64,000 nucleotides of DNA. Source: Trypanosoma brucei. Its lineage: Eukaryota. Below, one piece after another: positions 1 to 64,000 of the stretch (position 1 is the stretch's first letter; every line of letters starts with the position of its first letter). The DNA is taken from contig CP000066.1 of assembly GCA_000002445.1 (NCBI GenBank), positions 480,001 through 544,000 of the forward strand. Direction: 5' to 3'. The position numbers were made by a program, and so were the translations under genes. The notes beneath the pieces were generated by a model. It was given only the letters and a program-made list of their open reading frames with translations. It was not told where the DNA came from and did no database searches.

Positions 1-260
1 CAAAAGGAGCAATCCCAAGCTCACGATGTCCCATGACACCTTTAATCCGCGCTCCTTTACACCTTATTATTATTATTGTTATTTTACGCTTCCCCTTCCT
101 TTCCCACGTCCCTCCAACGCACACACACACAACCATCCAATCTTAATATCGTTTACATAACAAAAAAGTGTACTCAAAGAAAGGAAAGGAAAACCAGGCA
201 CCACTTTTTCCCTCTCCCACTTCCCAATTAGTCACTAAGATGTTCACCAAACACACATCA

Positions 261-2048
261 CTAAGAACTCACATCAAGATTAAAGAACGGATGGCAAAGT
301 GCACTGGCTGCCGTCATACGTTGCCTCGGGTCTCGCTCGAAACAGCGCATAACAAAATCATTTAACACTGAAGGCCATGCCTCCGGATGCCGCAATGCTG
401 GGGACAAAAAATTCTCCTCCATGGCCATAAACGTAGCGGCTGGATCCCACACTGCGTACTCAAGCCCATTAAGCATTCTCAAAAGGACACAACCTACACT
501 CCACATATCGCAGGAGGCGGCGAAAGTTGCAACACGGTTGGCTTCATATCTGGGTTCAGCACTGGCAGATGCCCAATACACCTCAGGCGCCATTGTACTG
601 AAGTCGCCAAGTTGGGAAATGGGCGATCCGAGACGCTGCGCGAGGCCAAGGTCAGTCAGCACAACACGCGGAAAGGAAAAATCCTCCACCAAAACCTGTT
701 TAAGTGTTAGGGGTGATGAAAGAAGGCTCTCAGCGCCTGCATCACCAAATGGCCATGGTTTGGATAGGAGGATATTCTCCGCCTTCACATCAAGATGGCA
801 CAAGTTGCACACATTGTTGAGAAAGTAAAGCGCATGACATATGCTCCACGCTACGTGCTGGACCTCTCGCACAGTAAACAGCGTCCGAGGCGTAGCGCCA
901 GTACCTCCCGTGCCATCATGGGAAGGGAAGGGGCACCCCGTTGCGGATGAAACTTTATAAATCTCGCTGCGCTTATTAATACAGTCGCCTAGAGAAGTGG
1001 GATAGAGTTCTAGCGGGAAAAGCAACGCATCCCGCTTGATGCTGTACATTACGCTGCCAACGAGCTTTACTACAAAAAGTGAGCCCGTCAGAAAGGTACG
1101 CAGGACATGCAGACGCCCTTCTAACTCCGTTATGTTGTTCTTGATATGTGAAAGCTCGCTCTCATCGCCCTCCGTGCATTCCTCCGATACTCCTGCTGCT
1201 TGTCGTTTAAGCTGCTCCAACTCTCTTTCCACAGTCCGCACATCAGTTTCAAGTCGATGAGTTGCACTAGTTACCGTCTGAAGGGCACAACTTTCATCAA
1301 GAGTCCACTTTCCCTGAACGCGACTAATCTTAATGGCAACACGGCGGGCCTTAATGGATGCGCCCGTGGGAGTCCCATTCCATAGCACACAGTCGGAACC
1401 CTGATTACGACTTGTAGCAGTGCTATCAGCGCATACGCCATCCACTTCCACAACTGACTTCCGTTTGGCAGGGACGACAATCCCATAGTTTCCGCGACCT
1501 ATGTAACCTGTGAAGCTGCTGCCACACGTAGACGACAGTTGCCTCAGACTGAAACACGATTCAAGCTCTTGGTCACTTTTTAAAAATTCATACGGTGAAC
1601 TTTCCTCTTCGGGGAACATTTGCAACAATTGCGACGGAGTCGGTTCGATCTCTCGCTGGAGATCAAATTTACTGTCGTCGTCAGTTCTCGGACCGCTGCT
1701 TCCCCCCAAAGGAGCCTCGTCTCCTCCTTCATTTGTAACGGCTTCACCTCTTTTATATTCGTCACGGCCCCTCGCCATCGTATCAAATGGCAAAACGGCA
1801 CTACACGTACGGCTAAGGCCAAACTGTGCCATTGGTGGGGCACTCCACGTATGAATGAACTCCATGACATTTTTTGGACGGTTAATAACAATGTCGACGA
1901 GGAGGTTGTTAACAATATTCTGCGCACCGCTCTGATGCATCCAGCGGTCAATAGCCAAAGTGGGTTCTTTCTTATTTGCTTCATTGCTGGGATCGTTGCA
2001 GCCGTCCCCCGTAATTTTGTCCATCCCGGTAATTAAGTTCCCCCTCAT
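261..2048 (-). CDS. Atypical protein kinase (595 aa). It has an RIIa/DPY-30-like N-terminal motif and large insertions between the Gly-loop, beta3 Lys and the catalytic loop.
   Basis: Translation contains a Gly-loop IGRGNYGIV, beta3 VAIK, catalytic loop HLDVKAENILL (HRD replaced by HLD), DLG in place of DFG, APE (TMAPEVYW) and DMWSVGC. A roughly 100-aa coiled-coil insert replaces the helix-C region. The N-terminal stretch GAQNIVNNLLVDIVINRPKNVMEFIHTW resembles the RIIa dimerisation/docking consensus. ATG checked at 2046-2048 (reverse complement). Confidence 0.85.
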   Translation of the reverse strand: MRGNLITGMDKITGDGCNDPSNEANKKEPTLAIDRWMHQSGAQNIVNNLLVDIVINRPKNVMEFIHTWSAPPMAQFGLSRTCSAVLPFDTMARGRDEYKRGEAVTNEGGDEAPLGGSSGPRTDDDSKFDLQREIEPTPSQLLQMFPEEESSPYEFLKSDQELESCFSLRQLSSTCGSSFTGYIGRGNYGIVVPAKRKSVVEVDGVCADSTATSRNQGSDCVLWNGTPTGASIKARRVAIKISRVQGKWTLDESCALQTVTSATHRLETDVRTVERELEQLKRQAAGVSEECTEGDESELSHIKNNITELEGRLHVLRTFLTGSLFVVKLVGSVMYSIKRDALLFPLELYPTSLGDCINKRSEIYKVSSATGCPFPSHDGTGGTGATPRTLFTVREVQHVAWSICHALYFLNNVCNLCHLDVKAENILLSKPWPFGDAGAESLLSSPLTLKQVLVEDFSFPRVVLTDLGLAQRLGSPISQLGDFSTMAPEVYWASASAEPRYEANRVATFAASCDMWSVGCVLLRMLNGLEYAVWDPAATFMAMEENFLSPALRHPEAWPSVLNDFVMRCFERDPRQRMTAASALCHPFFNLDVSS

Positions 2049-3929
2049 TGCTCTCTCCTTGCCATGTGACTTCCCAATCTTTCCCTTTCTGCAGTTCTTC
2101 AGCAGATTTATTTATTCCTTTCCTTTTCCCCTTTTTGCTGTTGTTATAACCTACTATTCTTTTTTTTTTCTTTTATGACCTTAACCGTACCCTCTCTTCA
2201 CTTCCCCTGGAATTAGTTTTACGTACATATAAACAAACACACACACACACAATATATACATATATGTATATGTGTGGTAAGACGTTCAGTGGCGGAGCAG
2301 AAAGAAAAAACAATAGGGGAAAGAGAGCAGAGGTGAATTTAAAAATATACATGCCAATGTGAGATGTTAATCATTCACAAAGATTCATTAAGTAATAAAA
2401 AAAAAAGAAAAGATACTAAGAACGGAGCAGGAAAAGATTCTCGCGGCAGTAAATGACGCAGAAACTGTAAACACGAGGCGCAACCCGAGTGCAGCACTTC
2501 ATTCAACATCAAAAAAGTAAATAAACAAAGGTAATAAAAAGAAGTGCGTTTATTTGGCAGTGGCTTGCAACAATGCGGAACGAACATGAAAAAAAAAAAA
2601 AGGGGGCGCACATGAACAACAACAGTAATAATAATACCAAAAATAATGATCGTAAAAAGCGGAAGTTTTTCTTTTCGTTTGCACGGCCCTTAACCATTCA
2701 TACCCCTCCAAATTGCGCGCCACCCGTTTGTTCAAAAGAAAAAAAGGAGGTAATGGGAAACGGAGGCGGACAAAAGGGAAATAAACCAACAGCAGCGATT
2801 TATGCCCCACCAAATTTTTCAAAAAAAAAAACATAATTTTTTTTGGCTGAAAAAAAAAACATGAAAACATAATGTGAGCCATGTAAAGACATCCTTACGT
2901 GTGTTTGTGTGGGCATCGATGCGCGGTAGAGATGCCATCAACAAAATATAACAAAAAAAGGAGAAAAAAACAGAAAAGTTAATTTGTTGAATTCCCCTTA
3001 TGTGTTTTATCATTTTCACCACGCAGAGTCAGGTCGCAGTAGCGTTCTTTCCTTGCGTCACGCTTCAAAAACCACCTCCACACACATATTTTATGCCATA
3101 TGCACTCCATACGACTATTATTTTCTTTTTTTTTCCCTCACCCCTCCCTCTTTTCCTACACCATTATATTTTTGCGTGTCACTCCTTCATTCAAAAACCC
3201 CTCCCAAACCCGGTCCTAATCACACTTCCCTAACATCATCTTAACTTATTCAAGTGAGTGTGCTGGTGTGTATTTGTATGTGTGTCTATATAACTTTCAT
3301 CACTTGCTTGAAGCTCATCTACAACTTTGTTTTTGTATGTGTATATAATTGTATAAATACTTCGGGCCCCGTTTCACTTGACACACAGGAATTTTTTTTT
3401 CTTTCATTTGCATCGTGCATTCTCCCTATGCTTAATTGTTGTTCGCAATCCTTCATTTATAATTTTGCTCTTTTTTTCTTTTTTTGAACATTCCGTCAAG
3501 ATTCCAGTCCCACTGTCAAGTTCAAAAACAATCACTCTATATGGTCTCGTGTGATACGGATCCCATTCTCAGCGGAATAACAAACATAAATATATGTATT
3601 TTAAAATATATATATATATATAAAGGAAAAAGGGTGATGTGCTCTATGGGTTCCGGTGAAGAATGAGGAAAACCGCTGCCCACACGCATTTCACTGCATA
3701 AGAGCATGAGCACCAATGATATCTATACAAATATATATGTATATATAGATAGATAGATAAACAGATAAATAGATATAGGAAGATATCTCAGATATAAATG
3801 TATCTTTTATTTATAAACGTGTGCGTGCAGGTATATAGTGAAACTACAGGAAAAAAAAACAAAAAAGGTATCGGGGAAAAATAGAGTACACCGTATCATG
3901 GATTAAATCGTTACCAGTTGTCGGTGTGG

Positions 3930-6245
3930 TTATTTTTTACCCCCGTGCCCTTTTGTGGAACTGTCGCTGCCGGAGTGGTTATTGGCATTAACTGATGAAC
4001 CGCTACCACCAGGCGCACTGCTCCCAGACGAGGCGGAGGAATTTGAAGCTGTTGAGTGCGCACCGGCGTGCTGCGAAGATTGTCCACCGTTTCTTCCACT
4101 GGACGAGCGCTTCTTCAACATGCGCTCCGCCTCACGATCCGCCTTTTGTTTATTCCACGCTTCCTTTTTCTCTCGTAACATTTGCCGCACCCCTCGCCCC
4201 TCCAGCACGCGAGGTGTTGGTGGTGATGGAAAGATAACACTCCGACAGTTGCGGGTGCCACAACTGCATGCAAATGGCGGCATACGTTCGTCACATAACG
4301 TGGCATAATCCACGGTTAACTCCTCACCACTATTAATTGTCCGCTTAGAGACAAGCGTCAGCGTCCGGCCCTGCAAGAAATGCATATTGGGTTCACAAGA
4401 GTGACGAATTGCAACTGCCTGATGAAGGCGATCACCACGTAAAATCACACACCCCACCACTGGATCCTCTTCCCCAAGTTTATATACAGCCTGAGCAATA
4501 ACGGGAACAGTGTGGGCCGCATCACTGAAGAGCGCCTTGCCGGGCCGTACGGTTCGGCTCGCTTTACTCGAAAAATTTCCACGAGAATCGTGACTGATGA
4601 AGTACCATGGCCGCCTTGCCTTCTGCTCACGGACTGCGCGGTTCACTGCATTGTCCACAAAGCGGTCGTGATCCCATGATTTATCGCCCACCACCATCAA
4701 GTCCGCGAAGTCACCGCCATCCTTCTCGCTGTACCACATCCCACAGTTTGGGTTGATTTCCAAAAAGTATACATCACCTTTGGGGTCTATACGAAAGTCA
4801 ACACGGCCATATCCGACCCCGTTCATAATGTGTTGGAAAGCATTCCGGGCCATGTCAATAATCCGTGGGTAGGCCGGGTCATTATGAGGAAGAAAACTGC
4901 ATGCCTCATCGTTGCATTCCATGGACCACTTCTTGTCAAAATAGGCAAAGTCATCTTCATTTTGCAAAAAGTTAAACATTAAAGGCCTGAACACCTTGAC
5001 GCCATGCGGACTCCCGCTGTCGGCACATGCGAGAACGGTGCCCTCACGTCCTCGAATAAACTCCTCCACCAGAGCGTGATTGAACTCTTTCAGAAATGTT
5101 CCAACCTTCACTTTCAACTCGTCCAGAGTGTCACAACGGTTATCCTTGTTAATGCCAACAGAAGCGTAACCGGAAAGATGTTTCACGATGACAGGGAACC
5201 GCAGATGACGACATTTCTTCGCCAAACCTTCCGTTTTATCCAAAAGCACAAAGTTAGGTGTATTCACACCGGCCCCGGCAACAAGCACTTTCATATCAAT
5301 CTTGCTGGGTTCAAAACTGCGCGAGTCTGTGCCCGTAAATGCTGCGTTGTGCTCCTCCAGTGCCTCTAATACGTCGATACCAGCACGCTTCTCATCTTTA
5401 CCACCGTCACAAAGGTTAAAGAAAACGTCGAAGTTGTTTGAGGTTACCAATTCTCGCACCTGACGATAGGCATCATCTTTACGCACAGCAACTTCCGTGA
5501 AGGAGTACCTGTTCTTGTCCTTCCGCACCCTGTGAGCGGGGCTGCAGTGGTAATTGTCCATTTCCGCAGTGACAGAATTGGTCCCTTCGTAGCTGCTGTT
5601 GAGGACACATACGCGCAATTGCTTCTTTACGCTCGCCCTTCTCCTGCCTAGAGTTTGAGATACCACCATCCCAGTCGCCGATTTTGTGCAGTGGGAACCA
5701 TTAGCGGATGAAGAGCCCGTTGACATTGCTGTTGCTGTGTTCGTGGTCGATGCACCGGATCTATTCACCACTGACTTGGAAGAGGAAGCTTTTACTTTCT
5801 TCAGCCCAATCACATCTTCTTTTCCTTTTCTTGCTGACCTTCCCCGATTCGATCCCTGCCCTATTTCCACTGCTGTAGTCATCCCTGAGCTTTTACCTGA
5901 CGCACCACCGCCGTTACTCGTACCTGATGCACTCAACAGGGCTGCACTCTTCGTGCCGGGGTTAATGCCATTACCTCCAGGATGAGCGGATGTACCGACG
6001 GCGGCGGGAGGCACGGCGCCTCCAACTGTCAAACAACTTGAAGTACCACCACTTTTACTGCTCACAGAAGAGGCAGCACCACGGGATGGGAGAATAATAG
6101 TTGTGTTGGATGACTTCCATCGCAGGGTGTGAACAGTCACGCAACTCCACACAGCCACTGTTGGGGTTTTGGGTATTAATACATCTGCAAGGGGACATCG
6201 TAAGACTGAAGCCACACCAAAACGTCGAATTGCTATTCTGTACAT
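3930..6245 (-). CDS. ATP-grasp domain + SET-domain methyltransferase fusion protein (771 aa), with an Arg-rich N-terminal presequence-like segment and a Ser/Gly/Lys-rich C-terminal tail.
   Basis: ATP-grasp motifs: PVIVKHLSGYASVGI, LVEEFIRGREGTV, GYGRVDFRIDPKGDVYFLEINPNCGM. SET C-terminal motifs: RHSCEPN and GEELTVDY, followed by post-SET CSCGTRNC. ATG checked at 6243-6245 (reverse complement). Confidence 0.85.
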   Translation of the reverse strand: MYRIAIRRFGVASVLRCPLADVLIPKTPTVAVWSCVTVHTLRWKSSNTTIILPSRGAASSVSSKSGGTSSCLTVGGAVPPAAVGTSAHPGGNGINPGTKSAALLSASGTSNGGGASGKSSGMTTAVEIGQGSNRGRSARKGKEDVIGLKKVKASSSKSVVNRSGASTTNTATAMSTGSSSANGSHCTKSATGMVVSQTLGRRRASVKKQLRVCVLNSSYEGTNSVTAEMDNYHCSPAHRVRKDKNRYSFTEVAVRKDDAYRQVRELVTSNNFDVFFNLCDGGKDEKRAGIDVLEALEEHNAAFTGTDSRSFEPSKIDMKVLVAGAGVNTPNFVLLDKTEGLAKKCRHLRFPVIVKHLSGYASVGINKDNRCDTLDELKVKVGTFLKEFNHALVEEFIRGREGTVLACADSGSPHGVKVFRPLMFNFLQNEDDFAYFDKKWSMECNDEACSFLPHNDPAYPRIIDMARNAFQHIMNGVGYGRVDFRIDPKGDVYFLEINPNCGMWYSEKDGGDFADLMVVGDKSWDHDRFVDNAVNRAVREQKARRPWYFISHDSRGNFSSKASRTVRPGKALFSDAAHTVPVIAQAVYKLGEEDPVVGCVILRGDRLHQAVAIRHSCEPNMHFLQGRTLTLVSKRTINSGEELTVDYATLCDERMPPFACSCGTRNCRSVIFPSPPTPRVLEGRGVRQMLREKKEAWNKQKADREAERMLKKRSSSGRNGGQSSQHAGAHSTASNSSASSGSSAPGGSGSSVNANNHSGSDSSTKGHGGKK

Positions 6246-6289
6246 CCCTTTTCTTATACTCCTTCACGAAAGGGAATAAGCCGTTACGA

Positions 6290-6365
6290 AAGACAGGGAG
6301 GAGAGCGGAGGAAGTAAAGTGCACACAAAGGAAGGAGGAAAAAAAACAGTGCCAGTTTCATTATC
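6290..6365 (-). promoter_or_regulatory. Polypyrimidine tract (minus strand) 50-120 nt upstream of the ATP-grasp/SET gene ATG.
   Basis: Plus strand gggaggagagcggaggaagtaaagtgcacacaaaggaaggaggaaaaaaaacag. Confidence 0.35.
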
Positions 6366-7183
6366 AGGGAAGAACAACCTCCACTCAACAAATACACGCC
6401 AATGTTGCGAACACTTCACACACCAGCATCAACCACACTAAAACACGCGTCCAAACGCATGGCACGGCGACCTATATATATATATATATATAATAGATGT
6501 AGACGTCACTGGGATGGGAAAGGTAGAGAGTTGAAGTAGGGAACCGCATGGCACTTATTGTGTTAGACTCTAATAATAAAGTATTTTACGTGTCCCTTTA
6601 CCTTCATCCTCTTATTGACAGTGAGACCAAGTATTCATCGAATTCTCAGAAATCACGGCAAGAATACACATGCACAAATATGTGTATGCGAATAACAAAG
6701 ACACTTCTTTCCACTTTACCGTAAATAGGTTTCGCTCGCCCATGACACTGGAGTGAAAAAAAAAAGGTGACTTGAGAGAGAGGTTAAAGAAAAAAAAACG
6801 TATAAAAAATATATTAATAACAAAAATAATAACTAAACAAATAAGCATATAAACCAAGAAGAAAAGAAACAACAGCTGCCCTCGATGCTCTCGGCCAAAT
6901 GAAGGATCATGTCTTCCACCGAATAATCTCTTTTTCCTCACACTTCCCTTCACACATACACACACCCACACGCATACAAGAGCAGATTCTGTAGACACCC
7001 AACAAGCATATTGCTGCAACAAAACAAACATGAGTACAGAAGAAAAACGGTAGTAACAAAAAAAACAATGGAGTATGGAACAGGAAAATTAAAGGAAGGC
7101 TGTAAACGCATTTGCTTAGGAATAATAACGATGACCATCAGTACAATGTCACCTCTTAAGAGGTGTAGAAATGAATAGAGAAA

Positions 7184-8053
7184 TCACAAGTCACCGAAGA
7201 AACTCGCGTCCTCTAAAAGTTTTCCAACGCGCACGTGGCCCATGAGAGGCGGTCCATCAGGGTCTTCCAAAGAAGCTCGATCTCCGCGCATCCATGTGAA
7301 TTTGAGCACCCTTGAAAAGTTTCTCCCCTCCCAGTTCTTGTTATCGAAGTTTTGTTCAGCGATGTAAACAAGTGAGGGCTGTCGACGCTCCTTCTTCAGT
7401 TCGCGAAGTGCCGCCTCTCCACCAGCAGCAGATACGTCATCTTCCACCTTCACAACCACGGCAACGTGACCGCGTGGAAAGTATGCCTTATAGTCCGAGT
7501 CCCATACCACAACATCGCCCACGAGCGGCGTGTGCCGCTTGCGCCTCTTCGTTGTCGTGACTTCCACCTTATTTTCGAAGTTAATCCGCTCGTATAGACG
7601 GTGCATCCCGCTTGAACCAAAAAACTTGAGGTTCTCCCAGTACAAATCGTGTCTGCTTCCACCGAAATAGACGAAAATTCCTCGGGTGTGTAAAAGGTAG
7701 CGAGCAACAAACTCATCCGCGGTCCAACACAACCCAGTTGGTGCTCGCTTCCACTCGGACCCATACGGCATTTTCTTCATCACTTCATGTGGATAACCAA
7801 TTGTAGTGTAGGCGTATGTCTCTGACAGCCAGTGGCGGTGGCAGTTGCTCATAGAAGGGACGTCTGAACTATAACCTACAACAGAGTCCATGGGAGCGTT
7901 GCAATGCTCAAGTGGGTTGAAATCCATATGCATCCCATGTCTCTTTGATTTCTGCGTGGATCCCCCACCGAGGAGAACGTAGACGAATAGAAAAAGCAGG
8001 AGAGTAGCCGGCACAGCGAGCTGAAACTTCTGTTTTCGGTTTAGAGACACCAT
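7184..8053 (-). CDS. Membrane-anchored CHAP-domain (glutathionylspermidine-amidase-like) cysteine amidase/peptidase, about 290 aa from the first ATG.
   Basis: N-terminal hydrophobic anchor LAVPATLLLFLFVYVLLGG. Catalytic Cys context GLCWTADEFVARYLLH matches the Gsp-amidase/trypanothione-synthetase amidase pattern C..EF..R.LL. His motif PRGHVAVVV. The ORF track extends to 8278 through a tat-repeat, translated as YYYY. The first ATG (MVSLNRK) was checked at 8051-8053 (reverse complement). Confidence 0.7.
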   Translation of the reverse strand: MVSLNRKQKFQLAVPATLLLFLFVYVLLGGGSTQKSKRHGMHMDFNPLEHCNAPMDSVVGYSSDVPSMSNCHRHWLSETYAYTTIGYPHEVMKKMPYGSEWKRAPTGLCWTADEFVARYLLHTRGIFVYFGGSRHDLYWENLKFFGSSGMHRLYERINFENKVEVTTTKRRKRHTPLVGDVVVWDSDYKAYFPRGHVAVVVKVEDDVSAAGGEAALRELKKERRQPSLVYIAEQNFDNKNWEGRNFSRVLKFTWMRGDRASLEDPDGPPLMGHVRVGKLLEDASFFGDL

Positions 8054-8403
8054 TTGTGGCGTGATTTGTTGATTCGCGTCCTTTACAAAATAATAATAAT
8101 AACAATACCAATGCCAATGCCAATAAGGTTTTATAGCCCTCCCGTGAAAGGATGGAAGAAAGATAGAAAGAAGAGCATTGACAGAAACGTGCCAACAGGA
8201 AAGAACCCGATCATCGGACACACAGAATGTACCGCTGAAGCGATATAGTAGGTAAAAAGTGCGAGACACAAATGGCAAAAAAAATTTTCAAAGTTCGTAT
8301 GATGGGAAAAGGTGTAAAACATGTGAAATCCTCCCCACATTCATCTGATTATTGCGCCGTACATCAGACCAGTAGACTGCCGCCGATTTTCTCCACGCAC
8401 CAA

Positions 8404-10431
8404 TCAGTAGACACAAACACAGTTACATCCCCTGGGGCAACGGTGCACACTCTGGTCATTCCACCACGCCATAATATGCGACATGTGCCCCCCATGACCG
8501 CAGTAAATACAACGCAAAATGAGGCAGCCATTCCTCTTGCTTGAAGGAGGCGGTGTGGCGCCTCCTTCAGCTCCACCACTCCCATGTCCTTGCCCGCCCG
8601 GTAATAGCGAGAGACCACAAATAGCACATGTGTCTGTTGGTAGTAAAGCTGGGCTTAGGTCCTTGTCCTTCGCTCCAACAGTGCCAGGGCCTCCGCTACC
8701 GCTATCACCATACGCATTAATTGGTGAACTCCTGCTGGCCATGTGTAGTTGTTGATTTAGGGTAGCATTACAATAGGCGGTCTCAATAGCGCTCATGACA
8801 AGTTCTACCTCACGGAACTTTACAGGCTGATCCATGATAAAGAATACATGAGAAACAACAGACACACAGCGATAGCACTCTACCGGATGAATCAGATGCT
8901 TTGCAATGTCTGGAAACGCCGGTTCCTCACTTAATATGGAGGGAAGTACAACACAACAGACGACTACACCCGCCCAAAAGGGTTGCCGCTGTGCCTGCAT
9001 CGTCTCCACGGATTGAGCAAGAGCTGGTATGAGGAGTTTTCGAGCACAGAGCAGAGGTGTCTGCACTACCAGCGCTCCCTTCACGATATGGGACAACGTG
9101 CGAAACGTCAGCGATACCCCGCGAAGCGCTTTGGCGTTACGTGTTATATGAGCGTTCTTGCATAAGGCGGAATGGGGTTTATCGTCATACAGGCACACAT
9201 CATTCATCGTATATTTTTTCGTATGCAGTATATTTTCCGGTGCTAATAGTGAAGGAAGTAGCATCCTCCTTTCTTTACTTACCCCCTTTGGCACCACAGA
9301 TAGGTCAAGTGCAGAATTAGTCAAAAAAATCCGCCCCTGGACCGATTGGCTATCGGGTCCGTGCGAAAAAACACCAGCCACACCTGTCAAACCAATCGTG
9401 TTTCCATCGATACCGTCCCCACATTCTGTATTACCACACCCGCGGTTGAAAAGCGGTGAAGACGACGAAAAGCCACCTGAAGACGTCGCATCGGGATGTG
9501 GTCTTCCCTTTGCAAGAGATGCAGATGCAGAGCGATCATCAATTCCTTTTGCTTCCGATCGGTCTGAGCGTCCCCATGAAAGGATTCCGCCGTTCGGCAT
9601 GAATGCGGCGGCAAACTGACGCTTCGGCCTCAGAACCATATTACTCCCCATGAAGTCTTCAAAATGCCCAACAAAATCATCCCGCAGTGACCAACCATTA
9701 CTTTCCTCGTATAATGCCGTCGTGCTTCCCGAGTGCACGCAGTCACGCTCAAGCACTAAGCAACTCTCGTCCAGTTCCAAGGCCCCCCACCAAGTGCAGA
9801 GAAAAGAGAAACCAGACAGAAACAATGACCCAGTCGCCTGCTCAACACCACGTCCCACTGCCCCAGCGTCCATGGATACCTCTGTCGACGAACCCGAGGC
9901 ATCCACAGGCCTCAGTGATGTGAGTCGCGAGCAGCCATACCGCAATTTGCCGTAGTAGTCCGCAGCGTTCTCAACAGTATCATTGCAACCCCCATTGTGT
10001 GACAGTTTTGGCGCAGTGAGTTTCGATATAGCTTCCTCTAAGACAAACGACTGCAACCCACAGCATCTGTTGGCACCACCCCCGCTATCATGCTCGCTGC
10101 CTTGTACGCAACCGTCCTTGGCGTAGCGCCAGCTGCAGGGAGCCGCCGGATACGAAGGTGGGAAAACAGCGACCCACTCCGCTACAACCATGAACCCTGA
10201 AACAGAATTCTTGGGTTCTACAGCCCCTTGGAATTCGCGCTGAAGCCGCACAACCACCATACAAGTCCCGTCTACTTCTGAAACCGGGTCGCACACTATT
10301 ACGGTAGGCGCTCCTCTCCCCGACGGCAGTTTCGCTGGCGTGGCCTGAATACCTACGCACGGTGCGAAGTAAACGCTAGCACGTTTTCTTGCCTCCTCAA
10401 CCTCCGGCGATACAACAACTAAAGGTCCCAT
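8404..10431 (-). CDS. Protein of 675 aa with a C-terminal GATOR2/SEA-complex-type RING/zinc-binding domain (WDR24/WDR59/MIOS-like).
   Basis: C-terminus reads CAICGLSLL...CLILRCIYCGHGGHMSHIMAWWNDQSVHRCPRGCNCVCVY. It matches the C-x2-C ... C-x2-C-GHGGH-x2-H-x3-W ... CP-x-GC-x-C arrangement characteristic of Sea2/3/4, WDR24, WDR59 and MIOS. The rest of the protein is Gly/Ser-rich with no other obvious domain. ATG checked at 10429-10431 (reverse complement). Confidence 0.7.
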   Translation of the reverse strand: MGPLVVVSPEVEEARKRASVYFAPCVGIQATPAKLPSGRGAPTVIVCDPVSEVDGTCMVVVRLQREFQGAVEPKNSVSGFMVVAEWVAVFPPSYPAAPCSWRYAKDGCVQGSEHDSGGGANRCCGLQSFVLEEAISKLTAPKLSHNGGCNDTVENAADYYGKLRYGCSRLTSLRPVDASGSSTEVSMDAGAVGRGVEQATGSLFLSGFSFLCTWWGALELDESCLVLERDCVHSGSTTALYEESNGWSLRDDFVGHFEDFMGSNMVLRPKRQFAAAFMPNGGILSWGRSDRSEAKGIDDRSASASLAKGRPHPDATSSGGFSSSSPLFNRGCGNTECGDGIDGNTIGLTGVAGVFSHGPDSQSVQGRIFLTNSALDLSVVPKGVSKERRMLLPSLLAPENILHTKKYTMNDVCLYDDKPHSALCKNAHITRNAKALRGVSLTFRTLSHIVKGALVVQTPLLCARKLLIPALAQSVETMQAQRQPFWAGVVVCCVVLPSILSEEPAFPDIAKHLIHPVECYRCVSVVSHVFFIMDQPVKFREVELVMSAIETAYCNATLNQQLHMASRSSPINAYGDSGSGGPGTVGAKDKDLSPALLPTDTCAICGLSLLPGGQGHGSGGAEGGATPPPSSKRNGCLILRCIYCGHGGHMSHIMAWWNDQSVHRCPRGCNCVCVY

Positions 10432-10952
10432 GATCCCTCCTATTTCTACTTTTGCGCGGTTTCCTTTCTTTTTTCAAGCCCTGATGTAAAGGCTCTACCG
10501 TGTGGCAGTTCCCTCTCCCTCCGCTACAATGGTTTTCCCTTGTGCTCGCGCGTGCGCACCAAAACTTATAATGGGGCTCTTGCGTGAATTCAGGTGCAGT
10601 TCTTAACACAAGGGGGGAAACAATAATAAAACTAGAGGTTTCTGTCATAGTAGTACAGCCCGCAAGTAAACATGCAGTTGACGAACGACAACCTACCTCC
10701 AGCAGCATAATAAAGAAGTAAATGCGGATGCAAGAATATAATGATGTACGAACGTAATGCGGAAGTTACCTAAACGCCAAATCACAAGGAGGAGAACTTC
10801 ATATGTGCAGAAAGACCCACCCAACCCTCATTAATTCAATACCTCTACATATATTACCTTATCCTGCACCATATTGCTGCAGTCATAATACTTCCACCAT
10901 TCCTCCATATATATGAATAGACATACAGGTACGCGTGCAGACGAGTATACCA

Positions 10953-11807
10953 CTAGAATTCTTCCATTTGTGGCTCAGGACCATATGACAGTTTCTCTCC
11001 AAACACAGATTTTAGGCGCCACTCGTCTCGCACCTGGTCATCAACCTTTGGTTCCACGAACTTCCGGAAAAACCAGGCACGGCGAACGGACACTTGCTTC
11101 CAGTAGTTGTGCAGTCGTGCTTGCGCTTTGCAGTAAAACTTCACAACTGACTCCTCCAACACCTGAGCCATCGCGGGACCGGCGGAAGAATAATACATCT
11201 CTTCTGCCTCCAGAGCCGTAACAGGTTGCCCCTCCCGCTTGCGACGCGTGACCTCCCGCTCAACACCGGAGTACAACTCCTCCCGGAACTCGGCGGGAGG
11301 CTTAAATTCCAAATCCGTCCAATGACCCCCACTAAAGCCTTTAACCTGAGGGTAGCGGACAAGATTCCTGGTAAGTTGGGGTGTGGCATCCTTACTCACT
11401 TCGTAGAACTTAAGATTCGGATAGCGGTCAGCGCTCTGGTGGCAAAGAAATTCAAACGTTTTGTCGAGTGCATTACACGCTGTGCAGTTCTCCTGATGAT
11501 ACCGCACAACCATAACGTCATCCGAGTGAGAAAAGTAGTGCAACTTCTCCCGCATCTCCTCTACCGAATGAATTGGCTTCACACACCTGGTTGGAAATTT
11601 CATCCAAATTGGATTCACTGGCAACTCGTTGTTTGCGCCCAAACCGCTACGGATACCTGCGCTGTTCATCATCAGTGCCTTCATTTTGTGCGAAGCCGAT
11701 TGGTAAAGCTCGAGCTTCTCCCGCCGTCGCTTGATCCCAGCAACGACTTCAGACCGGCCGCCCGGTACCTCCGGCTCGCTCCATTCTTCTTTTCGGGTTT
11801 CGGCCAT
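10953..11807 (-). CDS. Thioredoxin-fold protein with a CTAC (CxxC) motif (284 aa).
   Basis: VVVRYHQENCTACNALDKTFEFLCH ... YPNLKFYEV follows the thioredoxin pattern (W)CxxC-K-x-l-x-P-x-fe-x-la ... yp-x-vkF. It carries a basic/acidic C-terminal extension. ATG checked at 11805-11807 (reverse complement). Confidence 0.7.
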   Translation of the reverse strand: MAETRKEEWSEPEVPGGRSEVVAGIKRRREKLELYQSASHKMKALMMNSAGIRSGLGANNELPVNPIWMKFPTRCVKPIHSVEEMREKLHYFSHSDDVMVVRYHQENCTACNALDKTFEFLCHQSADRYPNLKFYEVSKDATPQLTRNLVRYPQVKGFSGGHWTDLEFKPPAEFREELYSGVEREVTRRKREGQPVTALEAEEMYYSSAGPAMAQVLEESVVKFYCKAQARLHNYWKQVSVRRAWFFRKFVEPKVDDQVRDEWRLKSVFGEKLSYGPEPQMEEF

Positions 11808-12066
11808 TACACCTAAGTGTTTTATGGCAGTACCCGACCAAACAGACGTTACAGTTTCAACGAAAATAACAGTACAGTGACGACAAATTGTGTTGTGGTA
11901 AAGAGACGATAAAACCTTGCAGAAGCACTACGAAAGTTAAGCGATAACGACTAAATAACTAATGGAGCGGAACCACAATAGCAAAAACACGAGCCAGTTG
12001 TGGTATCTCCGATATTCCTATCAAAACAAACTCTTCAGCTTCGACTGCCCCCACCGGAGCTACGCA

Positions 12067-12091
12067 AATATATATATATATATATATATAT
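12067..12091. repeat. (TA)n microsatellite.
   Basis: atatatatatatatatatatatat seen directly. Similar (TA)n tracts occur at 3603-3620, 6471-6491, 16984-17008, 19018-19036, 33443-33461, 37197-37216, 59673-59698 (followed by (ATTT)n 59699-59728) and 60192-60235. Confidence 0.9.
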
Positions 12092-12792
12092 GCGTGCGGG
12101 TGCTCGTGTTTATGTATGTATGTATATATGTGTATTAATTTAAAAATAAAGAAATGGCTTTTAGGGTTACTACTATTTTCCCCCCTTTGAAAGTCGGAAG
12201 AATGTCCTCCACCCTATTATCTTTACAACTGGAACCCCCTGGTACGAACCCCACTAGATTTCGTGGGGCGAACCGTGTCTTCGTTCGAAGTGAAATGATG
12301 TGTAACGAGAAAAAGGGGGGAAAGCGGAAAAAATTAGATAATAGTTTAGAGGAATTGTACACACGAGTTAGGCGGGGAGATAGTGTGCACAAACACTCAC
12401 TCTCTCTCCCTCTCTCTCACACACACACATACATACACGCATTGACCGGTACAGCACATGCCAATTTGCGTAAGATTTGTGGTGACAAAAAAAAATAAAT
12501 AAATACATGAGCAGCAAATTGACCTCGTGATTTTTGCACACACTCAAACATCTCTACAGCGGAACATACCCGCCCATGTTCTATTCTCACCTTTTTTTTT
12601 GTGTTGCTCATCTCATATTTCATTTCGCTCCAGCTTCTCAAGTCACAAAAAAAAAGGTCCCCGCAACTCGATCTCCATCATGTTTGTTTACTTCCCCCCC
12701 CCACACACACACACATCGTCAGCGGCACATTCCGAAGCCTCGTTATGCTTCCGGTGTTGCCCTCAGCGGTGAGGCATAAAGTAGTAAAAATG

Positions 12793-12816
12793 GGAGGAGG
12801 AGGAGGAGGAGGAGGA
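12793..12816. repeat. (GGA)8 trinucleotide repeat in an intergenic region.
   Basis: ggaggaggaggaggaggaggagga seen directly. Confidence 0.9.
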
Positions 12817-13733
12817 CAGTAATGAAAATGGGGAACAGAAGCGGCGTGATATCATATCCTCCCACCACCCCTGGCACTTGTTTCTCCCGACATTAATCGG
12901 CACAACTCAAATCTTCTCGTCTCCTTTGCCACACAACTTCTAAGAGTTCGCGTTACTTTGTTATCCGGTCCCACCCAACCTTACAAATTGCTTTCCCTCT
13001 CAGCGCACCACACCAACATGTAACGAACATCATATACATCAACCATGAAAAAATAAAGGATGTACAGAGGGGAAGGTGAAGCAGGGGGGGGTGAACAAGA
13101 ATTACAAAGAAAAAAACAAATGAGGGTAAAAGAGCAAAAGCCCTATAAAGGAAGAAAAGGGAACATTACTTAACAACGCGGAAAGGAATTGCATCAGCAG
13201 CGGAAATAGAACACGATGCGGAATAAAATTGGTCTCGTAGGAAATGAAAGCGTGAGCATGAGATGGGCATAATTCTATTCTTTTTTCACTTTGTTTTTAA
13301 TTCTCCTTCCGCCTTTTGGTGTACCATTTTTGTTTTTTCTACGAGCACAAGTATAGGATGAACAGAGAGTTAACGCACATAAAAGAATCGGCAAACAATA
13401 AGAAACAAAAAATGATACGCACAAAAGCGAGAATTGACACATCGGCAGCTCCCACTGTCACTTTCTGCAGTACGATTCTCAGACGCAGCGCAAGGTCTTC
13501 TTTTTTCTCCCCTTTCCTCCTTCTCAAGTCCCTACCGGGTCCACAGGTGGCGGCGCGGGCATCATCAAAAACTGCAACTTCCATCCACTTCAGCCTTCAA
13601 CGTTACGGCTGATGTATATTAAAGATGCCTCCGCCCACTCCCTACGTACAACGAACAAAAAACGAATAAAATGGTAAATGTTACATGCTTTTACAGCTTT
13701 TTCTTTGTGTTTCCTTCAACATTCTTCATTCCC

Positions 13734-16337
13734 TTATGCTTCATCTTCTATCTCATCTTCACCTGTGCCAGACGCACGGGCAACATCATTCCCACTAAGT
13801 TCTTCGCTCCCAATAGAGGAAGATGATGAAGAAGCGTTCTTTCGACCTTTGGATACGCTAGAGCTTGACCGAGACGTCCTTTTACTGCTCGATTCTTTGG
13901 ACGATGCACCATCCGCTGAGTCCTTCGCCGCGTCGGCACCGGACGCCTCATCCACAGCCTCGCTCTTTACCGCATCAGAATCTAGCTCATCTACATCCTG
14001 ATCGTTAACATGTTCGTCCTCTACAACCTGTTGCACAGCCTCACCCTTTTCAGATGATGGCGATCTCTCCAGTTCGTCGCCGTACTCGAACTTATCCCCC
14101 TCCAGTTTAGCGGATGATTCGGATTTCTTCGATGATGAGCGGGACTGCTCCGACTCGGTATCTTTCTTTTCAGATGTCTGGGACTTGTCAAGCTCCTCAG
14201 TGTATTCATCCTTCTGTTCATCATCCTCAGGCTTCTTCGATGATGAGCGGGACCGCTCCGACTCGGTATCTTTCTGATCCTCAGCCTCGGTATCTTTCTT
14301 TTCAGATGTCTGGGACTTGTCAAGCTCCTCAGTGTATTCATCCTTCTGTTCATCATCCTCAGGCTTCTTCGATGATGAGCGGGACCGCTCCGACTCGGTA
14401 TCTTTCTGATCCTCAGCCTCGGTATCTTTCTTTTCAGATGTCTGGGACTTGTCAAGCTCCTCAGTGTATTCATCCTTCTGTTCATCATCCTCAGGCTTCT
14501 TCGATGATGAGCGGGACTGCTCCGACTCGGTATCTTTCTTTTCAGATGTCTGGGACTTGTCAAGCTCCTCAGTGTATTCATCCTTCTGTTCATCATCCTC
14601 AGGCTTCTTCGATGATGAGCGGGACCGCTCCGACTCGGTATCTTTCTGATCCTCAGCCTCGGTATCTTTCTTTTCAGATGTCTGGGACTTGTCAAGCTCC
14701 TCAGTGTATTCATCCTTCTGTTCATCATCCTCAGGCTTCTTCGATGATGAGCGGGACCGCTCCGACTCGGTATCTTTCTGATCCTCAGCCTCGGTATCTT
14801 TCTTTTCAGATGTCTGGGACTTGTCAAGCTCCTCAGTGTATTCATCCTTCTGTTCATCATCCTCAGGCTTCTTCGATGATGAGCGGGACCGCTCCGACTC
14901 GGTATCTTTCTGATCCTCAGTGTCAGGATCCTTCTTTCCGGACTCGGAGGCTTCAAATTCGTCACCATAATCATTCTTGGTTGTATCAGCAGTTGGTTCA
15001 TCATCCGTCTTGTCTGCATCATCCTTCGTCAGTTCCTCAGGCTTCTTCGATGATGAGCGGGACCGCTCCGACTCGGTATCTTTCTGATCCTCAGTGTCAG
15101 GATCCTTCTTTCCGGACTCGGAGGCTTCAAATTCGTCACCATAATCATTCTTGGTTGTATCAGCAGTCGGTTCATCATCCGTCTTCTCTCGTCCTTCCCT
15201 GCCGGATCTCTCAGACTTCCTTGACGATGGTCGAGAACGGTCAGATTGAGTGTCCTTCCCATCTTCAGCATCGGTGGTGTCCTGTTGCATCGCTTTTTGA
15301 CTGGCGCTTGCAGATGCAGAGGACGGGCGAGCAGCAGATGCAGGACGGCTATTGCCACCATCCTTCAAAATTTCCTTGCTCGTCGACTGCTCTGTCGAGG
15401 CTGGTTGCGGAGATGCTGTAGAAGGTCTGCTTTCCCTCTTAGCTTCGCTGGGTTGCGCCACACTTGATGTAGAACCCTTCCCAGTTGCAGAGTCTTCCGC
15501 GACTGATGATGAAATTGGGGCCTCGTCTTCGGTCACAGCACCGTGCTTACTGCTTTCAGTTAACCCTCCACCGGACTTCCGGCCGCCAACGGGAGAAGCG
15601 GCTCCTTTGCCCTTCTGTGGTGTGGCGGGTCGGGAAGAGTCCGAATTTAGAGTTTCTCTAATGGTCTTGAGTAATATATTCTTGGGAGGGGACGAAGTTT
15701 TGCCCTTTCCCTGACTGCTGCAGGCACCCGGTCGGCCACCTCGTTGGCCCACTGTATCAGGACGCTTTTGTTTGGGTGGCTTAGGAACTGTCGCCACGGC
15801 GCGTTTCTTGGATCCAGTAGCTCTACTCGACACAGTACGTTGACGCTTCTTCGCAACTTCTTTTCTACCCGATGTAGTCTCTTTCGGGCTGGTCAACTCC
15901 TCGGCCTCAACACGCCTCTGCGTAGCGAATCCCGTCCGGCATGCGAGTTCCTCCAACTCCCTCTGGCGCCGTTCCTCAAATCGCCGGCGAGCCACTTCAC
16001 GCCGATGTTGCTCCAACCGCTTCTGCCGCCTCATCTCTTCCCGGCGCTCGGCCGTTTCACGGATCAACATCTCCCTTCGGGCCCAGTAAGGTGCAAGGTA
16101 TGGATCTTCCAAATCGTTATACGGAGGAAGACTTTGGTCTTGTAGTGGCCCAAGTGTGAATTCTGTTTCTAGGAAGCGCTGAGCGGACTGTGGGCGTAGA
16201 TTACTGTTTACTGTAGATCTTGGTGTAACAACACACAAAGCATTGGTAGCAGCCGGACCATGTGACGCGTAGACGCCCACTCGAGCTGCCTCACCGCCGC
16301 GAGATGAACTCTCCAGTGGGGGGAGCGACTTCGACAT
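13734..16337 (-). CDS. Highly acidic Ser/Glu/Asp/Lys-rich tandem-repeat protein (867 aa) with an RR/EE coiled-coil C-terminal region.
   Basis: One continuous ORF runs from unique N-terminal sequence through six 44/36-aa repeats (KKPEDDEQKDEYTEELDKSQTSEKKDTEAEDQKDTESERSRSSS) and two 58-aa repeats into a unique C-terminal region (RREEMRRQKRLEQHRREVARRRFEERRQRELEEL). ATG checked at 16335-16337 (reverse complement). Confidence 0.8.
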   Translation of the reverse strand: MSKSLPPLESSSRGGEAARVGVYASHGPAATNALCVVTPRSTVNSNLRPQSAQRFLETEFTLGPLQDQSLPPYNDLEDPYLAPYWARREMLIRETAERREEMRRQKRLEQHRREVARRRFEERRQRELEELACRTGFATQRRVEAEELTSPKETTSGRKEVAKKRQRTVSSRATGSKKRAVATVPKPPKQKRPDTVGQRGGRPGACSSQGKGKTSSPPKNILLKTIRETLNSDSSRPATPQKGKGAASPVGGRKSGGGLTESSKHGAVTEDEAPISSSVAEDSATGKGSTSSVAQPSEAKRESRPSTASPQPASTEQSTSKEILKDGGNSRPASAARPSSASASASQKAMQQDTTDAEDGKDTQSDRSRPSSRKSERSGREGREKTDDEPTADTTKNDYGDEFEASESGKKDPDTEDQKDTESERSRSSSKKPEELTKDDADKTDDEPTADTTKNDYGDEFEASESGKKDPDTEDQKDTESERSRSSSKKPEDDEQKDEYTEELDKSQTSEKKDTEAEDQKDTESERSRSSSKKPEDDEQKDEYTEELDKSQTSEKKDTEAEDQKDTESERSRSSSKKPEDDEQKDEYTEELDKSQTSEKKDTESEQSRSSSKKPEDDEQKDEYTEELDKSQTSEKKDTEAEDQKDTESERSRSSSKKPEDDEQKDEYTEELDKSQTSEKKDTEAEDQKDTESERSRSSSKKPEDDEQKDEYTEELDKSQTSEKKDTESEQSRSSSKKSESSAKLEGDKFEYGDELERSPSSEKGEAVQQVVEDEHVNDQDVDELDSDAVKSEAVDEASGADAAKDSADGASSKESSSKRTSRSSSSVSKGRKNASSSSSSIGSEELSGNDVARASGTGEDEIEDEA
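14107..14905. repeat. Tandem array of six in-frame coding repeats (four of 132 nt, two of 108 nt) plus a partial unit.
   Basis: The motif tctttcttttcagatgtctgggacttgtcaagctcctcag... recurs at 14161, 14293, 14425, 14533, 14665 and 14797. That gives periods of 132, 132, 108, 132 and 132 nt, with near-perfect identity between units. Confidence 0.9.
14855..15200. repeat. Two tandem copies of a 174-nt (58-aa) coding repeat adjacent to the 132-nt array.
   Basis: ggtatctttctgatcctcagtgtcaggatccttctttccggactcggaggcttcaaattcgtcaccataatcattcttggttgtatcagcag occurs at 14901 and again at 15075. Confidence 0.8.
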
Positions 16338-19300
16338 GCTTCAAGTAATAAGTCCACTACGCACTATGAGCGTAACCACGGCGGCTCGCACAAGGTTTGG
16401 GTGTAGGTTGCAACTCCACCAACACTTAAATAAATTGCGCAACCAAGTAGGGAGGGAATATTTCTTCTCTTGCTGTACCCCTCTATGCGGTGGCTGAATA
16501 GTTCGTCTGATTCAACAATCGTTGCCTATTAAATTTAAAGTTATATACCTCCTCCCCTCTTCCTTTCGCTCCGGGTTCCCCGCTATCTAATTAAATGTAA
16601 TTGGGAAACAAGAACAGTGGAAGTGCGAACGCTCCCCCAATGCACTCAAATTAAATCGAACCAACTTTTCCCTTCCTTTACTTCCTTTAATAACCTGAGA
16701 TGCGTGTGCAAGGTACTGCAATACTTCCTGGTTTCCTTCCTTGTTTCCTTACTCAGAAAAACTGCTTAGCTTTCCTTCGAGCCCCTTGCGCCTTTACTCT
16801 CTTTTTCGACCACACTTATGTTCTTCCTTTTTGTTTTATCTATTTTTCTGTTGTATGTTAAAAGCATGACCACGCCGGTGATTAGAATTGTTTGCAAAAA
16901 GAAAAAAAAGGTATATACACAGATAGAAAGAGAGAATAGGAAAGGAAAGAGGCAAAAATTGAAGCGAAGACTAAAAAAGACGCATATATATATATATATA
17001 TATATATAATAACAATTAAAGAATACGTAAGGTAAGAGTTAGTGGAGAGACGTGTGTATATGCCCCAACGACTTCAGTGTGAAGGAAGATCAGGAAGAAC
17101 AAGAAAAAAAACGTATTTGAAGTAGAAATAGCACAGAGAGGAGGGAGAAAGGAAAAAAGAGGGATCACAGTTAATGAAACATAAATAAATATATATATAT
17201 ATTTATTTATTTATTGGTGCTGTAGACAGGCAATGCGACTCAGCTCGGCCAAAAAGGAGGGGGGAGGACAAGCAACAAACAAAACGAAACAACAACAACA
17301 ACAATAATAATAATAATAACCAAAAAGTTTAGTAAAGTTTGAAACATGAGTCACCACTCCACCCACAGGTTTGTCATAACAACGGAACTGCTGCGAGACG
17401 CTACAGCACAGAAAAGAAAACGAAAAAAAAACAAAGATACCAGCCGAGAAACAAAAAACAAAACAAAAGAGGTAGCAGGTGGTAACTCCCTCAGCAGTGG
17501 GTACACAAAACAATGACATGCGGCACCGATATTTCAGCCCGATGTACATTTAAAAACATAAATACAATTTTAATGGTAAAGTAAAGAAGACAAAAGAAGT
17601 AAAGTAGAAAAGTAAAAGAATGCATAAATATGAAGATGAGGAACGCAAATACAACAGGAGAAGCAGCACTGAGTAAAAAAGAAAGAAAGGGGAAAAGGGC
17701 ACTCATTCCGACAAAAATGCGGGGGGAACACAATGCAAAATTTTTTTAAAAAAAAAAATGAAGCATCTTTTCTGGCTTCCAACAATGACGGAGGAACAAA
17801 AATGAAGAGCGCCAAACCAAATTAAGAACAGCACAACAAAAAAAAAAAAGAAAACAAATGGCAACATACAAATACGCACACACTTCCCTCCACTCCACTC
17901 CACTCCAGTCCATTTTTGGATACAAACATGGTAACACAAACCACAATAAACAAATGCGCGTAATTTAATTTATTTGCGCAAAAACACGAAAAAAAAAACA
18001 GACGGGGGATGTGGAGGCACCCGGGCCAAAACAGTTATTTCCGCAAAAGAAACCAGCAACCAACAAGATACGAAAAAAAAAAAAAGAGCAAACGGACACT
18101 CGGGCACATATATGCATGTGCTAACGAAAATATTTATGTCTATTTACAAATATTTATATATATGTATGTATCTATGTGCCTGTCTCGGACTCTTTCTTCC
18201 CCTCCCCCTTCTTCCCCTTCGCCTCTTCACTCATTTTTTTTTAAAATTGTTTCGTTTGTTTCTTTGATATTTCACATCACTTATCAAACACAAACCCTCT
18301 CCTCTCTCCCTTTTTCTTTTTGTGTGTATCCTCTCATGGTTTCGCTAAATGCCTTCCTCCTTCCTCTTGTGTTCCCCTCCCAAAAATACACACACACAAA
18401 CACAAAAAAAAAGGGTGGTATTTTTCGCACTCATTTACACTCTTTTGGATTCTTAATGTTCCTTCTCCTCCGCCAACGCGTGAATTAACCTTTCTGAGGC
18501 ACACACAAAAAAAAAACAAAAATACATCTGCTTTCCTCCTTTCATTTCACATACACATTCTCTCTATGAATACAAAGTTAAACAATTTAAGATTCACAAA
18601 TAAAAATAAACAAAAGAATTTACCTTCTGAAAGTTACGTTTGAACCACAGAGCATACAATAAAAGTTTTGGGCATCACCGTGCCGACAAAAACTTTCCTT
18701 TTCGCCATCTCGCAAAATGTAATTCCTCATATTATCCATTGAACCACAGTGAGGCCATCCATATAACTCATTTCTACAAAAACGAGCCGAATGAATAACA
18801 CAAATAACCCACTCCACTCCACCCCCCCCCCAAAAAAAAAAGAAAAAAGGCCGGAGAGAATGAGGAAACACTGACTCAAACATTCACAGGTAATAAAACA
18901 CACCTCAGACATTTGGATGGTTTGATGGTTGTGCCTATCGCATGCTTATGGAGTTTGTTTGTTTGTTTGTTTTTAGGAAAAAAAAAAAAGATCAGACACA
19001 CAAATATTTATAAATTTATATATATATATATATATTTATTTATACGTGACAAGTTGTGAACACGTCCAATTATTTCTTTTTTTTTTTTTGCAGCTCCTTT
19101 CCTATTTCTATCATTATCATTTTTTTTTCTTTTTTCCTTTTAAATTAGCATAACTGATGTACTTTCCTCTTTTTTTTTCCCCCCTTACCATATCGTCATT
19201 CCAGCGACGTTGATCTCAGATATTTTCTTTTGTTTTTTTTTCTCTTATTTCCATCTTTCCTTTTTTTTCTTTTGTTCATTTCACCTCAGCTTTACGTCAT

Positions 19301-20959
19301 TCCCTCATTAACGCAATCTTTAATGAAGGCAGGAGAAAAAAAAATGGAAACACCATACAACAACAACATCGATGATGACAATAAGAGGAAATAAACTGAA
19401 AGCAATAAAAGAAAATAAATCGGAAACAATTTGAAAGATATATGAAATATAAAAAACATAAATGAGACCCAACCACCATCCCCCTCTCCCACCCCAAAAA
19501 AAAAAAAGAAAAAAGAAAAAAAAAGGATCAAAGCAATCATAAAACTGCAGCAGAGCCTCCTCATCTCTCCTCCTTCCTCTACTCTTCAGCCACCTCACCC
19601 ACAACAATGAAGAACTGCATAATTTAACGACAAAATAATAAATAGTCAAAAAAAAAAAATAGAACTGATGAAAAGAGGGAAAAAAAGACAAAAAAAAGAG
19701 AAAGAAAAAGAAAGAGAGGAAATGAGGGAAGGGGATTTATTTAAAAAAAAAAAAAGACGGCCGAATAGAGAGAGCACTGGTTCAGTAAAAGTGCACTCTG
19801 CAACGACTCGGGTGATTAAACAAACAAACAAACAAAAGAAAGAAAAAGGAAACCAAAAATTGAGAGAAAAAAAAGGGAGAAACCCTGTAGATATGAATAC
19901 ATGTGTGTACTTTATTTATTTGTATATATTTGTATTCATTTAAACACATGGTGATATCAGGCGATAAACCCCACACACATACACACGTACACACATAATT
20001 GGAAGAACACTCCCCCTTCTATCAAGCTAAACAGTTAAATGAATGTGTTGGCCATTGTGATGTTTCAGCTTCGGGGAAAGGAAGCAGAACCAGACCAGAA
20101 GATGGGGAAGGAAGAAAAAAAAAAGCACAGAAAGAAATGGCAGCAACACCTCCACTGTACATTTACATAATAATATTCTTCCAATACTCATGAATGTACG
20201 AATACGGAAACATACACACAAACACGAAGAAAATAATAACAAAAAAAAAGCAAACAAAACAGTGTGCAGTGGTCGAACATGATCCACTGGAAAGAGAAAG
20301 AAAGAGAGAAATATGGGGGGGGGGATGCCCTTCATTACCCACTTCGAGGTGATTACATTATCACAATCACTCTTCCTTGTCTTACCAGGTTCGCAACCAC
20401 CGACAAAAACAAAACAAAACAAAACAAATCGCGGCAGGTCCACATCACTTTCCGAACACCCTCAAGTATTCCTGATATTCTCTCACAAATCTTCTTCACA
20501 CATTGCTTAGTTTTCCGGACAATTTGGTTAATATTATCTTCAATATAACTATAACTCCTCTTTTTTGTCATCTTCTCTTTAAACCAACGTAGCGATATGG
20601 AGAAGCCGAATCATAAGCGCCAATCGCTCACATGAACAGCAAACAGTATGGGAGTTTACCGGCACTTTTGTACCTTACATCGGAAGTATAACTTGCATCT
20701 CATTGACATCAACCCCACCCCCACCCTTTTCTACACATGGTAACGGCGCCGCAAAGATGCTGAACAAACAAACAAACAAACGGGCACTAACATGTACAAG
20801 CTCGCATACATACACGTACACATACACATACACATACACAAGCGCACACAAACACGTGAACACGTGAACACATGTCAAAACGTGCCGAGGAACCGAAGCA
20901 TATCCCTTCCCCATATCCATCTCCTGAAGGGTCGGGAAACTTATGATTGCTTTCATGTA

Positions 20960-22735
20960 CTACTGACGCTGCTGGCGTAACGAATTCCCCCACCCCTCAT
21001 GTCCCACACACATGGGTGATGGGGGCGCCAAGTTCGTCACACCGACACCATTGTAATAAGAATAGTGATGATGATTAGGTGACGAGTGTGGAGTGGCGCG
21101 GTGCCCTCCGTAAGGCGAGTGGTAGCCACCTGCGTAAACGTTATTCCAGCAGTGGTTTGTGTTGTCCATATATGTCCCACACCCATTTCCAGGGGCACTG
21201 CATCCACTTGTAGAGTTGTAAGAGTAACCAACGCTGCGTTGAGCTCCATGTTGTATTGGTGATCCCTGACGAGAAGAATCGGCCCAATGTGGTGAGTAAA
21301 TGGTAGGCTGAGCAAGCACAGACAGGAACGGGGGCATGTGACTGCTGTTGGAATGAGTACTGCCGTAATATGGCGTGTGTGGTGTATTTGGAATGGAACA
21401 AGTACCACCACCGCCACCGCAAACATTTGAAGAGCATACATTGGGCATACCCATACTGGGCCCGTGAGGTCCACCGACTGCAGAAAGACCGCCCACTGCA
21501 TATGGTCCCGGGCGCTGGTGCGAAGCGGAAGGCATAGACACCGATACATCCCGTCGCTGATTGCGGGTGACAACAGGAGTACATGCGACAGTGCCCGCCA
21601 TCGTGCCAACCACACCGTGCGCTGTTGTTGGTGTAAAGGACAGAAATCCACACGATTGCTCATCAGCAGCGTTCTGCACCCGCTCCAAACCAAGACGCCC
21701 CAGCGTTGGAATGCCAATTCGTGTGTACTGTGGAGCTAAGTTATCTGCGTCATAATCATCCCAGAGGTGCAACTGCCGCCGCCACACGTTGAGATACCTA
21801 TCGAATGTGCGTTTACTGCAATCATACTCGGGACGTGGTGTCATGGGATGCATTGGATTGCGGAACTCACGATCACAACGGGATGGCACGGCTCTGATGT
21901 AGTTTTCGTAACCCGCCGTTTCTTTGCCGTATTGTACCTGCCTTAGACGCTGCTGAAGACGACGTGCCCGCTCCGTAGTGTCACCACGGTTAAGGTCAGC
22001 GGGATCCAATTCCACGCCACTATAATTTAAGTGCTTCTCCTCCGCTTCTACCATGCGGAGAGCAATGGGGCACTGCAGTGGTTCCGAAGCGTTGTAAACA
22101 CCAGGACCCGCACAGTCGGCATCGTTACCCAAATGAACAATGGTCGCCATACGTTTGTTGCCATTGTTGTTTAAGACACGAGTAGAAACAATGTGTGATG
22201 AACCATTAGTGGTTCCACCACCAGCGACAGCCGTATCGTGTGGTGTTGCAGAATGTGTAACATCCCCGCCGCACATGTCCCCCGCGTGTCCAATGTCACC
22301 TCCGTCCAGCACTGCAATGGGTGAGCGCTGCGAAGAGCACTGGGAAGGAATATACCCACACCGGGCCATCGAATCAGGTGTGCGGGATACCACAGATTTA
22401 TATACCGATGTCACGGGAACGGCAGTTTCCGCAGGGTTGCGTGTGTACCTCTCCAGTTCTGATTCCACACCAAATACAGACGGTGGAATGCTACGATACG
22501 GCTGGTGGACCGTCACCATGGGAGATCGAAGCTGCTGCGACATTGTCGCCGCAACCGATGTTGTCGAAGAGGCACCGTTGCGAATAGGCGTTTGTGAGGT
22601 TGAAATGTCAATCTTTGGGGATCCGGTTCCCAGAGAAGTATCGAACTTCGGATGATTGGCGCCGCTGTAGCTGTTGTTCATCCACACACCGCTTGAGCCC
22701 AACGCCCGCCTAGTGCTGCTCTCAGTCATGGACAT
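20960..22735 (-). CDS. SLBP-like: SLBP-type (histone mRNA stem-loop-binding protein family) RNA-binding protein (591 aa), otherwise low-complexity (Ser/Gly/His/Tyr-rich).
   Basis: Central segment LRQVQYGKETAGYENYIRAVPSRCDREFRNPMHPMTPRPEYDCSKRTFDRYLNVWRRQLHLWDD matches the SLBP RNA-binding-domain signature Q.QYGK.T..Y..Y...VP ... HP.TP ... SKR..D.....WRR.LH.WD. ATG checked at 22733-22735 (reverse complement). Confidence 0.75.
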   Translation of the reverse strand: MSMTESSTRRALGSSGVWMNNSYSGANHPKFDTSLGTGSPKIDISTSQTPIRNGASSTTSVAATMSQQLRSPMVTVHQPYRSIPPSVFGVESELERYTRNPAETAVPVTSVYKSVVSRTPDSMARCGYIPSQCSSQRSPIAVLDGGDIGHAGDMCGGDVTHSATPHDTAVAGGGTTNGSSHIVSTRVLNNNGNKRMATIVHLGNDADCAGPGVYNASEPLQCPIALRMVEAEEKHLNYSGVELDPADLNRGDTTERARRLQQRLRQVQYGKETAGYENYIRAVPSRCDREFRNPMHPMTPRPEYDCSKRTFDRYLNVWRRQLHLWDDYDADNLAPQYTRIGIPTLGRLGLERVQNAADEQSCGFLSFTPTTAHGVVGTMAGTVACTPVVTRNQRRDVSVSMPSASHQRPGPYAVGGLSAVGGPHGPSMGMPNVCSSNVCGGGGGTCSIPNTPHTPYYGSTHSNSSHMPPFLSVLAQPTIYSPHWADSSRQGSPIQHGAQRSVGYSYNSTSGCSAPGNGCGTYMDNTNHCWNNVYAGGYHSPYGGHRATPHSSPNHHHYSYYNGVGVTNLAPPSPMCVGHEGWGNSLRQQRQ

Positions 22736-25713
22736 TCAAGGGGGGGGAAATGTAGCGTCTATGGAACTGTCTTTTCTTTATCTTTCTTTATATTTTTATA
22801 TATTGTTCTCTCCTTTTTGTTTTTTTTTAAAAAACCTTTTAAAAATCCTTTATTTAATTTTCTTTTTAACAATCGAACGGCTAAAACCGCTACTAGTAAT
22901 AATAAATGTGGGGTCTACCTTCCACCTCCCCCCTTCACTTCTTCCTTTTTTCTCCTATGCGAAAACTTTTCAGAAACTTTTATTGCTCTCGCGTTTTGTC
23001 TTGTTTTTTTGTTTGCAAAGAAAAAATTTGGCTGCCGCGTACGGTTTCTTTCGTTCCTTTTCCTCAGTTTCCTGAAATGCTCTTATTCTACCTTGAAAAA
23101 TATTTTTTAAAAAAAATTCCCCTCCGACCGTGCAGTCGTAACAAACAAATCACAGAATGCAAATCAATCAATTTCTCCCCCCTTTTTTTTCTTTTTGATT
23201 CCCTCGCCTCTACTGTGGATTACACGGTTAGTATATTCAGACTGTTAAAATATTCCCTTGGCCGTTTTTCTTCCTTCTTACCTTCGCGTTATTTTCCCCC
23301 CTCTTCCTTTTTCCTTCTTGAAAGAACAGGCCGATTTTAACCCAAACTGGCGAAGCTCACCGGTCTTCGACTAACGAGTTTGAATTCGTCCTTTCTCTTT
23401 ACACCCCAATTTCTGTCGTTGTTGTTGTTGTTGTCTCTTGTTTTTGTTTTTTTTGTTTTCGTTCTGATTTGTTGAGGTTTTGTGTCGTCTTGATTTGACT
23501 AATTTTTTTTCTTTACTTTTCGTTACACGGCAATGACACACGTCTGTGGTTTATATATTTCCCCCACCTTCCCCCCTAATATGTGCTGTCCCTGCCTCGC
23601 TTGGATGAACAGACGGACAGAAGCGGGGGAAAAGGGGAAAAAAAAAAAGAACAGAACAGAACAGAACAGAGCGAAAAGCAAGGTAAAGTAAAGGAAAGGA
23701 AAGGAAAATTATGTCAGGAGTTAAACTCAACCGCCACCGCTGCTCGTAACAATAATAACAACAGTGAGGATTATTATTATTACTATTATTATTACTATGA
23801 TACCCAACACCGGCTCGTGCACCCCTGCTCACAGAAACGAAGTAAATATATATAAATATATATAAATATATATGAACTATATTTGCTTTTCCACCTTCCC
23901 CCTTCTTGTTTTACCTTATTTCAATTATTCTCCCCAACCCCTTTCTTCAAACTTATGCAAGAGTTTGTGTATGATAATTGCACTTGCTTACTCCTGTTGA
24001 GTAGCTTCTTCCCTTTTTCTTTTGTTTTGTTGCTTTCGTTTTTGATGTCACCTTACGTCTAAAATGAGTGTAGATTATTCAATGCACTGTAATATATATA
24101 TATACGTGTACAAATAACCGTAATTTTTATTACGGCTAATCTGGAGAGCAAAAAACAAAAAAAGAAATACACTAATTGTATTTATATTTGTAAATGGCGA
24201 TTCGGTATTTTTTAAAAAAAGGGTATTGTACAGACAAAAAAAAAACACACACACAAAAACCTAAACCCTATCTTTCTATCCGTCAACACCTTTTCTTTTT
24301 GTTTTCCCTGTTTGTTTATCCCCCTTATGTTCCCTAAATAATAACAGCAACAACCTCCTTTGGTAATGCGGTCACTTATGATTTAACCAGCAAACAATGT
24401 TTTTTTTTTACAGAAAAAAAAGAATGGGGGAGAAATACTCGTTACAGCTCGATACCATAATATAAAAGGAAGAAAAGGAAAATGAAGCAACCTGTAAGAA
24501 GATGAGCATCAATAACATTCAGTTAATAATTATAATATATAATCATCATACTCTTATTATTATTATAAATGGGACCAAAGCCCCAAGCAGAGTTAGGAGT
24601 AATGTTGCGCACTCGGCAAATGGAAAAGCAGAAGGAAGAGAAAGTGTGCGAAAGGCAAAAATATCCGCACAATTATTGTCTGCCTTTTTTTTTTCCTCTT
24701 TTTTTTTTAATTTTATTTTACTAATAACAGCGAAATTAGACAACAAATAAGAGGAAGTAAAAGGAAAAGATAGGAAAGGAAACTCAATGAGAACTTTTTA
24801 CACGCACTTAAAAATGCACAATACATTAAAGTAAATGACCCCATTTCCTCCCCCATTCCCCCTTTCCTCTGAATTTGTTTTACTGTTCTTTGCTTTCTCA
24901 TGTCTCATCTACTTCATCATTTCCTCCGCCACAAATGACACATACACACGTATGAAAGAGAAAAGAAACACACGCGCTATCGGACAATGTATCACATTGT
25001 TTGTTTGTTTGTTCGTTTGATCTTTTTTTTTTGCCTTTTTATCCGTTCATTATTTTCCCACCTCTGCGTTCCCCATCATACCTCAAAGGGAATAACACAA
25101 CAATAAGAGTAATATTTTTTTTAAAAAAGAAAAAGGACCTCAATTTCCCGTTTCAGCTGCTTGTTTTATTAAAACAAGTATCATGTAGAGAAACAGAGTA
25201 CAAACCCACATCCCGATCTTGCTCCCTCCATTCCTACTTTTTTTCTTCCTCACCATCACCGCACCGCCATTGCCTTTTCGAATTCTTGAACGTTATGGAT
25301 GTGTTGCGTGTTGAACCTTTAAGTTTCGACCATCAACAACGGGAGCGAGAGGGGAAACAAAAAAAAAACATTGTGGCGACATGGAAAAACATGAGCCGCT
25401 GGAAGTAACAGCAAATATTGGGAGGCGTTGCGGGCAGAAACGGATGAAAGAATAAGAATTTCCCCCCCCACACACACACACACCCAAATCCCCTCAGCGT
25501 CTTCATTTCAGCTTCCCCTCGTTTATCATGCTTCTTTGACAGCTCTCCACCTGTTCTTTTTTTTTTCTTTTCCCCCCTTCCCTTCCCTTCATTATTTCCC
25601 TTCATCCCGCGTAAACACAGACACACGCACATACACATGAATGTAAACGTAAATCCATACAGTCCCTTCCTCACCACTGATTTGCACTTTCCTTACTTCA
25701 GGTGAAGAAGTGT

Positions 25714-27528
25714 TCAACGCAGCTCATTCTCGAGGTATTTGTAATCAAAAACGAAGTCTTCTTTTTCTTCCAAATTCCAGCCTTCCTCAAAGTTGAAGAA
25801 CTGAAACGACCCGCGCTCGCTCCCCTCCAGAGATTCTTTTGGGGGACCATTTCGCTTAAACCAAGTGTTGAGTTGAGTGTGGTAACGGAAGGAACGCTCC
25901 TTAATTTGTCCCGCGGCACAATACTGCTGATACGTGTTCTGGTGATAGTAAAAGATAAAGAAAAGGGTCTCAAGCTCAAATGTCCGGTAAATCTCCGGAG
26001 AAGCTAACGCTGGGAGAACCTGCTGTGGAAAAAAAGGAACGTGCACTGTTGGATTGGAGGGCTCAAATGGACGTTGCCGGTCAACGTCCTGCGTATGTGG
26101 CAAGTTTGCTAAGGACATGTCAATAAGCTGCAGCATGGTGTTCCTGTCCAAAAAATCATCGTGTGCTGTTGAAACCGGTGCGGGGGAAACATGGGAAGCG
26201 GGTGCAGCGCTGAGTTGCCTCGTTTCTCCAGTAGCGGCGGTGTTGGCACTGCTGGGAGACATGGAAGCCATCCCGGATGCCTGAGATGGAGCCGCTGCCG
26301 CAGGTTGCTCAAGGTTTGACTTCTTACTTGTAGTGGAAGGTGGCGACACGAGACTTGCAGGTCGGCCCTTCTCCCAATCACCCAGCCGTGAACCGGTGCT
26401 CGTTGCCCTCGCCATATCTGCTAAAGAACCGGTCCCAACCATGGCCATCGCATCGTCGCCGAAGGTGTCGTCGTTCATTTTGTCCATGTCGTCTTCCGGA
26501 AAATCTGCGTTTTCGTCCCAGTTGTCGTGCAACCCGTCCCTGCCACCTACCGTCGATGTTATTGAGGTGTTTCCCTTGTGTGGGCTCGGGCTTCCGGAAC
26601 CCAACCGCTTCGCCCCATCCATTCTGTTTGCCGTTGCGGAACCGGGGCCTTTCCTGGCATCAGAGGAAGTGGGACCGCTCATCTTCGCACTGGAAGAAGG
26701 TGTATTGGATTTTGTCCCTCCCATTCTCACCGGACTCAGTTTGTTATTTGGGTTGCGGGAATTAGGAGAAGCCGCATCCTCATCCTCCCCAACCGTGCTA
26801 CCACCCCGTCGCCTCTCTGAAACTAACTGCTCGTCGAAACCAAATTGGGCGTACAGGTCTTCATCTTCATTGTTGTCATCATCGTCGCTGCCGTTGGTAT
26901 CACCACGTTTGATTGCCTCTACACGCTCTTTGATTCCGTAAACACTTTCGGGGTTTACATCTCCGTTTGCGATACCTTTGAGGAGCAACTCAAGGCGTGC
27001 TACGTGAAATTTAAGTTTTTGCGTACGGGTCGAAGTGGTTGCAGACACAGAATTCTTATTACGTCCGTGGTTTCCACGCCCACTGCGTTCCGCATCCGAC
27101 TCGGAGAGCTGCACTTGCTTCCGCAAACTATCTGTTGTGTTCTTGAGCCATGCCTCCACATCCTTTACTCCTTCCTGCTGCGCCTCGCTCAAGGCACCAG
27201 TGCCTAACCCATCTTTCCCAGATCCCTTCGTTTTCATCGCCTGCTCACACATCTTAAACGTTTCGATCCTCTCGTGAAGTTTTTGCATCCACGGCTCAAC
27301 GCTCCCTTTCGAGTCCTTGGAGTCCGAAGGTGGGCAAGTGGCCTTTATTAAGTCATAGCTGCGTTGAAGCTTCCTAGCCTCCCTTCTGAGTTCGGCCTCT
27401 AGTTTCTCCCTCTGGGGTGACGTACTGTTGTTGAACTTCGTGTAAACACTATCGTAGCTGTTAATTTCCTCCTGTGTACGGCGAAGGAGCCGCTCGATCT
27501 CCTGTTGACTCTTTTTATTATTTGTCAT
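25714..27528 (-). CDS. NOT5: CCR4-NOT complex subunit NOT5 (NOT3/5 family) (604 aa).
   Basis: N-terminal Not3-type coiled coil: MTNNKKSQQEIERLLRRTQEEINSYDSVYTKF...LEAELRREARKLQRSYDLIKA. C-terminal NOT box: TFELETLFFIFYYHQNTYQQYCAAGQIKERSFRYHTQLNTWFKRNG ... FQFFNFEEGWNLEEKEDFVFDYKYLE. ATG checked at 27526-27528 (reverse complement). Confidence 0.9.
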   Translation of the reverse strand: MTNNKKSQQEIERLLRRTQEEINSYDSVYTKFNNSTSPQREKLEAELRREARKLQRSYDLIKATCPPSDSKDSKGSVEPWMQKLHERIETFKMCEQAMKTKGSGKDGLGTGALSEAQQEGVKDVEAWLKNTTDSLRKQVQLSESDAERSGRGNHGRNKNSVSATTSTRTQKLKFHVARLELLLKGIANGDVNPESVYGIKERVEAIKRGDTNGSDDDDNNEDEDLYAQFGFDEQLVSERRRGGSTVGEDEDAASPNSRNPNNKLSPVRMGGTKSNTPSSSAKMSGPTSSDARKGPGSATANRMDGAKRLGSGSPSPHKGNTSITSTVGGRDGLHDNWDENADFPEDDMDKMNDDTFGDDAMAMVGTGSLADMARATSTGSRLGDWEKGRPASLVSPPSTTSKKSNLEQPAAAAPSQASGMASMSPSSANTAATGETRQLSAAPASHVSPAPVSTAHDDFLDRNTMLQLIDMSLANLPHTQDVDRQRPFEPSNPTVHVPFFPQQVLPALASPEIYRTFELETLFFIFYYHQNTYQQYCAAGQIKERSFRYHTQLNTWFKRNGPPKESLEGSERGSFQFFNFEEGWNLEEKEDFVFDYKYLENELR

Positions 27529-28292
27529 TATCCCCTGGGTTTTTTTTGCACGTTCCCACTTCCCGCCCTCAATAACCCTTTGCGTACCGCAGAACTGCCA
27601 CTCCGTATAATCTTGATTCCCCTTCTTTCCTACCCAACCTCAAGAAATTGCGTTTGTAGTTCCACACTCTTCCGATGTTTACTCCTCTCGGTGCCTTCTT
27701 CCTTCTACACTCCTTTCTTATGCTCTTCTTTCGTGCCTCAGTGTATTTAAAAAAAAAAACTCCCTTCCCCTCGTTCCTAATAGTTTTATTGTTTCTATCA
27801 TTTGGCAAAAAAAAAAGGAAGTGAAGTGCAGGTTACAAGTCCGAGCAAACGCGATCGCGCCAATGGAGACAGCTCACCTTAACGCCTTGAAAATAGCAGG
27901 ATATTCGCAAACTTTTGTATGCGTACGTATTTTACTCGGTGGAACCTCAATACTATTCGTTGTAGAACGGGTAAAGCACGACACCACGTGTAGCGCATAT
28001 GTGCACAGAAAAAAAAAAGCGATAAAACATGGTGAGCGCCTTTGTTATCTCCAATACCGCCCGCCTTCCATACAAGAAAGTGTGTGAGCGGGGAGAAGAA
28101 ATGGAAGAGAAATGTCGCGAGTTAGAAAATAACCATGGTGGCTCGTATTCGTATACACCCTGTCCTCACGTCAGTCCATAGCCATAAATGCACTTAAACC
28201 CAATTATGTTACCTGCACAGCTTTACACGTGAAAGCACTTCCCTTCGCGTGTCACTAAAAGTTGCAGCGGTAAAACAAATTAGCATCGTTTC

Positions 28293-28314
28293 CACACACA
28301 CACACACACACACA
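28293..28314. repeat. (CA)n microsatellite.
   Basis: cacacacacacacacacacaca seen directly. Further (CA)n tracts occur at 36125-36147, 2238-2251 and 25468-25485. Confidence 0.9.
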
Positions 28315-28341
28315 AAATATTTTTAAAAAAAAACAGCACCA

Positions 28342-29781
28342 TCACGCCCATGTCTTAATGGCACCATCCCACGCTGAGGTGACAACGCGGGAAGCCTCAA
28401 CTGGGTGCCAGCGATGCGACACAAGAGTTTGAGTGTGGGCTGAAAAAGATCGTAGTAGCTCACCAGTAGCCCACGACCAGATAAACAACTTACCATTGAT
28501 GTCACCACTCGACAAATAGCGGCCATCAGGACTAAATGCCAGTTGACAACGCGTGCCTGAAATTGTGTGGCCGCTAAATACACGATGACGAAGTAACTTC
28601 ACTTGTCCTCCACCACCATCAGAGAATACAAGTGCTTGATTGTTGAGCGATTGGGCAACAAGCATGTCTTCTGTGGGGTGCCGCACGACATGAGTGATGG
28701 CATGCATAGAGACATCCGCAATCTGTTTGATTTGAACTGGAACCCTAAAGTCCCACGTGCGGAGCGTCTTGTCCTCCGCTGTCGTTAAAAGTTTCTTCCC
28801 TCCACTAAGCAGCGAGAGATTAAAAATGGTCCCCATATGGCCCGTGTACTCGCGTTGGTACTTCTGGTAACTCACCCGCACGTCATAAAGGACCACTTTC
28901 CTGTCCAGTGCTACAAGTATTAAGGAAGTTGGATCTAGAGGATGATGCAGGTGCTGCACGCAGGGAAGCCGCTCCGAATTCGTCAGCACGCCTCGGCACT
29001 CACCATGTTCAACGTCCCACATCGCTACCGTCCCATCAACAGAACCTGTGGACATTGTTTCCCCATCCGGAGTCACCTCTAGGGATTTCACTGGTTGTGA
29101 ATGGGCTACAAATGAAGCAATGCACTGACGGCGGGAAGAGAAGGTCTCGTAAAGCCTCACCTCACCCTTTAAATCAGCGGCAAACAACAAATGACCAACG
29201 GGAGGTAGCCACTGAAGCTGTTGAATGCCCGCCGCATGCTTGTCGCAACTGCCTTTCATTTGTCGTGGGAGACGGCACTCATGCGAGCGCGGTTGCAGCG
29301 ATGGGGGAGGCTCCAAGAAAGACCTGCCCAAGTAATTGGTGCGCTCAAATGATGGATCAAAATTAGCTTGAAGTGTATTTGCCGCTACAGAGGTGGAGAC
29401 GTTAGTATTCACCTCTGTAGCACCAGCAGCAGAAATAACCGCAGGTGTGGCTGAATCGGAGACCCCCACCTGCGCGGGTCCTTCACCACTTCGTACCCGC
29501 TTGCGCGCCACTGGCTGAGTGGTTCGCTTCTCAGGTAATCCGCCGCCATCAGTTTTTTTCACATAAGCCTCCTCAAACCCCTCCGGCGGAGGCAAATATG
29601 CCCGTTTCACATCCTCCGGGGTGGCTAAAAAACGCAGCGGAAGTCCGGCGTGCAGATCTGCGCTCGCGTCTTGCCTCCGTTGTTCAGAACTATCCTCGGA
29701 AACGGGCAACGTATATCCCTTCTCTCGAGCCACACGCTGCAGGACTTTGGGATCAATATGCGGTGCAAGGTCAAAAAGCAT
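28342..29781 (-). CDS. PRP17: Pre-mRNA splicing factor PRP17/CDC40 (WD40 repeat protein), 480 aa from the first ATG.
   Basis: C-terminus GHTISGTRCQLAFSPDGRYLSSGDINGKLFIWSWATGELLRSFSAHTQTLVSHRWHPVEASRVVTSAWDGAIKTWA aligns with human PRP17 ...GH.[30 protein letters not shown]...[31 protein letters not shown]. Upstream, SLNNQALVF matches SLDNQILIF. The ORF-track start at 29913 is a TTG. The first ATG (MLFDLAPH) was checked at 29779-29781 (reverse complement). Confidence 0.85.
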   Translation of the reverse strand: MLFDLAPHIDPKVLQRVAREKGYTLPVSEDSSEQRRQDASADLHAGLPLRFLATPEDVKRAYLPPPEGFEEAYVKKTDGGGLPEKRTTQPVARKRVRSGEGPAQVGVSDSATPAVISAAGATEVNTNVSTSVAANTLQANFDPSFERTNYLGRSFLEPPPSLQPRSHECRLPRQMKGSCDKHAAGIQQLQWLPPVGHLLFAADLKGEVRLYETFSSRRQCIASFVAHSQPVKSLEVTPDGETMSTGSVDGTVAMWDVEHGECRGVLTNSERLPCVQHLHHPLDPTSLILVALDRKVVLYDVRVSYQKYQREYTGHMGTIFNLSLLSGGKKLLTTAEDKTLRTWDFRVPVQIKQIADVSMHAITHVVRHPTEDMLVAQSLNNQALVFSDGGGGQVKLLRHRVFSGHTISGTRCQLAFSPDGRYLSSGDINGKLFIWSWATGELLRSFSAHTQTLVSHRWHPVEASRVVTSAWDGAIKTWA

Positions 29782-30640
29782 CGCTTCACCGCAGGTACAC
29801 GTAGGACGGGTTAAACAAGGGAGAAACAAAAGAACAAAAGCAACAGTTATAGCAATTACAATAAAAGAGTAATGGAAGAGGAGGCCGGAGTGATAGCGGC
29901 ATATTTGAACCAAACGATGAACGGTAGAAATTAGTCGTAGACAAGGACAAACACAAACATTGAGTGCGCCCCGTTATGGTCGTACCGACGCCACACAAAA
30001 GTTCGTGCACGGGTTAAAATGATAAAGTGAAACTAGACAAACAAAGGACGAACAAATAACTAGAAAGAAAAACGTACGCAACGATACTTCTAACAACAGG
30101 TATGCTTTACGCGTGCTTTCGATGCCGCTCCACACGCCGCCCAAGCACATGAAGATATGAGGGAACTCTCACACTCCTTTGCGACGCGCCGCTGCAGCCG
30201 CTTTCCAAGTTGACTTCCCTCTCCTCCGCACTGCGCTCATCAGTTGTTACCACACCGGTAAAAATGATAAGATGCTTCTACAGATGGACTGGAAACGAAC
30301 TGGTGAGTTTCATTCATGTGGTATGTAACAATTTAAGTTCCTGCAACGCAGGAAAAACGCACAAGTTTCTGTACATCGACGCATGGCGAATAAATAATGT
30401 GATGTTATCCCGACCGTCGGAAAAGATAAGGTTGAGGCAACCACAGTGGGTTGTAGGGACGGCATTGTTTGTTGGACTATATGCACGAACCTACGCGCTC
30501 AACAAGAAAGGACGTGGTTTACCGCGGCTACAATATCCCATTCTCTTTCTAGTTTTGATCATGAACCATTTCACCTTTTCCACACCTTTTTACTATTACT
30601 TCTTTTTTTGTTTTTTTTCTTTTTATTCCACCACCTTCCA

Positions 30641-31957
30641 CTACAGCTTTATTCCGGTCTTCTTGTGTGTGCTCGCACGGTCAATAAGAAAGTCATACCA
30701 GTTCGCCTCTGAGGTGGTGTCAATAGGTCGAAGTAATGGAAGCAGCACCTCCCTTCCAATCCTACAATTCTCGCATGTGTACAGCAACTGCTTCAGCCCG
30801 TCCTCTTCCTTTGTTGGAAGTTTCTGCACTTCCTTCGTTAGTGTGCAGGTGTAATAATTACAGTCCATGCATTGCAAACACCTGGTGCTTTGGTGCAGGT
30901 CACGTGATGTCAGTGTCACGCGGGAGCTGTCAGCGCAGCGTGGGCATTTCCACACACGGTAATGCGCGCAACCGTTGCTGAACTCCAGGTACTGTCCACG
31001 AGTCATGATTGATTGAAGGGTGGCGTCGTCCCTGACACGGTGCATCGAGCCGTAGCAAGTTGGGCACATGGTGTCGATGATTTGATTCACAAGCACCGTT
31101 GAGCAGAGACCGAAGAATATGATGCCGATTAGGAGGTACGGAACTGATGTCACGCCGTATGCAGCGGTTTTCGCAGCAAACCGCACTTTGTTTCGTGTGG
31201 GCAACGCCAGAAATCCCCTGTTCCACAGCGTGTGCATTTCCTGAGCTTGACGGGCGATGGCATACACAAGCTGTACCACGGCATAACTGGCTTTTCCCTC
31301 TCGTACGAGTGGTTGAAATATTTCCTTGACTGCTGCCTGGAGAAAGTGCTCTGCAAAATACTCCTCGATGGCAGGACTAGTCACGAGTTGGACGCTTGCC
31401 TCGCTCTGCGCAATCAACAGCAACAAGCCATTTCCACGCGGCTCTCCGATTCCCCAATCAAACAGTATGGAATTAGCAAAGGCTCTCGGCGTGGTATAAC
31501 CAACTGTGGGAACAAGCACAACATACATGTCCACCTCACACAGAGATTGCATTTTGTCAATGGCCTGCTCGATCTCCATTCGGTCCTCGCTTGAAAGCAA
31601 GCCACACAAATCACTTACACGCTTTTTCGCATAGCGAGGCACGAGTTCCCATGGCCGGTCGGACTTTCGGTAGTGAATCTCATCGAACGTTTGTATTTTC
31701 TCAAAAGAGGCGATAACTTCTTTGTTGTTGCGATGGCGACCTGCCTTAATGTCCGCAGCTAAGTCACGACTTTGTCCTAATTTTGCCAAAGGTGATAGAA
31801 GGTTGACACCAGCGCTACGTTGCGCCATGAGCAGCACCGGCCTGAACACCGCCGAACCTCCTCGTCCTCCTGAAAAAAAGACGATGTCGCTAAGAATGCG
31901 ACGAGCAGGAGATGAGGACACTCGGAGAGGGGAGAAGTTAATCCGTGTCCGCTCCAT
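30641..31957 (-). CDS. TPM-domain (TLP18.3/Psb32/MOLO-1 family) protein with one transmembrane helix and a C-terminal Cys-rich zinc-ribbon-like region (438 aa). The N-terminus looks like a presequence.
   Basis: TPM-like core: LSSEDRMEIEQAIDKMQSLCEVDMYVVLVPTVGYTTPRAFANSILFDWGIGEPRGNGLLLLIAQSEASVQLVTSPAIEEYF. TM helix: VPYLLIGIIFFGLCSTVLV. Cys pairs: CPTC, C..C, CPRC, CLQCMDC, C..C. Arg/Ser-rich N-terminus. ATG checked at 31955-31957 (reverse complement). Confidence 0.8.
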   Translation of the reverse strand: MERTRINFSPLRVSSSPARRILSDIVFFSGGRGGSAVFRPVLLMAQRSAGVNLLSPLAKLGQSRDLAADIKAGRHRNNKEVIASFEKIQTFDEIHYRKSDRPWELVPRYAKKRVSDLCGLLSSEDRMEIEQAIDKMQSLCEVDMYVVLVPTVGYTTPRAFANSILFDWGIGEPRGNGLLLLIAQSEASVQLVTSPAIEEYFAEHFLQAAVKEIFQPLVREGKASYAVVQLVYAIARQAQEMHTLWNRGFLALPTRNKVRFAAKTAAYGVTSVPYLLIGIIFFGLCSTVLVNQIIDTMCPTCYGSMHRVRDDATLQSIMTRGQYLEFSNGCAHYRVWKCPRCADSSRVTLTSRDLHQSTRCLQCMDCNYYTCTLTKEVQKLPTKEEDGLKQLLYTCENCRIGREVLLPLLRPIDTTSEANWYDFLIDRASTHKKTGIKL

Positions 31958-33163
31958 GCAGCTAAATGTACTTAATAAAGTTTTTTTTTAATTTTGTAAA
32001 AAGGGAGACAAATGTGAGACAAATTGTGTTTGTTTTTTTGTTTTTTTTTTAAAGGGGAGAAGGGGAAAGCAGGTGCTTGTGCTCGGGGGAGGGTTGTAGC
32101 ACCGCACGTGAGGCTACGGCATCATACAGAGATCAAACAGTTCAATTGGTTACTCATTGCATTGCCCATACATATCAAAGTCACGCACGCCATCATCGCA
32201 TGTATGCTTTGCCAAGAAGATGTACGCAACAACAAGGTGTTCCCCATGTGGCTGGAAGAAATAAATAAATAAAGTTGCAATACGCAGCACATACTAACAA
32301 CTTGCAAACAAGCAGTATCTGTGCTCGCAAGTGTTAGAAAACAAACAAAGCAAGCCGTAAGAGCTCATTCCCAACACCATCTTGCGACACGTCCATTGAG
32401 CCACATCAAACGCACCTGTGTGCACACACATATACACAAATACATATATTTATACTTATATATACGTATATGTATTCATTTCCTTGTGTAAACTGCACAA
32501 CCACGATATCACTTCCCGTCAAAATCCTGAACATAAAGCGCCCAACCCCTCAAATGAAGGAGCAAACGCAATTCTTCCCTCTCCCCCTTTTTCTCCAGAC
32601 ACTAGTTAATCCCCCATATTATATGAAATATTAAACACCACAATGATCTGGAGAAATAAAAAGGGAAAGACCAAATACAGAAAAGAAAGAAAGAAAGAGA
32701 GGGGGAAAAAAAAGTAGAGACAGAGAAGAAAGAGGTACACCAAACGTACAGCAGCCATTTTTAGAAAACAAACCCACTCATTGTATCCGTTAAGAGTGCA
32801 GGTGTGGCACCGTCCTCGAAACGGTCACAAGATAAAGGTACGTTTAGCGGATAAGAAGCATAATTCACACGCAATAGAAGGGGGGAGGGGTAAACTACGC
32901 GAGTCGAAAAAAAAAAATGGTACGACAACGAAGGGCATAAAAGAGAGAGAAAGAGAAGTATCAGTGCACAAAAATTTACTACCATTATACGGTCAGCACA
33001 ACACAGAAGCAATAGAAGAGGGAAGAGGGAAAGTCACAGTGCTATTCCCTCATAAACTCCCCTCCTTTTCTTTCTTTTTTTAAAAAAAAAACATTTTTTT
33101 TCTTTTATTTTGCCTCCCACCCTTCTCCTATGGTTTTGGTCCCGTATGCACTGCCTGTCATAA

Positions 33164-33177
33164 GGGGGGGGGGGGGG
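33164..33177. repeat. G14 homopolymer run.
   Basis: taagggggggggggggggcac seen directly. Confidence 0.9.
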
Positions 33178-33486
33178 CACAAATCATTCCCCTTTTACGC
33201 CTCAACCTCCCAATTAGCGGCTACCACCACCCATTCCCGCTTCTTCGTTCATAATACACTCTCGAACGTCGCACACCCACATGCACATACACATCCCAGT
33301 AAAAAAAAAAAAAGAACAGAACGAAACAGAGGTTTGTATGAATAAAGCATGCACATGCACAGTCCTTTCTCTCTCTCTTTCTCTCTCTGTTCAAATGGAT
33401 GAACTACAGATGCTGAATAACCCTTCCCTTCCGTTCCCTTATATATATATATATATATATATAGTCACGCATACGCAACCGATACG

Positions 33487-33876
33487 CTACAAATCATAAT
33501 TACCTTCTTCATCTTGACGCTCACCAGATTGGAGAAATGCTGCCGCCCCCAACAGCGTCACTTGCGATCCCAATGATAACAGAAATGCACCGAGTGAACT
33601 GTAACCCGTGTGATAAAGCACAATGGAGAGAGAAGGTGCTGAAACGGCTAGGGCACCGCTAAGGAAGACGACAAATCCGTTTATTTCGCCATCGTCATCA
33701 AACGTACTTTCCGACCGCCCAAAAAACAAAAAGGGTAGTGGTGTAATAAACGACAGAAGTAATGAAAACAGCGGTAAGACGTTGCTACCTGCCACCACAG
33801 TACATGCAAGTATGGAAAGAACAACCGCAACCACAACCAGCGAGGCAGACAAAACTAATGGTAACAACGCAGCCAT
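33487..33876 (-). CDS. Small hydrophobic multi-pass membrane protein (129 aa), hypothetical.
   Basis: Protein MAALLPLVLSASLVVVAVVLSILACTVVAGSNVLPLFSLLLSFITPLPFLFFG... The ORF-track start at 33942 is a GTG. The first ATG was checked at 33874-33876. It is on the same strand as all other genes, but it is short with a biased composition, so this could be a chance ORF. Confidence 0.4.
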   Translation of the reverse strand: MAALLPLVLSASLVVVAVVLSILACTVVAGSNVLPLFSLLLSFITPLPFLFFGRSESTFDDDGEINGFVVFLSGALAVSAPSLSIVLYHTGYSSLGAFLLSLGSQVTLLGAAAFLQSGERQDEEGNYDL

Positions 33877-35151
33877 GATTTGTCCTACTATTTTTACGCC
33901 CCAACGAAAAAAAAAAAATTCCCCGCAATTTCTTTTTACCACAATGAGGGTACTTTTCTCTTATTCAAACTATTGCTGCACCCTTTTGGCACCTGTGCTG
34001 CTCACTCTGTTTACCCAAAACTTTTTTTTTTTACCTGCAAGACAAAAAGAAAAGAAAGATGTTTAATCCAGGTAAAAAAAAAATAATAATAATATAATAT
34101 AATATATAAAATACTCCTAGCGTAAATACCCACACGACACCGAAAGTGTGTGTGTGTGTTTGTGTGTGACGAGAAAGAAGATTTAGAGTGAGAATGGGGT
34201 GAAAAAGTGAAAGTGAAAAGTGAATGGTTGTGGAAGCAACAACAGGTTAAATTACCGAATGCATTTAATTACAGCTCAAAAGATGTGAATAGTGCTTCTC
34301 TCTGCAGCACTCAAAACTGCTCCCCAGTCCCTGTTGATGTTGGTTTACTGCGCTACATCTCAAGTGGAAGCATATGGAACATCAACAACAAATTAAAAGA
34401 AAAAAAAGAAAGAAAGGCAACACATTCGATTTGTATTAGGCAACGACGCGAACAACTTCACATAATGAGGTACTCCATGCAGTTGCACATGATGTTGTCT
34501 ACCGAAAACAGACTGCAGAGGCACTACACAACAGAAAGATAAAAGGTGGCATCAAATACGCTAGACCAAAAATAAATAAATTAATTAATTCCATGCACTT
34601 GAGTCACTTTCAATCTGTCACCAGTGCATAGGGGGTTTCAAAATGTCAACGGATTGCCAAAACTTTTTCCTTCAAGGTAATAATATGAGCCAACCACCGC
34701 GCCAAAAGGCAAGAGGAGGAAGCATTCATTTTTTCCTCATACGTGTGTGGCACCGTATAGGACACCTTCTTGGCGCCGTACCCAACTTCCTGTGTAAAAA
34801 AAAAAAAAAGACACTTAACCGAATATTATCAAGCGCGTAAACTGCGAAAGCAGCAACCGCCCCGGCAGCGGAATGGGTGGAAAGTTGGTTCCATCTTTTT
34901 TCACACGCCTCAGTAAACAATGACCGCAAGCACAAATAAACGAATTAGGGGCAGTATATCACTGGCTCACGCGTCAGTACAAAGTACATGCGGCTGCGGA
35001 ATCCCTTCAGTACATGAACAGTGGTTCCAGTGCTTGTAAACCTCCACTCGTCGTTTATTGCACACCGAATCCGCCAGCAAATGCTGCATTCCACCGGCTT
35101 GGGCTCCAGCAGGAATAAATGACAACACGATTGCAGAACCCTTCCACCTCC

Positions 35152-35589
35152 TCAACACGTCTCTCCTTTAGCCAATGCTACAACCTTTTCTCTAACCATC
35201 CGCACAAATGACATGCGCTCCTCCGTCGTCTGCAGCCTTTTCGCCGTCTTCGCTGCGCTGACGCACAATAGAAGTGGTCGTTGCTCACCTACTGATTGAA
35301 TGGCATGTGCAATGGCACTAGAAAGTATATTCGTCAGCGCATGATCCCGTACGCCTAACAGATACTCACACGGAAGTGAAGGTAAATTATTAAGACTCTC
35401 ACAACCCACACAAGGGCCGGCATCATGCGGGTCAAAGCGAAGCACTACACCAGGCACACATGTATCATCTTCCGTTACAAGGATCCAAACATAATCGGAG
35501 AAGCACTGCTGCGATATGTGCAACGTCGATGGTTCAGCTCCGTAAGTGAAGGAACACTGGCGAAAACATACGGGAGGTGGTCCTTCCAT
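35152..35589 (-). CDS. Hypothetical protein (145 aa), no recognised domain.
   Basis: Non-repetitive ORF on the polycistron strand, with ATG at 35587-35589 (reverse complement). Its composition is protein-like rather than low-complexity. Confidence 0.4.
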   Translation of the reverse strand: MEGPPPVCFRQCSFTYGAEPSTLHISQQCFSDYVWILVTEDDTCVPGVVLRFDPHDAGPCVGCESLNNLPSLPCEYLLGVRDHALTNILSSAIAHAIQSVGEQRPLLLCVSAAKTAKRLQTTEERMSFVRMVREKVVALAKGETC

Positions 35590-36165
35590 TGTGCGTGTCC
35601 AAAAGTCAATATTCCTTTGCTCCGTGATGTTTATGTGAGAAGTGTGTCAGAGGTATAATTTTGGTAATTTTCCCTTCGTGTATGCTATTACTTCCCTTGC
35701 CTTCTGTCCCCTCCCTACCCTCAAGGGCCTTGGCAGGGTATAACAATAATGTGTATTCTACCCTTCAATTGCGAAACAATGCCAGGTGATGATTTCAATA
35801 TGTGAAAAAGAAAAAAAAAGCACATTTCTTAAAGAAACATCAAAAACATTTGCTTGAAATTCCGTTGAGTGGTAACAAAAACCAAGTGAGCACGCCAACG
35901 AAACGTAATGAAAAACAAGAGAGAGTGAGCATTACCGATAACAATCATAGCACCCCATGACACCGCTCGATGTGTCGGAGACCTCCCGCAAGATATCACC
36001 AACTCACGTCGAGTTATTGTGGCAGAAATCAACAACTTTCTGCGAAACGACACACCCCAAAATATGGGGTCCACAGATATCTTGCCTCCTTTATCTCTAG
36101 CCAACAAAACTACGGCACATACAATCACACACACACACACACACACATACACGTGTACGGTTAGC

Positions 36166-37134
36166 TCATCTTCTCCTCCCCTCAAGTTTGTACTGCATAC
36201 CGCACCCTTTCGCATGGTTTTTAATGCGTTGAAGCACGTGATCAATCATGAGAGATTCCACGGAACCGTTTGGAGACCGGTGCAGGAGTGTTGGGTTTTG
36301 CTCCTCTCCGTTCCAAAATACCAGCACCCGTTCCCGATAATTTTGCAGCATGTTGGCCACAACAGCGTCGCAACGGTAAAGTCCAAGATTCCTAAGTGCC
36401 TTGGCTTTGAGTTGTTCTTCCTCAGTTTCAAGTTTGAATGTGATGAGATATCGCGGGGCGGCACGGCTCGACCCATGCCACTCCTCACTAATGAGGTCAA
36501 GTATTTTGGGTACGTTGTTAAATTGAATAGTTAGCCCATCTCCGCCACTCATTTTATGGTGCGATAGGCGGCTTTCTGGGATGTAGTAATCCGATACAGC
36601 AGCAGCAGCCAAAAGCATCATCGGTGTTTGGCGTAAACATTCTGCCCTATGGCTAAGCGTCCCTGTGAGTAACGAGAAAAGATACAAATACTCTACTACT
36701 GTGTAATATGGTATTTCAAGGAAACGACTTTTATACTTGGTGTAAGCCTCTATGGCTGCACTGACGTCGCAAGACTTCTGTGGTGCATTCAACTCTGCAA
36801 AAAACTGCTCGGTGGTCATGTTGTCGACGAGACGGCGGAAGGGGAGCTGAGAAGTCTTGCTTCGAAGAAGAATGCATGCCCAACCGCGAGCCAGTAGCTC
36901 TTCTACAAGCACAGCCCCGCGCCCACCAGAACTGAAATTAGTGACAAAACGTACGGCGTGTACCTCCAGTGGAACTGCCGTGCCACCACTCGTAATGAAA
37001 GCCACACCTTCACAACCGTCACGGTTGACGCGCTGAGCGAACTCAAGGGTTTTTGCCTCCCACTGATTGAGGTCGCTCCTTCCCTCTTCTGTCAGGTTTT
37101 CGGTAAAGAAGCGGCTCAGTCCCTCGGCACTCAT
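36166..37134 (-). CDS. PPCS: Phosphopantothenoylcysteine synthetase (PPCS; CoA biosynthesis, DFP/CoaB fold) (322 aa).
   Basis: VRFVTNFSSGGRGAVLVEELLARGWACILL matches the PPCS motif (human VRFLDNFSSGRRGATSAE.FLAAGY.V.FL). An upstream GVAFITSGGTAVPLE nucleotide-binding stretch is present. ATG checked at 37132-37134 (reverse complement). Confidence 0.85.
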   Translation of the reverse strand: MSAEGLSRFFTENLTEEGRSDLNQWEAKTLEFAQRVNRDGCEGVAFITSGGTAVPLEVHAVRFVTNFSSGGRGAVLVEELLARGWACILLRSKTSQLPFRRLVDNMTTEQFFAELNAPQKSCDVSAAIEAYTKYKSRFLEIPYYTVVEYLYLFSLLTGTLSHRAECLRQTPMMLLAAAAVSDYYIPESRLSHHKMSGGDGLTIQFNNVPKILDLISEEWHGSSRAAPRYLITFKLETEEEQLKAKALRNLGLYRCDAVVANMLQNYRERVLVFWNGEEQNPTLLHRSPNGSVESLMIDHVLQRIKNHAKGCGMQYKLEGRRR

Positions 37135-37472
37135 AACGTGAAGATTTTTTAAAAAGAGCGGTATCTTCCACTTTTAGACGCTCTTATTTCCTCTTTATAT
37201 ATATATATATATATATTGATCAAGGTGGGGGACACTGCTGGCGCGCGGATTCTCCTTTTGCACCTTCCCTTCGTATCCCTCGAAATATTTCTGCAAAACG
37301 ATGAGAAATGCAAGCACCTGAAATGAAACCACATATAATATATTGTTCAGTGGCAAAAGCACCCTTTTGGCGCTCTGAACGGTGGAGAGGGCAACAAACA
37401 TATTTGGAGTGTGTGCGCAAAGGGGGAAGTTGAACAAAGAGAAGCACAAAATTTAAAACTTACAACTCCACG

Positions 37473-38363
37473 TCACGGAAAAACAGACGAAGCCGAAGTA
37501 ATCTCCTCCTGCAACTCATCCATCTTCTCCTGTAGTTGCTGTCGTAACCGTAGTTTAGAACGCCAGAGCGGCATAACCGCAGCGTTAAATGTGGCACACC
37601 GCTTCTTCACCTCACCAGGTGAGTATGTAGCGACAACCCCAGACTTGTGATGAAATGGAACAAGCAAATCTCCCGGTTCGCTATCAGCGCCGTTGCTTGT
37701 ACATCCGTCGCCGCCAGTTTGATCGCCCTCACATTCATCGTCACTCGAAGATGGGAAAAAGTCGTCCCTGCATGTCACGTAATTAAGCACGCTCTGTGCT
37801 TGGAGTGGAATTATACGTTGTAACTCGCACAACTGGCGGTCATGGAGGCTGGCGCAGATCACTTCGCTACTGTTATTCCTCTCTCCATTAGCCACAGTAG
37901 ATTTCTCATTTTCGCTAACATCAGCCGTTCCCTGCACCTCTTTTGAGCCGTTTTCTACGCCTGAATTTTCCGCCTCTTCATTAGCAGCGGTTTGACACAT
38001 ATCTGTCTGTGAAGTGCTGGAATGAAGAGGTAGTGCAGTGCAGTGCTGAACAACAAGCTGCGCAAACTGCACAGAAATGTTGTAGTGCCGTTGCTCAAGC
38101 TCCTGAAGTTCATCGATCCACACGCAAAGGAACCGGCAAGCATCGTCCGTCGAATCTCTACACAAGCATTGCAGTTCCCGAAACGATAAGCTGACGCACC
38201 GAAAGGCTGCTATAATGCTGTTGTTAACTGCCGTTTCAAAGTCTGAGGCACTTAAGGCGCCACCCAATGCACAGTGAAACTTTGCATCCCACAGTCTATA
38301 CGTTTCGCAGCGAGTGTGTTGCAGCTGCAGAGCCTTCGAAAGCAACTCGGCACCCGTAGACAT
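37473..38363 (-). CDS. Hypothetical protein (296 aa from the first ATG), Cys-rich N-terminal half and acidic C-terminal half.
   Basis: The ORF-track start at 38414 is a TTG. The first ATG (MSTGAELLSK) was checked at 38361-38363. The ORF is on the polycistron strand and not low-complexity. Confidence 0.6.
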   Translation of the reverse strand: MSTGAELLSKALQLQHTRCETYRLWDAKFHCALGGALSASDFETAVNNSIIAAFRCVSLSFRELQCLCRDSTDDACRFLCVWIDELQELEQRHYNISVQFAQLVVQHCTALPLHSSTSQTDMCQTAANEEAENSGVENGSKEVQGTADVSENEKSTVANGERNNSSEVICASLHDRQLCELQRIIPLQAQSVLNYVTCRDDFFPSSSDDECEGDQTGGDGCTSNGADSEPGDLLVPFHHKSGVVATYSPGEVKKRCATFNAAVMPLWRSKLRLRQQLQEKMDELQEEITSASSVFP

Positions 38364-39225
38364 CAAAACGGCGAAATTTCTAAAATTCAGAAGTGGAACA
38401 GGCGCGGGGATCAAAGGTTGAACTATCAGTAGTTCTTTTTTCCCTCCCTCCTTCTCAGTCCCCTCGCGTCCTTAGTCCAGTGCCCACGGCTACTTCAAAG
38501 ATGAAGGGGAAAAAACAAAGAGGAGGAGTGGTTGGTTAAGAGAAAAGTAAAGTTGGTACCTAATGGGTAAATATAGTGCCGGCATGCTCCACAGTAATAA
38601 TGGCATGTTGCCAAATAAGAAAAAAGTAGTCAAAACTCACCACTACATGGCACACGTAAACGAAGGGAAGGTAGTATACATGCATGGCACATCAAGGTGC
38701 AACAATTTGATCCCTTTCCTTCTTTTCTTTTATTTTCATTTTTGACTGTTCAGACACCGCACTAGAAGCCAACAAAAACAAAAAAGGATTTCTGCCGCCT
38801 CACCCTACTGAAATCCAGCAACAGATGTTTTACAAAGAGAGACATGCAATTTTTTTTTCTGTATGCCCCACAAACATATATATATATATACGCCAAAAGA
38901 ATGTCCAAAGATCAGTCACAATGCAATGACGCGACAAAACAGAAAAAAGGAAAGGAAAGTGAAATCGGGTTGAAATCTAAAGAGTAAAATGGAATACGTC
39001 ATGGGGTAAATATCGCCGTCAAATCCTTCAACTGAAGGCCCAGCGCAGAACACAAAGGCGAACACACAATGACAAGACGGAATTCTTAAATAAATAAAAG
39101 AGAAAAAAAAAGGACATCAAACCTTCACTCCTGATTCATATGCCTCGTCTCCCCCCCCCAAAAAAAAAAAACCTCCTCACCCTTCCGAGAATAAACAGAT
39201 AAATCCTCCTTCGGATCGTCACCAA

Positions 39226-40671
39226 TTACAAGATGCCATTACTCATCCACTCTAGTTGTGCCTTTACATCATCACATACAATTGGCACATATCCGCGTCC
39301 TCCCCCCGCATGCTTGAGATAATGTTCACCGAGTGCAAAGCCTAGAGCCACGCGGGCCTGATCGGTTAGGTCGCTGTTGTTTAACTTTCGAGCCGCCCCA
39401 AAGTTAGCACGATAACTCATGAGAGCCTTTTCATGATCACCGCTACTGTCGTACGCCTGACCTAGTTGCATTGTTGCTCGGTAAACGCCCTCTATATCAG
39501 CTGCCTTCTCAGAGAGTTCCAATGCGCATTGCAAGGAATGTACAGCTTCGTCTGTCATATTCATGCGCTCCTGCATGCTCGCAACACACAAAGAGGCCCG
39601 CTTCTCACGCTCAACAAGGTTCGCCGCCCTCGCAACTTCAAAGAACCGTTTCTGGTATTCTAGTGCCCTCCGGAAGTCACCCATGCTTTCGTAAATGTTG
39701 CCAAGTGCGTGCAATGAGTCGGCCTCATCCTTCGAACTCTTAACACGTTGCGACATATCCAGCGCCCGCTCAAGGAAACTGATAGCTTCCTTTGGATTTG
39801 TATCCTTCAACTCCGCACTAAGACTCAAGTAAGTACGTATCAGGCGATAATTGGCCTCTACCGCCGTCTCAACGTCATTTAGTGCCATGGCAAGGTGGTA
39901 CACCTCTTCGAATAAAGCAATTGCCTTCCTGAGTTGCTTGTGCCTCTCAAAGAACGCACCAAACGACAAACGCACCTCCTGCTCAAGTGGGCGGTCCAGC
40001 GATTCCATCGCAATGCGAAGCGCCACGTCATAATGCCACGCGGCCTCGTCACAATCCCGCTCACTTTCGAAATAATCCGCAAGCAATTGGCAACGCTCGC
40101 ATACATCACGAAACTCACTCTGTCTCCTTAACACCTCCACAGCAGCCAGTTGACTCTTCACCCACACTAATTTTTCGTCAGGAATTGTGAAGAGGGTCTG
40201 TGCGAGTTGATCAACGCACACCGGATCCCTGTGTGAAAGGTGAAAGAGATGAATAAATGTGTTTACACATCCCTCTGCTAATGCATCAACGCACAGATGA
40301 AAACGGACCGAGTCCTTTTCACTTTGTGCCACCACAACCGACGCGCAGTTAACGCCCCCGGCAGCGGTGGAAAATCCATCTTTGATAGAGGAGGTTGTGT
40401 TATCGGGCTGACCATGTCGGGTTGTTCCAATACCAAAGGATGACACCACAAGTGCATCGCGCTGCTGCTGCGAAATAAGTGAATCTCTCTGCAACCTTGT
40501 ACGTGTTATCAACTTACCTGATCCGGGTTGGGACGGTTTCACTGGTACCAGGGCCATGTGATTCGAGTCGGGTTTTGCACCCTTACACGCTGACTTTTCG
40601 GGCGAGGGAATGGGGGGAGTTAACTCTTTTAGTGTTACAGTTTTCGTTTTCACAGGCCCAACACTAGCCAT
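39226..40671 (-). CDS. Tetratricopeptide (TPR) repeat protein (481 aa).
   Basis: The C-terminal 300 aa form repeated 34-aa helix-turn-helix units with the W/LG-Y-A-F-A-P pattern, for example ADSLHALGNIYESMGDFRRALEYQKRFFEVA and VYRATMQLGQAYDSSGDHEKALMSYRANFGAA. ATG checked at 40669-40671 (reverse complement). Confidence 0.75.
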   Translation of the reverse strand: MASVGPVKTKTVTLKELTPPIPSPEKSACKGAKPDSNHMALVPVKPSQPGSGKLITRTRLQRDSLISQQQRDALVVSSFGIGTTRHGQPDNTTSSIKDGFSTAAGGVNCASVVVAQSEKDSVRFHLCVDALAEGCVNTFIHLFHLSHRDPVCVDQLAQTLFTIPDEKLVWVKSQLAAVEVLRRQSEFRDVCERCQLLADYFESERDCDEAAWHYDVALRIAMESLDRPLEQEVRLSFGAFFERHKQLRKAIALFEEVYHLAMALNDVETAVEANYRLIRTYLSLSAELKDTNPKEAISFLERALDMSQRVKSSKDEADSLHALGNIYESMGDFRRALEYQKRFFEVARAANLVEREKRASLCVASMQERMNMTDEAVHSLQCALELSEKAADIEGVYRATMQLGQAYDSSGDHEKALMSYRANFGAARKLNNSDLTDQARVALGFALGEHYLKHAGGGRGYVPIVCDDVKAQLEWMSNGIL

Positions 40672-41497
40672 TTCGACAGCAGGTCACACACCCAATCAAC
40701 CAAGGTGATATTCTAATATTTAAAGAAATGTGGTGGATTCTACTGTTCGTGTGCTCTCTCTTTTTCGAATATCTTGTTAACTTCTACTAGTTGCAAGTAA
40801 CTAGGGAGTTACGCAGCTCCTGTATTCCGTTGCCCGTTTGGGGGGGAACAGCAAACGTGAATTTTTACAGTACACGCGTCAGTGGTTTCAGGCTGTGGGA
40901 GTAAGAGTAAGCAACGAGGAAAATTGTAAGGAGTAACACAAATAGCTTGGGCGGGTTGTAAGAATCGGGCGATGAGTTACACGTAACATATAGGTCGTCG
41001 GATCATTGAGGAAACACAGTTTCTCTGCAATCAGGTAGTTTACAGCAGTGCACCACCCATCACCACACCTAAGGCGCAATGCAGGGTTCCCCAACAAAAA
41101 TGGCATACACACACTCGCACACAACGAAAAGGCAGAGAAAAATAAAGAAGATAAACATAGCAGCGGGCGAACCTCAACAAAATAAAGCGGAACATATTTC
41201 TGAACAACATCCGGGGATATTCCATCAGCCGCTTCTCCAACATCAACTACAGATCGCAGCACTGGGTGCAACCCATGCATAGCGTAATGTCCTGTAACTT
41301 GTCAGATTGACGCGCTGGTACATCCAAACAGCAGCTAAGTGAGGGCACATGTCTGGCGGGGACAACCCGATAACCACAAATATAGATGTGAACGTACAAC
41401 CACTAATATTGTCGTGTCTTGCACAGGGCACCCGTGCACACCACAGCGCGAAGAAGAAAACAAAGCGAAACATGCAGGCCACTGAACCCCAACCATG

Positions 41498-42151
41498 TCA
41501 TTGGCGAGCAGCAGACGATCCTGGGTAACCTTCGTCTGACTTGTTGGGCATAGCAGCCTTTGCCGCCTCCTCCCGAAATCGTTTGCGCAAAGTTTGCATA
41601 CTTGCTATACCATTTGGAGTAACGGTATTCGCTAGACCTAACAAAGCCGAGCATCGAACGGTAAAACCCTCATCGCCATAACCTTCAAGAACACCACCTC
41701 GCGAGGTGGCAAGAGGTGGTGGATCCGTTGGTAAATCTGGAAGTCGCCCTCCTCTATCCCAGTTCCTGTTTGTTAAGCGATACAAGAGGACTCTGATGTA
41801 GTGCCTTTCATATGCCGTGGCTTCGATGCGGAGTTTCATTAATGCCGCTATATCCTCTGCCTCTCCCTTTTGTTTCCGCTCTGGAAACTCATTTTTGATG
41901 CCTTGTGAGGCACCGCCGGTATTAGATTGTTTGGGACAGTACTCGACGAAGCAAATGCCTCTACTGCTGCCATTAGCTGGGTTGGTGTAAAGACGAACCG
42001 TCAGTGGGGCAATGTTTGACGGATGAATTTCCGTCAGATACTTCCGTACCTGCCCCTCTGTGACGTACCATGGGAAACCGGAAAGAATGAGTACATCGGC
42101 TGTACCACGGCATGCCGACGTGTGCTCTATCAACCGCGGCTTCTCATCCAT
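41498..42151 (-). CDS. RRM-like domain protein (217 aa).
   Basis: ADVLILSGFPWYVTEGQVRKYLTEIHPSNIAPLTVRLYTNPANGSSRGICFVEY has an RRM-like beta1 (VLILSGFP) and an RNP1-like RGICFVEY. ATG checked at 42149-42151 (reverse complement). Confidence 0.6.
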   Translation of the reverse strand: MDEKPRLIEHTSACRGTADVLILSGFPWYVTEGQVRKYLTEIHPSNIAPLTVRLYTNPANGSSRGICFVEYCPKQSNTGGASQGIKNEFPERKQKGEAEDIAALMKLRIEATAYERHYIRVLLYRLTNRNWDRGGRLPDLPTDPPPLATSRGGVLEGYGDEGFTVRCSALLGLANTVTPNGIASMQTLRKRFREEAAKAAMPNKSDEGYPGSSAARQ

Positions 42152-42584
42152 ATGGTGTAGCGGTAGAGCACCACTGACGCAATTTCACCAATGTCGCTTC
42201 TACCTGTAATTTGCGTCCGACATCACAGGGGTGAAAGTTTGATTAGAATAGACAAAGTACGAGAAGGATTTAAAAAAAACAAAACAAGAATGGTTGAAGT
42301 GTGAGTAATCTCGAAGAAGGCAAAAGGCACATGGAACTTTTTCAAAATGTTTTGGACTAGCAACCAAACCTACCGCACGCTGCGCAGATAGCCACGCACC
42401 CTTTCACCATCTCTGTGGAAAGCCAGTTAATCAACTGCCTGGGGGGCTTAGTTTAGGTGTGTAAAGTTGTGAAGAGTTTGACGGTACCTTAAACCATGGC
42501 GACCGCAAATCACAGATGCATCTCTCCCTCCAGTACTCAGAGCCTCTACTCACATAAAGTTGTACACGGTTATGCCCACCTGAA

Positions 42585-44249
42585 TTACCGACTAGGCAAA
42601 TCCGCGATGCAGTGAGATATGACATCCCTAACATCTTCTGGGAGTTCCAGTAGTCCGCTACTACTTTGCCCCAGCAATTTCTCAAGGTGGGCTTTGGTGA
42701 ATCCATCCATTGCATGGTCATGTAATACCTTTAAGCAGCCCTCTTTCAGTCCTCGTTCCTCGCACCAGTGATTACAATCGCAGAGTAGCCTCATTACGCA
42801 CCTCGCACAACCATAATCACGAAGGGATTCATATTGAAGGAGCGGCACAATAATCCTTTCAATCGCTCCCACATCTTTCCTCACGCGGGAAGCGACTGAT
42901 GAGTCAGACCCCGGCTGTTCCATTATTTTTTCAACGCGATAAAGACCAACGGCAAGACTGCTTGCCAGTAGCGGTGTCATGTAACGCGATTGCCCTGATG
43001 ATGAAGGCAAAGAGGCTTTCAACGCCGATAGAATGGCTGTAAGTAGTTCGCTGTGAACTTCAAGGAATGCACTACTAATGAAGAGATTAATTAGTGTAGG
43101 GAGGGCCAACTCGGGACCCTCTTTGGTCAACTGTTTTTCCAGCGTGCAAACGTGTAGCCGTCGCAGCATCTCCCATTGTAGCAGTGGAGGTTCCGCTACC
43201 GGTGCAACACTTTCGTCAACATGATCACCAGCGTTATTACTATAATCGCTACCATCATTTTCCACGACCGCTGAATTCTCTGGGGAGCGTTTCATGCGCA
43301 ACTCATCACTCTCAAAGAATGCGGCCACGGGCTCGTTTGGTTGTTCCAAATAGCAACGCCACAAATCAGCACAGAGAGCATCATTGAGGGAATCGCGAAC
43401 GTAGCTGGGTACAATGGGGCTGTGAACCCTAGTGAGCAGTCGGAGTAACTGGTTCAGGTCCGAGGTTTGCAGCGTTGACACACGAAGTATTAATTGATCC
43501 CATGCCTTTTCATCTGGTATTTGCCCATCCGGCCATCGATTAAGCGTATGCACAACACCTACAAACGTTGGCACTGCGGCCTCACGATCCGACCAGCTGG
43601 CAACCGACTGTGCGATGTCGTCAAGAATTCGTCCCACGGCACACTCCCCCCCGATCAACTCGGTCAGTAACCGAAAGGGACGCGACATTTCCCGCTCCCA
43701 TTCTTTTTCAGATGTTGTTTCACCAACGGCAGGGGTGTTGGAAGGGGAGATTGTTGATGGGAGCGTGGTAAACATTTGATCTAGTAGCGCACGGAACTCG
43801 CTTCTGCTCTGGTGTTGAAGTGTGCTTTGCATGGGAAATGTATCAGATAGCGCCAATACATCTTTCCACTCCGTCACCTGAGTGGCCAGAGACCACAGCG
43901 CCCCGTATTCAGCTGAGGAAAGGGAATGCATTGGGGTTTCCAGTACGGAGGCTAGAAACACGGTTTCAAATTTTTTCTTTTCATTATTAAGTTCCAGCGG
44001 AAAACGTTGAACAGCCTGCAGCGTCTGACGGAGCCCTCCAAATGACTGGGGTGCAAGTGGTCGACGGGCCTTTTGAGTAAGCAGCTCAAGCATAGCACGA
44101 TGGTCTACGTAATTTAGTAAGGCATATCGTTGAATGAGTTTGGAATTAAAGGGCGTGAAGTGCTCGTAGTGCCGTCCAAAATGCTTGAGAAGGGCAAGCT
44201 CTGTAAGCCCGTTCATTGGCCGCACCACGCGGAATGCGAGGGTATCCAT
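42585..44249 (-). CDS. Large alpha-helical hypothetical protein (554 aa from the first plausible ATG).
   Basis: The ORF-track start at 44402 is a TTG. An ATG at 44333 lies inside a polypyrimidine tract and is followed by Phe-rich junk. The ATG at 44247-44249 begins MDTLAFRVVRPMNGLTELALL. No recognised domain. Confidence 0.65.
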   Translation of the reverse strand: MDTLAFRVVRPMNGLTELALLKHFGRHYEHFTPFNSKLIQRYALLNYVDHRAMLELLTQKARRPLAPQSFGGLRQTLQAVQRFPLELNNEKKKFETVFLASVLETPMHSLSSAEYGALWSLATQVTEWKDVLALSDTFPMQSTLQHQSRSEFRALLDQMFTTLPSTISPSNTPAVGETTSEKEWEREMSRPFRLLTELIGGECAVGRILDDIAQSVASWSDREAAVPTFVGVVHTLNRWPDGQIPDEKAWDQLILRVSTLQTSDLNQLLRLLTRVHSPIVPSYVRDSLNDALCADLWRCYLEQPNEPVAAFFESDELRMKRSPENSAVVENDGSDYSNNAGDHVDESVAPVAEPPLLQWEMLRRLHVCTLEKQLTKEGPELALPTLINLFISSAFLEVHSELLTAILSALKASLPSSSGQSRYMTPLLASSLAVGLYRVEKIMEQPGSDSSVASRVRKDVGAIERIIVPLLQYESLRDYGCARCVMRLLCDCNHWCEERGLKEGCLKVLHDHAMDGFTKAHLEKLLGQSSSGLLELPEDVRDVISHCIADLPSR

Positions 44250-44299
44250 CAACGCCTGCGAGCAGCCCAAAAGGAATAAAAAAAATGGGGAGCGTAAAA

Positions 44300-44385
44300 A
44301 TGCAACTGATTCAACATCCAGAAAGAAAAACATAAGCAACCGCAAAGAGTAAAGAGTAAAGAGGGGGAACAAAGAAGGCCTCAGC
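44300..44385 (-). promoter_or_regulatory. Polypyrimidine tract (minus strand) immediately upstream of the MDTLAF start of the 554-aa hypothetical gene.
   Basis: Plus strand gaaagaaaaacataagcaaccgcaaagagtaaagagtaaagagggggaacaaagaagg. This supports 44249 rather than 44333 or 44402 as the start. Confidence 0.35.
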
Positions 44386-45008
44386 AAGAAATTTACACTC
44401 AAATGTGGTGTTATGGGCCCGATAAATCATATACGGTACCCTCCGCGAGGTCGCACATAACACCCGCGCCACTCGCATAGTGAAGTCAAATAGGGAGTAT
44501 GCATACAACTACAAGAACAAAAAAATGGCAAGGTATTCCGCATGAATGTGCAGTTGGGCTAAACGCGAAGTGTAAAACACCCGCAGCTAGCACGCATATA
44601 ACCGCAAGATATACCGAGCGAACAAGCATACACAACAGACACTGCGGGGCACCTAGTGGTAGAGAATCTTCCTTCACCACTATGTAATGTATCCCACTTA
44701 TCCGTTGTAGCATTATGCCTTTAATGCAGAGGTAAACAGACCTGTCACTTAACAGGCCTCTTGCATCAATGTAAACAAAATAACATACATGTGGACATAA
44801 GTACGTAGGTGCACAGATGTCGCACAAGCGGATCTAGTTACACGTCACGTAGGATAGTAGGAAAAAAAATGAAATACAAAATCTTAAAGGAAAAGGCTTG
44901 TCTAATGCAGCTACGTCTGAACGTTTCTGTGGCAAAGCAACCCACATCTAAGAACGAAAACAAGCACAATACACCAATACAGGAAATCAGGTGAAATTTT
45001 TCTAATAA

Positions 45009-47249
45009 CTATTTTTCACTGGGCGCTGAGGCCCGTCTTGAGTCCGACACATTGCTACTACTCCGGAGTCGTTTTACTGCTCCCCCACGGCTACTAACCA
45101 CGCTTTGATTCTTATCCTTCATTGAAAGCCGCCGTGTTTGGGTGTCTGGCAGTGTTGTAGATGTGTCATTACGCAGAGATGCAGAGGCAGAGGCAGAGGC
45201 TGCTGCACAAACGGCATTGGAAGACTGTGACGAGGTGGAAGGGCGGAGTGGGGGCATGTTACCAATCTGTAAAAAGGCTCCCAAAGAAGCGCCAGTAGCC
45301 GAAACCCTCAGTGCCTCATTTATTTGTTGCAGTGATCCAGCCACCTCATCGTTCATCTCAAGGTCGGTGAAAATGTCCTTACTGCTCTCAACCGCCGCAC
45401 GACAGGCATTTTGCAGAGCATGACGGAATGGCAACACATCAGCGGGTGTCGGTAACTTTGTAGTCATTGAAATACTATCTTCGTATAGACGTTGTTCGCA
45501 CTCGAGCTCATCATCTAAAATCATCTGTTCCCTCACATACGCTGACAGGGTCTCCTGTAGTTGTGATTTAAGTCGCTCCTGCACACCCTCTAAAGAAGCA
45601 CGACGGCGTTTCTGAAGTGAATGAACTGCGGCAACATGTTTCTGCGTCATTGCCACAATGTTTTGTCCGAGGGAAGCAAAGTTCTCGTTGATACGTACAA
45701 CGCAACGCGCCATGTCATCCTCGTACTGCCGTGTGGACACACCAAATGTGCTTCCCCTCTTCCTCCCCTCACTTCCCTCTTCTGCGTTGCCCTTCGATCC
45801 CTCGTCACGGCATTCATCGTCACCCTCCTCCACCTGTCCCATCAGCGTGTCGAGTCTCCATTGCTCAAGCCGCTGAAACACCGCCTCCGTACCACGTTTT
45901 GCGGTGTTGTGGGCGTCACGCACTGCATCCTGCACAACCAACTGGAGTGTGCCAACCTGGGAGTCAAACTTCAGAAGGGCCTCGTGGTACACCTGTTTAA
46001 AGCGGACCAACTCTTCCTCCTTCTCCTCTATCATCGCCTTCAGTACACTGGTTTGCGAATCAGTGATATGTTGGAGACCTTCATTTTCCCGCCGCTCCTT
46101 CAGCAACGTATCCACATTTGATTTTAGCTCAGTATATTCCTCCTCCAGTTGCTGGTACCGTTCGTGGTCCTCGCGAGAAATATAGTAACCGCCCCGCTCC
46201 GCTACGCGCTCCTGGAGGCGGTTGCGTAGCCGCTGGTTTTCAGCTTCGAAGGAACGGAGACGAATCATCAACTTCTCCCGTTCAGTGTTTGCCTGGTTTC
46301 GAATGGACCGGGCCTTCACTGCGTACATAAGAGTCGACTTGGTTTCTTCAATGTCCCGGCCGACGGAAGAAATGCATGCGATCATGAGAGTCCGCGCACT
46401 GCCACCGATGGAGTCCCGCAAGATCTCTGTTAACTTGGAGTCCCGGTACGGCACGTGATTTGGCCGTGTTGTGTCGTTAGAGTTTGAAAGCGCAAGAAAC
46501 ACATTTTTTAGCGCTAACAATGATTTGTTGATCTTTCCCGTTTCGCCCGCAGCCGCCCCACTAGCGTGAGATTTCTTTAAACTCTCACTACCCGCAAGAT
46601 CCACCATGAACAAGTGGGTTACATCCACACTGTTGGTGTACTCGTTAAACTCTTCGTAGTCGACTATTATAACGACGTGGGAGCGGCTGCTCCGCTCATT
46701 CATGAGAGTCGACGCAATGTGACGGCGGCTTAATCCCTTCTGAATTGCCGCAAATGCATCGGCGACCCGTGATAACGTCAACTTCTCGTTGGATACCGGA
46801 AACCCACCAACAAGCGTCACCTCTGTTTCTCCATCCTTACTGAGCATGTCAATCAGTTTCTCATTGTATATTTCTATCATGGAAAGTGTGAGTGCGCACT
46901 GCGCCCCTTCAACTGTCCTTTGCTGCACGTGCTCAAGCATGGAGCCGATCATACGGTGGGCAATACCACTCGATCCTCCAGCTCCACCTAACATAGTAAA
47001 CGTCTTCCCCGTCCCAGTCTGTCCGTACACCATTACAGTGCCATGTAATCCATCCTTCACGCTCTGTAGAATGGGCTCACATATGGCATAGACATCGTCC
47101 TGCGTAGCAGTGGGGGGAAATATATAGTCCGGGTCGTAACTTTTGTTGTCCAACATGACACGCCTTCCATTGACGAAGCTGAGGCCAGCCGCAGGGCGCT
47201 CACTCTCAAATAGTGGCCGACAGCGAACTGCCACCTTAATGTTGCTCAT
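45009..47249 (-). CDS. Kinesin with an N-terminal motor domain (746 aa from the first ATG) and coiled-coil stalk.
   Basis: MSNIKVAVRCRPL, GQTGTGKTF (P-loop), SSRSH (switch I), VDLAGSE (switch II), HVPYRDSKLT. The ORF-track start at 47303 is a TTG. The ATG was checked at 47247-47249. Confidence 0.9.
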   Translation of the reverse strand: MSNIKVAVRCRPLFESERPAAGLSFVNGRRVMLDNKSYDPDYIFPPTATQDDVYAICEPILQSVKDGLHGTVMVYGQTGTGKTFTMLGGAGGSSGIAHRMIGSMLEHVQQRTVEGAQCALTLSMIEIYNEKLIDMLSKDGETEVTLVGGFPVSNEKLTLSRVADAFAAIQKGLSRRHIASTLMNERSSRSHVVIIVDYEEFNEYTNSVDVTHLFMVDLAGSESLKKSHASGAAAGETGKINKSLLALKNVFLALSNSNDTTRPNHVPYRDSKLTEILRDSIGGSARTLMIACISSVGRDIEETKSTLMYAVKARSIRNQANTEREKLMIRLRSFEAENQRLRNRLQERVAERGGYYISREDHERYQQLEEEYTELKSNVDTLLKERRENEGLQHITDSQTSVLKAMIEEKEEELVRFKQVYHEALLKFDSQVGTLQLVVQDAVRDAHNTAKRGTEAVFQRLEQWRLDTLMGQVEEGDDECRDEGSKGNAEEGSEGRKRGSTFGVSTRQYEDDMARCVVRINENFASLGQNIVAMTQKHVAAVHSLQKRRRASLEGVQERLKSQLQETLSAYVREQMILDDELECEQRLYEDSISMTTKLPTPADVLPFRHALQNACRAAVESSKDIFTDLEMNDEVAGSLQQINEALRVSATGASLGAFLQIGNMPPLRPSTSSQSSNAVCAAASASASASLRNDTSTTLPDTQTRRLSMKDKNQSVVSSRGGAVKRLRSSSNVSDSRRASAPSEK

Positions 47250-47335
47250 CTCTTTGCTCTCTTGCCTGTTTGACACACCACCCGCTGCTGTGCCTTCTGA
47301 CAAGACACGTTAAACAGTGTTTACCAACATGTCGG

Positions 47336-47410
47336 AAGAAACGACAATAGGAAAGAAGAGAAAGAAACGCTCCCTAATGAAACTGTAGGAAAGGAGGGCA
47401 CACGCACAAG
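47336..47410 (-). promoter_or_regulatory. Polypyrimidine tract on the coding strand 30-110 nt upstream of the kinesin ATG. Candidate trans-splicing/polyadenylation signal region.
   Basis: Plus strand aaacgacaataggaaagaagagaaagaaacgctccctaatgaaactgtaggaaaggaggg is pyrimidine-rich on the minus strand. Position relative to the ATG at 47249 is typical for kinetoplastid splice-acceptor signals. Confidence 0.35.
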
Positions 47411-47846
47411 CACAAACATACTCAATAAAATCCTTCCCCCTCCACTTCCTTGTTTCCTGCGTGCCAATAGATAAAATCATCTCTTCGGAGAGGCTTTCTT
47501 GCCTCCTCTTTTTCAGGTTGTCACATACGCGAAACTCATTAACCTCAAATGTGCAGCTGGGGAGAATTCCCCTCCTCCATACGCAGCACAAAACGTATAG
47601 AAAGTAATAACGTAAAACAAAAAGGAAAAGGAAAAAGAGAAGGAACAGTGCAAGCAACTTCCACATTAATCCCATCCCGCGGGAAAACCAACATCAACCT
47701 CGTCACAACTACCGGTGCGCACACACATGCTCTTTACACGCTACAAAAAGCAAGAACAACCAACAACGCACTTCATGAATACATACACAATATAACACAG
47801 AAAAGTACGTGCGCACACGCAACTCATGTCGTGGTGAACCATAACT

Positions 47847-48179
47847 TCATCGCAGTATCTCGAATGTATCAAAACTATATTCGATTCCTTCGGCTTCTGT
47901 TGTTGAGTCAACGCCTTCCACGCGCGACTTTGGCGACCCCTCATTGCACCACTTCACGAGGTTCGCAACTTGTTGCTTCGGGCCCTCCGCCATCAGCTCC
48001 ACGCGCCCATCGGGAAGGTTACGGACCCAACCGCGCACGCCAAATTCCTCAGCCGCCTTTTGGGTGTGTTTCCGAAAAAAAACGCCCTGCACGCGGCCAC
48101 GCACAAAAACATGACAGCGAACGATCATCCCCTCATTGTTTTGTGCTGAAGAAGCAACCTGATCTACAGTTTGTGGCAT
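47847..48179 (-). CDS. Acylphosphatase (111 aa).
   Basis: CHVFVRGRVQGVFFRKHT and GWVRNLPDGRVE match the acylphosphatase signatures. The ORF-track start at 48251 is a TTG. The ATG was checked at 48177-48179. Confidence 0.85.
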   Translation of the reverse strand: MPQTVDQVASSAQNNEGMIVRCHVFVRGRVQGVFFRKHTQKAAEEFGVRGWVRNLPDGRVELMAEGPKQQVANLVKWCNEGSPKSRVEGVDSTTEAEGIEYSFDTFEILR

Positions 48180-49309
48180 GTGCGAAATAAGTGAGCTCAA
48201 AAATGAGGGTATTGAAAAACTGATGGGGATAAAAACAAAAAGCTTAACCAAACGCTCCCAATATGCGCAAAAGTATAAGACAAAAACACAAGAAAAGACA
48301 GGTAGAATGGAAAGGGAACTGAGGGGGAAAAGGAAGAAGTAGCTTGACGGATCACACGCAGTTACGGAAGCCGGTGCGGGGCGCCAAATGGCTGAGTCAG
48401 TTGGTCAAAAGTGAAGAAGGTAGTCTTGCTTCTAGTGGAATTTATGTCGTTTGTTTACTTCCAAAAAAAAAAAAGTTCTTTCTTTTTGTTTTCCCCTGGG
48501 GGGGGGAAGAAAGATAAGTAAGTAAAAAAGGTGTGCCCCACTTGGTGCAACGTCACAAATTCTATAACTCTCAATAAATAAATATATATATATATATATG
48601 CTACGTAATTTCGATTTCGATGGGAAAGCAGACGGACAACTGAGTTTTGCTTGTCTCGTGCCACCTCATCACAAACACTTACGCACATATGCTCTCCGCC
48701 ATGATGATACCGTTCAGTTGTCCACTCTCCCAGTTGCAGTGGGTGAAGAGAAGGAGAAAATCAAATTAAAGCGATACTCTACAAGGACAAAGCATACTCT
48801 CAGTTTAGTCCCGTACGACGAAAGTAAAGGCAAACACCGACAACAATAGCAATAAATAACAGATAAATATATAAACAAAGGTACTCGATGAAGATTATTA
48901 CAGCTGAAAATTAATCCAGTAGCCTCAATGCACATCTACACTCACTCGCCATTACTTTCATTGACCATCTATTTAAAAAAAAAAAACACTTCCATCCCAT
49001 TTCTGCACAAGTCTATCGAGAAGCCTTCACACCCCCACCTACCCAGTCTCCCATTTGGTAAAGACTTTTAGGAATGAAAAACAAAAACAAAAAGAGCATC
49101 GATTGCACAAAACTGGATTCCATCGTACGTCTCCACGGCGACTTACCTTCACTTCGCCTGCAACACCTTCGTCACTTGTGACAAGTCTTACACTCTTCTT
49201 CCACACAGTGCTTTGTGTCAATTTATAAAGTCCTTCAGATGCCTGCCGTCACTTCACCTCACTACACTTCACCCCTCCGCCTGCCCCTCCATAGCGAATT
49301 GCTTTCGCT

Positions 49310-52300
49310 TCATGACTGCATCGCCTTCACTGCAGCAGACACCAAACCCTGCAGTGCCTGAGCCTCCGTGCACAAACGCTTGCATTCCTCCCCACGCTGC
49401 TGGTGTATCCCCTCCTCAAGGGACTTACAAATTGAATCTACTTTAGGTTTGATACGCTGCTCCATTATTGTTTGCAATGCACGGCGGTCCTTTTTCTGCA
49501 TTTCCACAGACCTCTTGAGAAAGCTGATCTCTGCGTCCTTTCCACGGACGTCTTCGCCCTTTGCATCATTCAACCTGGTGAGCAACTCCGATATCTCATT
49601 ATCCCTCTCCTGCAGCGTGCGGCGCCACTCCTCTTCACGTTTCGAGTGAGCACTACGCAAGTCGAGCAACTGCGCCTCCAACGACTGAACTGCAGTGGCT
49701 GAAGCAAATCTCTCTTCTGGTGAAGAGGCAGGGTTCAACTCAACACCCTTGAAACCAGTGTCAGGATTTGAAGAGGCGCCGACGTGAGTTTCCCCTTTAC
49801 ATGCATCCGCAGCGCACTCCACTGCCCTCTCCACGCTACGCTTCGCCTCGCCTGCCACGTGATCCTGAAGCAACTTCAGCGCTACACAGACTTCGCTAAG
49901 CTCCTCCCGTTGCAGTGCAGACGTGCAGTATTCTAAGGCTTTCTGAGATTCAACACGCATGACGTCTATCTCGCCAGACAAATGCAAAAGTTTCTCCTCT
50001 TTCTCCGCTAATTGTCGCCGCAACATCTCTATTGAGCCCTCATAAGCTTTGCGTACCGTCTCTTGTTGTCCGTCGAAGTACCGCCGGGTGTACGAAATGG
50101 CCTCCAGCGCCTCTGGCAACTGCTGAGCCCTTGACGCATCCATTAACCTACCAAGGGTGCTGTAATCTTTTCTTAGTGCAAGCAACTGCAATTCCTTGTC
50201 CTTCACGGCGTGCGAAAGTTTCCCGAAGTAACTGCTCACCTGCTGGTGGGCAATTCTTTCAACAGCTTCCTGTACAACTTTCGCCAACTGGTCCTTCAGA
50301 CCACCGGTCACATACGTCTCTGCTGCTTCCCTCCGCGACTCCGTGTCCAGTTGTGGTGCCACAACCTCCTGAATTTTAGTGTGATTGAATGTCAGTAGCT
50401 CCAATATCTTCTCATCTGGTGGTAGCAACACCGAGGGATTGGTGTCCGATCGGTACCACATATCGGTACCACTTCCATCACGACGCGGCTTCGGCACACG
50501 AAGACGTCGCAGGCAGTTTTCCGCCTCCTCCCTTGAAAGAGCAGTGGAGGATTTGCCAACTCCTTCACCAGGGGAAACCAGCGGCGGCACCGAGTCATTC
50601 GCACTTTCCGTTAACCCTTCAGAGCTTTCACGAGTGCTTAACTCTTCCTTCAAATTCCGAATAATTTCATCTCTTTCACTGAGCTTCGACGTAAGGTCCA
50701 CAACAATATCCCTGTGTTTGACGAGCAACTCGTTATACCGGCTCAGCATCGCCTCCTCTTGAAGCACCTGCCATTGGTGGTGAATCTCCTCAAGACCAAG
50801 CATATATTCCTCTGGGTCGACGTGCTCTTCACAGCCGCCATTGCCAGCTTCATTCCCTCTGCTATCACGTAGAATCGCTTCTAGTTCCTCCAGTCGCCGT
50901 TGCAGCTGCATGCGAACAGCTTGCTCGTGTTGATGAGCACACAGAGACCTTTGCAGTGCTTCCACAACCTCCTCACGCTCCTCCTCCGCACGGCGGACAC
51001 TCTGCTGCAACTCTGACAGGAGCCCAACATCTAACCCCTGCTGTGACTGCAGTTGCATCGCATCTTGCTGCCCCGGTAGAGACCGCTGCCTCTCGTGCTG
51101 GGTGTCTTCATTAATAACGGCGGTATTTCGTATGTTTTTGGCGCGATTGGCAAACAAAAGTGTTGAGAGAGTTTCCGCATGGGACTCCAGAGCAGGTGAA
51201 ATACACACAATGAGAGTGGTCTTACAGTTACCGCCAAGGGAGTCCCGCAGCACACTCGTGAGCACAGAATTTCTGAAGGGAACATGGGAACTACGCGATG
51301 CACCACCGTCCTTGTTGTCTTTTCCACAACTCTTCCGTTGAGCTAGTGCCGAAATGACGTTGCCGAGTTCGTGTAAGGATTTGTTAATACACCTCGCCTC
51401 CTCCAGTCGTTGCCCGCTTACGCCTGATTGTCGTACCTTCTCGCTCCCGGCAAGGTCCACAATGTTCAACTTTCCCACGCGGTGAGAAGATACCGAACCA
51501 GTTACCGGGTCCTTTTTTACAGTTTCCACCGTAAGGATGAAAATGGCGTGTGAGCGAGAGGACAATTCGCTCATGCGGGTTGCTTCCGTGGCACGTCTTG
51601 AGGTACCGCGCTCCATAAGGTAATACACGTCCCGTGGACTACACACATTCCATTCCGAGAGGCCATCAACATGAACACCGCTCCGCGTTGTGTGCCGCAC
51701 CACCAACGACCGTGGTGCCTCCTCCCCCGGTGGCTTTAATAAATCAGATATAACCTCATTGTATATTTGCATATACGACGCTCGGATGGTGTAATCCACA
51801 TTGCCACACCGACTATCGTCCATAATACTGAAGATTTCCTCTACAGCACGGGCAATGATGCCATGCTGCTCCTCTCCAGCAAACCCCTCCATTGTGTATG
51901 TTTTTCCCGCACCCGTCTGCCCATACGCCAACAAGGTAGCGTTATAACCCTCCACGACGGATAGGACGGCACTACGGGCACTCCGCTCATACACATCCCG
52001 TTGCAGATCATATCTGTCGTGCACGTAATCAAACGTAAAGGTTTGTGTCGCGTAAACTTCTGCAAAGCAACCACTAGCTTTGTTGTCATCGCTATTGTCA
52101 CTCAGATCAACTGGTTCGCACAATGTAATGGACGATCGATCCTTGGAAACACGCACAACATCAGTGTACCGGCTGTTTTCCTTGAGCTCACGCGGTAGCG
52201 GAGGGCGTACACGTATCACAACCGTTATGTTTGATTCACTATCGCCATTTGGAGTGAATGGAGTTGCACTGACACGGGTAGATTTTGAAGTCTCAGACCC

Positions 52301-52528
52301 GAAGCCCCAGCTCACAGATTGGGATGCGAATTGGCCGTCAGCACCACTACGCTGTATGGTTTTGTCATTAGTACTACACCCAGAGCAGTGATGTGTCATC
52401 ATCGCCGGCACAAGTGGCGGAGATGTGTCGTTAAAAACTACTCGCGCACGACGCCGCCCCTCCTCCCGTTGAGGCATCCCCGGTATTGATTGTCCACTTG
52501 AACCTGTAAAACACGCGGAAGTGTTCAT
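49310..52528 (-). CDS. Kinesin with an internal motor domain (residues about 100-470) and a long coiled-coil tail (1072 aa).
   Basis: ITVVIRVRPPL, GQTGAGKTYTM, SSRSHAIF, VDLAGSEK, HVPFRNSVLT. The following 600 aa are heptad-rich. ATG checked at 52526-52528 (reverse complement). Confidence 0.9.
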   Translation of the reverse strand: MNTSACFTGSSGQSIPGMPQREEGRRRARVVFNDTSPPLVPAMMTHHCSGCSTNDKTIQRSGADGQFASQSVSWGFGSETSKSTRVSATPFTPNGDSESNITVVIRVRPPLPRELKENSRYTDVVRVSKDRSSITLCEPVDLSDNSDDNKASGCFAEVYATQTFTFDYVHDRYDLQRDVYERSARSAVLSVVEGYNATLLAYGQTGAGKTYTMEGFAGEEQHGIIARAVEEIFSIMDDSRCGNVDYTIRASYMQIYNEVISDLLKPPGEEAPRSLVVRHTTRSGVHVDGLSEWNVCSPRDVYYLMERGTSRRATEATRMSELSSRSHAIFILTVETVKKDPVTGSVSSHRVGKLNIVDLAGSEKVRQSGVSGQRLEEARCINKSLHELGNVISALAQRKSCGKDNKDGGASRSSHVPFRNSVLTSVLRDSLGGNCKTTLIVCISPALESHAETLSTLLFANRAKNIRNTAVINEDTQHERQRSLPGQQDAMQLQSQQGLDVGLLSELQQSVRRAEEEREEVVEALQRSLCAHQHEQAVRMQLQRRLEELEAILRDSRGNEAGNGGCEEHVDPEEYMLGLEEIHHQWQVLQEEAMLSRYNELLVKHRDIVVDLTSKLSERDEIIRNLKEELSTRESSEGLTESANDSVPPLVSPGEGVGKSSTALSREEAENCLRRLRVPKPRRDGSGTDMWYRSDTNPSVLLPPDEKILELLTFNHTKIQEVVAPQLDTESRREAAETYVTGGLKDQLAKVVQEAVERIAHQQVSSYFGKLSHAVKDKELQLLALRKDYSTLGRLMDASRAQQLPEALEAISYTRRYFDGQQETVRKAYEGSIEMLRRQLAEKEEKLLHLSGEIDVMRVESQKALEYCTSALQREELSEVCVALKLLQDHVAGEAKRSVERAVECAADACKGETHVGASSNPDTGFKGVELNPASSPEERFASATAVQSLEAQLLDLRSAHSKREEEWRRTLQERDNEISELLTRLNDAKGEDVRGKDAEISFLKRSVEMQKKDRRALQTIMEQRIKPKVDSICKSLEEGIHQQRGEECKRLCTEAQALQGLVSAAVKAMQS

Positions 52529-52689
52529 TTGTTACCTACAGTCCCACTCAGCTCCCCTACCCCTCCTACACCAACACCAATGTCGCTGATAGAACAATGA
52601 GGCTCCAACAAGTACGATTAACGCTTCAAAAATGCACACAAGATAGCGCGTTAGAAGCGGTGTCGATATTAGAAAAAAAGGAGTCAGGT

Positions 52690-52930
52690 AAAAGACGTAT
52701 TGTTTCCCACTAACGTAACCAACTGATGGGGGAATAAGTGCCCCTCGCCCAACTGGAAGTGGCAAAATGAAGAGGTAAGAAGAAAAAAACACAAAACGTT
52801 GGCACCAAAAGTGGGTAAATGAACAGCAGTAAATACACAAGTGAGCTGGCGGTAACCACACATTTCCGATTTGAGAAGTAATGGAGCAAAGAAGAAGAAA
52901 GTCAAAAGAAAAAAAAATCCCGTACGTTTT
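52690..52930 (-). promoter_or_regulatory. Polypyrimidine-rich region (minus strand) 160-400 nt upstream of the 1072-aa kinesin ATG. Candidate trans-splicing signal.
   Basis: Plus strand is purine-rich: aagaggtaagaagaaaaaaacacaaaacg...gagcaaagaagaagaaagtcaaaagaaaaaaaaatcc. Confidence 0.3.
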
Positions 52931-54326
52931 TTCCCCTGCTACCAACAACTTCGCTCACTTATATTGTATTTCCTTTCTTTCTTCGCTTTGTTACTTTATT
53001 GATATTGATTAAAAGGGGGAAAACTTGTGCATCTATTCATCTATGTTATTTCTTTTCTTTACTCTCCTCCCTTGACTATCACGCTAACACACTCACGAGT
53101 CTTTCTTGTCTTTGTTTGGCTAATTTTTTTCCCCCTCTCTCGTGTCGCTACTTCTGCCGCTGATGCGCTTGTAACTCAACTCTCCATCAATGATTGTATC
53201 TTCTAATTGTAATAAACACACCGCTTGGAAGTTTCTATTATCTACGTCCGTCACCCTTCCCTCCCAGCGGTTCTGATATATGTAAATAAATAAATAAACT
53301 CATTTACTCATCCACTCATTCATTCATTCATTTCATTCCACCTTTCAACCTCATCCCATTCCCCCCCCTTCAGTTCCTTTTCTCTTCACGCTCGAGCTTT
53401 ACACACGGCGTAAAAGTCCTCACGAAAATACAAGGGGGAAAAAGAGACAGAAATCGAAAAGTAAAATAAAGAGTGAAAACTGAATGCGTAAAAACAGGAT
53501 GATGCAAAATAACACACCACACACAAAAAAAACAGAAGAAAAAAAGAGCGAAGATACGTACAGGTGCGAGAAGTTCCTGTTGCATACCTCGAGTAGTGTC
53601 TAAGTGCTCTATCTAAATGCGCGCATAGACACAGAGGAGAAACTCGTAAAGGCACTTACGCGGGGAGTAGGTGTGAACAAAAATAAATAAGTAAAAAGAC
53701 AAAATGTAATGACAATAAAAAGGAGGGAAAATAGAAACCAAGGAAAAGGGATAGAAAATGGAAGGAAATGAAATGAAGAAACAAAAAAAACGGAAGCGAC
53801 TTATGAGTCACTCCATGTGCTCTATTGACGCAACACGAAGCAACGGAACCACCACATGTTCTCTTTTTTTTTTCATCCCTTTCCCTCTCGACAAACAAAT
53901 ATTTTCCCTTTGCGCTCGCTTCAGCCCCCACTCCGGCTGCCGCAGTTCACGTCCCACACGTAATGAAGGAAAAGTAAAGCGGACAGCACAAGCTGAAACG
54001 CAGGCACAGTGGCCTCTATCAAATAACATCCAACGCTTAAACTCCTTCGTATGCTTTTTTTTTTCCTTTGTATCCTTTATTTACCCACTCCCTCTCTTTC
54101 TTTGATCTATGCAACCACACTTCCTGCATACAGTAGGTGGGACACAATGATAGAAAACAAACCACAACCAATAAATAAATAAATAAATGATGTATCCAAC
54201 GAGCTGTGATGCTTATCTAGTAGAATACGCTCATGGTATACGGCGGATTGCGAATGCGTTGGGTGAAAAGAAAAAAAAAGCAGACCCCCGCCTCCAATAA
54301 CTGACATGACACACGAGGCTGCTCAT

Positions 54327-57300
54327 CTACCGCTTCCCAGCCTTCGCCTTCTCAGTGGGTTTCCTACCGGGTTTCTTCTTGGAAGCAGCCGGCTCTGCAG
54401 GCTGCTTCTTTGCTGTGGGTTTTGCTACAGGTTTCTTGGCTTTTGTAGTCTTCGCCGTCTGTTTATTTGCGCCCTTTGCTTTCTCTGTCGCTGCTGCCGT
54501 TGCCTTAGCATTCTTTGCGGCAGCCACCTGCTTACCCGCTCCTTTTGGCTTCTCAGCCGCTGTGACAGCCGCCTGCTTACCAGCGGTTTTTGCCTTCTCA
54601 GTCGCTGTGACAGCCGCCTTACTATTCTTTGCAGCAACTGTCTTCTTATTTGCCGCCTTTCCTTTGGCTGTTGCCGCCCCTCTCGTCCCTGCTGCCGGAT
54701 CCTTGCTCTTTCCCCGCTTTCCAGTGTCTTTGGCTTTACCCTTCACAACGGCAGTGGCAGCAGCAGCAGCTCTTTTCTTTCTGGTTGCCCGCATTGGCTC
54801 AAGTTCCTTCTCAGGGGGTGAGTCTAACCACTCCTTCAAGTCATTTCGAATTTTTCCAGCTCGATTCGCCTTCTTCCCACCCACCTCTGCACGAGCTCCC
54901 CTCGTCTTCTTCGGAGGCTCTTCCGCCTCCTCATCGGTGTCCTCACTTCCTTCCTCCTCCTCTTCACCATCATCATCCTCTTGCTCTTCCTCCTTTCGGG
55001 GTGAGCGCTCGATAAACTTCTTGGGACTTTGGAAACCTATATTGGTTCCACTCAAATCCTTTGCAAATGGCGGGTTGTCATCATCATTCTGCGGTGCGCC
55101 CGGCAGAAGCTGCGTCGACTTCAAAAGCACTTTAGTGATCACCGGCCGAGCACGAGACGAAGACGTTTGATCAGAGTACAGCATTCCTCCTACTACAGGT
55201 GTATTACTTCTCTGCAACCCAGTGTTTGCAGGGCGAAGCACTTGCATTGCAGATGCGCCGAAGGAGGTTGCACCAGGAATGAGACCCGGTTGATGCTCTC
55301 GTTGCTGACGGTTGTACTTCTGTTGTTGACCGGAGTGCTCATGGTGGAACAGCTGCTGTTGTGGTGCCTGTTGCTGCTGCTGGAAATAATGCTGCTGCTC
55401 TTGTGGAAAACGTTGGTGTTGCTGCTGCTGCCACTGTGGTGGTTGTTGTTGCTGCTGCTGCTGGTGGTGGTATTGTAGTTGTTGGTGCTGCGGTCGCTGT
55501 GTCTGCTGGGGTTGATGAAATGGTATATGCCGCTGCTGTTGTTGCTGTTGCTGTTGTTGTTGTTGCTGCTGTTGCTGTTCGTATAGGAACTGCTGCGGCT
55601 GCCGGAACTGCTGGGACTGATGTGGTTGGTTAGCCTGCTGGTTGTACTGTTGCTGCTGGTTATGGAACTGATTGTAGTAATATGGGTCCCGTTGTTGTTG
55701 GTCAGTGGATAAACCAAAGATATTGCTACTACTGGGCGCACCGAATGCCTGCGTCGGCTGCGGTTTCATTGACGGCCAGGTGCCGCCTAATCCTTCCATG
55801 TTTGATTGGGGTACCACAGGGCTTTCTTCGGGGGCACCCCACATCGAAGCTGAAGAAAGCCATGATGTATTTGACGGTGGTGAAGCACCCCAGTTGCCGA
55901 GTTCATACTTTGGATATTCCTGCTTGGAATATTGACCTGTGCCCCCACTACTTCTGTTGTCCTTAAGAGCGGCAGATCGCACATCGCTTAAAGGAATCTT
56001 TGTGCGGCGCGGTTGCCCCTCCTCGTGGCATTTTTGTTCCAGTTGCTGACTGTAACTTCTCTCGGGAACAGCAGCCGGACGATGCTTCTCGGGCGGTGGT
56101 GACGCAAACATGGTGGTGGGAGGATTATTATGGTTCAAAAGTCCCATGAATGGCGAAGCAGTACGGGTTTCTGGCGACCGCAAGGTCACAGGTGACGAGG
56201 TTGAGGCAGAGGCGGAGGCGGAGGTACCAAAATGCTGCGACCGCTGCGGATCTTCAGCGGAACTCAGAGGATTTTTGAACATGGACCACAGCGTCGAGTT
56301 GAATCCCGTTGGGTTCCCCTCCGCAGCAGCAGGTTTGTCCGTTCGATACCTGTCCGGTTCATTTTGCTGCTGATGTTGCTGTTGTTGCTGCTGGTGGACG
56401 TTGCTGCCCCGAGCACGGTTAGTGCTCCCTGCGGCGTCAGCACTGCTTTCATTGGTGTTTGAGGCAAGGCCAGTTTGGGGGGCGGCCCCTGAGCCACTGG
56501 CACCACCAATTTCAGTTGAACTGGTTAACGTATGGCCCGCATTCATCGCAAATGGTGGAGCAACTACCAGAGCGTCAGAGCCAGCGGAACTTTTACTTTC
56601 TGTCTTACCGGGCATGCCTATTGTCGCATTCGAAAAGGGGTCCATTGACAACGACTCATTCAAATCTTGTGAGACCGTCAGCTCGTTTACAGGTGGTGCC
56701 TCCCCTAATGCCTTCGTCATTTTCAACGTGAACCGACCAACCCGCTTCTGCTCTGCCTCCTGCGGGAGAGCTATGTTTCTCACAGCCTCTCGGAGCTGGG
56801 GCTCATACGCATCAGCGTTAGACCTAACAGATTTAACCATTGGACTAGATTGAGTCAGTGGCGTCTGCAAGGCACCTTGCTGAGCCTGCGCAAGAAGGAC
56901 CGTGATTCTCGCGGTTGTTTCATCCGGTTGTGTGAGTCGCCCATACGGACCGTTCACGAGCTCGGTAAGTATCTGCTCCAGCAACGGCTGTTGGGTGACG
57001 CTTCCATAGACGGTGCACAGCGAACAAAGCAAATTTTCCATTTCCTTGGCATTTATATTGCACAACCGCTCATGAAACTTTTCTCTAAATCGCGCAAGCC
57101 ATTCGGGTCCCGGGTGCATTTTTGCTAGTGGTCGCACCGCTTCAAGATAGCGCAGTACAGTGCCCATCCGAATTCGTTCCGCTCCAAGAAGCTCCTGACC
57201 GCCACTCACCACAAAGTGGCATATGGCATCTCCCGACCCTCCTCCAAATACGCCCGTCATGAGCTCAACCAAAGAAACAAATTGCTCCGGTGACACCGAT

Positions 57301-59045
57301 ACTGTTTTGGCAGCTTCAAGCGCCTTTGCTGTGTCTCGAGCGTGCGGAATCAGATTGGCAGCCAGTGGCAGACAGTAAAGGGTATCGCTTGTCCACTCCG
57401 CCTCAGCAAATCGAGCGGAGAGGAAAGCAACACAAGCTGAGTGTAGCTCGGGCCGCCCGGAGGCCTGAAGCATACGAATCTCATCAGGAGAGAAGCGCTC
57501 TTGGGCCGCTTGTAATCGGGCAACCAGCTCCGCCACAAGTGCCCCATCAAATTTCGTGCCCTGTACCAAAGACAGGGCGTCAACGAGCTGTCGAGCTGAT
57601 ACATCACTCAAATTAACCTGTGCATGCAATGCCTCATCGTCTGGAAAGGCCAGGGCAAGCAACAGTTTTGTGTGGCTGCTGCACTCGGGTTGTAACAATC
57701 GACTTGCCACTGCCTTAGCCTCCGGCATCCAGGAGGGTGCCATAGGAGCGAATGTTGCACAAATGTGGCTTATCTCTGACAACGAAAACTCACCGAGCAC
57801 CGTTTCTATGCGCTCCCCAAGACGCACCGCCAATTCTTGCGACAGTAGACTTGAGCGGCGAAGAATGCCAGCTGCCATTGCCAATTGCTGGGGCTCAAAT
57901 CGGCCAACGTGCCGCCCTACGTACGCCTGGTATGCGAGAAACACGTTTCTGTAACGAAGTCGGCCGCCCATTTCATATGCGAAGGCAATGGTTGTCATGT
58001 CATCGCAGTGACTCCAGTGCAACTTATCATTACAGTCAAAGAAGCTCATCACACGTGGTTCATATTCCTCTAAAAGAGTGCTAAGCCGCCCCCCAAGCTC
58101 ACACACATCGTGCTGTGTTAAGCCGTTCCTTCCCGGTTGCAAAGATCCAACCATCTTCGCTACAGACCCGATGATGGAAGCAACATCACGTCCATTAGCC
58201 GTCGTAGAGTACATAAGACCTGCACGGGCAAGGCGCTGCTGCAGCTGGGGTGGGAAAGGAAGCAGCTGATGGTGCCGAAGGCATGAGTTCATCAGCGTGG
58301 AAAAATCGTAGCTGTGGAATTCGCCTGAATGATCCAAAAGGGCGACAAGGAAATGACTAGCCTCAGCGACCTTACCAGTGCGTACTAACCAACTGTAGAC
58401 CCTCAGCAGCGGGGGCTGCATCCGCGGCATATCGGTTGTTGGTGTATTCTGTAGGCGTGTGACGGCAACCTGTGCGAGCGTCTCACTTAAAGTACTGGGC
58501 GCGTGCTTGCCGCCACGCTGCAAGACCTTTGCAGCGCACTCGATCAAATTCCAAAAGTCATGATAGTCAGTATTGCTACTACCACCCTCCTGAGAAATTT
58601 CATTTAGTACCCTGTCTACAGTGGCAAACGTCCGCTCCAAATATTGGTCGCCGCGTTGAGTCAGCGCCACAGCTGCTAGAAGACGGGTGACACCGTCGTG
58701 GTTTTTATCATCTAACGTACGCACAAGTTTGTTTGTAATGAGTGCCTGCAATGAGGTGTCTGGTTCTATCTCGAAGAATGAGAGGAGCTGCGCTAGAGCC
58801 ACCGCATTGTTTCCCTGTTCGATCCACACATTTATCTCATTTTGAGGGACTTCAGTCTCCAAAAAACGCTCCGCCTCGCGTCTAGCGAAATCGTACTGCC
58901 CTCGGCCTCGATACTTGCGTTTCAGAGCAGCGGCCCTGTGGGCGAACTTAGTCATGGAACTGCCGCCACTGCTTCCCCCAAAGCCGCTCCCTCCGGAAAC
59001 GAAAGGGGCGCTGGGCCACGCAAGTAATACGGCGACACGCCGCAT
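54327..59045 (-). CDS. Giant protein (1572 aa). The N-terminal ~770 aa are helical and non-repetitive, followed by Gln-rich/polyQ and acidic regions, then a histone-H1/KAP-like Lys/Ala/Pro-rich C-terminal tail.
   Basis: N-terminus MRRVAVLLAWPS. PolyQ runs: QQQQQQQQQQQQQQQRH, HHQQQQQQQPPQWQQQQ. Acidic block EEEQEDDDGEEEEEGSEDTDEEAEE. Tail KGKAANKKTVAAKNSKAAVTATEKAKTAGKQAAVTAAEKPKGAGKQ...KKPVAKPTAKKQPAEPAASKKKPGRKPTEKAKAGKR. ATG checked at 59043-59045 (reverse complement). Confidence 0.8.
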   Translation of the reverse strand: MRRVAVLLAWPSAPFVSGGSGFGGSSGGSSMTKFAHRAAALKRKYRGRGQYDFARREAERFLETEVPQNEINVWIEQGNNAVALAQLLSFFEIEPDTSLQALITNKLVRTLDDKNHDGVTRLLAAVALTQRGDQYLERTFATVDRVLNEISQEGGSSNTDYHDFWNLIECAAKVLQRGGKHAPSTLSETLAQVAVTRLQNTPTTDMPRMQPPLLRVYSWLVRTGKVAEASHFLVALLDHSGEFHSYDFSTLMNSCLRHHQLLPFPPQLQQRLARAGLMYSTTANGRDVASIIGSVAKMVGSLQPGRNGLTQHDVCELGGRLSTLLEEYEPRVMSFFDCNDKLHWSHCDDMTTIAFAYEMGGRLRYRNVFLAYQAYVGRHVGRFEPQQLAMAAGILRRSSLLSQELAVRLGERIETVLGEFSLSEISHICATFAPMAPSWMPEAKAVASRLLQPECSSHTKLLLALAFPDDEALHAQVNLSDVSARQLVDALSLVQGTKFDGALVAELVARLQAAQERFSPDEIRMLQASGRPELHSACVAFLSARFAEAEWTSDTLYCLPLAANLIPHARDTAKALEAAKTVSVSPEQFVSLVELMTGVFGGGSGDAICHFVVSGGQELLGAERIRMGTVLRYLEAVRPLAKMHPGPEWLARFREKFHERLCNINAKEMENLLCSLCTVYGSVTQQPLLEQILTELVNGPYGRLTQPDETTARITVLLAQAQQGALQTPLTQSSPMVKSVRSNADAYEPQLREAVRNIALPQEAEQKRVGRFTLKMTKALGEAPPVNELTVSQDLNESLSMDPFSNATIGMPGKTESKSSAGSDALVVAPPFAMNAGHTLTSSTEIGGASGSGAAPQTGLASNTNESSADAAGSTNRARGSNVHQQQQQQHQQQNEPDRYRTDKPAAAEGNPTGFNSTLWSMFKNPLSSAEDPQRSQHFGTSASASASTSSPVTLRSPETRTASPFMGLLNHNNPPTTMFASPPPEKHRPAAVPERSYSQQLEQKCHEEGQPRRTKIPLSDVRSAALKDNRSSGGTGQYSKQEYPKYELGNWGASPPSNTSWLSSASMWGAPEESPVVPQSNMEGLGGTWPSMKPQPTQAFGAPSSSNIFGLSTDQQQRDPYYYNQFHNQQQQYNQQANQPHQSQQFRQPQQFLYEQQQQQQQQQQQQQQQRHIPFHQPQQTQRPQHQQLQYHHQQQQQQQPPQWQQQQHQRFPQEQQHYFQQQQQAPQQQLFHHEHSGQQQKYNRQQREHQPGLIPGATSFGASAMQVLRPANTGLQRSNTPVVGGMLYSDQTSSSRARPVITKVLLKSTQLLPGAPQNDDDNPPFAKDLSGTNIGFQSPKKFIERSPRKEEEQEDDDGEEEEEGSEDTDEEAEEPPKKTRGARAEVGGKKANRAGKIRNDLKEWLDSPPEKELEPMRATRKKRAAAAATAVVKGKAKDTGKRGKSKDPAAGTRGAATAKGKAANKKTVAAKNSKAAVTATEKAKTAGKQAAVTAAEKPKGAGKQVAAAKNAKATAAATEKAKGANKQTAKTTKAKKPVAKPTAKKQPAEPAASKKKPGRKPTEKAKAGKR
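55340..55640. repeat. Imperfect CAG/CAA (polyglutamine-coding) trinucleotide repeat tract inside the 1572-aa gene.
   Basis: The plus strand reads ttgctgctgctg...gttgttgttgctgctgctgctgg...ttgttgctgttgctgttgttgttgttgctgctgttgctg, which is the reverse complement of CAG/CAA codons. Confidence 0.85.
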
Positions 59046-61019
59046 GGTGTCAGCTCCGCGCCCCCTTCTCGTATGGCTTCTGCTGTTTCCCTCTCTTCTT
59101 CGGATCCTACCGCCTGCCCTCTAGACTTCAGCTCCCCCTCCCTCTTTTTTCTTTTCTCACCTCCCGGCCCTCTTGTTGTGAACCCGCCGCAATGGAGGTG
59201 GCCACCAAAATGTAGTGGACGTAACTGAAACGTGTAGAGATTGGAGAAGAAAAAGAATAAATATACGGAGGCAATTATAACACCGAAAATGAGCAGGGGG
59301 AATGACAGTGGGCAAAAGGAGGGAGAATAAAATCCGGCGTTCTTCACTTACCGTTATTTCTCGTACCAGTTTCTCCAATACGTATTAGGGAAGAGACAAG
59401 AAGGGGAATAATAACAACAAATCAGTAGCGCAGCTCAACAAAATGAATAAATGGATGGAGTGGCAACACGCAGGTTGTTCGCATAGAGATGCACACAGTG
59501 GATAAAATATCACACTGATGCACCTGCAACAACAACAAGGAAGGGAAATGCGCTCACGAACACAAACTACCGCCACACCAAAAGTAATAAATTTGATTTA
59601 ACTTGTGCACTAACAGCTCTCCCCCTATTTTTTCCATCGGCATCCCGGCTCCACCATTGGCAACAAACACAAATATATATATATATATATATATATATTT
59701 ATTTATTTATTTACTTATTTATTTGTTTACCTGTGCTCGAATATGTACTGAAATACGAGCACGCATGTACATATGATTGCGCGGGTGTGCATCATGGAAA
59801 AAAAAGTGAAAGTGGTGGAGGACAAAAAAAACGAACTGAGCGGCGGAGAAAACATACGAGTAAGGGTCGCAACAGGAACGCAAACGAAAAAAAATATTAT
59901 ATAACGCACAGCCGCGCAACAAAAAATCTGTACACGCATTGGTACAGCGGACAAAACTTGTCAGATCTTGTCGTTACAATGTTGAACCAAAACGGTCTCT
60001 CAGCGCAACCCACGGCGAGCGGCCGCCGCTTGTGAGCAAGCACCTTTTTGCCGAGTGTCACACAAATTAAGGTTGGTAACGATGCATAACGAACAAAAAG
60101 AAATGAACGAAAGAGGCAAAACTCAGGGGTGGTCGCCATTCAAAGGTGAAATACACCCTAGAAAGAGAGAAAGGTCACACCGCAACATCCACATATATAT
60201 ATATATATTTATGTATATTTATATGTATATTTATATGAGCACATAAACAAACATGGCGATGAACAAACACTTCCGGCCAAGGTGCAGCGGTAGGCGTTGA
60301 CCAGATGAGTTTCCAAGCGAGGGTCAAATTGATAAAAGTGAGGGAAGATGGGGAAAGCCTCATGCGAATAGAAGTGGGAGATAGCAAGCTTACCATACTG
60401 TATAAACCTTTCCTTTCCTCCACAGGACACACAGCCTCGGACACAAGCGAATAGCCACTTCGTTAAATAAGTGGAAGGAACACAGTACAACAGAATGGGA
60501 TGCCACGGGAGGGCAGGAGCAAAAGGTGTTCTAAGCACTAAATGTTGTGCACCTCAATTCCCCCCAAAGGTAACGATGTGGGTGACACATGTGGCAATTA
60601 TGTACGTGGCAACTGCCTATCAACGCGGCAACATACCACTCAGCACAACATCCCCTCGTGCATACTCACACAGTCGACACAAGTGCTTACCACCTCTGCG
60701 TGTTCGCGTACGGCAAGACAGACTCGGAGAGAGTATGAAGTTTGGAAAGGAGAAACGCAGCCCAAAAAGGATTTGTCATGAGCAAATCAGAGGGTAAAGC
60801 AAGCGTCAACGGCTGGCCGTATTGATTCATGCATCGGCACGTTCTCGGTCGCGTGATAACGAAAACATTCACTGGCACTACTACCGACTTCAACAATAAT
60901 CAGCGACAAATTTGTCCAAGTATAACCCATGAACCTCGTTCTACGAAAAGAAAAGTTGGGGTTTCTCCCTTAGTCCTTAAGCAAACCCTCAGTACGCATG
61001 CGAGCCTCTTCATCAACCT

Positions 61020-62327
61020 CTACTCTGGGTCTTTACTCGACCGGGAGGACAAAAGCCGCGGCATAGCTAAGTCAACAAAATGCCCATCGGACGCAAAAAA
61101 TCCCCCTTGAATATCTTTCCCACGGTCCGCAACACCATTAGAATTTTCCCGTCGCTTCTTGCTTTTAGTTACTAGTGGTGACATGGGTTGAGATAACCCC
61201 TCCAGCTCCGTGACATAGGAGAAAAGGTCCGCCATGTCCATCATACCAAACTTTGGATCTGCTGTTCCCGATTGTCTCTCAAGCGAGCCCGGGCCCGACC
61301 CCGACCTGCTGTTGCTACATGCGTTTGCACCTGAGAGAGAAAGACTCCCTTTTGCGCGTTTCATCTTATTTGGGCTTGGTATATCAACGAGCCATCGATG
61401 CGAAAGAAGCTCTCTTGCACTCGGACGAAGGGCCGGATCCCGTACAAAACAAAGATCTAAAAAGTCTTGCAACAGGGGAGACCCCTCGCAGTTGACTGGA
61501 AGGCGGGGTGATCCTGAGTTATTTGATACTATCGCAAATAGCACCGCAGCAGGATTTTTCATATTCCCCCCAAACGGCTTCCTTCCACTTATCATCTCGT
61601 ATACGGTAACACCTAAACTCCACACATCCGCTGCTGTTGTGTAGCTACTTTCCCCCTTATTATCATTGTTGCTCCTATAATCAAAGTCACCGCCACCGGC
61701 ATCGGGGGAGTCATCGGTGTCATTTGGTACATTCCTATCGCTATCGACAACTTCCGGAGCCATATACCATGGTGTTCCCACCGTTGTGTGCATCCCGACA
61801 GTATCATCGATGAGTTTACTCACACCAAAATCTGTTAACTTGCAGCGACCATCCGCGGTGATAAGAACATTGGCGGGTTTGATGTCCCTATGACAAATAC
61901 GGGCAGTATCATGCAGATACGCGAGCCCCTCTAGCAAGTCACGAGCATACGACCGCACTACATTCTCACGTAAGGATCCCTGCCGTCTAATGATCCCGTC
62001 CAATGACCCGCCGTTCACGTACTCCATTATTATCTCTACACCCACTGCGCTACGGCGTGCGCCATAATACGTAACGAGGTTTGGGTGTTGCACCCGTTCC
62101 ATCAGATGAATCTCCTGCAAAATCGCTCGCATGTCGTCGGAGATAACAGGAGGTTCCTGAGGAAATGCATCTCCCCCATCCCCACCTTCCGGTGCGACAA
62201 CACCACCGTCGTACAGAGGAATTTCCTTCACGGCAACGAAACAACCTTTTTCCTCATCGTAACCCTCGTAAACGACACCTCTCGCCCCAACGCCTAACTT
62301 GCGATTCGTCCTACGAATGTTCTCCAT
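61020..62327 (-). CDS. Protein kinase, STE-group-like (MAP3K/MEKK-like), with acidic insertions (435 aa).
   Basis: GVGARGVVYEG, VAVKEI, HRDIKPANVLI, DFGVS, GTPWYMAPEV, DVWSLGVTVYEM. ATG checked at 62325-62327 (reverse complement). Confidence 0.85.
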   Translation of the reverse strand: MENIRRTNRKLGVGARGVVYEGYDEEKGCFVAVKEIPLYDGGVVAPEGGDGGDAFPQEPPVISDDMRAILQEIHLMERVQHPNLVTYYGARRSAVGVEIIMEYVNGGSLDGIIRRQGSLRENVVRSYARDLLEGLAYLHDTARICHRDIKPANVLITADGRCKLTDFGVSKLIDDTVGMHTTVGTPWYMAPEVVDSDRNVPNDTDDSPDAGGGDFDYRSNNDNKGESSYTTAADVWSLGVTVYEMISGRKPFGGNMKNPAAVLFAIVSNNSGSPRLPVNCEGSPLLQDFLDLCFVRDPALRPSARELLSHRWLVDIPSPNKMKRAKGSLSLSGANACSNSRSGSGPGSLERQSGTADPKFGMMDMADLFSYVTELEGLSQPMSPLVTKSKKRRENSNGVADRGKDIQGGFFASDGHFVDLAMPRLLSSRSSKDPE

Positions 62328-63222
62328 CCAGCAAGGCGTAAACCCAGCCCCCTAACAGGGAAACTGGGGTGAGAAATGTACTGAAGGGTAAAATATGGAA
62401 GGAAATGCGTTATTAAGATATTGTACACGGACACTCTGCACACGCACAAACAACCAAACACGCCCCCCAAACGCGTAACTGTCTCACAGCCGAGTCGGGA
62501 CAGTTGAATAATAAACGGGGATAAAAAATAGAACTAAAAGGGCCAGTAGACTCAACTTAAGGAAAAGTTTCACCTAAGCGGGGAACCTTAAGGGTAAATC
62601 ACACGCCTGAGCTAACAATATATCTAATTTACAACAACCAGCACTACTAGTAACCAAAAAAAAAGAGAGAGGTGACTGCAGATGACAAGCAGTTGCAAAA
62701 GGGAGAATGGGGAAGTATTGAGATTAAATGAGAATGGTTTGAATACAAACGAACACAACTAGGTGAGGGAATCCCAAGGATGAGCATAACATACACAAGC
62801 ACACCTGTACATGGTGCACAAACAAAACAAAATGTGGGGCTTCACAACACCATGCATAACTATGGTCAACACACGATGCCCATGCACATGCTCTAAAAGA
62901 GCCGGTGTGTGAAATGAAAGGAACAAAAAGGACACACAGAGACACACAAATGTATATAAATAAACGCTGGTATCATAAATTTACAAGAAGCCGACAAAGG
63001 CACGGGGTATATTCCTCAAGAGAGAGGTGTCAAATCCACGAAGATGGGTGGAGGAATCGAACCTAACCCAAACCAAAAGCGGGCAAATGCCAACACACCC
63101 ACCACTATCTCCATCCGCCAACCCATAGACACAACCACATCTCTTTCCTTCAAATTCCCCTTCCCTTCTGGTGCCCCTCGGCTCTTTAACACGCCCACAC
63201 CTCTGGAGAAATCCGCTGAGGT

Positions 63223-64000
63223 TTAGTCGAGCACATGCCGTGCACGGAGTACAACATGCAACAAGTATGACTCTACCGTCTTATCCGCCGAGTTGTTTAT
63301 AAATATCCACATTGGCCAGCGCCCTTCTAACTGGCCTTCCGGTAGTCTCAACATGCTCATGTGCAGCGTGATAACTTGAGTATCTTGCGGGGCAAGCACG
63401 AACGTCTTTGGTTGGACATGAAGTTGGTACTTGTAGTTGTGATGAACAGTAAATATATCCTCACTTAAGCAGACATTCACAAAATGCAGCCGTCGGAGTA
63501 TTGGCGCGTTGGCTTCCTCAACACTCAACTCGATTGTTTGTGTATATGTCGGAGTCGGATACACCGTGGGAACTGTAACCAACGTTTTGGCAAGATGGTT
63601 GCTAGTCAGCGAATGCAGTAATAAGTGCTGTGTTCCCACCTCATGCGGTCGAAGGTGCATCATATACAATCCCTCTCGCTGCTCCACGCGCATGCGCGGG
63701 TCACTGCAATAAATCGCCTCAACACCCTCAGACGGAAGTGCCACAGCAGTGGTTTGACCGAACATCAGCTCACGTGTGGTCACCGTCTGTGAGGCAAATA
63801 TGCTAAGCTCCCATGTTTCTAATGCTTTACTCAACTTTTCATCCTCAAAAAGAGTGAGATACTCCACTCGTTGTTCATTACAATCCCGTGGAATCGTAGT
63901 GTGGATAGTTACTTCCTCCCACACAGTAACCGATGACTGAGTAATGGGGTCTAACACTACATTCGGCTCCACTGTCGTCTCATCGGAGGCAATAGAAACA
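63223..64000 (-). CDS. Hypothetical protein, 5'-truncated by the window edge (at least 259 aa present).
   Basis: The ORF-track start at 63972 is a GTG. The reading frame stays open to position 64000, with no stop in 63973-63999, so the true start lies beyond the window. Non-repetitive sequence, no recognised domain. Confidence 0.55.
   Translation of the reverse strand, partial: VSIASDETTVEPNVVLDPITQSSVTVWEEVTIHTTIPRDCNEQRVEYLTLFEDEKLSKALETWELSIFASQTVTTRELMFGQTTAVALPSEGVEAIYCSDPRMRVEQREGLYMMHLRPHEVGTQHLLLHSLTSNHLAKTLVTVPTVYPTPTYTQTIELSVEEANAPILRRLHFVNVCLSEDIFTVHHNYKYQLHVQPKTFVLAPQDTQVITLHMSMLRLPEGQLEGRWPMWIFINNSADKTVESYLLHVVLRARHVLD

Follow-up and report, generated by a model that had tools for sequence, protein, structure and literature searches.

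A predicted RIIa/DPY-30-type docking module joined to a divergent non-RD protein kinase in Trypanosoma brucei

The Tb927.3.1850 locus

The window (i.e. the whole stretch of 64,000 nucleotides of T. brucei DNA that was analysed) contains at positions 261-2048, on the minus strand, an open reading frame for a protein of 595 aa plus stop. This reading frame is Tb927.3.1850, a real gene. Its protein is 100% identical to T. equiperdum and T. brucei proteins, published RNAi primers for this gene lie at window positions 1786-1805 and 1382-1402, and residue 117, the position of a published phosphosite, was checked and is a serine.

Published kinome lists classify Tb927.3.1850 as 'Orphan', and an earlier list assigned it to 'CMGC' (Nett et al. 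2009; PMC2716717). The same study reported pS117 as an in vivo phosphosite (Nett et al. 2009; PMC2716717). Published RNAi gave no fitness defect in bloodstream forms, either in culture or in mice, a null result that points to no particular process. In the main texts of papers, our literature search found nothing on the gene beyond two kinome lists, and a search by accession found nothing. The TrypTag and axoneme-asymmetry supplements gave no localisation entry, the gene was not found in the supplement of the Leishmania kinome paper, and the protein was not among the solved-structure chains searched, axoneme entries included.

The following features were delineated in the reading frame, from the N- to the C-terminus (window coordinates; aa, residues of the protein; evidence in brackets):

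261..2048, minus strand: whole open reading frame, Tb927.3.1850 (open reading frame list, 100% protein identity, RNAi primer positions, Ser117)
1839..1955, minus strand: predicted RIIa/DPY-30-type docking/dimerisation module, aa 32-70, AIDRWMHQSGAQNIVNNLLVDIVINRPKNVMEFIHTWSA (Pfam RIIa, family profile, AF2)
1650..1838, minus strand: linker, aa 71-133, predicted disordered and unconserved, with phosphosite Ser117 (pLDDT <50 at 74-129; 14% identity to orthologues)
1509..1649, minus strand: conserved pre-kinase extension, aa 134-180 (family motif (R/E)PT-x-x-L-x-x-x-FP; helix 138-144)
1482..1499, minus strand: Gly-rich loop GRGNYG, aa 184-189 (G186, Y188, and G189 invariant in the family)
1350..1451, minus strand: lineage-specific, predicted disordered beta2-beta3 insert, aa 200-233 (6% identity to orthologues; pLDDT <50 at 211-232)
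1329..1337, minus strand: beta3 motif A-I-K, aa 238-240, with K240 as the ATP-anchoring lysine (A238 and K240 invariant)
1080..1307, minus strand: helix C and antiparallel helical hairpin, aa 248-323 (AF2; W248 and E252 invariant)
873..947, minus strand: low-confidence loop of ~25 residues between helices D and E, aa 368-392 (block-mean pLDDT 59-78; poorly conserved)
774..797, minus strand: non-RD catalytic loop HLDVKAEN, aa 418-425, with Asp420, Lys422, and Asn425 (family invariance)
672..758, minus strand: variable insert between the catalytic loop and beta8, aa 431-459 (13% identity to orthologues)
582..653, minus strand: activation segment from DLG to APE, aa 466-489 (with the family signature Q-L-G-D-F at 479-483)
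264..581, minus strand: remaining C-lobe, aa 490-595, with the motifs D514-x-W-x-x-G and CFERD..R577 (Pfam, alignment, AF2)

The kinase domain and its inserts

An earlier note on this DNA had described the kinase core as recognisable but highly atypical, and this description was borne out. The Pfam Pkinase profile (PF00069) matched with 70.3 bits (cut-off 31.7, E 2.3e-19), with an alignment limited to the C-lobe (aa 388-589, profile positions 92-263). In the catalytic loop, H418, D420, K422, and N425 are kept and the Arg of HRD is replaced by an invariant Leu; none of these five residues varies among the 16 aligned members or in any family protein surveyed. The replacement of HRD by HLD (aa 418-420), one of the peculiarities pointed out in the earlier note, is thus a property of the entire family. 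The DLG motif described there in place of DFG is likewise present (aa 466-468, with APE at 487-489), but different members have L, F, Y, C, or W in the middle, and DLG was therefore rejected as a characteristic of the family. Between the Gly-loop and the beta3 lysine the typical spacing is ~17-20 residues, whereas the distance from G189 to K240 is 51 residues; hence the ~30 extra residues claimed for this segment are real.

Further invariant positions were found in the activation segment (D466, G468, Q471, Q479-D482, M486, P488, and E489), whereas S478, at the usual position of the T-loop phosphosite, is variable in the family. Some distant members lack the first Gly of the Gly-loop (GHYG). 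Altogether, K240, E252, H-L-D, K422, N425, D466, G468, and APE were invariant in 16 homologues with identities down to 25%, and for this reason the atypical features of the kinase are not a matter of chance. A pseudokinase lacks at least one of three residues, all of which are present and invariant here: the Lys of beta3 (K240), the catalytic Asp (D420), and the Asp of DFG (D466). Judged by these conserved residues, Tb927.3.1850 is probably an active, catalytically competent Ser/Thr protein kinase.

An AF2 model based on 75 sequences (pLDDT 78, pTM 0.75), superseding an earlier one from 9 sequences (pLDDT 51), predicted the full kinase fold, including helix C. Helices were predicted at 249-287 and 295-323 (pLDDT 90-97). 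Helix C begins at residue 249, right behind beta3, with E252 located in the family motif W-x-L-D-E, and a ~60-residue extension of this helix makes the antiparallel hairpin in the model. About 100 residues of coiled coil had been proposed to replace helix C. Both the family alignment and the AF2 model led us to reject this proposal, as helix C is present from 249 onward and includes the invariant E252. There is indeed additional sequence from beta3 to the catalytic loop, but it is made up of two separate parts, the ~60-residue hairpin and the ~25-residue loop between helices D and E. Weak Pfam matches of the hairpin to coiled-coil families (CENP-Q and TMF_TATA_bd; E 0.1-0.2) were regarded as generic noise.

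By comparison of family sequences, the hairpin and the other inserts in the kinase domain are classified as lineage-specific. Other kinetoplastid-like members have a shorter hairpin than Trypanosoma, where it is long, and P0023-P0028 have none; the beta2-beta3 insert is missing from the homologues P0024, P0025, and P0027; and the insert ahead of beta8 varies in length from 0 to >150 residues within the family. The motif of the pre-kinase extension, in turn, was seen in all family members, with an invariant L141 and high model confidence (pLDDT 84-98 for about aa 131-160). This extension is probably packed on the N-lobe.

To place the kinase among known groups, we consulted both fold and sequence comparisons. 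The best solved folds in a Foldseek search were those of PAK, TNIK, MST, and TAO3 (E ~1e-13, target TM 0.68-0.78), and outside the family, the named sequences most similar to the kinase were MAP4K, MST, PAK, and myosin-III, although at a weak level of likeness (~80 bits, 14-20% identity). The members from Diplonema and Papus are automatically annotated as STK4- or STK3-like. CLK3 was the top sequence match in the PDB, through three short stretches only (E 2e-10); by fold, CLK3, SRPK1, and LAMMER ranked at ~39-42, behind the STE20 kinases. On the predicted model, the closest fold of the family is STE20-like (PAK/MST/TNIK). Clear differences to STE20 kinases, with which identity is 15-18%, were nevertheless found. 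The signature of that group in subdomain VIII is GTPxWMAPE, whereas Tb927.3.1850 carries QLGDFSTMAPE (QLGDFxxMAPE as the counterpart of the signature) together with HLD instead of HRD, and has large inserts. With non-RD kinases, which generally are not activated by phosphorylation of the activation loop, the family shares the replacement of the Arg before the catalytic Asp (HLD, family-invariant) and the lack of a conserved activation-loop phosphosite. Non-RD status is a property rather than a family, and is silent on ancestry.

The N-terminal module and its distribution

The earlier note had quoted an N-terminal peptide as resembling the RIIa/DPY-30 docking consensus, and this peptide is present at aa 41-68. 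The module around it comprises (i) a short leading helix (32-39); (ii) helix I (42-56); (iii) a turn with Pro58; and (iv) helix II (61-69). In the AF2 model, the helices at 42-56 and 61-69 have pLDDT values of 89-94, and Pro58 at the turn is invariant across 23 blocks, which aligned readily throughout the family. Helix II is short in Trypanosoma (~9 residues) and is followed by a Pro-rich stretch. As residues 74-129 of the linker are predicted to be disordered and are unconserved, the module appears to be independent of the kinase domain.

Matches to the Pfam RIIa profile (PF02197, cut-off 22.4 bits) were obtained at different levels, and the complete lack of such matches, one of the outcomes that the earlier note would have counted against its reading, was not observed. 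The T. brucei sequence remained below the cut-off (13-15.6 bits for different scanned fragments, E 0.013-0.08) and matched only positions 2-29 of the 38 in the model. The Trypanosoma consensus reached 18.6 bits, and the homologue P0027 passed the cut-off with 23.9 bits, its block alone giving the best E-value (8.6e-7). A scan of the T. brucei sequence with Dpy-30 (PF05186) gave no match. RIIa was the only family matched in all three scans of Trypanosoma sequences. The 130-aa fragment alone gave one extra, unrelated weak Pfam match. RIIa was also the most frequently matched family in sets of N-terminal blocks (6/8, 8/14, and 12/23, with competitors at <=2); among the 23 blocks, 12 matched RIIa, 2 Dpy-30, and 2 Tex55.

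When a profile of the 23 sequences was compared with the PDB, matches were found to FAP385 (1.1e-4), EFCAB10 (0.006), and PKA RI-alpha (0.009), and further to an RIIa-domain protein, SP17, and ROPN1L. Docking domains accounted for 12 of the 15 matches, in register on the conserved Pro. The solved modules closest to the profile are thus the radial-spoke docking modules FAP385 and EFCAB10. A control with reversed sequences gave four matches in the PDB (best E 0.45), none of them a docking domain. On the strength of the P0027 score and the profile matches, with T. brucei alone being sub-threshold, we assign the N-terminal block (aa ~32-70) to the RIIa/DPY-30 docking-domain superfamily, in line with the affiliation suggested by the earlier note.

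The combination of docking module and HLD kinase was detected in Trypanosoma spp., prokinetoplastids, diplonemids, and euglenids. Based on these sequences, we describe here as new a family across kinetoplastids, diplonemids, and euglenids in which the module is fused to the HLD kinase. The module profile scored 49-69 bits in every full-length protein of the HLD family, compared with <=5 bits in ~120 other kinases and in all reading frames of the window. Orthologues lacking the segment had been named as an argument against the docking module; it is retained in 26 full-length family proteins and in one more with the block just upstream in another frame. The latter is the syntenic orthologue P0018, whose apparent lack of the block was dismissed as a frame or gene-call artefact. 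P0025 is the only complete family member without the module. Among 1.84 billion representative proteins, 48 reached E<1e-10. Herpetomonas has been reported to be without an orthologue (PMC6872171), and no named orthologue from Leishmania was found in the homologue searches. Word-indexed searches with the N-terminal half or with a diverse family alignment were saturated by generic kinases and missed known orthologues; they were not used to infer absence.

Anchoring as a possible mode of control

Similarities exist between the N-terminus of Tb927.3.1850 and the D/D domain of PKA (PF02197). Both are N-terminal helix-turn-helix structures of ~40 residues with a Pro at the turn and a common hydrophobic pattern, the extra leading helix is shared with PKA RI-alpha, and the D/D chains of PKA RI-alpha and RI-beta were matched in register by the family profile. 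By analogy, the purpose may also be similar to that of the PKA/AKAP system, namely the positioning of a protein kinase. Unlike in PKA, however, it is the catalytic polypeptide that bears the module; a regulatory subunit that binds cyclic nucleotides is lacking, and the kinase does not belong to the AGC group. Compared with the D/D domain of PKA, the T. brucei module also scores below the Pfam threshold and has a shorter helix II. Trypanosome PKA is cAMP-independent, and its R subunit is not known to carry a docking domain.

A second comparison leads to the radial spokes, where AK8, AK7, and AK9 are tethered through terminal RIIa/DPY30 domains (PMC11779644). The modules borne by these enzymes dimerise with a partner, EFCAB10 or EFCAB5, and the docking site is an amphipathic helix in RSPH3 or CFAP91 (PMC11779644; PMC12399478). 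Tb927.3.1850 resembles AK8/FAP385-EFCAB10, AK7 and AK9-EFCAB5, and RSP23/NDK5 in being an enzyme with a terminal docking module. The radial-spoke enzymes are nucleotide kinases, whereas Tb927.3.1850 is a protein Ser/Thr kinase.

Established, in our view, are the identities of the two domains, their joint occurrence throughout the family, the conserved catalytic residues, and the predicted fold. From these, we infer dimerisation, helix docking, and regulation by anchoring. The explanation that we favour, with moderate confidence, is that Tb927.3.1850 is a constitutively competent non-RD, orphan, STE20-like kinase of Euglenozoa, which would be controlled by dimerisation of its module and by anchoring to an amphipathic helix. 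The module would pair with a second copy or with the similar module of a partner, forming a four-helix bundle, and the groove of this bundle would bind an amphipathic helix of a scaffold protein. The disordered, phosphorylated linker joins the module to the kinase domain, whose control would mainly be exerted by the site of tethering and by dimerisation. Such control fits a non-RD kinase without a conserved phosphosite in the activation loop. Possibly, the helix-C hairpin serves as a further interaction surface or as a lever on helix C. Anchoring in the flagellum or at the radial spoke is plausible, its sole indirect support being that the closest solved modules are those of the radial spoke; a scaffold in the axoneme (radial spoke) or the paraflagellar rod is a speculative proposal.

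Among the other explanations, we consider it unlikely that the module is a homodimerisation device only, promoting trans-activation of the kinase without scaffold docking or anchoring. The precedent is MST1/2, which use SARAH, a helical dimerisation/scaffold-docking module, and the nearest group of the kinase is indeed STE20/MST; the helical module of Tb927.3.1850 is N-terminal and has a different fold from SARAH. Modules of the RIIa/DPY-30 type are moreover obligate dimerisers (PMC11779644), and no anchoring partner or localisation was found in the TrypTag and axoneme-asymmetry supplements. However, in every solved match (FAP385, EFCAB10, PKA RI-alpha, SP17, and ROPN1L) the dimer also docks an amphipathic helix, and trans-autophosphorylation would presumably be of little use to a non-RD kinase whose T-loop has no conserved phosphosite. 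A resemblance to RIIa/DPY-30 by convergence or chance, with the block being a family-specific hairpin that packs on the kinase as an intramolecular regulator, would account for the sub-threshold scores of single Trypanosoma sequences; the best PDB E-value is 1e-4, and statistics are inherently weak for a domain of only ~40 residues. We nonetheless give this explanation the lowest probability of all, as the matches are in register on the Pro and on hydrophobic positions and almost exclusively concern docking domains, the reversed control was negative, one family member exceeded the curated Pfam threshold, and a disordered, unconserved linker of ~60 residues separates the block from the kinase.

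A pseudokinase or scaffold that acts by binding alone is hardly more probable. Its basis would be the divergent core, with HLD, DLG, inserts, and an N-lobe that could not be aligned, the Pfam alignment being restricted to the C-lobe; the small number of relatives (just 48 of the 1.84 billion representative proteins at E<1e-10), the loss of the first Gly of the Gly-loop in some distant members, and the absence of an RNAi phenotype would also agree with it. An HxD motif with L in place of R occurs in active kinases, however, and so does DLG in place of DFG. The invariance of all catalytic residues (K240, E252, D420, K422, N425, D466, and APE) across the family led us to reject the pseudokinase, and the predicted kinase fold is complete, including helix C.

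The anchored kinase that we favour can be extended to a more specific, tentative proposal, to which we assign a rather low probability. Tb927.3.1850 would represent an AKAP-style kinase found throughout the Euglenozoa, with the docking domain fused to the catalytic subunit and tethered to a flagellar amphipathic helix, either at the AK8/FAP385-EFCAB10 position of the radial-spoke neck or in the Euglenozoa-specific paraflagellar rod. There, it could supply the local phosphorylation that is provided elsewhere by anchored PKA.

For twenty years, Tb927.3.1850 has stood in trypanosome kinome lists as an unnamed orphan without a phenotype. The docking module and the invariant non-RD loop, retained from euglenids to trypanosomes, turn it into a testable hypothesis of a kinase regulated by anchoring. 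A protein kinase with an RIIa/DPY-30 module of its own, rather than that of a regulatory subunit, would be an unusual solution to kinase targeting, and the family may provide a handle for AKAP-like scaffolds in organisms whose PKA is not known to rely on such scaffolds. Should the anchor prove flagellar, the family would be relevant to the regulation of flagellar beating in an important group of parasites.

Gene identity and genomic surroundings

The 595-aa open reading frame (ORF) listed at window positions 261–2048 on the minus strand is Tb927.3.1850, since the published RNAi primers, phospho-Ser117, and the chromosome 3 neighbours all agree. The gene-specific parts of the Tb927.3.1850 primers map within the ORF (1786–1805 and 1382–1402), residue 117 of its protein is Ser, and SLBP, NOT5, and a second kinase with Ser344, as reported for Tb927.3.2060, are present in the window. 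A T. equiperdum protein matches it at 100% identity, and the same 90%-identity cluster holds 595-aa proteins of T. brucei TREU927 and T. b. gambiense. As its N-terminus is ~20 residues longer and a second Met lies at position 9, the true start in T. brucei is uncertain. The orthologues of T. rangeli and T. cruzi (P0003, P0004, and P0006) begin with MGDEWC... or MGEEC... (alignment A1, columns ~50–60), where Gly2 and the nearby Cys could form an N-acylation motif; neither T. brucei nor T. theileri has this type of start.

Literature searches and accession look-ups found no paper discussing the protein itself. In published screens, Tb927.3.1850 was listed as an 'Orphan' ePK without fitness loss in bloodstream forms (Alamar-blue ratios 1.03 and 1.01; RIT-seq 'No LOF'; Jones et al. 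2014), and ratios were at least 1 both in culture and in mice (Fernandez-Cortes et al. 2017). It was placed under CMGC, with pS117 detected, by Nett et al. (2009; PMC2716717).

Other features of the window
3930–6245, minus strand: 771-aa protein with ATP-grasp (D-Ala-D-Ala-ligase-like, E = 1.9e-15) and C-terminal SET (E = 1.1e-7) domains
7184–8278, minus strand: 364-aa ORF with a CHAP (amidase/peptidase) domain (28.8 bits, cut-off 26)
13734–16337, minus strand: 867-aa ORF with repeats at 14125–15189; no Pfam match
45009–47303, minus strand: kinesin-motor gene (E = 6e-78)
49310–52528, minus strand: kinesin-motor gene (E = 2e-102)
61020–62327, minus strand: second, conventional kinase, 435 aa (Pkinase E = 3.8e-62)

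The unusual ATP-grasp/SET fusion lies immediately upstream of Tb927.3.1850 and is transcribed in the same direction. CHAP is a mostly bacterial domain; as the listed start of its ORF is TTG, translation probably begins at an ATG further downstream. The tandem repeats at 14125–15189 are 98–100% identical, with periods of 108, 132, and 174 nt (compound 240 and 372); the local AT skew there has a strongly negative value (−0.32), and the two strands carry long overlapping ORFs. The two kinesin-motor genes stand in tandem on the same strand. Ser344 of the second kinase fits the published pS344 of Tb927.3.2060 (STE group).

Kinase core, inserts, and helix C

The Pfam Pkinase match of Tb927.3.1850 is significant (E = 2.3e-19), with an alignment restricted to the C-lobe. 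The protein is highly divergent, as only 48 of 1.84 billion representative proteins reached E < 1e-10 in an exhaustive HMMER search. Invariance was judged across 16 aligned homologues with identities as low as 25%.

Residues invariant in the 16-homologue alignment
Gly-loop: G186, Y188, G189
beta3: A238, K240
Helix C: W248, E252
Catalytic loop: H418, L419, D420, K422, N425
DxG region: D466, G468, Q471
Family signature: Q479, L480, G481, D482
MAPE region: M486, P488, E489
C-lobe: D514, W516, G519, and R577

This alignment shows a complete conserved catalytic apparatus in the family, and Tb927.3.1850 is very probably an active kinase, judged by these residues. A pseudokinase reading was rejected as very unlikely, since the residues for catalysis are all kept. 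The earlier note had described a non-RD, DLG-type core. HLD is indeed fixed across the whole family (homologue alignment and survey), whereas DLG holds for the T. brucei sequence but not as a family trait, the middle residue being L, F, Y, C, or W depending on the member. S478, at the usual position of the activation-loop phosphosite, is not conserved among the 16 homologues. Non-RD kinases are generally not switched on by T-loop phosphorylation, and the variable S478 would fit a kinase lacking such a switch.

The G189–K240 spacing of 51 residues bears out the ~30 extra residues claimed previously, which lie between beta2 and beta3. This insert has 6% identity to orthologues, is predicted to be disordered, and is missing from short family members. 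In an AF2 model built from a 75-sequence alignment (pLDDT 78, pTM 0.75), beta3 (237–243) is followed at once by a helix (249–287), a return helix (295–323; both pLDDT 90–97), and then beta4 and beta5. Invariant E252 lies in the first turns of helix 249–287, within the family motif W-x-L-D-E, and twelve residues separate it from K240, a spacing close to that of STE20 kinases. Because of this position and spacing, helix C is, according to the model, present and extended into an antiparallel hairpin; the proposal that a coiled coil replaces it does not hold. Trypanosoma has a long hairpin, to which T. theileri and T. melophagium add Q-rich expansions at the turn; other kinetoplastid-like members have a shorter one, and the homologues P0023–P0028 have none. 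Between beta3 and the catalytic loop, the extra length is made up of the hairpin and a helix D–E loop instead of one coiled coil. Besides the hairpin, extra length comes from:

aa 368–392: low-confidence loop, helices D to E
aa 431–459: variable insert after the catalytic loop

Foldseek searches of the PDB with the AF2 model were led by PAK6, TNIK, PAK3, MST1, PAK4, and TAO3 (E ~1e-13, target TM 0.68–0.78), with CLK3, SRPK1, and LAMMER at rank ~40. Outside the family, the named sequences closest to it were MAP4K6, STK4, myosin-III, and PAK2 (~80 bits). The STE20 group is thus nearest in fold and sequence, but its subdomain-VIII signature is absent; a STE20-like orphan lineage is the best description of the family.

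The N-terminal block and its distribution

The earlier note had also proposed an RIIa/DPY-30 motif upstream of the kinase. The T. brucei sequence alone scored 13–15.6 bits against Pfam RIIa, depending on the fragment scanned, below the cut-off of 22.4, and the Trypanosoma consensus reached 18.6 bits. An exhaustive search uncovered a second and third tier of proteins with the HLD...QLGDF kinase, and nearly all full-length homologues begin with the block. One of them, P0027, exceeded the curated threshold (23.9 bits; block alone E = 8.6e-7). Among 23 family blocks, the Pfam scan returned RIIa for 12, Dpy-30 for two, and Tex55 for two (competing families ≤2).

A profile of the 23 blocks had 15 matches among all PDB sequences, of which 12 were docking/dimerisation domains, in register on the conserved Pro. 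They comprised FAP385 (E = 1.1e-4), EFCAB10 (E = 0.006), PKA RI-alpha (E = 0.009, plus several longer RI-alpha chains), a 'RIIa domain-containing protein', SP17, and ROPN1L. The reversed-sequence control gave four matches in the PDB (best E = 0.45), with no docking domain. The AF2 block consists of a short leading helix (32–39), helix I (42–56), Pro58, and helix II (61–69), with pLDDT 89–94. Counting against superfamily membership, Trypanosoma has a short helix II, and the match covered only positions 2–29 of 38 of the RIIa model. The block is nevertheless very probably an RIIa/DPY-30 superfamily module; for the T. brucei protein, it is homology to the other family members, rather than its own score, that carries this assignment. 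We conclude that it is closest to the leading-helix subtype (RI-alpha, FAP385/AK8, EFCAB10, and DPY-30).

The PDB chains 8fuy_A (aa 18–41) and 8u2w_A (aa 136–159), named as glucose-6-phosphate dehydrogenase and acetyl-CoA synthetase, respectively, share an RIIa-like 24-residue stretch, DTILDNLREQVLDKKPDDVLKFIS, which the docking profile matched weakly.

The block profile scored 49–69 bits in every full-length HLD-family protein, and at most 5 bits in ~120 other kinases and all window ORFs. Orthologues keep the block; the exception is one complete member, P0025, which is without it. In P0018, a syntenic orthologue seemingly lacking it, the block was found immediately upstream in another reading frame (42.9 bits). 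On the kinetoplastid-like contig L003, block (1188–1470) and kinase (1465–2664) lie in different frames and were annotated as separate genes; the assembly contains a frameshift here, or else the gene is truly split or in decay. On two contigs, a Steroid_dh gene comes next after the kinase, within dense same-strand arrays whose spacers are polypyrimidine-rich; this arrangement agrees with Tb927.3.1840 as the neighbour.

Named members occur in Trypanosoma (brucei group, cruzi, rangeli, conorhini, grayi, theileri, and melophagium), prokinetoplastids (Apiculatamorpha and Papus), diplonemids (Diplonema papillatum and Lacrimia), and euglenids (Euglena gracilis, Rhabdomonas, Entosiphon, and Ploeotia). 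None from Leishmania or Crithidia was seen among named members, and Herpetomonas is reported to be without an orthologue (PMC6872171). With the exception of P0025, docking block and HLD kinase are strictly co-inherited across Euglenozoa.

Proposed anchoring

The gene and its kinase nature are already known; the searchable literature appears to hold no description of the docking module, of the pan-euglenozoan family defined by it, or of the corrected helix C anatomy. The protein is not among the chains of solved structures in the PDB, and the literature yielded no localisation data.

The N-terminal docking domain of AK8 pairs with EFCAB10 and packs on RSPH3, holding AK8 in the radial-spoke neck, and the DPY30 domains of AK7 and AK9 sit on CFAP91 (PMC11779644; PMC12399478). 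FAP385, which resembles the AK8 N-terminus, and EFCAB10 are the two best solved matches of the block profile. As both are parts of this precedent, a flagellar anchor for Tb927.3.1850 is plausible, if on the whole rather unlikely. Enzymes with terminal RIIa/DPY-30 modules and anchored PKA are known, but Tb927.3.1850 differs in being a Ser/Thr protein kinase with the module on its own catalytic chain.

The docking-type module sits on a ~60-residue linker (aa 71–133) that is predicted to be disordered and is phosphorylated. The module may form a four-helix bundle, either with another copy of itself or with a related partner, and this bundle would dock on an amphipathic helix. We somewhat favour such a mode of action by dimerisation and helix docking, in which T-loop phosphorylation would not act as the switch and the kinase would instead be positioned and possibly dimerised.

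Follow-up and report, generated by a model that had tools for sequence, protein, structure and literature searches.

SET30 joins a D-Ala-D-Ala-ligase-like ATP-grasp ligase to a SET domain

An open reading frame (ORF) on the minus strand of the window, the whole 64,000-nucleotide stretch of Trypanosoma brucei DNA that was analysed, encodes a D-Ala-D-Ala-ligase (Ddl)-like ATP-grasp ligase and a SET-domain methyltransferase on one polypeptide. The product is quite possibly a small-molecule enzyme with two activities, the ligation of amino-acid-like substrates and their methylation. The ORF runs unbroken from ATG to stop (3930..6245; 771 aa plus stop) and corresponds to the nuclear gene Tb927.3.1860 (UniProt Q57ZC5), which was named SET30 in the catalogue of Staneva et al. 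(2021); MYRIAIRR is encoded by the primer used to tag SET30. Annotated proteins of T. b. brucei TREU927 and T. equiperdum match all 771 aa exactly, and T. b. gambiense has an annotated 771-aa protein that is at least 90% identical to SET30. The best BLASTP alignments with trypanosomatid long-clade orthologs cover the catalytic core and show 64-84% identity, implying strong constraint. The features of the ORF are given in Table 1.

Table 1. Features of SET30, with positions in the window and residues of the 771-aa product
Feature	Residues (aa)	Position	Strand	Basis
Complete ORF, SET30	1-771	3930..6245	-	ORF list; 100% identity to XP_843780.1 and SCU72131.1
N-terminal extension, Ser/Gly/Ala/Thr-rich low-complexity, net charge +22	1-207	5625..6245	-	composition; no Pfam match
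Presequence-like N-terminus, MYRIAIRRFGVASVLRCPLADVLIPKTPTV; four Arg, first acidic residue D21	1-30	6156..6245	-	
D-Ala-D-Ala-ligase-like ATP-grasp ligase, all three subdomains	208-535	4641..5624	-	
NLCDG motif, N-terminal subdomain; replaces the Ddl LHG(R)G segment	277-281	5403..5417	-	DdlB alignment
Omega-loop motif FAYFDKKW	433-440	4926..4949	-	profile alignment, FkhfdlKW vs Ddl FYDYDAKY
ATP/Mg2+ catalytic block, GVGYGRVDFRIDPKGDVYFLEINPNCG	476-502	4740..4820	-	alignment to E. coli DdlB; invariant columns
SET plus post-SET methyltransferase domain	545-675	4221..4613	-	
RHSCEPN, cofactor-site motif	614-620	4386..4406	-	motif table
EELTVDY, bearing the conserved SET tyrosine Y647	641-647	4305..4325	-	at least 90% of members; aligns with BurB Y124
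Post-SET CSCGTRNC, CxCx4C zinc-cluster motif	660-667	4245..4268	-	C660, C662 and C667 invariant in family
C-terminal tail, Ser/Gly-rich and Lys-rich, net charge +8	691-771	3933..4175	-	composition; no Pfam match

The initial annotation had proposed an ATP-grasp domain fused to a SET domain within a single ORF. The results showed that all of the motifs it quoted are present, that both domains pass their Pfam cut-offs and that the catalytic motifs are intact. The expected pair of Pfam matches was obtained as SET (PF00856; aa 612-647, E 1.1e-7, 32.6 bits vs a cut-off of 22.4) and, for the ATP-grasp side, Dala_Dala_lig_C (PF07478; aa 321-503, E 1.9e-15, 57.4 bits vs a cut-off of 24); a Pfam TTL-type ATP-grasp domain was not found in SET30. 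Both domains lie where they had been placed, at about residues 270-470 and 560-690, but their extents are wider, at about aa 208-535 and 545-675. An AF2 model of aa 205-690 (pLDDT 91, pTM 0.88) is consistent with the two active sites being held in a fixed arrangement.

The architecture had also been presented as unusual. However, both domains are annotated in databases, in which a Leishmania homolog is named 'ATP-grasp domain/D-ala D-ala ligase C-terminus/SET domain containing protein', and SET30 is listed in a published survey whose supplement legend mentions a D-ala D-ala ligase domain, so that the gene and its domain make-up are not new. A full-text literature search returned for SET30 its entry in the Staneva catalogue and a mention in a microarray study (PMC2504296), and as a separate protein TTLL12; it found no functional study of SET30 or of the ligase-SET family. 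In RIT-seq, loss of fitness was recorded for SET30 in the bloodstream-to-procyclic differentiation experiment only. The likeliest place for an earlier mention of ligase-SET fusions would be the 2009 amidoligase paper of Iyer and Aravind.

The ligase half keeps the catalytic residues of Ddl but not its D-Ala-binding triad

The family profile matched solved D-Ala-D-Ala ligases at E 1e-21, and the three-subdomain Ddl fold is present in the ligase half of SET30. The DdlB residues for ATP/Mg2+ and phosphoryl transfer (K97, K144, E180, K215, R255, D257, E270 and N272) were used as reference. The result showed that SET30 K319, K355, E394/E395, K439, R481, D483, E496 and N498 are all present and at least 93% conserved among 109 members, the last four being the equivalents of DdlB R255, D257, E270 and N272. 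In the omega loop, K439 corresponds to DdlB K215 and W440 stands where DdlB has Y216; this K and W are invariant in the ligase-SET family. The NLCDG motif is likewise conserved at 93% or above in the 109 members, and among 44 diverse members its N, C and D are invariant and its G nearly so.

The ligase half differs from Ddl and VanA in several respects. Its identity to them is only 17-20%, and its scores lie far under the curated Ddl cut-offs (72 bits vs 245.65 for TIGR01205 and 71 vs 243 for NF002378), as do those of bacterial and ligase-only relatives. The D-Ala-binding triad Glu15-Ser150-Tyr216 is not kept, Tyr216 being replaced by the invariant Trp, Glu15 being unconserved and Ser150 being Ala or Ser, and H63 of Ddl is not conserved either. 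In addition, it is fused to SET and has the family-specific NxCDG motif, and the ligase-SET family is found in organisms and compartments without peptidoglycan. Within the family, no concerted change of the ligase active site was found in the SET30 clade, which shows only seven fixed differences, all conservative, suggesting that the chemistry of the SET30 ligase is probably like that of the bacterial members. Glutathionylspermidine/trypanothione synthetase-amidase and the L-amino-acid ligases offer a functional analogy only; they belong to other ATP-grasp subfamilies, and none of them is known to have a methyltransferase domain.

The SET half resembles both BurB and MLL/Set1 enzymes

The SET fold is present in SET30, and the family profile matched SET proteins at E 4e-19 to 1e-13. 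The SET catalytic motifs are invariant inside the SET30 clade. In RHSCEPN, the His, Cys and Pro are invariant and Asn620 is retained, whereas the canonical first Asn is Arg throughout the clade; in the motif table, RHSC[ED]PN occurs in all of P0001-P0037 and NHSC predominates in other clades. The SET substrate insert of the SET30 clade is shorter than that of bacterial-type members, and this remodelling implies that the substrate of SET30 is probably unlike that of the bacterial-type short paralog.

The SET-domain L-methionine S-methyltransferases BurB and MSMT act in the biosynthesis of malleicyprol and DMSP. By profile and by structure, BurB is the closest solved SET match, with MLL1 only just behind. 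BurB and SET30 share the stretch that runs from the conserved Tyr to the end of the CxC motif (DYASTEDVLMRQFECHCGAPNC in BurB, DYATLCDERMPPFACSCGTRNC in SET30), but the N-terminal halves of their SET domains are unlike each other, and the likeness does not make methionine the substrate of SET30. Unlike SET30, BurB is a stand-alone protein of 172 aa with decarboxylase, aminotransferase and dehydrogenase partners and no ATP-grasp ligase. BurB is a methionine S-methyltransferase, that is, a SET domain able to methylate a free amino acid, and by alignment it is active with Leu at the position of the NHS Asn (PMC12542666). With the MLL/Set1 H3K4 methyltransferases, SET30 shares HSCxPN, the ELTxDY tyrosine and the CxCx4C post-SET (22-28% identity over ~90 residues). 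Unlike these enzymes, it has no N-SET, WIN or chromatin-reader modules, its SET insert is short, it has RHS for NHS, and it is mitochondrial, not nuclear. The sequence and structure of the SET half fit protein-lysine methylation and BurB-type small-molecule methylation equally.

The ligase-SET fusion is widespread in bacteria

Restriction of the fusion to kinetoplastids, which had been considered possible, was not borne out. T. cruzi, T. vivax, Leishmania and Leptomonas each have ligase and SET in a single protein, and the fusion was found in at least 557 bacterial species genomes as well as in a giant virus, plasmodiophorids, a moss and a green alga; a phage collection yielded ordinary ddlB genes only. 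Because the bacteria carrying the fusion have neither histones nor tubulin, tails of these proteins, the kind of substrate suggested in the initial annotation, are disfavoured as the ancestral substrate.

The two domains are fused in both orders and in multiple copies (SET-ligase, 3xSET+ligase and ligase+SET+second ATP-grasp), which shows functional coupling and gives the impression of a modular toolkit for ligation and methylation. In some relatives, a clostripain-family peptidase is part of the fusion or a neighbour of it, an association that could point to peptide or protein substrates. The literature search found a single described combination of a SET-type with an ATP-grasp-type domain, the animal protein TTLL12, which is SET-like and tubulin-tyrosine-ligase-like (PMC3520985). 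The order is reversed: the SET-like domain of TTLL12 is N-terminal and the TTL-like domain C-terminal, whereas in SET30 the ligase is N-terminal and the SET domain C-terminal.

Bacterial gene neighbourhoods were also compared. The result showed that a BurB-like small SET gene stands beside the fusion in 18 of 80 bacterial loci, with an ABC exporter as well in 11. These 18 loci come from at least six phylum-level lineages; the small SET gene is on the same strand in all except one, mostly abuts the fusion, and encodes a BurB-like protein (E 2.4e-13). Chlorobium and Gammaproteobacteria have a compact cluster of SET, Ddl-SET and a type-I ABC exporter, to which Chlorobium adds a second SET, and a genuine exporter link was found mainly in two related lineages plus one planctomycete. 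Most bacterial copies of the fusion stand alone with uninformative neighbours, and nothing was conserved among the single-locus neighbourhoods compared. No recurrent protein partner was found in the bacterial context, which consists of BurB-like SET genes and the exporter. In kinetoplastids, no partner small SET was found among the best 120 matches.

Other neighbour groupings were rejected. In an 'ABC' cluster of 17 loci, at least four members are UvrA, owing to Gemmatimonadota synteny, and a further three are ABC-type ORFs of great length or unusual form; an 'S9 peptidase' cluster of 10 loci was a single-linkage artefact, in which PD40 repeats had joined peptidases with Ser/Thr kinases. A sequence search of the PDB with a CHAP neighbour gave no match. 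The search for RiPP precursors near the fusion returned alternate-frame shadows only and no conserved short ORF, so a ribosomal precursor peptide is disfavoured; membership of the graspetide or RiPP ATP-grasp ligases was rejected, as neither an adjacent precursor-peptide gene nor a RiPP-type ATP-grasp was found.

SET30 reaches the mitochondrion and kinetoplast

In TrypTag, SET30 gave a cytoplasmic signal with an N-terminal tag and a kinetoplast and mitochondrial signal with a C-terminal tag (PMC8559703, Suppl. Table S1), demonstrating that the product reaches the mitochondrion and kinetoplast when its N-terminus is free. N-terminally tagged SET30 was not detected in bloodstream forms (PMC8559703). 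The organellar presequence proposed in the initial annotation is thus backed by the Arg-rich, acid-free N-terminus and by the contrast between the tags, but not by the hydrophobic-moment (amphipathic-helix) test, which gave 0.31 vs a shuffle mean of 0.45 and was not significant. N-termini of this Arg-rich, acid-free kind are present in most long-clade orthologs and absent from the short paralogs. The N-terminal extension varies in length and sequence across orthologs, the ligase core beginning at aa 151-310 in most of them. Both basic tails of SET30 are disordered and flank the two-enzyme core, which is rigid and has a minimal SET/post-SET part.

Proposed function and alternative explanations

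If SET30 is a small-molecule enzyme, the ligase-SET family would be a self-contained two-step module. The ligase half would convert the carboxylate of an amino-acid-like substrate to an acyl phosphate and join it to an amine, as Ddl and L-amino-acid ligases do, and the SET half would use S-adenosylmethionine to methylate an N or S on that substrate or on its product, in the way that BurB acts on free methionine. In bacteria, the adjacent small BurB-like SETs would methylate this product further and, in some lineages, the adjacent ABC exporter would export it. SET30 would be a divergent paralog, the outcome of an ancient duplication among kinetoplastids (or euglenozoans more widely); it would have acquired basic tails and a mitochondrial presequence, and its SET substrate insert would have been remodelled. 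More speculatively, and with some doubt, the Ddl-like ligase-SET proteins and their BurB-like partners could form an unrecognised, widespread pathway to a methylated dipeptide or amino-acid-derived compound, possibly a quaternary-ammonium or sulfonium compound, with SET30 as a mitochondrially retargeted copy and a metabolic enzyme. Such a pathway would be spread over many phyla of bacteria, giant viruses and several lineages of protists and plants. SET30 itself may have moved to a protein substrate, considering its changed SET insert, the NHS to RHS change, the basic tails and the kinetoplast signal.

The main alternative, rather unlikely yet deserving of weight, is that SET30 is a mitochondrial protein modifier, whose SET half methylates lysines of kinetoplast-DNA-associated basic proteins, mitoribosomal proteins or other matrix proteins and whose ATP-grasp half adds an amino acid in the manner of RimK, LysX or TTL, or recognises the substrate. 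The great majority of SET domains methylate protein lysines, MLL1 and Set1 rank close to the top among the structural matches, and the TrypTag signal, the disordered tails, which could bind nucleic acid, the remodelled SET insert and the peptidase associations of some relatives agree with this explanation. TbSETD, another mitochondrial SET protein, is reportedly essential and has a reported link with mitoribosomal proteins; it is the product of a different gene (Tb927.9.11350, 310 aa), and the preprint describing it was therefore rejected as a study of SET30. Protein modification is opposed by the ligase half, which is far nearer to small-molecule Ddl than to any protein-modifying ATP-grasp, keeps the conserved omega loop and shows conservative clade-specific changes only, and by a bacterial context of BurB-like SETs and exporter rather than of protein partners.

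A pseudoenzyme or scaffold is improbable. TTLL12 (PMC3520985) provides a precedent, and the loss of the canonical NHS Asn, the shortened insert, the fitness loss confined to differentiation and the lack of bloodstream-form detection of the N-terminally tagged protein would fit; but the SET30 clade shows no variation at any ATP/Mg residue, at the SET His, Cys, Pro and Tyr or at the post-SET cysteines, BurB is active despite its Leu (PMC12542666), and the core identity among long-clade orthologs implies strong constraint. Less credible still is a genuine D-alanine-D-alanine ligase, as automatic annotation (KEGG, e.g. K01921) names some homologs. Although Ddl enzymes are what SET30 matches best in sequence and structure, scores of 70-80 bits vs cut-offs of 243 or more, the Trp at the Y216 position, the unconserved E15 position and the N-subdomain's own invariant NxCDG signature speak against it, and trypanosomes are not known to have peptidoglycan. 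The chance that the fusion is an artefact of an assembly join or frameshift, reservations attached to the initial annotation, or of a two-gene read-through is negligible, since the ORF is unbroken and independent genomes, from T. equiperdum and other kinetoplastids to bacteria and a giant virus, encode the same fused protein or an ortholog of it.

At present, SET30 is classed with the putative histone or protein lysine methyltransferases, wrongly so if it is a small-molecule enzyme. In that case, a new metabolite would be present in the kinetoplastid mitochondrion, made by an enzyme without human counterpart, and the recent free-amino-acid chemistry of BurB would be extended to a two-step pathway and to hundreds of bacterial, viral and eukaryotic proteins. 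If SET30 instead modifies proteins, it would be a dual modifier of proteins in the kinetoplast or mitochondrion, and this too would be new. The ligase-SET enzymes are experimentally tractable, being single soluble proteins, and the Chlorobium cluster comprises four genes.

A single ORF encodes an ATP-grasp ligase and a SET domain

The initial annotation had proposed that one ORF joins an ATP-grasp ligase to a SET domain. Pfam analysis of the 771-aa translation confirmed this, as both domains scored above the curated cut-offs (see the table), and the motifs quoted earlier were all found in place. The domain limits had been drawn too narrowly: a complete three-subdomain ligase spans about residues 208-535, and SET plus post-SET about 545-675. 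Six further ATP-grasp models matched more weakly over the PF07478 region. A sequence search of solved structures aligned residues 259-503 with D-Ala-D-Ala ligases (Ddl) and residues 609-678 with BurB, MLL and other SET proteins.

XP_843780.1/Q57ZC5 of T. brucei brucei TREU927 and a T. equiperdum protein match the translation at 100% identity, and the 1.65-Mb contig bearing the gene is presumably chromosome 3. Q57ZC5 is listed as SET30 (Tb927.3.1860) in Supplemental Table S1 of Staneva et al. (2021; PMC8559703), and MYRIAIRR, encoded by their SET30 tagging primer, is the start of the window ORF. The same table gives SET30 the RIT-seq class 1-1-1-0, that is, fitness loss in the bloodstream-to-procyclic differentiation experiment only, and reports that the N-terminally YFP-tagged protein was not detectable in bloodstream forms. 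A supplemental figure legend of that paper includes a 'D-ala D-ala ligase' among the domains of the candidates. As ortholog names in databases also mention both domains, the gene and its architecture are already in databases and one published catalogue. Literature searches found no functional study of SET30 or its family. TbSETD, a mitochondrial SET protein in a recent preprint, is encoded by another gene, Tb927.9.11350 (310 aa).

Features of SET30, its neighbours and the Chlorobium ferrooxidans cluster
Feature	Position	Strand	Content or evidence
SET30 ORF	window 3930..6245	-	771 aa, uninterrupted from ATG to stop; ORF list
D-ala D-ala ligase C-terminus (PF07478)	SET30 aa 321-503		Pfam, E 1.9e-15, above curated cut-off
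SET (PF00856)	SET30 aa 612-647		Pfam, E 1.1e-7, above curated cut-off
364-aa ORF, next on SET30 strand	window 7184..8278	-	CHAP amidase/peptidase (PF05257), E 1.7e-6, above cut-off
595-aa ORF, downstream of SET30	window 261..2048	-	C-terminal protein kinase domain, Pkinase E 2e-19
867-aa ORF	window 13734..16337	-	
C. ferrooxidans DSM 13031 cluster	locus L038 5473..9763	same strand	compact; SET 172 aa, fusion 489 aa, ABC exporter 587 aa, SET 120 aa

The ligase half is Ddl-like

When compared with other ATP-grasp enzymes, the ligase half gave values of 25-29 for D-Ala-D-Ala ligases and VanA (over as many as 297 aligned residues), 19-21 for LysX, ArgX and RimK, 15-20 for L-amino-acid ligases, 13-16 for RiPP ligases and 11-14 for TTL and TTLLs. 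Alignment with E. coli DdlB and a profile-to-Ddl alignment showed that the equivalents of DdlB K97, K144, E180, K215, R255, D257, E270 and N272 are conserved (in SET30, K319, K355, E394/E395, K439, R481, D483, E496 and N498), as is the omega-loop, at the same length as in Ddl. However, SET30 and its bacterial and ligase-only relatives scored only about 70-80 bits with curated Ddl models, against cut-offs of 243 or more; Trp invariably occupies the position of Ddl Tyr216, that of Glu15 lacks conservation, and the family has its own invariant NxCDG motif in the N-subdomain. Assignment as a true Ddl was rejected on these grounds. Judged by sequence, the ligase half is thus an unnamed Ddl-like subfamily, sharing the fold and probably the chemistry of Ddl but differing in substrate-site residues; it very probably proceeds through an acyl-phosphate with a substrate other than D-Ala.

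The SET half is distinctive in the SET30 clade

The nearest characterised SET enzyme is BurB, a 172-aa protein that S-methylates free L-methionine (PMC12542666); it has the same SET subtype as the fusion family, but stands alone. The His, Cys and Pro of HSCxPN, the tyrosine of ELTxDY and the post-SET CxCx4C are conserved family-wide. In the SET30 clade (P0001-P0037) RHSCEPN is invariant and replaces NHSCxPN, and about 20 residues are missing from an aromatic-rich insert (F..YAWP...W..P..W) that short paralogs, bacteria and the virus have. The ligase half of the clade shows only seven clade-specific fixed differences, all conservative. In a neighbour-joining tree, the SET30 clade and an intermediate metagenomic clade were sister to the kinetoplastid short paralogs, a placement suggesting that the SET substrate region was remodelled after an old duplication. 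In P0113, a metagenomic member, the SET half is absent from the precomputed Pfam record, yet the motifs DHSCDPS and CKCGSREC are present.

Residues 1-20 of SET30 contain four Arg and no acidic residue, and most long-clade orthologs start similarly, whereas the short paralogs have acidic N-termini and ligase core from the very start. In TrypTag data, C-terminally tagged SET30 localised to the kinetoplast and mitochondrion and N-terminally tagged SET30 to the cytoplasm; organellar localisation appears to depend on a free N-terminus. Composition and localisation support mitochondrial import through a putative presequence; a crude hydrophobic-moment test was not significant.

The fusion is ancient and widespread

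Orthologs with both Pfam domains on one polypeptide were found in T. cruzi, T. vivax, T. theileri, T. grayi, Leishmania, Leptomonas, Porcisia, Strigomonas and Trypanoplasma, and trypanosomatid members are 64-84% identical in the best BLASTP alignment, which covers the catalytic core. A second paralog of about 500 aa, lacking the N-terminal extension, occurs in most trypanosomatids (including T. vivax, T. theileri, T. rangeli, T. grayi, T. cruzi marinkellei and Leishmania) and Perkinsela. None from the T. brucei group or T. congolense was among the best 120 matches; it may have been lost from T. brucei, leaving SET30 as the sole family member there.

A possible restriction to kinetoplastids did not hold, as the same fusion occurs in Plasmodiophora, Spongospora, the moss Ceratodon, the alga Sanguina, the giant virus Fadolivirus and bacteria. 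When one genome was scanned for each prokaryotic species, at least 557 genomes encoded a relative, with bacterial hosts including Gemmatimonadota, Chloroflexota, Acidobacteriota, Rhodothermales, Myxococcota, Methylococcales, Spirochaetes and Chlorobium (among them the cultured C. ferrooxidans DSM 13031). An exhaustive profile search yielded 745 clusters (50% identity) at E <= 1e-30; many of these represent ligase-only proteins that are complete at about 320-345 aa.

Other architectures were SET before ligase (P0163, P0173), three SET stretches with ligase (P0126), ligase with SET and a second ATP-grasp (P0183), tandem ligases (P0233, P0246) and ligase joined to a clostripain-family peptidase (P0205, P0230). 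That the fusion exists in either order is evidence, of the classical Rosetta-stone kind, for ligase and SET acting in one process, and the two domains are coupled across the whole family. With fused orthologs from kinetoplastids to bacteria, the SET30 fusion is ancient and real, and an assembly or frameshift artefact is excluded. In the 6220-aa protein P0128, the whole ligase-SET module lies at the extreme C-terminus (residues 5631-6177).

BurB-like SET genes adjoin some bacterial fusion genes

Single-locus look-ups of bacterial fusion genes showed no conserved neighbourhood. When all ORFs within 3.5 kb of the fusion gene were clustered over 80 loci, the only robust association was a small SET gene, adjoining the fusion gene in 18 loci (22%) and on the same strand in all but one. 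Since SET genes are rare in bacteria, we estimate, without formal statistics, that this is far above chance. The partner protein is BurB-like (E 2.4e-13) and typically has about 170 aa, and in most cases its gene abuts or overlaps that of the fusion; the 18 loci belong to Chlorobiaceae, Gammaproteobacteria including Methylococcales, Caldilineales, Rhodothermales, Spirochaetes, Methylomirabilis and unclassified bacteria. The partner family is large and mostly bacterial, with no kinetoplastid member among the best 120 matches.

In Chlorobium, SET (172 aa), Ddl-SET, an ABC exporter (ABC_membrane + ABC_tran) and SET (120 aa) follow on one strand; Methylococcales and other gammaproteobacterial loci share this order up to the exporter but lack the second SET. 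Because it is cultured, C. ferrooxidans offers the most tractable route to the product. Its cluster is flanked by arylamine N-acetyltransferase and class-I methyltransferase genes, and a transposase and a clostripain-family gene lie near the Methylococcales locus. 'ABC' neighbours in Gemmatimonadota were rejected as UvrA, and an 'S9 peptidase' cluster as a repeat-driven artefact. No RiPP precursor or other conserved short ORF adjoined the fusion gene in the loci examined. On the P0113 contig, a separate 184-aa SET gene overlaps the fusion stop codon. P0262, a 301-aa Balamuthia mandrillaris (amoeba) protein, is a homolog of the partner SET; its source name, 'Histone-lysine N-methyltransferase setd1a', is probably a mis-assignment.

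Possible function

Judged by their residues, both catalytic domains of SET30 are intact, and the modelled core is rigid. We tentatively propose, at a little under an even chance, that the family would be a ligate-and-methylate module acting on an amino-acid-like small molecule. This proposal draws on a Ddl-type ligase, a type that closes its omega-loop over small substrates, on the free amino acid used by BurB, on hosts that include hundreds of bacteria with, to our knowledge, neither histones nor tubulin, and on recurrent partners that are only further BurB-like SETs and, in some lineages, an exporter. The main rival, that SET30 modifies kinetoplast or mitochondrial proteins, especially as a remodelled, tail-bearing mitochondrial copy, is considered somewhat less probable; the disordered basic tails (net charge +22 and +8 by composition) and the kinetoplast signal fit a nucleic-acid-associated role, and SET structure cannot separate the two readings.

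TTLL12 (PMC3520985), the one SET plus ATP-grasp protein for which the literature search found a description, is inactive and has the opposite domain order and another ligase subfamily. A comparable pseudoenzyme is unlikely for SET30, where every catalytic residue is conserved, and the missing Ddl-defining features make a true Ddl unlikely. The searchable literature yielded no characterised member of the ligase-SET system and no description of the bacterial breadth, BurB-like partners or alternative fusion orders, features that make the function directly testable.

Other ORFs in the window

The amidase half of glutathionylspermidine and trypanothione synthetase has the CHAP fold, as has the ORF next to SET30. 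A cysteine peptidase (C11) is fused to or beside the ligase in some bacterial relatives. Trypanosome polycistrons are not operons, so the adjacency of the CHAP ORF to SET30 may mean nothing. The CHAP ORF contains a hydrophobic stretch and is probably Tb927.3.1870, termed a putative membrane protein (PMC2504296).

Window 1..20000 holds eight ORFs of at least 200 aa. Seven of them lie on the minus strand, as would fit a single polycistronic transcription unit, and inter-ORF stretches are AT-rich (GC 0.37 at 2001-4000 versus about 0.50 in coding sequence). The single plus-strand ORF (14114..15421) is nested in the 867-aa ORF, which has no Pfam match and also contains a long overlapping ORF at 14021..15022 (-). 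AT skew is strongly negative at 14001..16000 (-0.32), as at 54001-56000 (-0.28), and the 867-aa ORF region may be low-complexity or repetitive coding sequence.

Follow-up and report, generated by a model that had tools for sequence, protein, structure and literature searches.

The question raised by this locus of Trypanosoma brucei is whether a reading frame built around nearly identical tandem repeats encodes a genuine protein and, if so, what the repeats contribute to it. The frame was studied in a stretch of 64,000 nucleotides of contig CP000066.1 (positions 480,001 to 544,000 of the forward strand, assembly GCA_000002445.1), which is referred to as the window and whose numbering is used throughout. 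The initial annotation had described the frame, from the letters alone, as a repeat-bearing ORF of trypanosomatid origin, and both statements hold: homologues and the position of all large ORFs on one strand place the window in a trypanosomatid, and the 867-aa frame on the minus strand is real, its two 174-nt units being followed by units of 132, 132, 108, 132, 132 and 108 nt, all in frame. In coding order, the frame and its repeat region comprise the following features:

13734 to 16337, minus strand: complete ORF of 867 aa including the stop codon (ORF listing and PDB identity)
15048 to 15221, minus strand: first unit of the 174-nt type, residues 373-430, with Y-G-D-E-F-E; identical to the next unit at 156 of 174 positions
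14874 to 15047, minus strand: second 174-nt unit, residues 431-488, with Y-G-D-E-F-E; its last ~45 nt are common to the 132-nt units
14130 to 14873, minus strand: six units of 132, 132, 108, 132, 132 and 108 nt, a 372-nt block present twice with no differences
14742 to 14873 and 14610 to 14741, minus strand: 132-nt units (unit map)
14502 to 14609, minus strand: 108-nt unit (unit map)
14370 to 14501 and 14238 to 14369, minus strand: 132-nt units (unit map)
14130 to 14237, minus strand: 108-nt unit (unit map)
14040 to 14129, minus strand: degenerate relic unit, residues 737-766, with F-E-Y-G-D-E-L-E (sequence and motif scan)
13737 to 14039, minus strand: unique acidic, Ser-rich C-terminal tail, residues 767-867 (sequence and charge segmentation)

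This architecture was derived with Tandem Repeats Finder and by mapping each unit exactly along the coding strand. The program reported periods of 132, 108, 240 and 372 nt with 99-100% matches at 14125-14920, as well as a period of 174 nt in 1.9 copies with 98% matches at 14860-15189, where the differences between the two 174-nt units are confined to the first ~36 nt of the unit at 15048-15221. All four 132-nt units are mutually 100% identical, as are both 108-nt units, and the shorter type equals the longer one less 24 nt plus a single G>A exchange (Arg>Gln). Hence, the array consists of a 372-nt block (132+132+108) that was duplicated with zero differences, in line with the recent expansion proposed earlier. 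Each 132/108-nt unit encodes KKPEDDEQKDEYTEELDKSQTSEKKDTE(AEDQKDTE)SE(R/Q)SRSSS with a degenerate Y-T-E-E-L-D, and the 44-aa unit quoted initially agrees exactly with the sequence. Since every unit length is a multiple of three, the array stays in frame, and such an in-frame, block-duplicated arrangement cannot arise by chance. Two other long frames across the region, a plus-strand ORF at 14114-15421 and a minus-strand ORF in another frame at 14021-15022, were rejected as genes, being stop-free by-products of the repeat.

The number of repeats sets the length of the acidic tail and varies among strains. As had been anticipated, the 132/108-nt units are polymorphic in copy number: six are found in the window, two in T. 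b. gambiense DAL972 and four, in another order, in GCA_003543875.1, while units of different strains are separated by one substitution only, the synonymous exchange CAG/CAA. The array is also difficult to assemble, again as predicted, given that the contigs of T. congolense and of GCA_001457755.2, the latter being closest to the window (99.85%), both stop within it. Such behaviour raises the possibility that the array of the window is itself a collapsed, expanded or chimeric assembly product and that neither 867 aa nor six plus two units represents the true allele. The absence of any difference between the two 372-nt blocks, the deviating unit number or order in every other assembly, the two contigs broken in the array and the count of seven snoRNA copies given for strain TREU927 (Kolev 2010), which equals neither six nor eight, can all be read in this manner; the last of these suggests that the unit number of TREU927 differs from that of the window. 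On the other hand, the frame of the window is open throughout, the differences between assemblies are what a real minisatellite polymorphism among strains is expected to look like, and the depositors of a structural model used the same 867-aa sequence, although they probably drew on the same reference genome and are hence not independent. An assembly artefact is therefore considered unlikely. Single-nucleotide indels, either sequencing errors or real, break the reading frame in the DAL972 and GCA_003543875.1 assemblies and weigh against the protein reading preferred below.

The identity of the product follows from the structural model just mentioned. In PDB entries 9E2G and 9E5C, a chain named 'Starmaker' (9e2g_4T) aligns over 867/867 residues with exact identity (1700 bits), and 14 such chains occur across the two entries, which also contain 21 chains of CFAP20. 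CFAP20 is an inner-junction protein of doublet microtubules, and its presence thus marks both entries as models of axonemal doublet microtubules. By its description in the literature and by its neighbouring genes, the gene matches Tb927.3.1900 (old identifier Tb03.30p12.690) of T. brucei TREU927, whose ORF is said to hold about seven repeated 'snoRNAs', a feature that the gene in the window shows as well. The protein of Tb927.3.1900 was detected in two proteomic analyses according to Kolev 2010, where papers on the flagellar proteome and on the subproteome of the plasma membrane in bloodstream forms are cited. The flagellar association suggested by the initial annotation is thereby supported, both by the chain beside CFAP20 and by the cited flagellar proteome; the gene is a known flagellar gene of T. 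brucei whose product had already been built into an axonemal doublet model from cryo-EM, and the annotation amounts to its correct rediscovery. The gene identifier is absent from the supplements of the TrypTag, Doran 2025 and axoneme-asymmetry papers. Within the window the gene is preceded by SLBP and followed by a 284-aa thioredoxin-like gene, and both neighbours are kept around the T. b. gambiense orthologue on FN554966.1; in T. congolense only SLBP upstream is seen, as the contig stops short within the coding region.

The name of the chain was assigned automatically after zebrafish Starmaker, an otolith matrix protein, with which it has in common an acidic, Ser-rich, repetitive and disordered composition. 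The name mirrors this likeness of composition only, and the zebrafish protein is secreted and serves biomineralisation, whereas the T. brucei protein is axonemal and shows neither a signal peptide nor a transmembrane segment along its 867 residues. Pfam returned no match for the full protein, nor for its N-terminal 204 aa at E-values up to 10.

SnoRNA genes of trypanosomes are typically tandemly repeated. The annotation of a box C/D cluster termed TB3Cs2C1 reportedly goes back to Liang et al. in 2005. In annotations from 2005 to 2010 the present repeats figure as seven copies of this C/D snoRNA inside the ORF, from which it may be asked whether the 132/108-nt array serves a dual use or whether the ORF's central part does not truly code for protein. 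Kolev 2010 listed seven snoRNAs lying within the Tb927.3.1900 ORF and cited them as expressed, the case was flagged in 2010 as needing investigation, and in Doniger 2010 Tb03.30p12.690 overlaps C/D snoRNA TB3Cs2C1. Elements that resemble the required boxes are indeed present on the coding strand, which is the transcribed strand of the gene cluster, each unit featuring AUGAUGA, CUGA from +24 and CUGA at +51, with the phase unchanged across the six units, as exemplified by one of them:

14806 to 14860, minus strand: C/D-box-like element with C-like AUGAUGA, D'-like CUGA at +24 and D-like CUGA at +51 (box scan)

It is probably this succession of AUGAUGA, CUGA and CUGA that underlies the published annotation, under which ACAGAAGGAUGAAUACA and GGAGCUUGACAAGUCCCAGACAU would be the putative guides. 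The array, tandemly repeated and with a transcribed strand that bears C-like and D-like boxes, thus resembles a box C/D cluster, but it differs from a genuine one in several respects. All eight C-like boxes lie at one codon phase and read GAT-GAT-GAA (Asp-Asp-Glu), and the antisense strand carries ten more C-like boxes, which derive from Ser codons. A terminal stem is lacking, the flanks CCUGAG and AAAGAA not being complementary and MFE folds of 66-80 nt leaving the ends unpaired. Moreover, no block of at least 12 nt of the T. brucei unit is kept at the syntenic locus of T. congolense, whose repeats have their own AUGAUGA derived from Tyr-Asp-Asp-Glu and followed by unrelated sequence; the sole substitution between units of different strains is the synonymous CAG/CAA exchange, which falls inside a putative guide; and the unit lengths together with the 24-nt indel preserve the frame of an encoded motif that is conserved across kinetoplastids. 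No Rfam family matches the repeats, as searches of the whole window at gathering thresholds and of 12000-21000 at E-value thresholds yielded only spurious matches of miRNA models on AT/GT microsatellites. The literature on expression is in conflict: against the expression cited by Kolev 2010, cluster TB3Cs2C1 gave no reads in the small-RNP RNA-seq of Michaeli 2012, and the main text of a 2022 paper, including the table that matches guides to Nm sites, names of the TB3Cs series only TB3Cs1C1, TB3Cs3C1 and TB3Cs1C-1, but not TB3Cs2C1. Taken together, a snoRNA cluster in the array appears highly unlikely, and the evidence suggests that the annotation is a codon-derived false positive. Comparison with T. 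congolense was also used to look for a conserved, real snoRNA in the 4.6 kb of intergenic sequence upstream; the only match, polypyrimidine-rich and 39 nt long (20204-20241; fold z-score, -1.8), was rejected.

With the array being read as protein-coding, the remainder of the frame can be divided into an N-terminal module, a basic linker and the acidic tail that contains the repeats:

16089 to 16175, minus strand: conserved extended motif E-F-x-L-G-P-x-Q...L-P-P-Y-N-D-L-E-D-P-x-L-x-P, residues 55-83 (orthologue alignment)
15891 to 16088, minus strand: Arg-rich alpha-helix, residues 84-149, 30% K+R and 23% D+E (AlphaFold2 and composition)
15303 to 15890, minus strand: basic Ser/Thr-rich linker, residues 150-345, pI 10.7 and net charge +20 (charge segmentation), poorly conserved between species

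Conservation from Trypanosoma to Leishmania and Angomonas is limited to the first ~150 residues, i.e. to a module with an invariant MSK-x-LP start, the motif F-x-L-G-P...P-P-Y-N-D-L-E-D-P-x-L-x-x-Y-W-x-R and a 66-residue Arg-rich helix. The motif of residues 55-83 runs on into Y-W-A-R-R, where the helix starts, and is invariant across kinetoplastid orthologues, and 48 N-terminal columns are invariant among T. brucei, T. congolense, T. rangeli and L. infantum. A profile of this module, when searched against 1.84 billion proteins, retrieved essentially kinetoplastid orthologues only (12 matches with E<1e-10), among them those of Porcisia, T. cruzi and Angomonas. Comparison with T. b. gambiense revealed no non-synonymous and two synonymous changes in residues 1-215 versus five and four, respectively, in the remainder. 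According to AlphaFold2, residues 84-149 form one single helix of 66 residues with block-mean pLDDT values of 94-98 over 91-130, while the rest of the protein is of low confidence. The initial annotation had placed an Arg/Glu coiled coil at the C-terminus; this location has to be corrected, as the segment, predicted to be one long single helix, lies near the N-terminus because the gene is read from the minus strand. A Foldseek search with the AlphaFold2 model of the N-terminus against the PDB gave no match, as is expected for a single helix. In the 48-nm and 96-nm doublet-microtubule models of L. tarentolae (9E78, 9Y6S), the N-terminal profile recovers no chain, though Leishmania has an orthologue, which counts against a doublet-bound protein.

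The tail that follows the linker comprises 522 residues with a net charge of -82 by charge segmentation and holds 29 S/T-x-x-D/E sites, as counted in the sequence in view of the initial suggestion of a phosphoprotein. Every repeat in it carries an aromatic-acidic motif, Y-x-D-D/E-F-E, which takes the form Y-T-E-E-L-D in the expanded units of T. brucei and Y-D-D-D-Y-E in T. cruzi. Nine copies are present in the protein of the window and two to five in each orthologue outside T. cruzi, compared with 0.01-0.25 expected in shuffled sequences. This motif is kept across about 10 kinetoplastid lineages, unlike the rest of the repeat.

In trypanosomatids, proteins with tandem repeats frequently act as strong antigens, as the initial annotation also argued, and a tail as highly charged and repetitive as the present one could accordingly owe its importance chiefly to being an immunodominant B-cell antigen that has no structural role. 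Yet the protein is intracellular, axonemal and devoid of a signal peptide, and the conservation of a short motif within otherwise unconserved repeats indicates a cellular function, with which antigenicity would in any case be compatible. A purely antigenic significance of the repeats is hence regarded as improbable.

The reading preferred here, which is held with considerable confidence, is that the product belongs to the flagellar axoneme, is specific to kinetoplastids and is attached to the doublet microtubule. The conserved N-terminal module would be ordered and would dock onto the tubulin lattice, presumably with about 4-5 copies in every 48 nm as suggested by the count of its 14 chains against 21 of CFAP20. 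The acidic Ser/Thr-rich tail, in turn, may form a disordered projection, whose functional element, to judge from the sequence, could be the repeated Y-x-D-D/E-F-E, either recruiting or repelling a partner. The repeats would grow and shrink by unequal recombination or replication slippage, while selection might have to maintain no more than an open frame and a number of motif copies, which would leave the tail free to vary in length. In its mode of action such a protein would resemble microtubule-associated proteins of the MAP7 type, which likewise combine a short basic helical binding region with a long, charged and disordered remainder whose length varies; this likeness concerns the way of working only, and no sequence relation to the T. 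brucei protein was detected, either as a Pfam match or as a fold match.

A further, possible likeness concerns vertebrate fibrous sheath-interacting protein 2 (FSIP2), a human infertility protein. Its N-terminal ~110 residues may share with the T. brucei protein the pattern F-x-L-G-(D)-P ... Y-N-x-L-x-D-P-x-L-x-x-Y-(W/H)-x-R-(K/R), which in FSIP2 reads F-D-L-G-D-P...Y-N-S-L-H-D-P-x-L-x-x-Y-H-x-R-K, and both proteins are flagellar with a very large non-globular remainder. Alignment to the FSIP2 N-terminus by hhalign reached a probability of 91.4% and an E-value of 9e-7 over about 36 columns; the significant HMM matches are bird proteins in which the motif is repeated 4-11 times (identical repeats in gene models), and the HMM score is therefore inflated. 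Only the short motif aligns, whereas the Arg-rich helix and the acidic repeats of the T. brucei protein have no counterpart in FSIP2. A reverse HMM search with the FSIP2 profile did not recover the T. brucei PDB chain, no Pfam family, and thus nothing of the remaining FSIP2 (its Pfam region and giant size), matches the 867-aa protein, and FSIP2 is absent from any solved structure searched. That both proteins are axoneme-anchored tethers carrying very large non-globular parts to extra-axonemal structures, the fibrous sheath of sperm in one case and possibly the paraflagellar rod side in the trypanosome, is a tentative and rather doubtful proposal. If true, the solved T. brucei chain would be the first structural template for the attachment of FSIP2, and the FSIP2-like N-terminal motif would offer a concrete hypothesis for how FSIP2 meets the axoneme, graded here as a weaker lead.

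The published snoRNA annotation, the conserved N-terminal module and the conserved motif within the repeats were all missing from the initial annotation. The 'seven snoRNAs inside an ORF' are most simply explained by Asp-Asp-Glu codons that mimic C boxes in a tandem repeat, and this mimicry makes a case for removing those snoRNA annotations. For the biology of the trypanosome flagellum, the combination of an axonemal tail of strain-variable length with one conserved short motif per repeat suggests a testable interaction motif.

The Starmaker gene (13734-16337, minus strand) encodes an 867-aa protein, which in a PDB sequence search proved identical over its whole length to chain 9e2g_4T, also present in 9e5c. 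The matching molecule is named 'Starmaker' and accounts for 14 chains across 9E2G and 9E5C. A CFAP20 query retrieved chains from both entries as well (21 in total), and hence these represent models of the axonemal doublet microtubule. The suggestion of the initial annotation that the protein belongs to the flagellum is thus supported by an identical chain beside CFAP20. From sequence identity to the T. brucei-group ORF and by elimination of 9E78 and 9Y6S, the 48-nm and 96-nm models of L. tarentolae, we infer that the two entries very probably correspond to the T. brucei structures described by Xia et al. 2025. The chain ratio of 14:21 suggests about 4-5 Starmaker copies per 48 nm. In 9E78 and 9Y6S no chain matches the N-terminal profile of the protein, though Leishmania possesses a clear orthologue (P0004); either the protein is left out of these models or the genera differ in how it associates with the doublet.

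The gene descriptions published by Kolev et al. and Doniger et al. fit the 867-aa ORF, the match being one by description. All 27 gene-like ORFs of at least 200 aa in the window lie on the minus strand, the same one-strand layout as that of a trypanosomatid polycistronic unit, and genes nearby include an SLBP-domain protein and NOT3/5. The same strand carries a 771-aa protein with an unusual pairing of an ATP-grasp (D-Ala-D-Ala ligase C-terminal type) and a SET domain (3930-6245), as well as an ORF whose match to the CHAP (amidase) domain is slightly above the Pfam cut-off (7184-8278) and for which other assemblies annotate a 289-aa orthologue. The closest database relative of Starmaker is a hypothetical protein of T. 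b. gambiense DAL972, and T. congolense, T. rangeli (named 'starmaker') and L. infantum have additional ones.

Conservation across these orthologues is limited to the N-terminus, with 48 invariant columns among four species. It encompasses an invariant MSK-x-LP start, the extended motif E-F-x-L-G-P-x-Q...P-P-Y-N-D-L-E-D-P-x-L-x-P-Y-W-A-R-R and an Arg-rich helix. Pfam holds no model for this region. A profile thereof matched 15 of 1.84 billion proteins, 12 with E<1e-10, essentially kinetoplastid orthologues (Leishmania, Porcisia, T. cruzi, Angomonas and a EukProt fusion). AlphaFold2 predicted residues 84-149 as one helix (block-mean pLDDT 94-98 over 91-130) and no confident structure outside it. 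These residues are encoded by 15891-16088 and, because the gene lies on the minus strand, the Arg/Glu stretch formerly assigned to the C-terminus is in fact N-terminal. A basic, Ser/Thr-rich stretch (net +20) extends over residues 150-345 and an acidic one (33% D+E, 25% S+T, net -82) over residues 346-867; neither a signal peptide nor a membrane segment was found. Compared with the gambiense sequence, residues 1-215 show 2 synonymous changes only, while 5 non-synonymous and 4 synonymous changes lie beyond; these small numbers are consistent with constraint concentrated in the N-terminus. In the Angomonas deanei orthologue (P0010), three DUF7623 domains are inserted between the N-terminal module and K-D-E-Y-D-D-D-D-F-E repeats, and thus the central part of the protein varies between lineages. 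A second, paralogue-like family, comprising P0015 (650 aa, Logan) and residues ~1240-1340 of P0009 (EukProt, 6220 aa), features the variant P-P-Y-N-A-L-S-D-P-N-L-L-P-Y-W-S-R-Q with a long Arg/Glu/Gln helix after it; P0009 combines both motif versions within one predicted protein. The unnamed proteins P0012 and P0014 contain Y-D-D-L-H-D-P-H-L-A-P-F-W-A-R-Q.

The profile search also matched bird proteins in which the N-terminal segment is repeated 4-11 times, copies that inflate the HMM score. In a second search these proved to be 'fibrous sheath-interacting protein 2(-like)' (FSIP2), and bat FSIP2 was included. An independent comparison of a kinetoplastid-only with an FSIP2-only profile aligned 36 columns, spanning F-x-L-G-P ... 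Y-N-x-L-x-D-P-x-L-x-x-Y-x-x-R, at 91% probability (E 9e-7). An HMM search with the FSIP2 profile did not recover the T. brucei chain, and FSIP2 occurs in no solved structure. The likeness is a lead rather than a family assignment.

Tandem Repeats Finder detected periods of 132, 108, 240 and 372 nt at 14125-14920 (99-100% matches) and a 174-nt period at 14860-15189 (1.9 copies, 98% matches). Units were delimited on the coding strand, with the recurring AAGAAGCCTGAGGA as the cutting point.

Repeat units of the Starmaker gene as assembled, each cut at AAGAAGCCTGAGGA
15048-15221, minus strand, 174-like copy
14874-15047, minus strand, 174-nt unit
14742-14873, minus strand, 132-nt unit
14610-14741, minus strand, 132-nt unit
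14502-14609, minus strand, 108-nt unit
14370-14501, minus strand, 132-nt unit
14238-14369, minus strand, 132-nt unit
14130-14237, minus strand, 108-nt unit

This map agrees with the unit lengths (174/132/108 nt) and near-perfect conservation described initially. Every unit length is divisible by three. The four 132-nt units are mutually identical, as are the two 108-nt units; the shorter unit equals the longer one with a single G>A change and without the 24 nt that lie between direct AAAGATACCGAG repeats. The array therefore contains two copies of a 372-nt block that do not differ at any position, in line with the proposed recent expansion. Two long stop-free ORFs in other frames of the array, 435 aa at 14114-15421 (plus strand) and 333 aa at 14021-15022 (minus strand), were rejected as by-products of repetition.

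In T. b. gambiense DAL972 the array consists of 174-, 132- and 108-nt units only and is 504 nt (four units) shorter. Annotators used a joined model to bridge a 1-nt deletion and a 1-nt insertion in this gene; owing to these indels, the annotated protein (P0001, 603 aa) lies partly in an alternative minus frame of the array. Assembly GCA_003543875.1, which also has many small gaps relative to the window outside the array, contains units of 132, 107, 174, 131 and 132 nt in a different order, and indels disrupt the frame. Moreover, a GCA_001457755.2 contig and a T. congolense contig end within the array. Both the copy-number polymorphism and the assembly difficulty anticipated from the sequence are therefore real.

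Repeat sequences are wholly different between species, yet each features an aromatic-acidic motif.

Aromatic-acidic motifs in the repeats
Window ORF: Y-G-D-E-F-E (twice), Y-T-E-E-L-D (six times), Y-G-D-E-L-E
T. congolense: Y-D-D-E-F-E
T. rangeli: Y-P-x-(G/D)-D-D-F-E
Leishmania: Y-G-D-D-D-F-E and related forms
Angomonas: Y-D-D-D-D-F-E
T. cruzi: Y-D-D-D-Y-E

Outside T. cruzi, the motif occurs 2-9 times per protein versus 0.01-0.25 times in composition-preserving shuffles, which suggests that selection keeps the motif rather than the exact repeat.

Tb03.30p12.690, the older identifier of Tb927.3.1900, the published gene matched by description, overlaps the C/D snoRNA TB3Cs2C1 (Doniger et al. 2010). 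Kolev et al. 2010 count seven snoRNAs embedded in the Tb927.3.1900 ORF and cite them as expressed. The coding strand of each 132/108-nt unit reads AUGAUGA, 17 nt, CUGA, 23 nt, CUGA, a layout that probably led a snoRNA finder to call a C/D snoRNA; that the units function as such is nevertheless very unlikely. All eight C-like boxes share one codon phase and equal Asp-Asp-Glu codons, ten further boxes arise on the antisense strand from Ser codons, and no terminal stem can form from the flanks. In T. congolense the repeats carry their own AUGAUGA from Tyr-Asp-Asp-Glu codons, followed by unrelated sequence, and units of different strains are told apart by one substitution only (CAG/CAA), a synonymous one within the putative guide. 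No expression was found for the TB3Cs2C1 cluster (Michaeli et al. 2012), the main text of a 2022 paper, including its Nm guide table, names only TB3Cs1C1, TB3Cs3C1 and TB3Cs1C-1 among TB3Cs snoRNAs, and an Rfam search gave no match. Sub-threshold Rfam matches to mir-3149, mir-297 and mir-1277 on intergenic AT/GT microsatellites (12057-12146, 18096-18185 and 20807-20873) are spurious. The TB3Cs2 name is also applied to H/ACA-like snoRNAs such as TB3Cs2H1, which guides a pseudouridine in helix 69; knock-out of even one of its alleles did not succeed, suggesting lethality to the authors (PMC2613932, PMC4855143, PMC10662448). If TB3Cs2 denotes the same chromosomal cluster, a genuine snoRNA may reside near the Starmaker gene. 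The upstream intergenic region shares with T. congolense (L002) no conserved block besides a 39-nt pyrimidine-rich stretch (20204-20241 versus 2991-3029, 82% identity), which was rejected as an RNA gene and probably serves as a signal for trans-splicing or polyadenylation.

Neither the gene nor the structural placement of its product in the axoneme is new. Useful additions are the conserved repeat motif, the FSIP2-like N-terminal motif and the case for probably dismissing the annotation of snoRNAs embedded in the ORF.

Follow-up and report, generated by a model that had tools for sequence, protein, structure and literature searches.

An open reading frame of Trypanosoma brucei that matches the kDNA replication protein MiRF172 combines a predicted alpha-solenoid and disordered region with a Lys/Ala-rich tail

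The open reading frame (ORF) at 54327-59045 on the minus strand of the window, i.e. the whole 64,000-nt stretch of Trypanosoma brucei DNA analysed here, is best explained as the gene for MiRF172, a nucleus-encoded mitochondrial protein of kDNA replication. We consider this assignment, together with the modules and the proposed mechanism described below, to be very likely. The product consists of a presequence (aa 1-30), an alpha-solenoid of ~725 aa, a disordered region of ~800 aa, an LxxWL helix, and a Lys/Ala tail of 170 aa. This gene has already been named and characterised, and the identification of its role in kDNA is not new. An initial annotation, made from the letters of the window, had described a 1572-aa ORF with an MRRVAVLL start; this ORF (4719 nt) is real.

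The published MiRF172 is Tb927.3.2050 (Amodeo, Jakob and Ochsenreiter 2018, J Cell Sci 131:jcs211730; PMC5963845). It was described as a protein of 172 kDa with a pI of 9.5, the phosphosite S999, a predicted mitochondrial targeting signal (MTS), poly-Q, an Ala/Lys-rich C-terminal part, and homologues in kinetoplastids only; the RNAi target covered ORF 4409-4719 and the HA-tag primers ORF 4617-4716 (PMC5963845). The window ORF is 4719 bp long, with its last sense codon at bp 4716 and its stop codon at 54327-54329 of the window, and this length agrees with the published construct coordinates (PMC5963845). Residue 999 is Ser, matching the phosphosite. The authors linearised their PTP tagging construct with BsmI (PMC5963845), and the tagging fragment (ORF 4404-4716) contains a single BsmI site (GAATGC, ORF 4533) and no ApaI or NotI site. 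The computed pI of the whole ORF was 9.16 versus 9.5 in the paper, a gap that is probably due to different pKa tables. No difference was detectable in any attribute compared. We infer from the matching length, mass, Ser999, BsmI site, presequence, poly-Q, tail, and taxonomic range that the window ORF is MiRF172. The features of the ORF are summarized in Table 1.

Table 1. Features of the ORF assigned to MiRF172 (positions are those of the window)
Feature	Residues	Position	Strand	Basis or remark
Complete CDS, MiRF172 (Tb927.3.2050)	1572 aa	54327-59045	minus	4719 nt including stop codon; 172.4 kDa
N-terminal presequence (MRRVAVLLAWPSAPF...)	1-30	58956-59045	minus	Predicted mitochondrial targeting signal
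All-alpha solenoid, ~40 helices	33-756	56778-58949	minus	AlphaFold2; conserved family core
Small beta-hairpin closing domain (QKRVGRFTLK)	766-775	56721-56750	minus	AlphaFold2 and alignment; G-R-F invariant
D-P-F motif	802-804	56634-56642	minus	Invariant; first conserved short motif of the disordered half
Ser999 and P-R-R-T motif	999; 1012-1015	56001-56051 (Ser999, 56049-56051; P-R-R-T, 56001-56012)	minus	P-R-R invariant; Ser999 is the published phosphosite
Gln-rich region	1107-1258	55272-55727	minus	Composition and repeat analysis; 152 aa, 46% Q
R-x-R-P-V-I-T motif	1298-1304	55134-55154	minus	Conserved in alignment
Acidic block, dense core KEEEQEDDDGEEEEEGSEDTDEEAEE	1351-1376	54918-54995	minus	GAA/GAG-type repeat at 54950-54994
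L-K-E-W-L-D-S-P motif	1403-1410	54816-54839	minus	Short predicted helix, immediately preceding the basic tail
Lys/Ala-rich basic tail, ending KKKPGRKPTEKAKAGKR	1400-1572	54330-54848	minus	27% A, 24% K, net +36, pI 10.7
Tandem 45-nt duplication in tail		54528-54617 (54573-54617 and 54528-54572)	minus	39/45 identical; in-frame copies

All large ORFs in the window lie on one strand, and MiRF172 is surrounded by genes for a kinase, two kinesins, NOT3/5, and SLBP. An environmental contig (L001) shares the gene order of the window, with the MiRF172 homologue between a kinase gene on one side and two kinesin genes on the other. The ORF is not a chance one; homologues were found at E=0 in Trypanosoma and Leishmania. 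The nearest are those of Trypanosoma (53-63% identity), and all family members are kinetoplastid. Approximately 20 trypanosomatid homologues keep the order solenoid, disordered region, LxxWL motif, and basic tail. The distant homologues were found by an exhaustive HMMER search; a word-indexed search with the profile of the N-terminal domain returned only two matches that were already known. Among environmental kinetoplastid-type sequences are short homologues (740-930 aa) that consist of the solenoid and basic tail only; one of these lies in the conserved gene order. Trypanoplasma (Cryptobia) borreli has a homologue of the solenoid, without the basic C-terminus in the available sequence. To our knowledge, the kDNA of this species is not a catenated network. 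Two plus-strand ORFs (54306-54821 and 54355-55170) mirror the low-complexity coding region and were rejected as genes.

The first 51 aa of MiRF172 include 9 basic and no acidic residues. Residues 1-29 have an AlphaFold2 pLDDT <50, and the start is conserved in the T. vivax homologue (MRRAVVLLSWP). Judged from its charge pattern and conservation, this segment is a putative presequence, in line with the mitochondrial-looking N-terminus of the initial annotation; the published MTS prediction and the presence of MiRF172 in mitochondrial proteomes agree (PMC5963845). A helical N-terminal domain had also been proposed, and the AlphaFold2 model of aa 1-802 (mean pLDDT 82.5, pTM 0.73) is all-alpha at residues 33-756. 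The previous study reported no similarity of the N-terminal 750 aa to other proteins and gave no fold (PMC5963845).

Disorder is predicted for residues 776-1572. In the AlphaFold2 model of aa 761-1572 (pLDDT 44.7), the LKEWLD helix alone is structured (fragment residues 643-648; pLDDT 75 in this block versus ~44 elsewhere). The disordered half carries four motifs that are conserved across trypanosomatid orthologues, and L, W, L, and P of the LKEWLDSP motif are invariant in 15 sequences. A Pfam search of the middle region yielded nothing meaningful. The Gln-rich block encoded by CAG/CAA is real, but spans 152 aa, not the ~250 aa initially estimated. Its longest run (Q15, 55533-55577) is encoded by mixed CAG/CAA codons, and a second, small run (Q6) is located at 56376-56393. 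Q-richness is mainly a property of the Trypanosoma homologues, in agreement with PMC5963845. The acidic block that had been noted has its dense D/E core at aa 1351-1376; the most D/E-rich 40-aa segment (50%) begins at aa 1337, and the block is prominent only in the window ORF and one homologue (P0001).

The Lys/Ala-rich C-terminal tail was also borne out. All full-length trypanosomatid homologues end in a strongly basic segment, for the most part rich in Lys/Ala (net charge of +20 to +35 in the final 100 aa), and most short kinetoplastid homologues have weaker basic tails (+15 to +23). A lack of the tail in orthologues, which would have spoken against the initial annotation, was thus not observed. 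The character of the tail is conserved across homologues; its sequence is not. When the tail was used by itself as query, no homologue was recovered at E<=0.01, not even the tails of the orthologues. Neither the whole protein nor the tail had a Pfam match at E<=10, and the tail had no relative in the PDB by sequence search. The 45-nt duplication within the tail had been recognised before, and the positions then given (54550 and 54595) each mark the middle of one of the two copies, which encode AAVTATEKAKTAGKQ and AAVTAAEKPKGAGKQ. Tandem Repeats Finder reported a period of 45, 2.2 copies, and 87% matches at 54521-54619. KKKPGRKP (aa 1557-1564), the string closest to an AT-hook (core R-G-R-P with basic flanks), was rejected as such because it contains GRKP rather than GRP; T. 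vivax and homologue P0001 are the only others that share the KK(K/R)-(P)GRKP ending.

The proposed likeness of this tail to histone H1 and the KAP proteins held for composition, but not for Pfam matches or homologues of the tail alone. Since the tail-only search found nothing, homology to H1 and KAP was rejected and the compositional likeness was kept. The C-terminal domain of H1 and the tail of MiRF172 are both disordered Lys/Ala/Pro-rich polycations, from which non-specific DNA binding and charge neutralisation would be expected. Trypanosomatid H1 comprises the C-terminal-domain region only. However, the Linker_histone winged-helix domain was absent from the whole MiRF172 protein and from the tail (Pfam, E<=10), and MiRF172 occupies another compartment; its likeness to linker histone H1 is compositional, not ancestral. 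KAP proteins have been described as very basic, with a high content of Ala and Lys (PMC8080567). KAP1-4 of Crithidia fasciculata and T. brucei are mitochondrially imported, kDNA-associated, basic, and Lys/Ala-rich, and MiRF172 is similar, with this composition in its tail only. However, KAPs are small and some have HMG boxes, whereas MiRF172 is a 172-kDa protein without an HMG box, and its basic segment is a tail on a large solenoid and disordered region. KAPs are distributed throughout the kDNA disc, whereas MiRF172 is found at the antipodal sites. No sequence homology between MiRF172 and KAPs was detected.

When tagged in situ, MiRF172 was found at the antipodal sites, on the edge of the kDNA disc (PMC5963845; review PMC10719067), which answers the question of nucleus or kinetoplast raised by the initial annotation. 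To be placed there, the protein needs kDNA and, in part, the tripartite attachment complex (TAC), and it is itself required for kDNA maintenance (PMC5963845). Following its depletion, kDNA shrinks and gapped free minicircles are left unattached (PMC5963845). The RNAi phenotype is mild, with circles reduced by 30-40%. A part of MiRF172 remains in the pellet after DNase treatment (PMC5963845); therefore, DNA binding cannot be the sole anchor. The link to topoisomerase II is a prediction of the authors, not a result, and we found no demonstration in the literature of DNA binding by the tail. The earlier suggestion of a chromatin- or kDNA-tethering factor is accordingly correct for kDNA and incorrect for nuclear chromatin; moreover, the published function of this kDNA-associated protein is replication (minicircle reattachment) rather than pure tethering.

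Other explanations of the ORF were considered. The DNA of the low-complexity C-terminal part is repetitive, and this part might have arisen through a frameshift or the fusion of two genes during assembly or annotation. Nothing further favours such an artefact, and the published gene model has an identical ORF length, the C-terminus was tagged in situ at ORF bp 4716 with detection of the fusion protein (PMC5963845), and the order solenoid to basic tail is kept in the trypanosomatid homologues; hence, an artefact is exceedingly improbable. Similarly, we give almost no credence to a nuclear linker-histone-like chromatin protein. The composition of the tail resembles that of trypanosomatid H1. However, the protein lacks a linker-histone Pfam domain, its tail has no detectable homologue, and its basic presequence contains no acidic residue up to aa 51. 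Furthermore, the tagged protein was found at kDNA and the protein in mitochondrial proteomes (PMC5963845). A role of MiRF172 as mainly a structural part of the TAC or of kDNA segregation, tethering kDNA to the TAC rather than acting in replication, has more in its favour. MiRF172 came from a screen for TAC components, remains with flagella after their isolation and in the pellet after DNase treatment, and shifts to the TAC region when cells lack kDNA (PMC5963845). It was also detected in DNase-treated flagellar extracts (PMC10374059), and a solenoid with a long linker and a predicted DNA-binding tail is the layout expected for a tether. However, its depletion results in shrinking kDNA and the accumulation of free gapped minicircles, not in missegregation, and TAC102 is correctly placed without MiRF172 (PMC5963845). 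In addition, the position of MiRF172 is antipodal rather than along the axis of the TAC (PMC5963845; PMC10719067). We consider a mainly structural role to be unlikely, and a replication protein remains the preferred reading.

What the solenoid of this replication protein does is a separate question. The closest structural matches of residues 33-756 were organellar helical-repeat proteins (RESC6, RAP/HPR, and OPR mitoribosomal proteins), with RESC6 giving the top Foldseek TM-score. RESC6, HPR/RAP (FASTK-like), and OPR proteins are mitochondrial alpha-solenoids with helical hairpins ~35-40 aa apart. The residues still conserved in the short distant homologues are mostly basic (K42, R46, R177, R215, R396, R397, and H427). 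Both observations are in line with a working nucleic-acid binder of the HPR/FASTK-RAP or OPR type, which would recognise a specific RNA or ssDNA feature, such as minicircle primers or gaps, rather than serve as a passive scaffold. However, the solenoid did not belong at the sequence level to the RESC6, RAP/HPR, or OPR families. FAST, RAP, PPR, and other Pfam domains gave no match at E<=10 in 11 members (the query and 10 orthologue N-terminal domains), and the sole match in a PDB search with the N-domain profile was one designer PPR protein (E=0.32). Internal repeats were not significant by self-hhalign (E=0.4), and neither Pfam nor self-hhalign found a recognisable 35- or 38-aa PPR/OPR repeat motif in MiRF172. 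A regular expression for HPR-like helices (4 matches versus 0.18 in shuffled sequences) was discarded as evidence, having been drawn up after inspection of the sequence. MiRF172 thus differs from the organellar helical-repeat proteins in having no sequence relationship with them, no RAP domain, and no recognisable repeat motif, and its known phenotype concerns DNA, not RNA. RESC6 itself may bind no RNA and act as a scaffold instead. Specific nucleic-acid recognition by the solenoid is a tentative reading that is, on balance, rather doubtful. A broader speculation, for which we hold out somewhat less hope, is that the conserved core is an ancient two-part device composed of an organellar HPR/OPR-like solenoid and a polycationic tail. 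The ancestral task of this device would be the direct recognition, by the solenoid, of some nucleic-acid feature in replicating mitochondrial DNA, for example gaps or primers, and not network reattachment. This speculation is based on the short homologues with a solenoid and basic tail and on the solenoid homologue in T. borreli.

For MiRF172 as a kDNA replication protein, we propose the following mechanism. The presequence would direct import into the mitochondrion. By analogy with the C-terminal domains of histone H1 and the KAP proteins, the polycationic tail may bind kDNA electrostatically, a contact that would explain why localisation depends on kDNA. The solenoid and short motifs may dock partners, with topoisomerase II being the proposal of the authors; TAC components as partners would account for the DNase-resistant, TAC-dependent fraction of MiRF172. 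At the antipodal sites, the Q-rich disordered region may extend the reach of the protein and allow it to self-associate multivalently. Jointly, these modules would retain gapped minicircles at the edge of the network after replication, ready for reattachment.

A reading of the raw sequence had predicted the correct compartment and role of a known gene. The present study goes beyond the 2018 paper in providing a confident fold and structural neighbours for the N-terminal 750 aa, and a map of four motifs and a short helix in the disordered half, which offers mutagenesis targets for partners such as topoisomerase II and TAC proteins. It also gives evidence for a minimal version of MiRF172, comprising the solenoid and a basic tail, in some non-trypanosomatid kinetoplastids.

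The uninterrupted minus-strand ORF at 54327-59045 (4719 nt with the stop codon, 1572 aa, N-terminus MRRVAVLL) almost certainly encodes MiRF172 (Tb927.3.2050), a published kinetoplast DNA (kDNA) replication factor, because each attribute that could be checked agrees. A Pfam search of the whole 1572-aa protein gave no match. Homology searches returned trypanosomatid proteins only, every one unnamed or misnamed, from T. vivax (53% identity), T. melophagium and T. theileri (61-63%, N-terminal half only), T. cruzi and T. rangeli (49%), and Leishmania major (43%). MiRF172 was suspected from the combination of a 172 kDa mass, a poly-Q stretch, and a Lys/Ala tail. Tb927.3.2050 was described as a basic 172 kDa protein with a predicted N-terminal mitochondrial targeting sequence and a phosphosite at S999; its poly-Q stretch is confined to Trypanosoma, and its Ala/Lys-rich C-terminal region is conserved throughout Kinetoplastea (PMC5963845). 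The window ORF encodes 172.4 kDa and carries Ser at residue 999. The published RNAi fragment (4409-4719) and HA-tag primers (4617-4716) correspond to an ORF of this length, in which the last sense codon ends at 4716. The PTP fragment linearised with BsmI starts at bp 4404, and the ORF has a single BsmI site (bp 4533) and lacks ApaI and NotI sites between 4404 and 4716. The pI was 9.16 here versus 9.5 in the literature, which we attribute to different pKa tables. MiRF172 is already known, and the interpretation as a kDNA protein is supported.

Features of MiRF172 and neighbouring genes (invariance refers to the 15-sequence alignment)
Feature	Residues (aa)	Window position	Strand	Remark
N-terminal segment	1-60			basic, pI 11.7
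N-terminal half	1-800			ordinary Leu/Ala-rich composition
GRF	770-772			invariant
DPF	802-804	56634-56642	minus	D-P-F invariant
Ser-, Pro-, Ala-, Gly-rich segment	800-1130
PRRT	1012-1014 (PRR)	56001-56012	minus	P-R-R invariant
Gln-rich region	1107-1258	55272-55727		152 aa, 46% Q
Gln segment	1130-1290			42% Gln
RPV[IM][TS], within R-x-R-P-V-I-T	1300-1304	55134-55154	minus	in about half of trypanosomatid homologues
Acidic segment	1340-1400
Tail	1400-1572			27% Ala, 24% Lys, net charge +36, pI 10.7
LxxWLxxP		54816-54839	minus	L1403, W1406, L1407, P1410 invariant
45-nt period		54521-54619		Tandem Repeats Finder
45-nt repeat, in-frame copy		54573-54617		encodes AAVTATEKAKTAGKQ
45-nt repeat, in-frame copy		54528-54572		encodes AAVTAAEKPKGAGKQ
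Kinesin-motor genes		45009-47303, 49310-52528	minus	tandem, directly downstream of MiRF172
Protein kinase gene		61020-62327		upstream of MiRF172

In both life-cycle stages, MiRF172 tagged in situ localised to the antipodal sites of the kDNA disc. Knockdown by RNAi slowed growth, left kDNA smaller or lost, brought both minicircles and maxicircles down to about 60% abundance, and increased free nicked/gapped minicircles; the authors proposed that MiRF172 reattaches replicated minicircles, possibly with topoisomerase II (PMC5963845). Later reviews and papers present the same picture with no mechanism added (including PMC10719067 and PMC10374059). The literature has demonstrated that MiRF172 is a mitochondrial, antipodal protein that depends on kDNA and the tripartite attachment complex (TAC) and is required both to reattach minicircles and to maintain kDNA. 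The initial annotation proposed a chromatin- or kDNA-tethering factor; the antipodal localisation upholds kDNA and refutes a nuclear chromatin protein. An assembly artefact is refuted by C-terminal tagging and conservation. Localisation requires kDNA and partly the TAC, part of the protein remains pelleted after DNase treatment, and MiRF172 relocates to the old TAC in kDNA-free cells (PMC5963845). We regard a TAC tether, rather than a replication factor, as quite unlikely. MiRF172 was also listed among proteins near Alba3/Alba4 cytoplasmic granules during differentiation (PMC10998879), which might be explained by non-specific labelling or by the Q-rich precursor being sticky prior to import.

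The helical nature of the N-terminal domain, noted previously, was borne out by a confident AlphaFold2 model of aa 1-802 (15-sequence alignment; pLDDT 82.5, pTM 0.73), in which residues 1-29 are disordered, approximately 40 helices span 33-756, and a small hairpin follows at 766-775. Foldseek searches of the PDB with the solenoid returned generic solenoids at low TM-scores, the highest being RESC6 of the trypanosome RNA-editing complex. FAST, RAP, and PPR had no match in any of 11 family members, even at E<=10, a PDB profile search with the N-domain retrieved a single PPR protein only (E=0.32), and profile self-comparison detected no internal repeat. Since neither these matches nor a repeat was found, aa 33-756 is a predicted organellar-type alpha-solenoid assigned to no repeat family. 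That it truly binds nucleic acid is doubtful; such binding would not conflict with the main model. Conservation extends back to the short homologues at residues including K42, R46, G47, F90-F91-E92, R177, R215, A389, G393, L395-R396-R397, E424, and H427. According to the 2018 paper, MiRF172 resembles no other protein once its low-complexity regions are set aside (PMC5963845). Targeted term searches of papers mentioning MiRF172 found neither a fold assignment for its N-terminal part nor a DNA-binding test of the tail.

With a profile of the N-domain as query, an exhaustive HMMER search recovered 27 proteins, including, besides full-length trypanosomatid forms, homologues of 740-930 aa (E 1e-76 to 1e-22). 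In most of the latter (P0022-P0028), the poly-Q and long disordered insert are absent and the solenoid is followed almost at once by a basic tail, e.g. ...KKAAAAGKGKPAAGKPAAKKLAAKTASKAAPAKKPAAKKK. One short homologue is from Cryptobia/Trypanoplasma borreli and the remaining ones are from environmental assemblies. In the available transcriptome sequence, the T. borreli protein ends in acidic/Lys repeats, with no Lys/Ala tail. The groundwater metagenome contig L001 (ENA ERZ1292630; homologue at 6001-8787) has the order kinase, homologue, kinesin, kinesin, which matches the window and indicates orthology. The recurrence of this arrangement on a contig from a distant kinetoplastid marks it as an old gene order. 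The last 100 aa of every full-length trypanosomatid homologue are basic (net +20 to +35, usually 35-64% Lys plus Ala), and a check for tail loss in orthologues found none among them. Sequence comparison indicates that the solenoid and basic tail form the old core of the family. The disordered insert of 600 aa that carries the motifs is trypanosomatid-specific, and the poly-Q block largely Trypanosoma-specific.

With one exception, which overlaps a longer ORF on the minus strand, all ORFs of at least 400 aa in the window lie on the minus strand, as is typical of polycistronic units in trypanosomatids. Among them, a 771-aa minus-strand ORF (3930-6245) has an unusual pair of domains, ATP-grasp (D-Ala-D-Ala ligase C-terminal type, E 2e-15) and SET (E 1e-7). 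A 364-aa minus-strand ORF (7184-8278) has a CHAP (amidase/peptidase) domain (28.8 bits, Pfam cut-off 26). An 867-aa minus-strand ORF (13734-16337) without a Pfam match lies within the 2-kb stretch of strongest AT skew (-0.32) in the window; long overlapping ORFs on both strands suggest another low-complexity coding region. The remainder of the unit consists of ordinary housekeeping genes on the minus strand (20960-22735, 25714-27528, 28342-29913, 30641-31957, 36166-37134, and 39226-40671) that encode SLBP-type RNA-binding, NOT3/5 subunit, WD40, TPM-domain, DFP-domain, and TPR proteins, in keeping with T. brucei chromosome 3.

The Lys/Ala-rich tail, the acidic block ahead of it, and the 45-nt tandem duplication (copies 39/45 identical) were as initially annotated. 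The likeness of the tail to H1 and to KAPs (kinetoplast-associated proteins), which are highly basic and Ala- and Lys-rich (PMC8080567), also held, in composition and not in sequence. Searches with the tail found no Pfam match, no relative in the PDB, and, at E<=0.01, no protein at all, its own orthologues' tails included. It is therefore the charge and composition of the tail that are under selection, as for the C-terminal domains of H1. An AT-hook reading of the terminal KKKPGRKP was rejected because the GRP core is missing; a KK(K/R)-(P)GRKP ending occurs elsewhere in T. vivax and the homologue P0001 only. Plus-strand ORFs antisense to the tail and acidic block (54306-54821 and 54355-55170; 171 and 271 aa) were rejected as genes, being mirror ORFs of biased codon content.

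The Gln-rich region is CAG/CAA-encoded as claimed; its claimed length of about 250 aa was too high. Its longest run, Q15, mixes CAG and CAA codons (pure runs <=4), which should dampen replication slippage. The longest run is 2-11 in other full-length homologues, and this spread indicates that the tract changes on an evolutionary time scale. The AlphaFold2 model of aa 761-1572 (pLDDT 44.7) is unstructured except for one short helix at 1403-1408 (LKEWLD, block pLDDT 75), formed by the LxxWLxxP motif. In the 15-sequence alignment, which otherwise shows 15-44% identity to the query, this half retains short motifs. The order of DPF, PRRT, R-x-R-P-V-I-T, and LxxWLxxP is constant among trypanosomatid MiRF172 orthologues, the half being otherwise divergent, and no mention of them was found in the literature searched. 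These conserved motifs are likely docking sites.

In the most likely mechanism, a presequence would direct import, kDNA would be bound non-specifically by the polycationic tail, and partner binding would fall to the solenoid together with the four motifs and the LxxWL helix. Multivalent assembly at the antipodal sites would be supported by the disordered Q-rich region. More speculatively, the acidic block, prominent only in the window sequence and its closest relative, may modulate the adjoining tail via intramolecular charge pairing. The predicted fold, the motifs, and the putative minimal ancestral architecture are modest additions to what is known of MiRF172.
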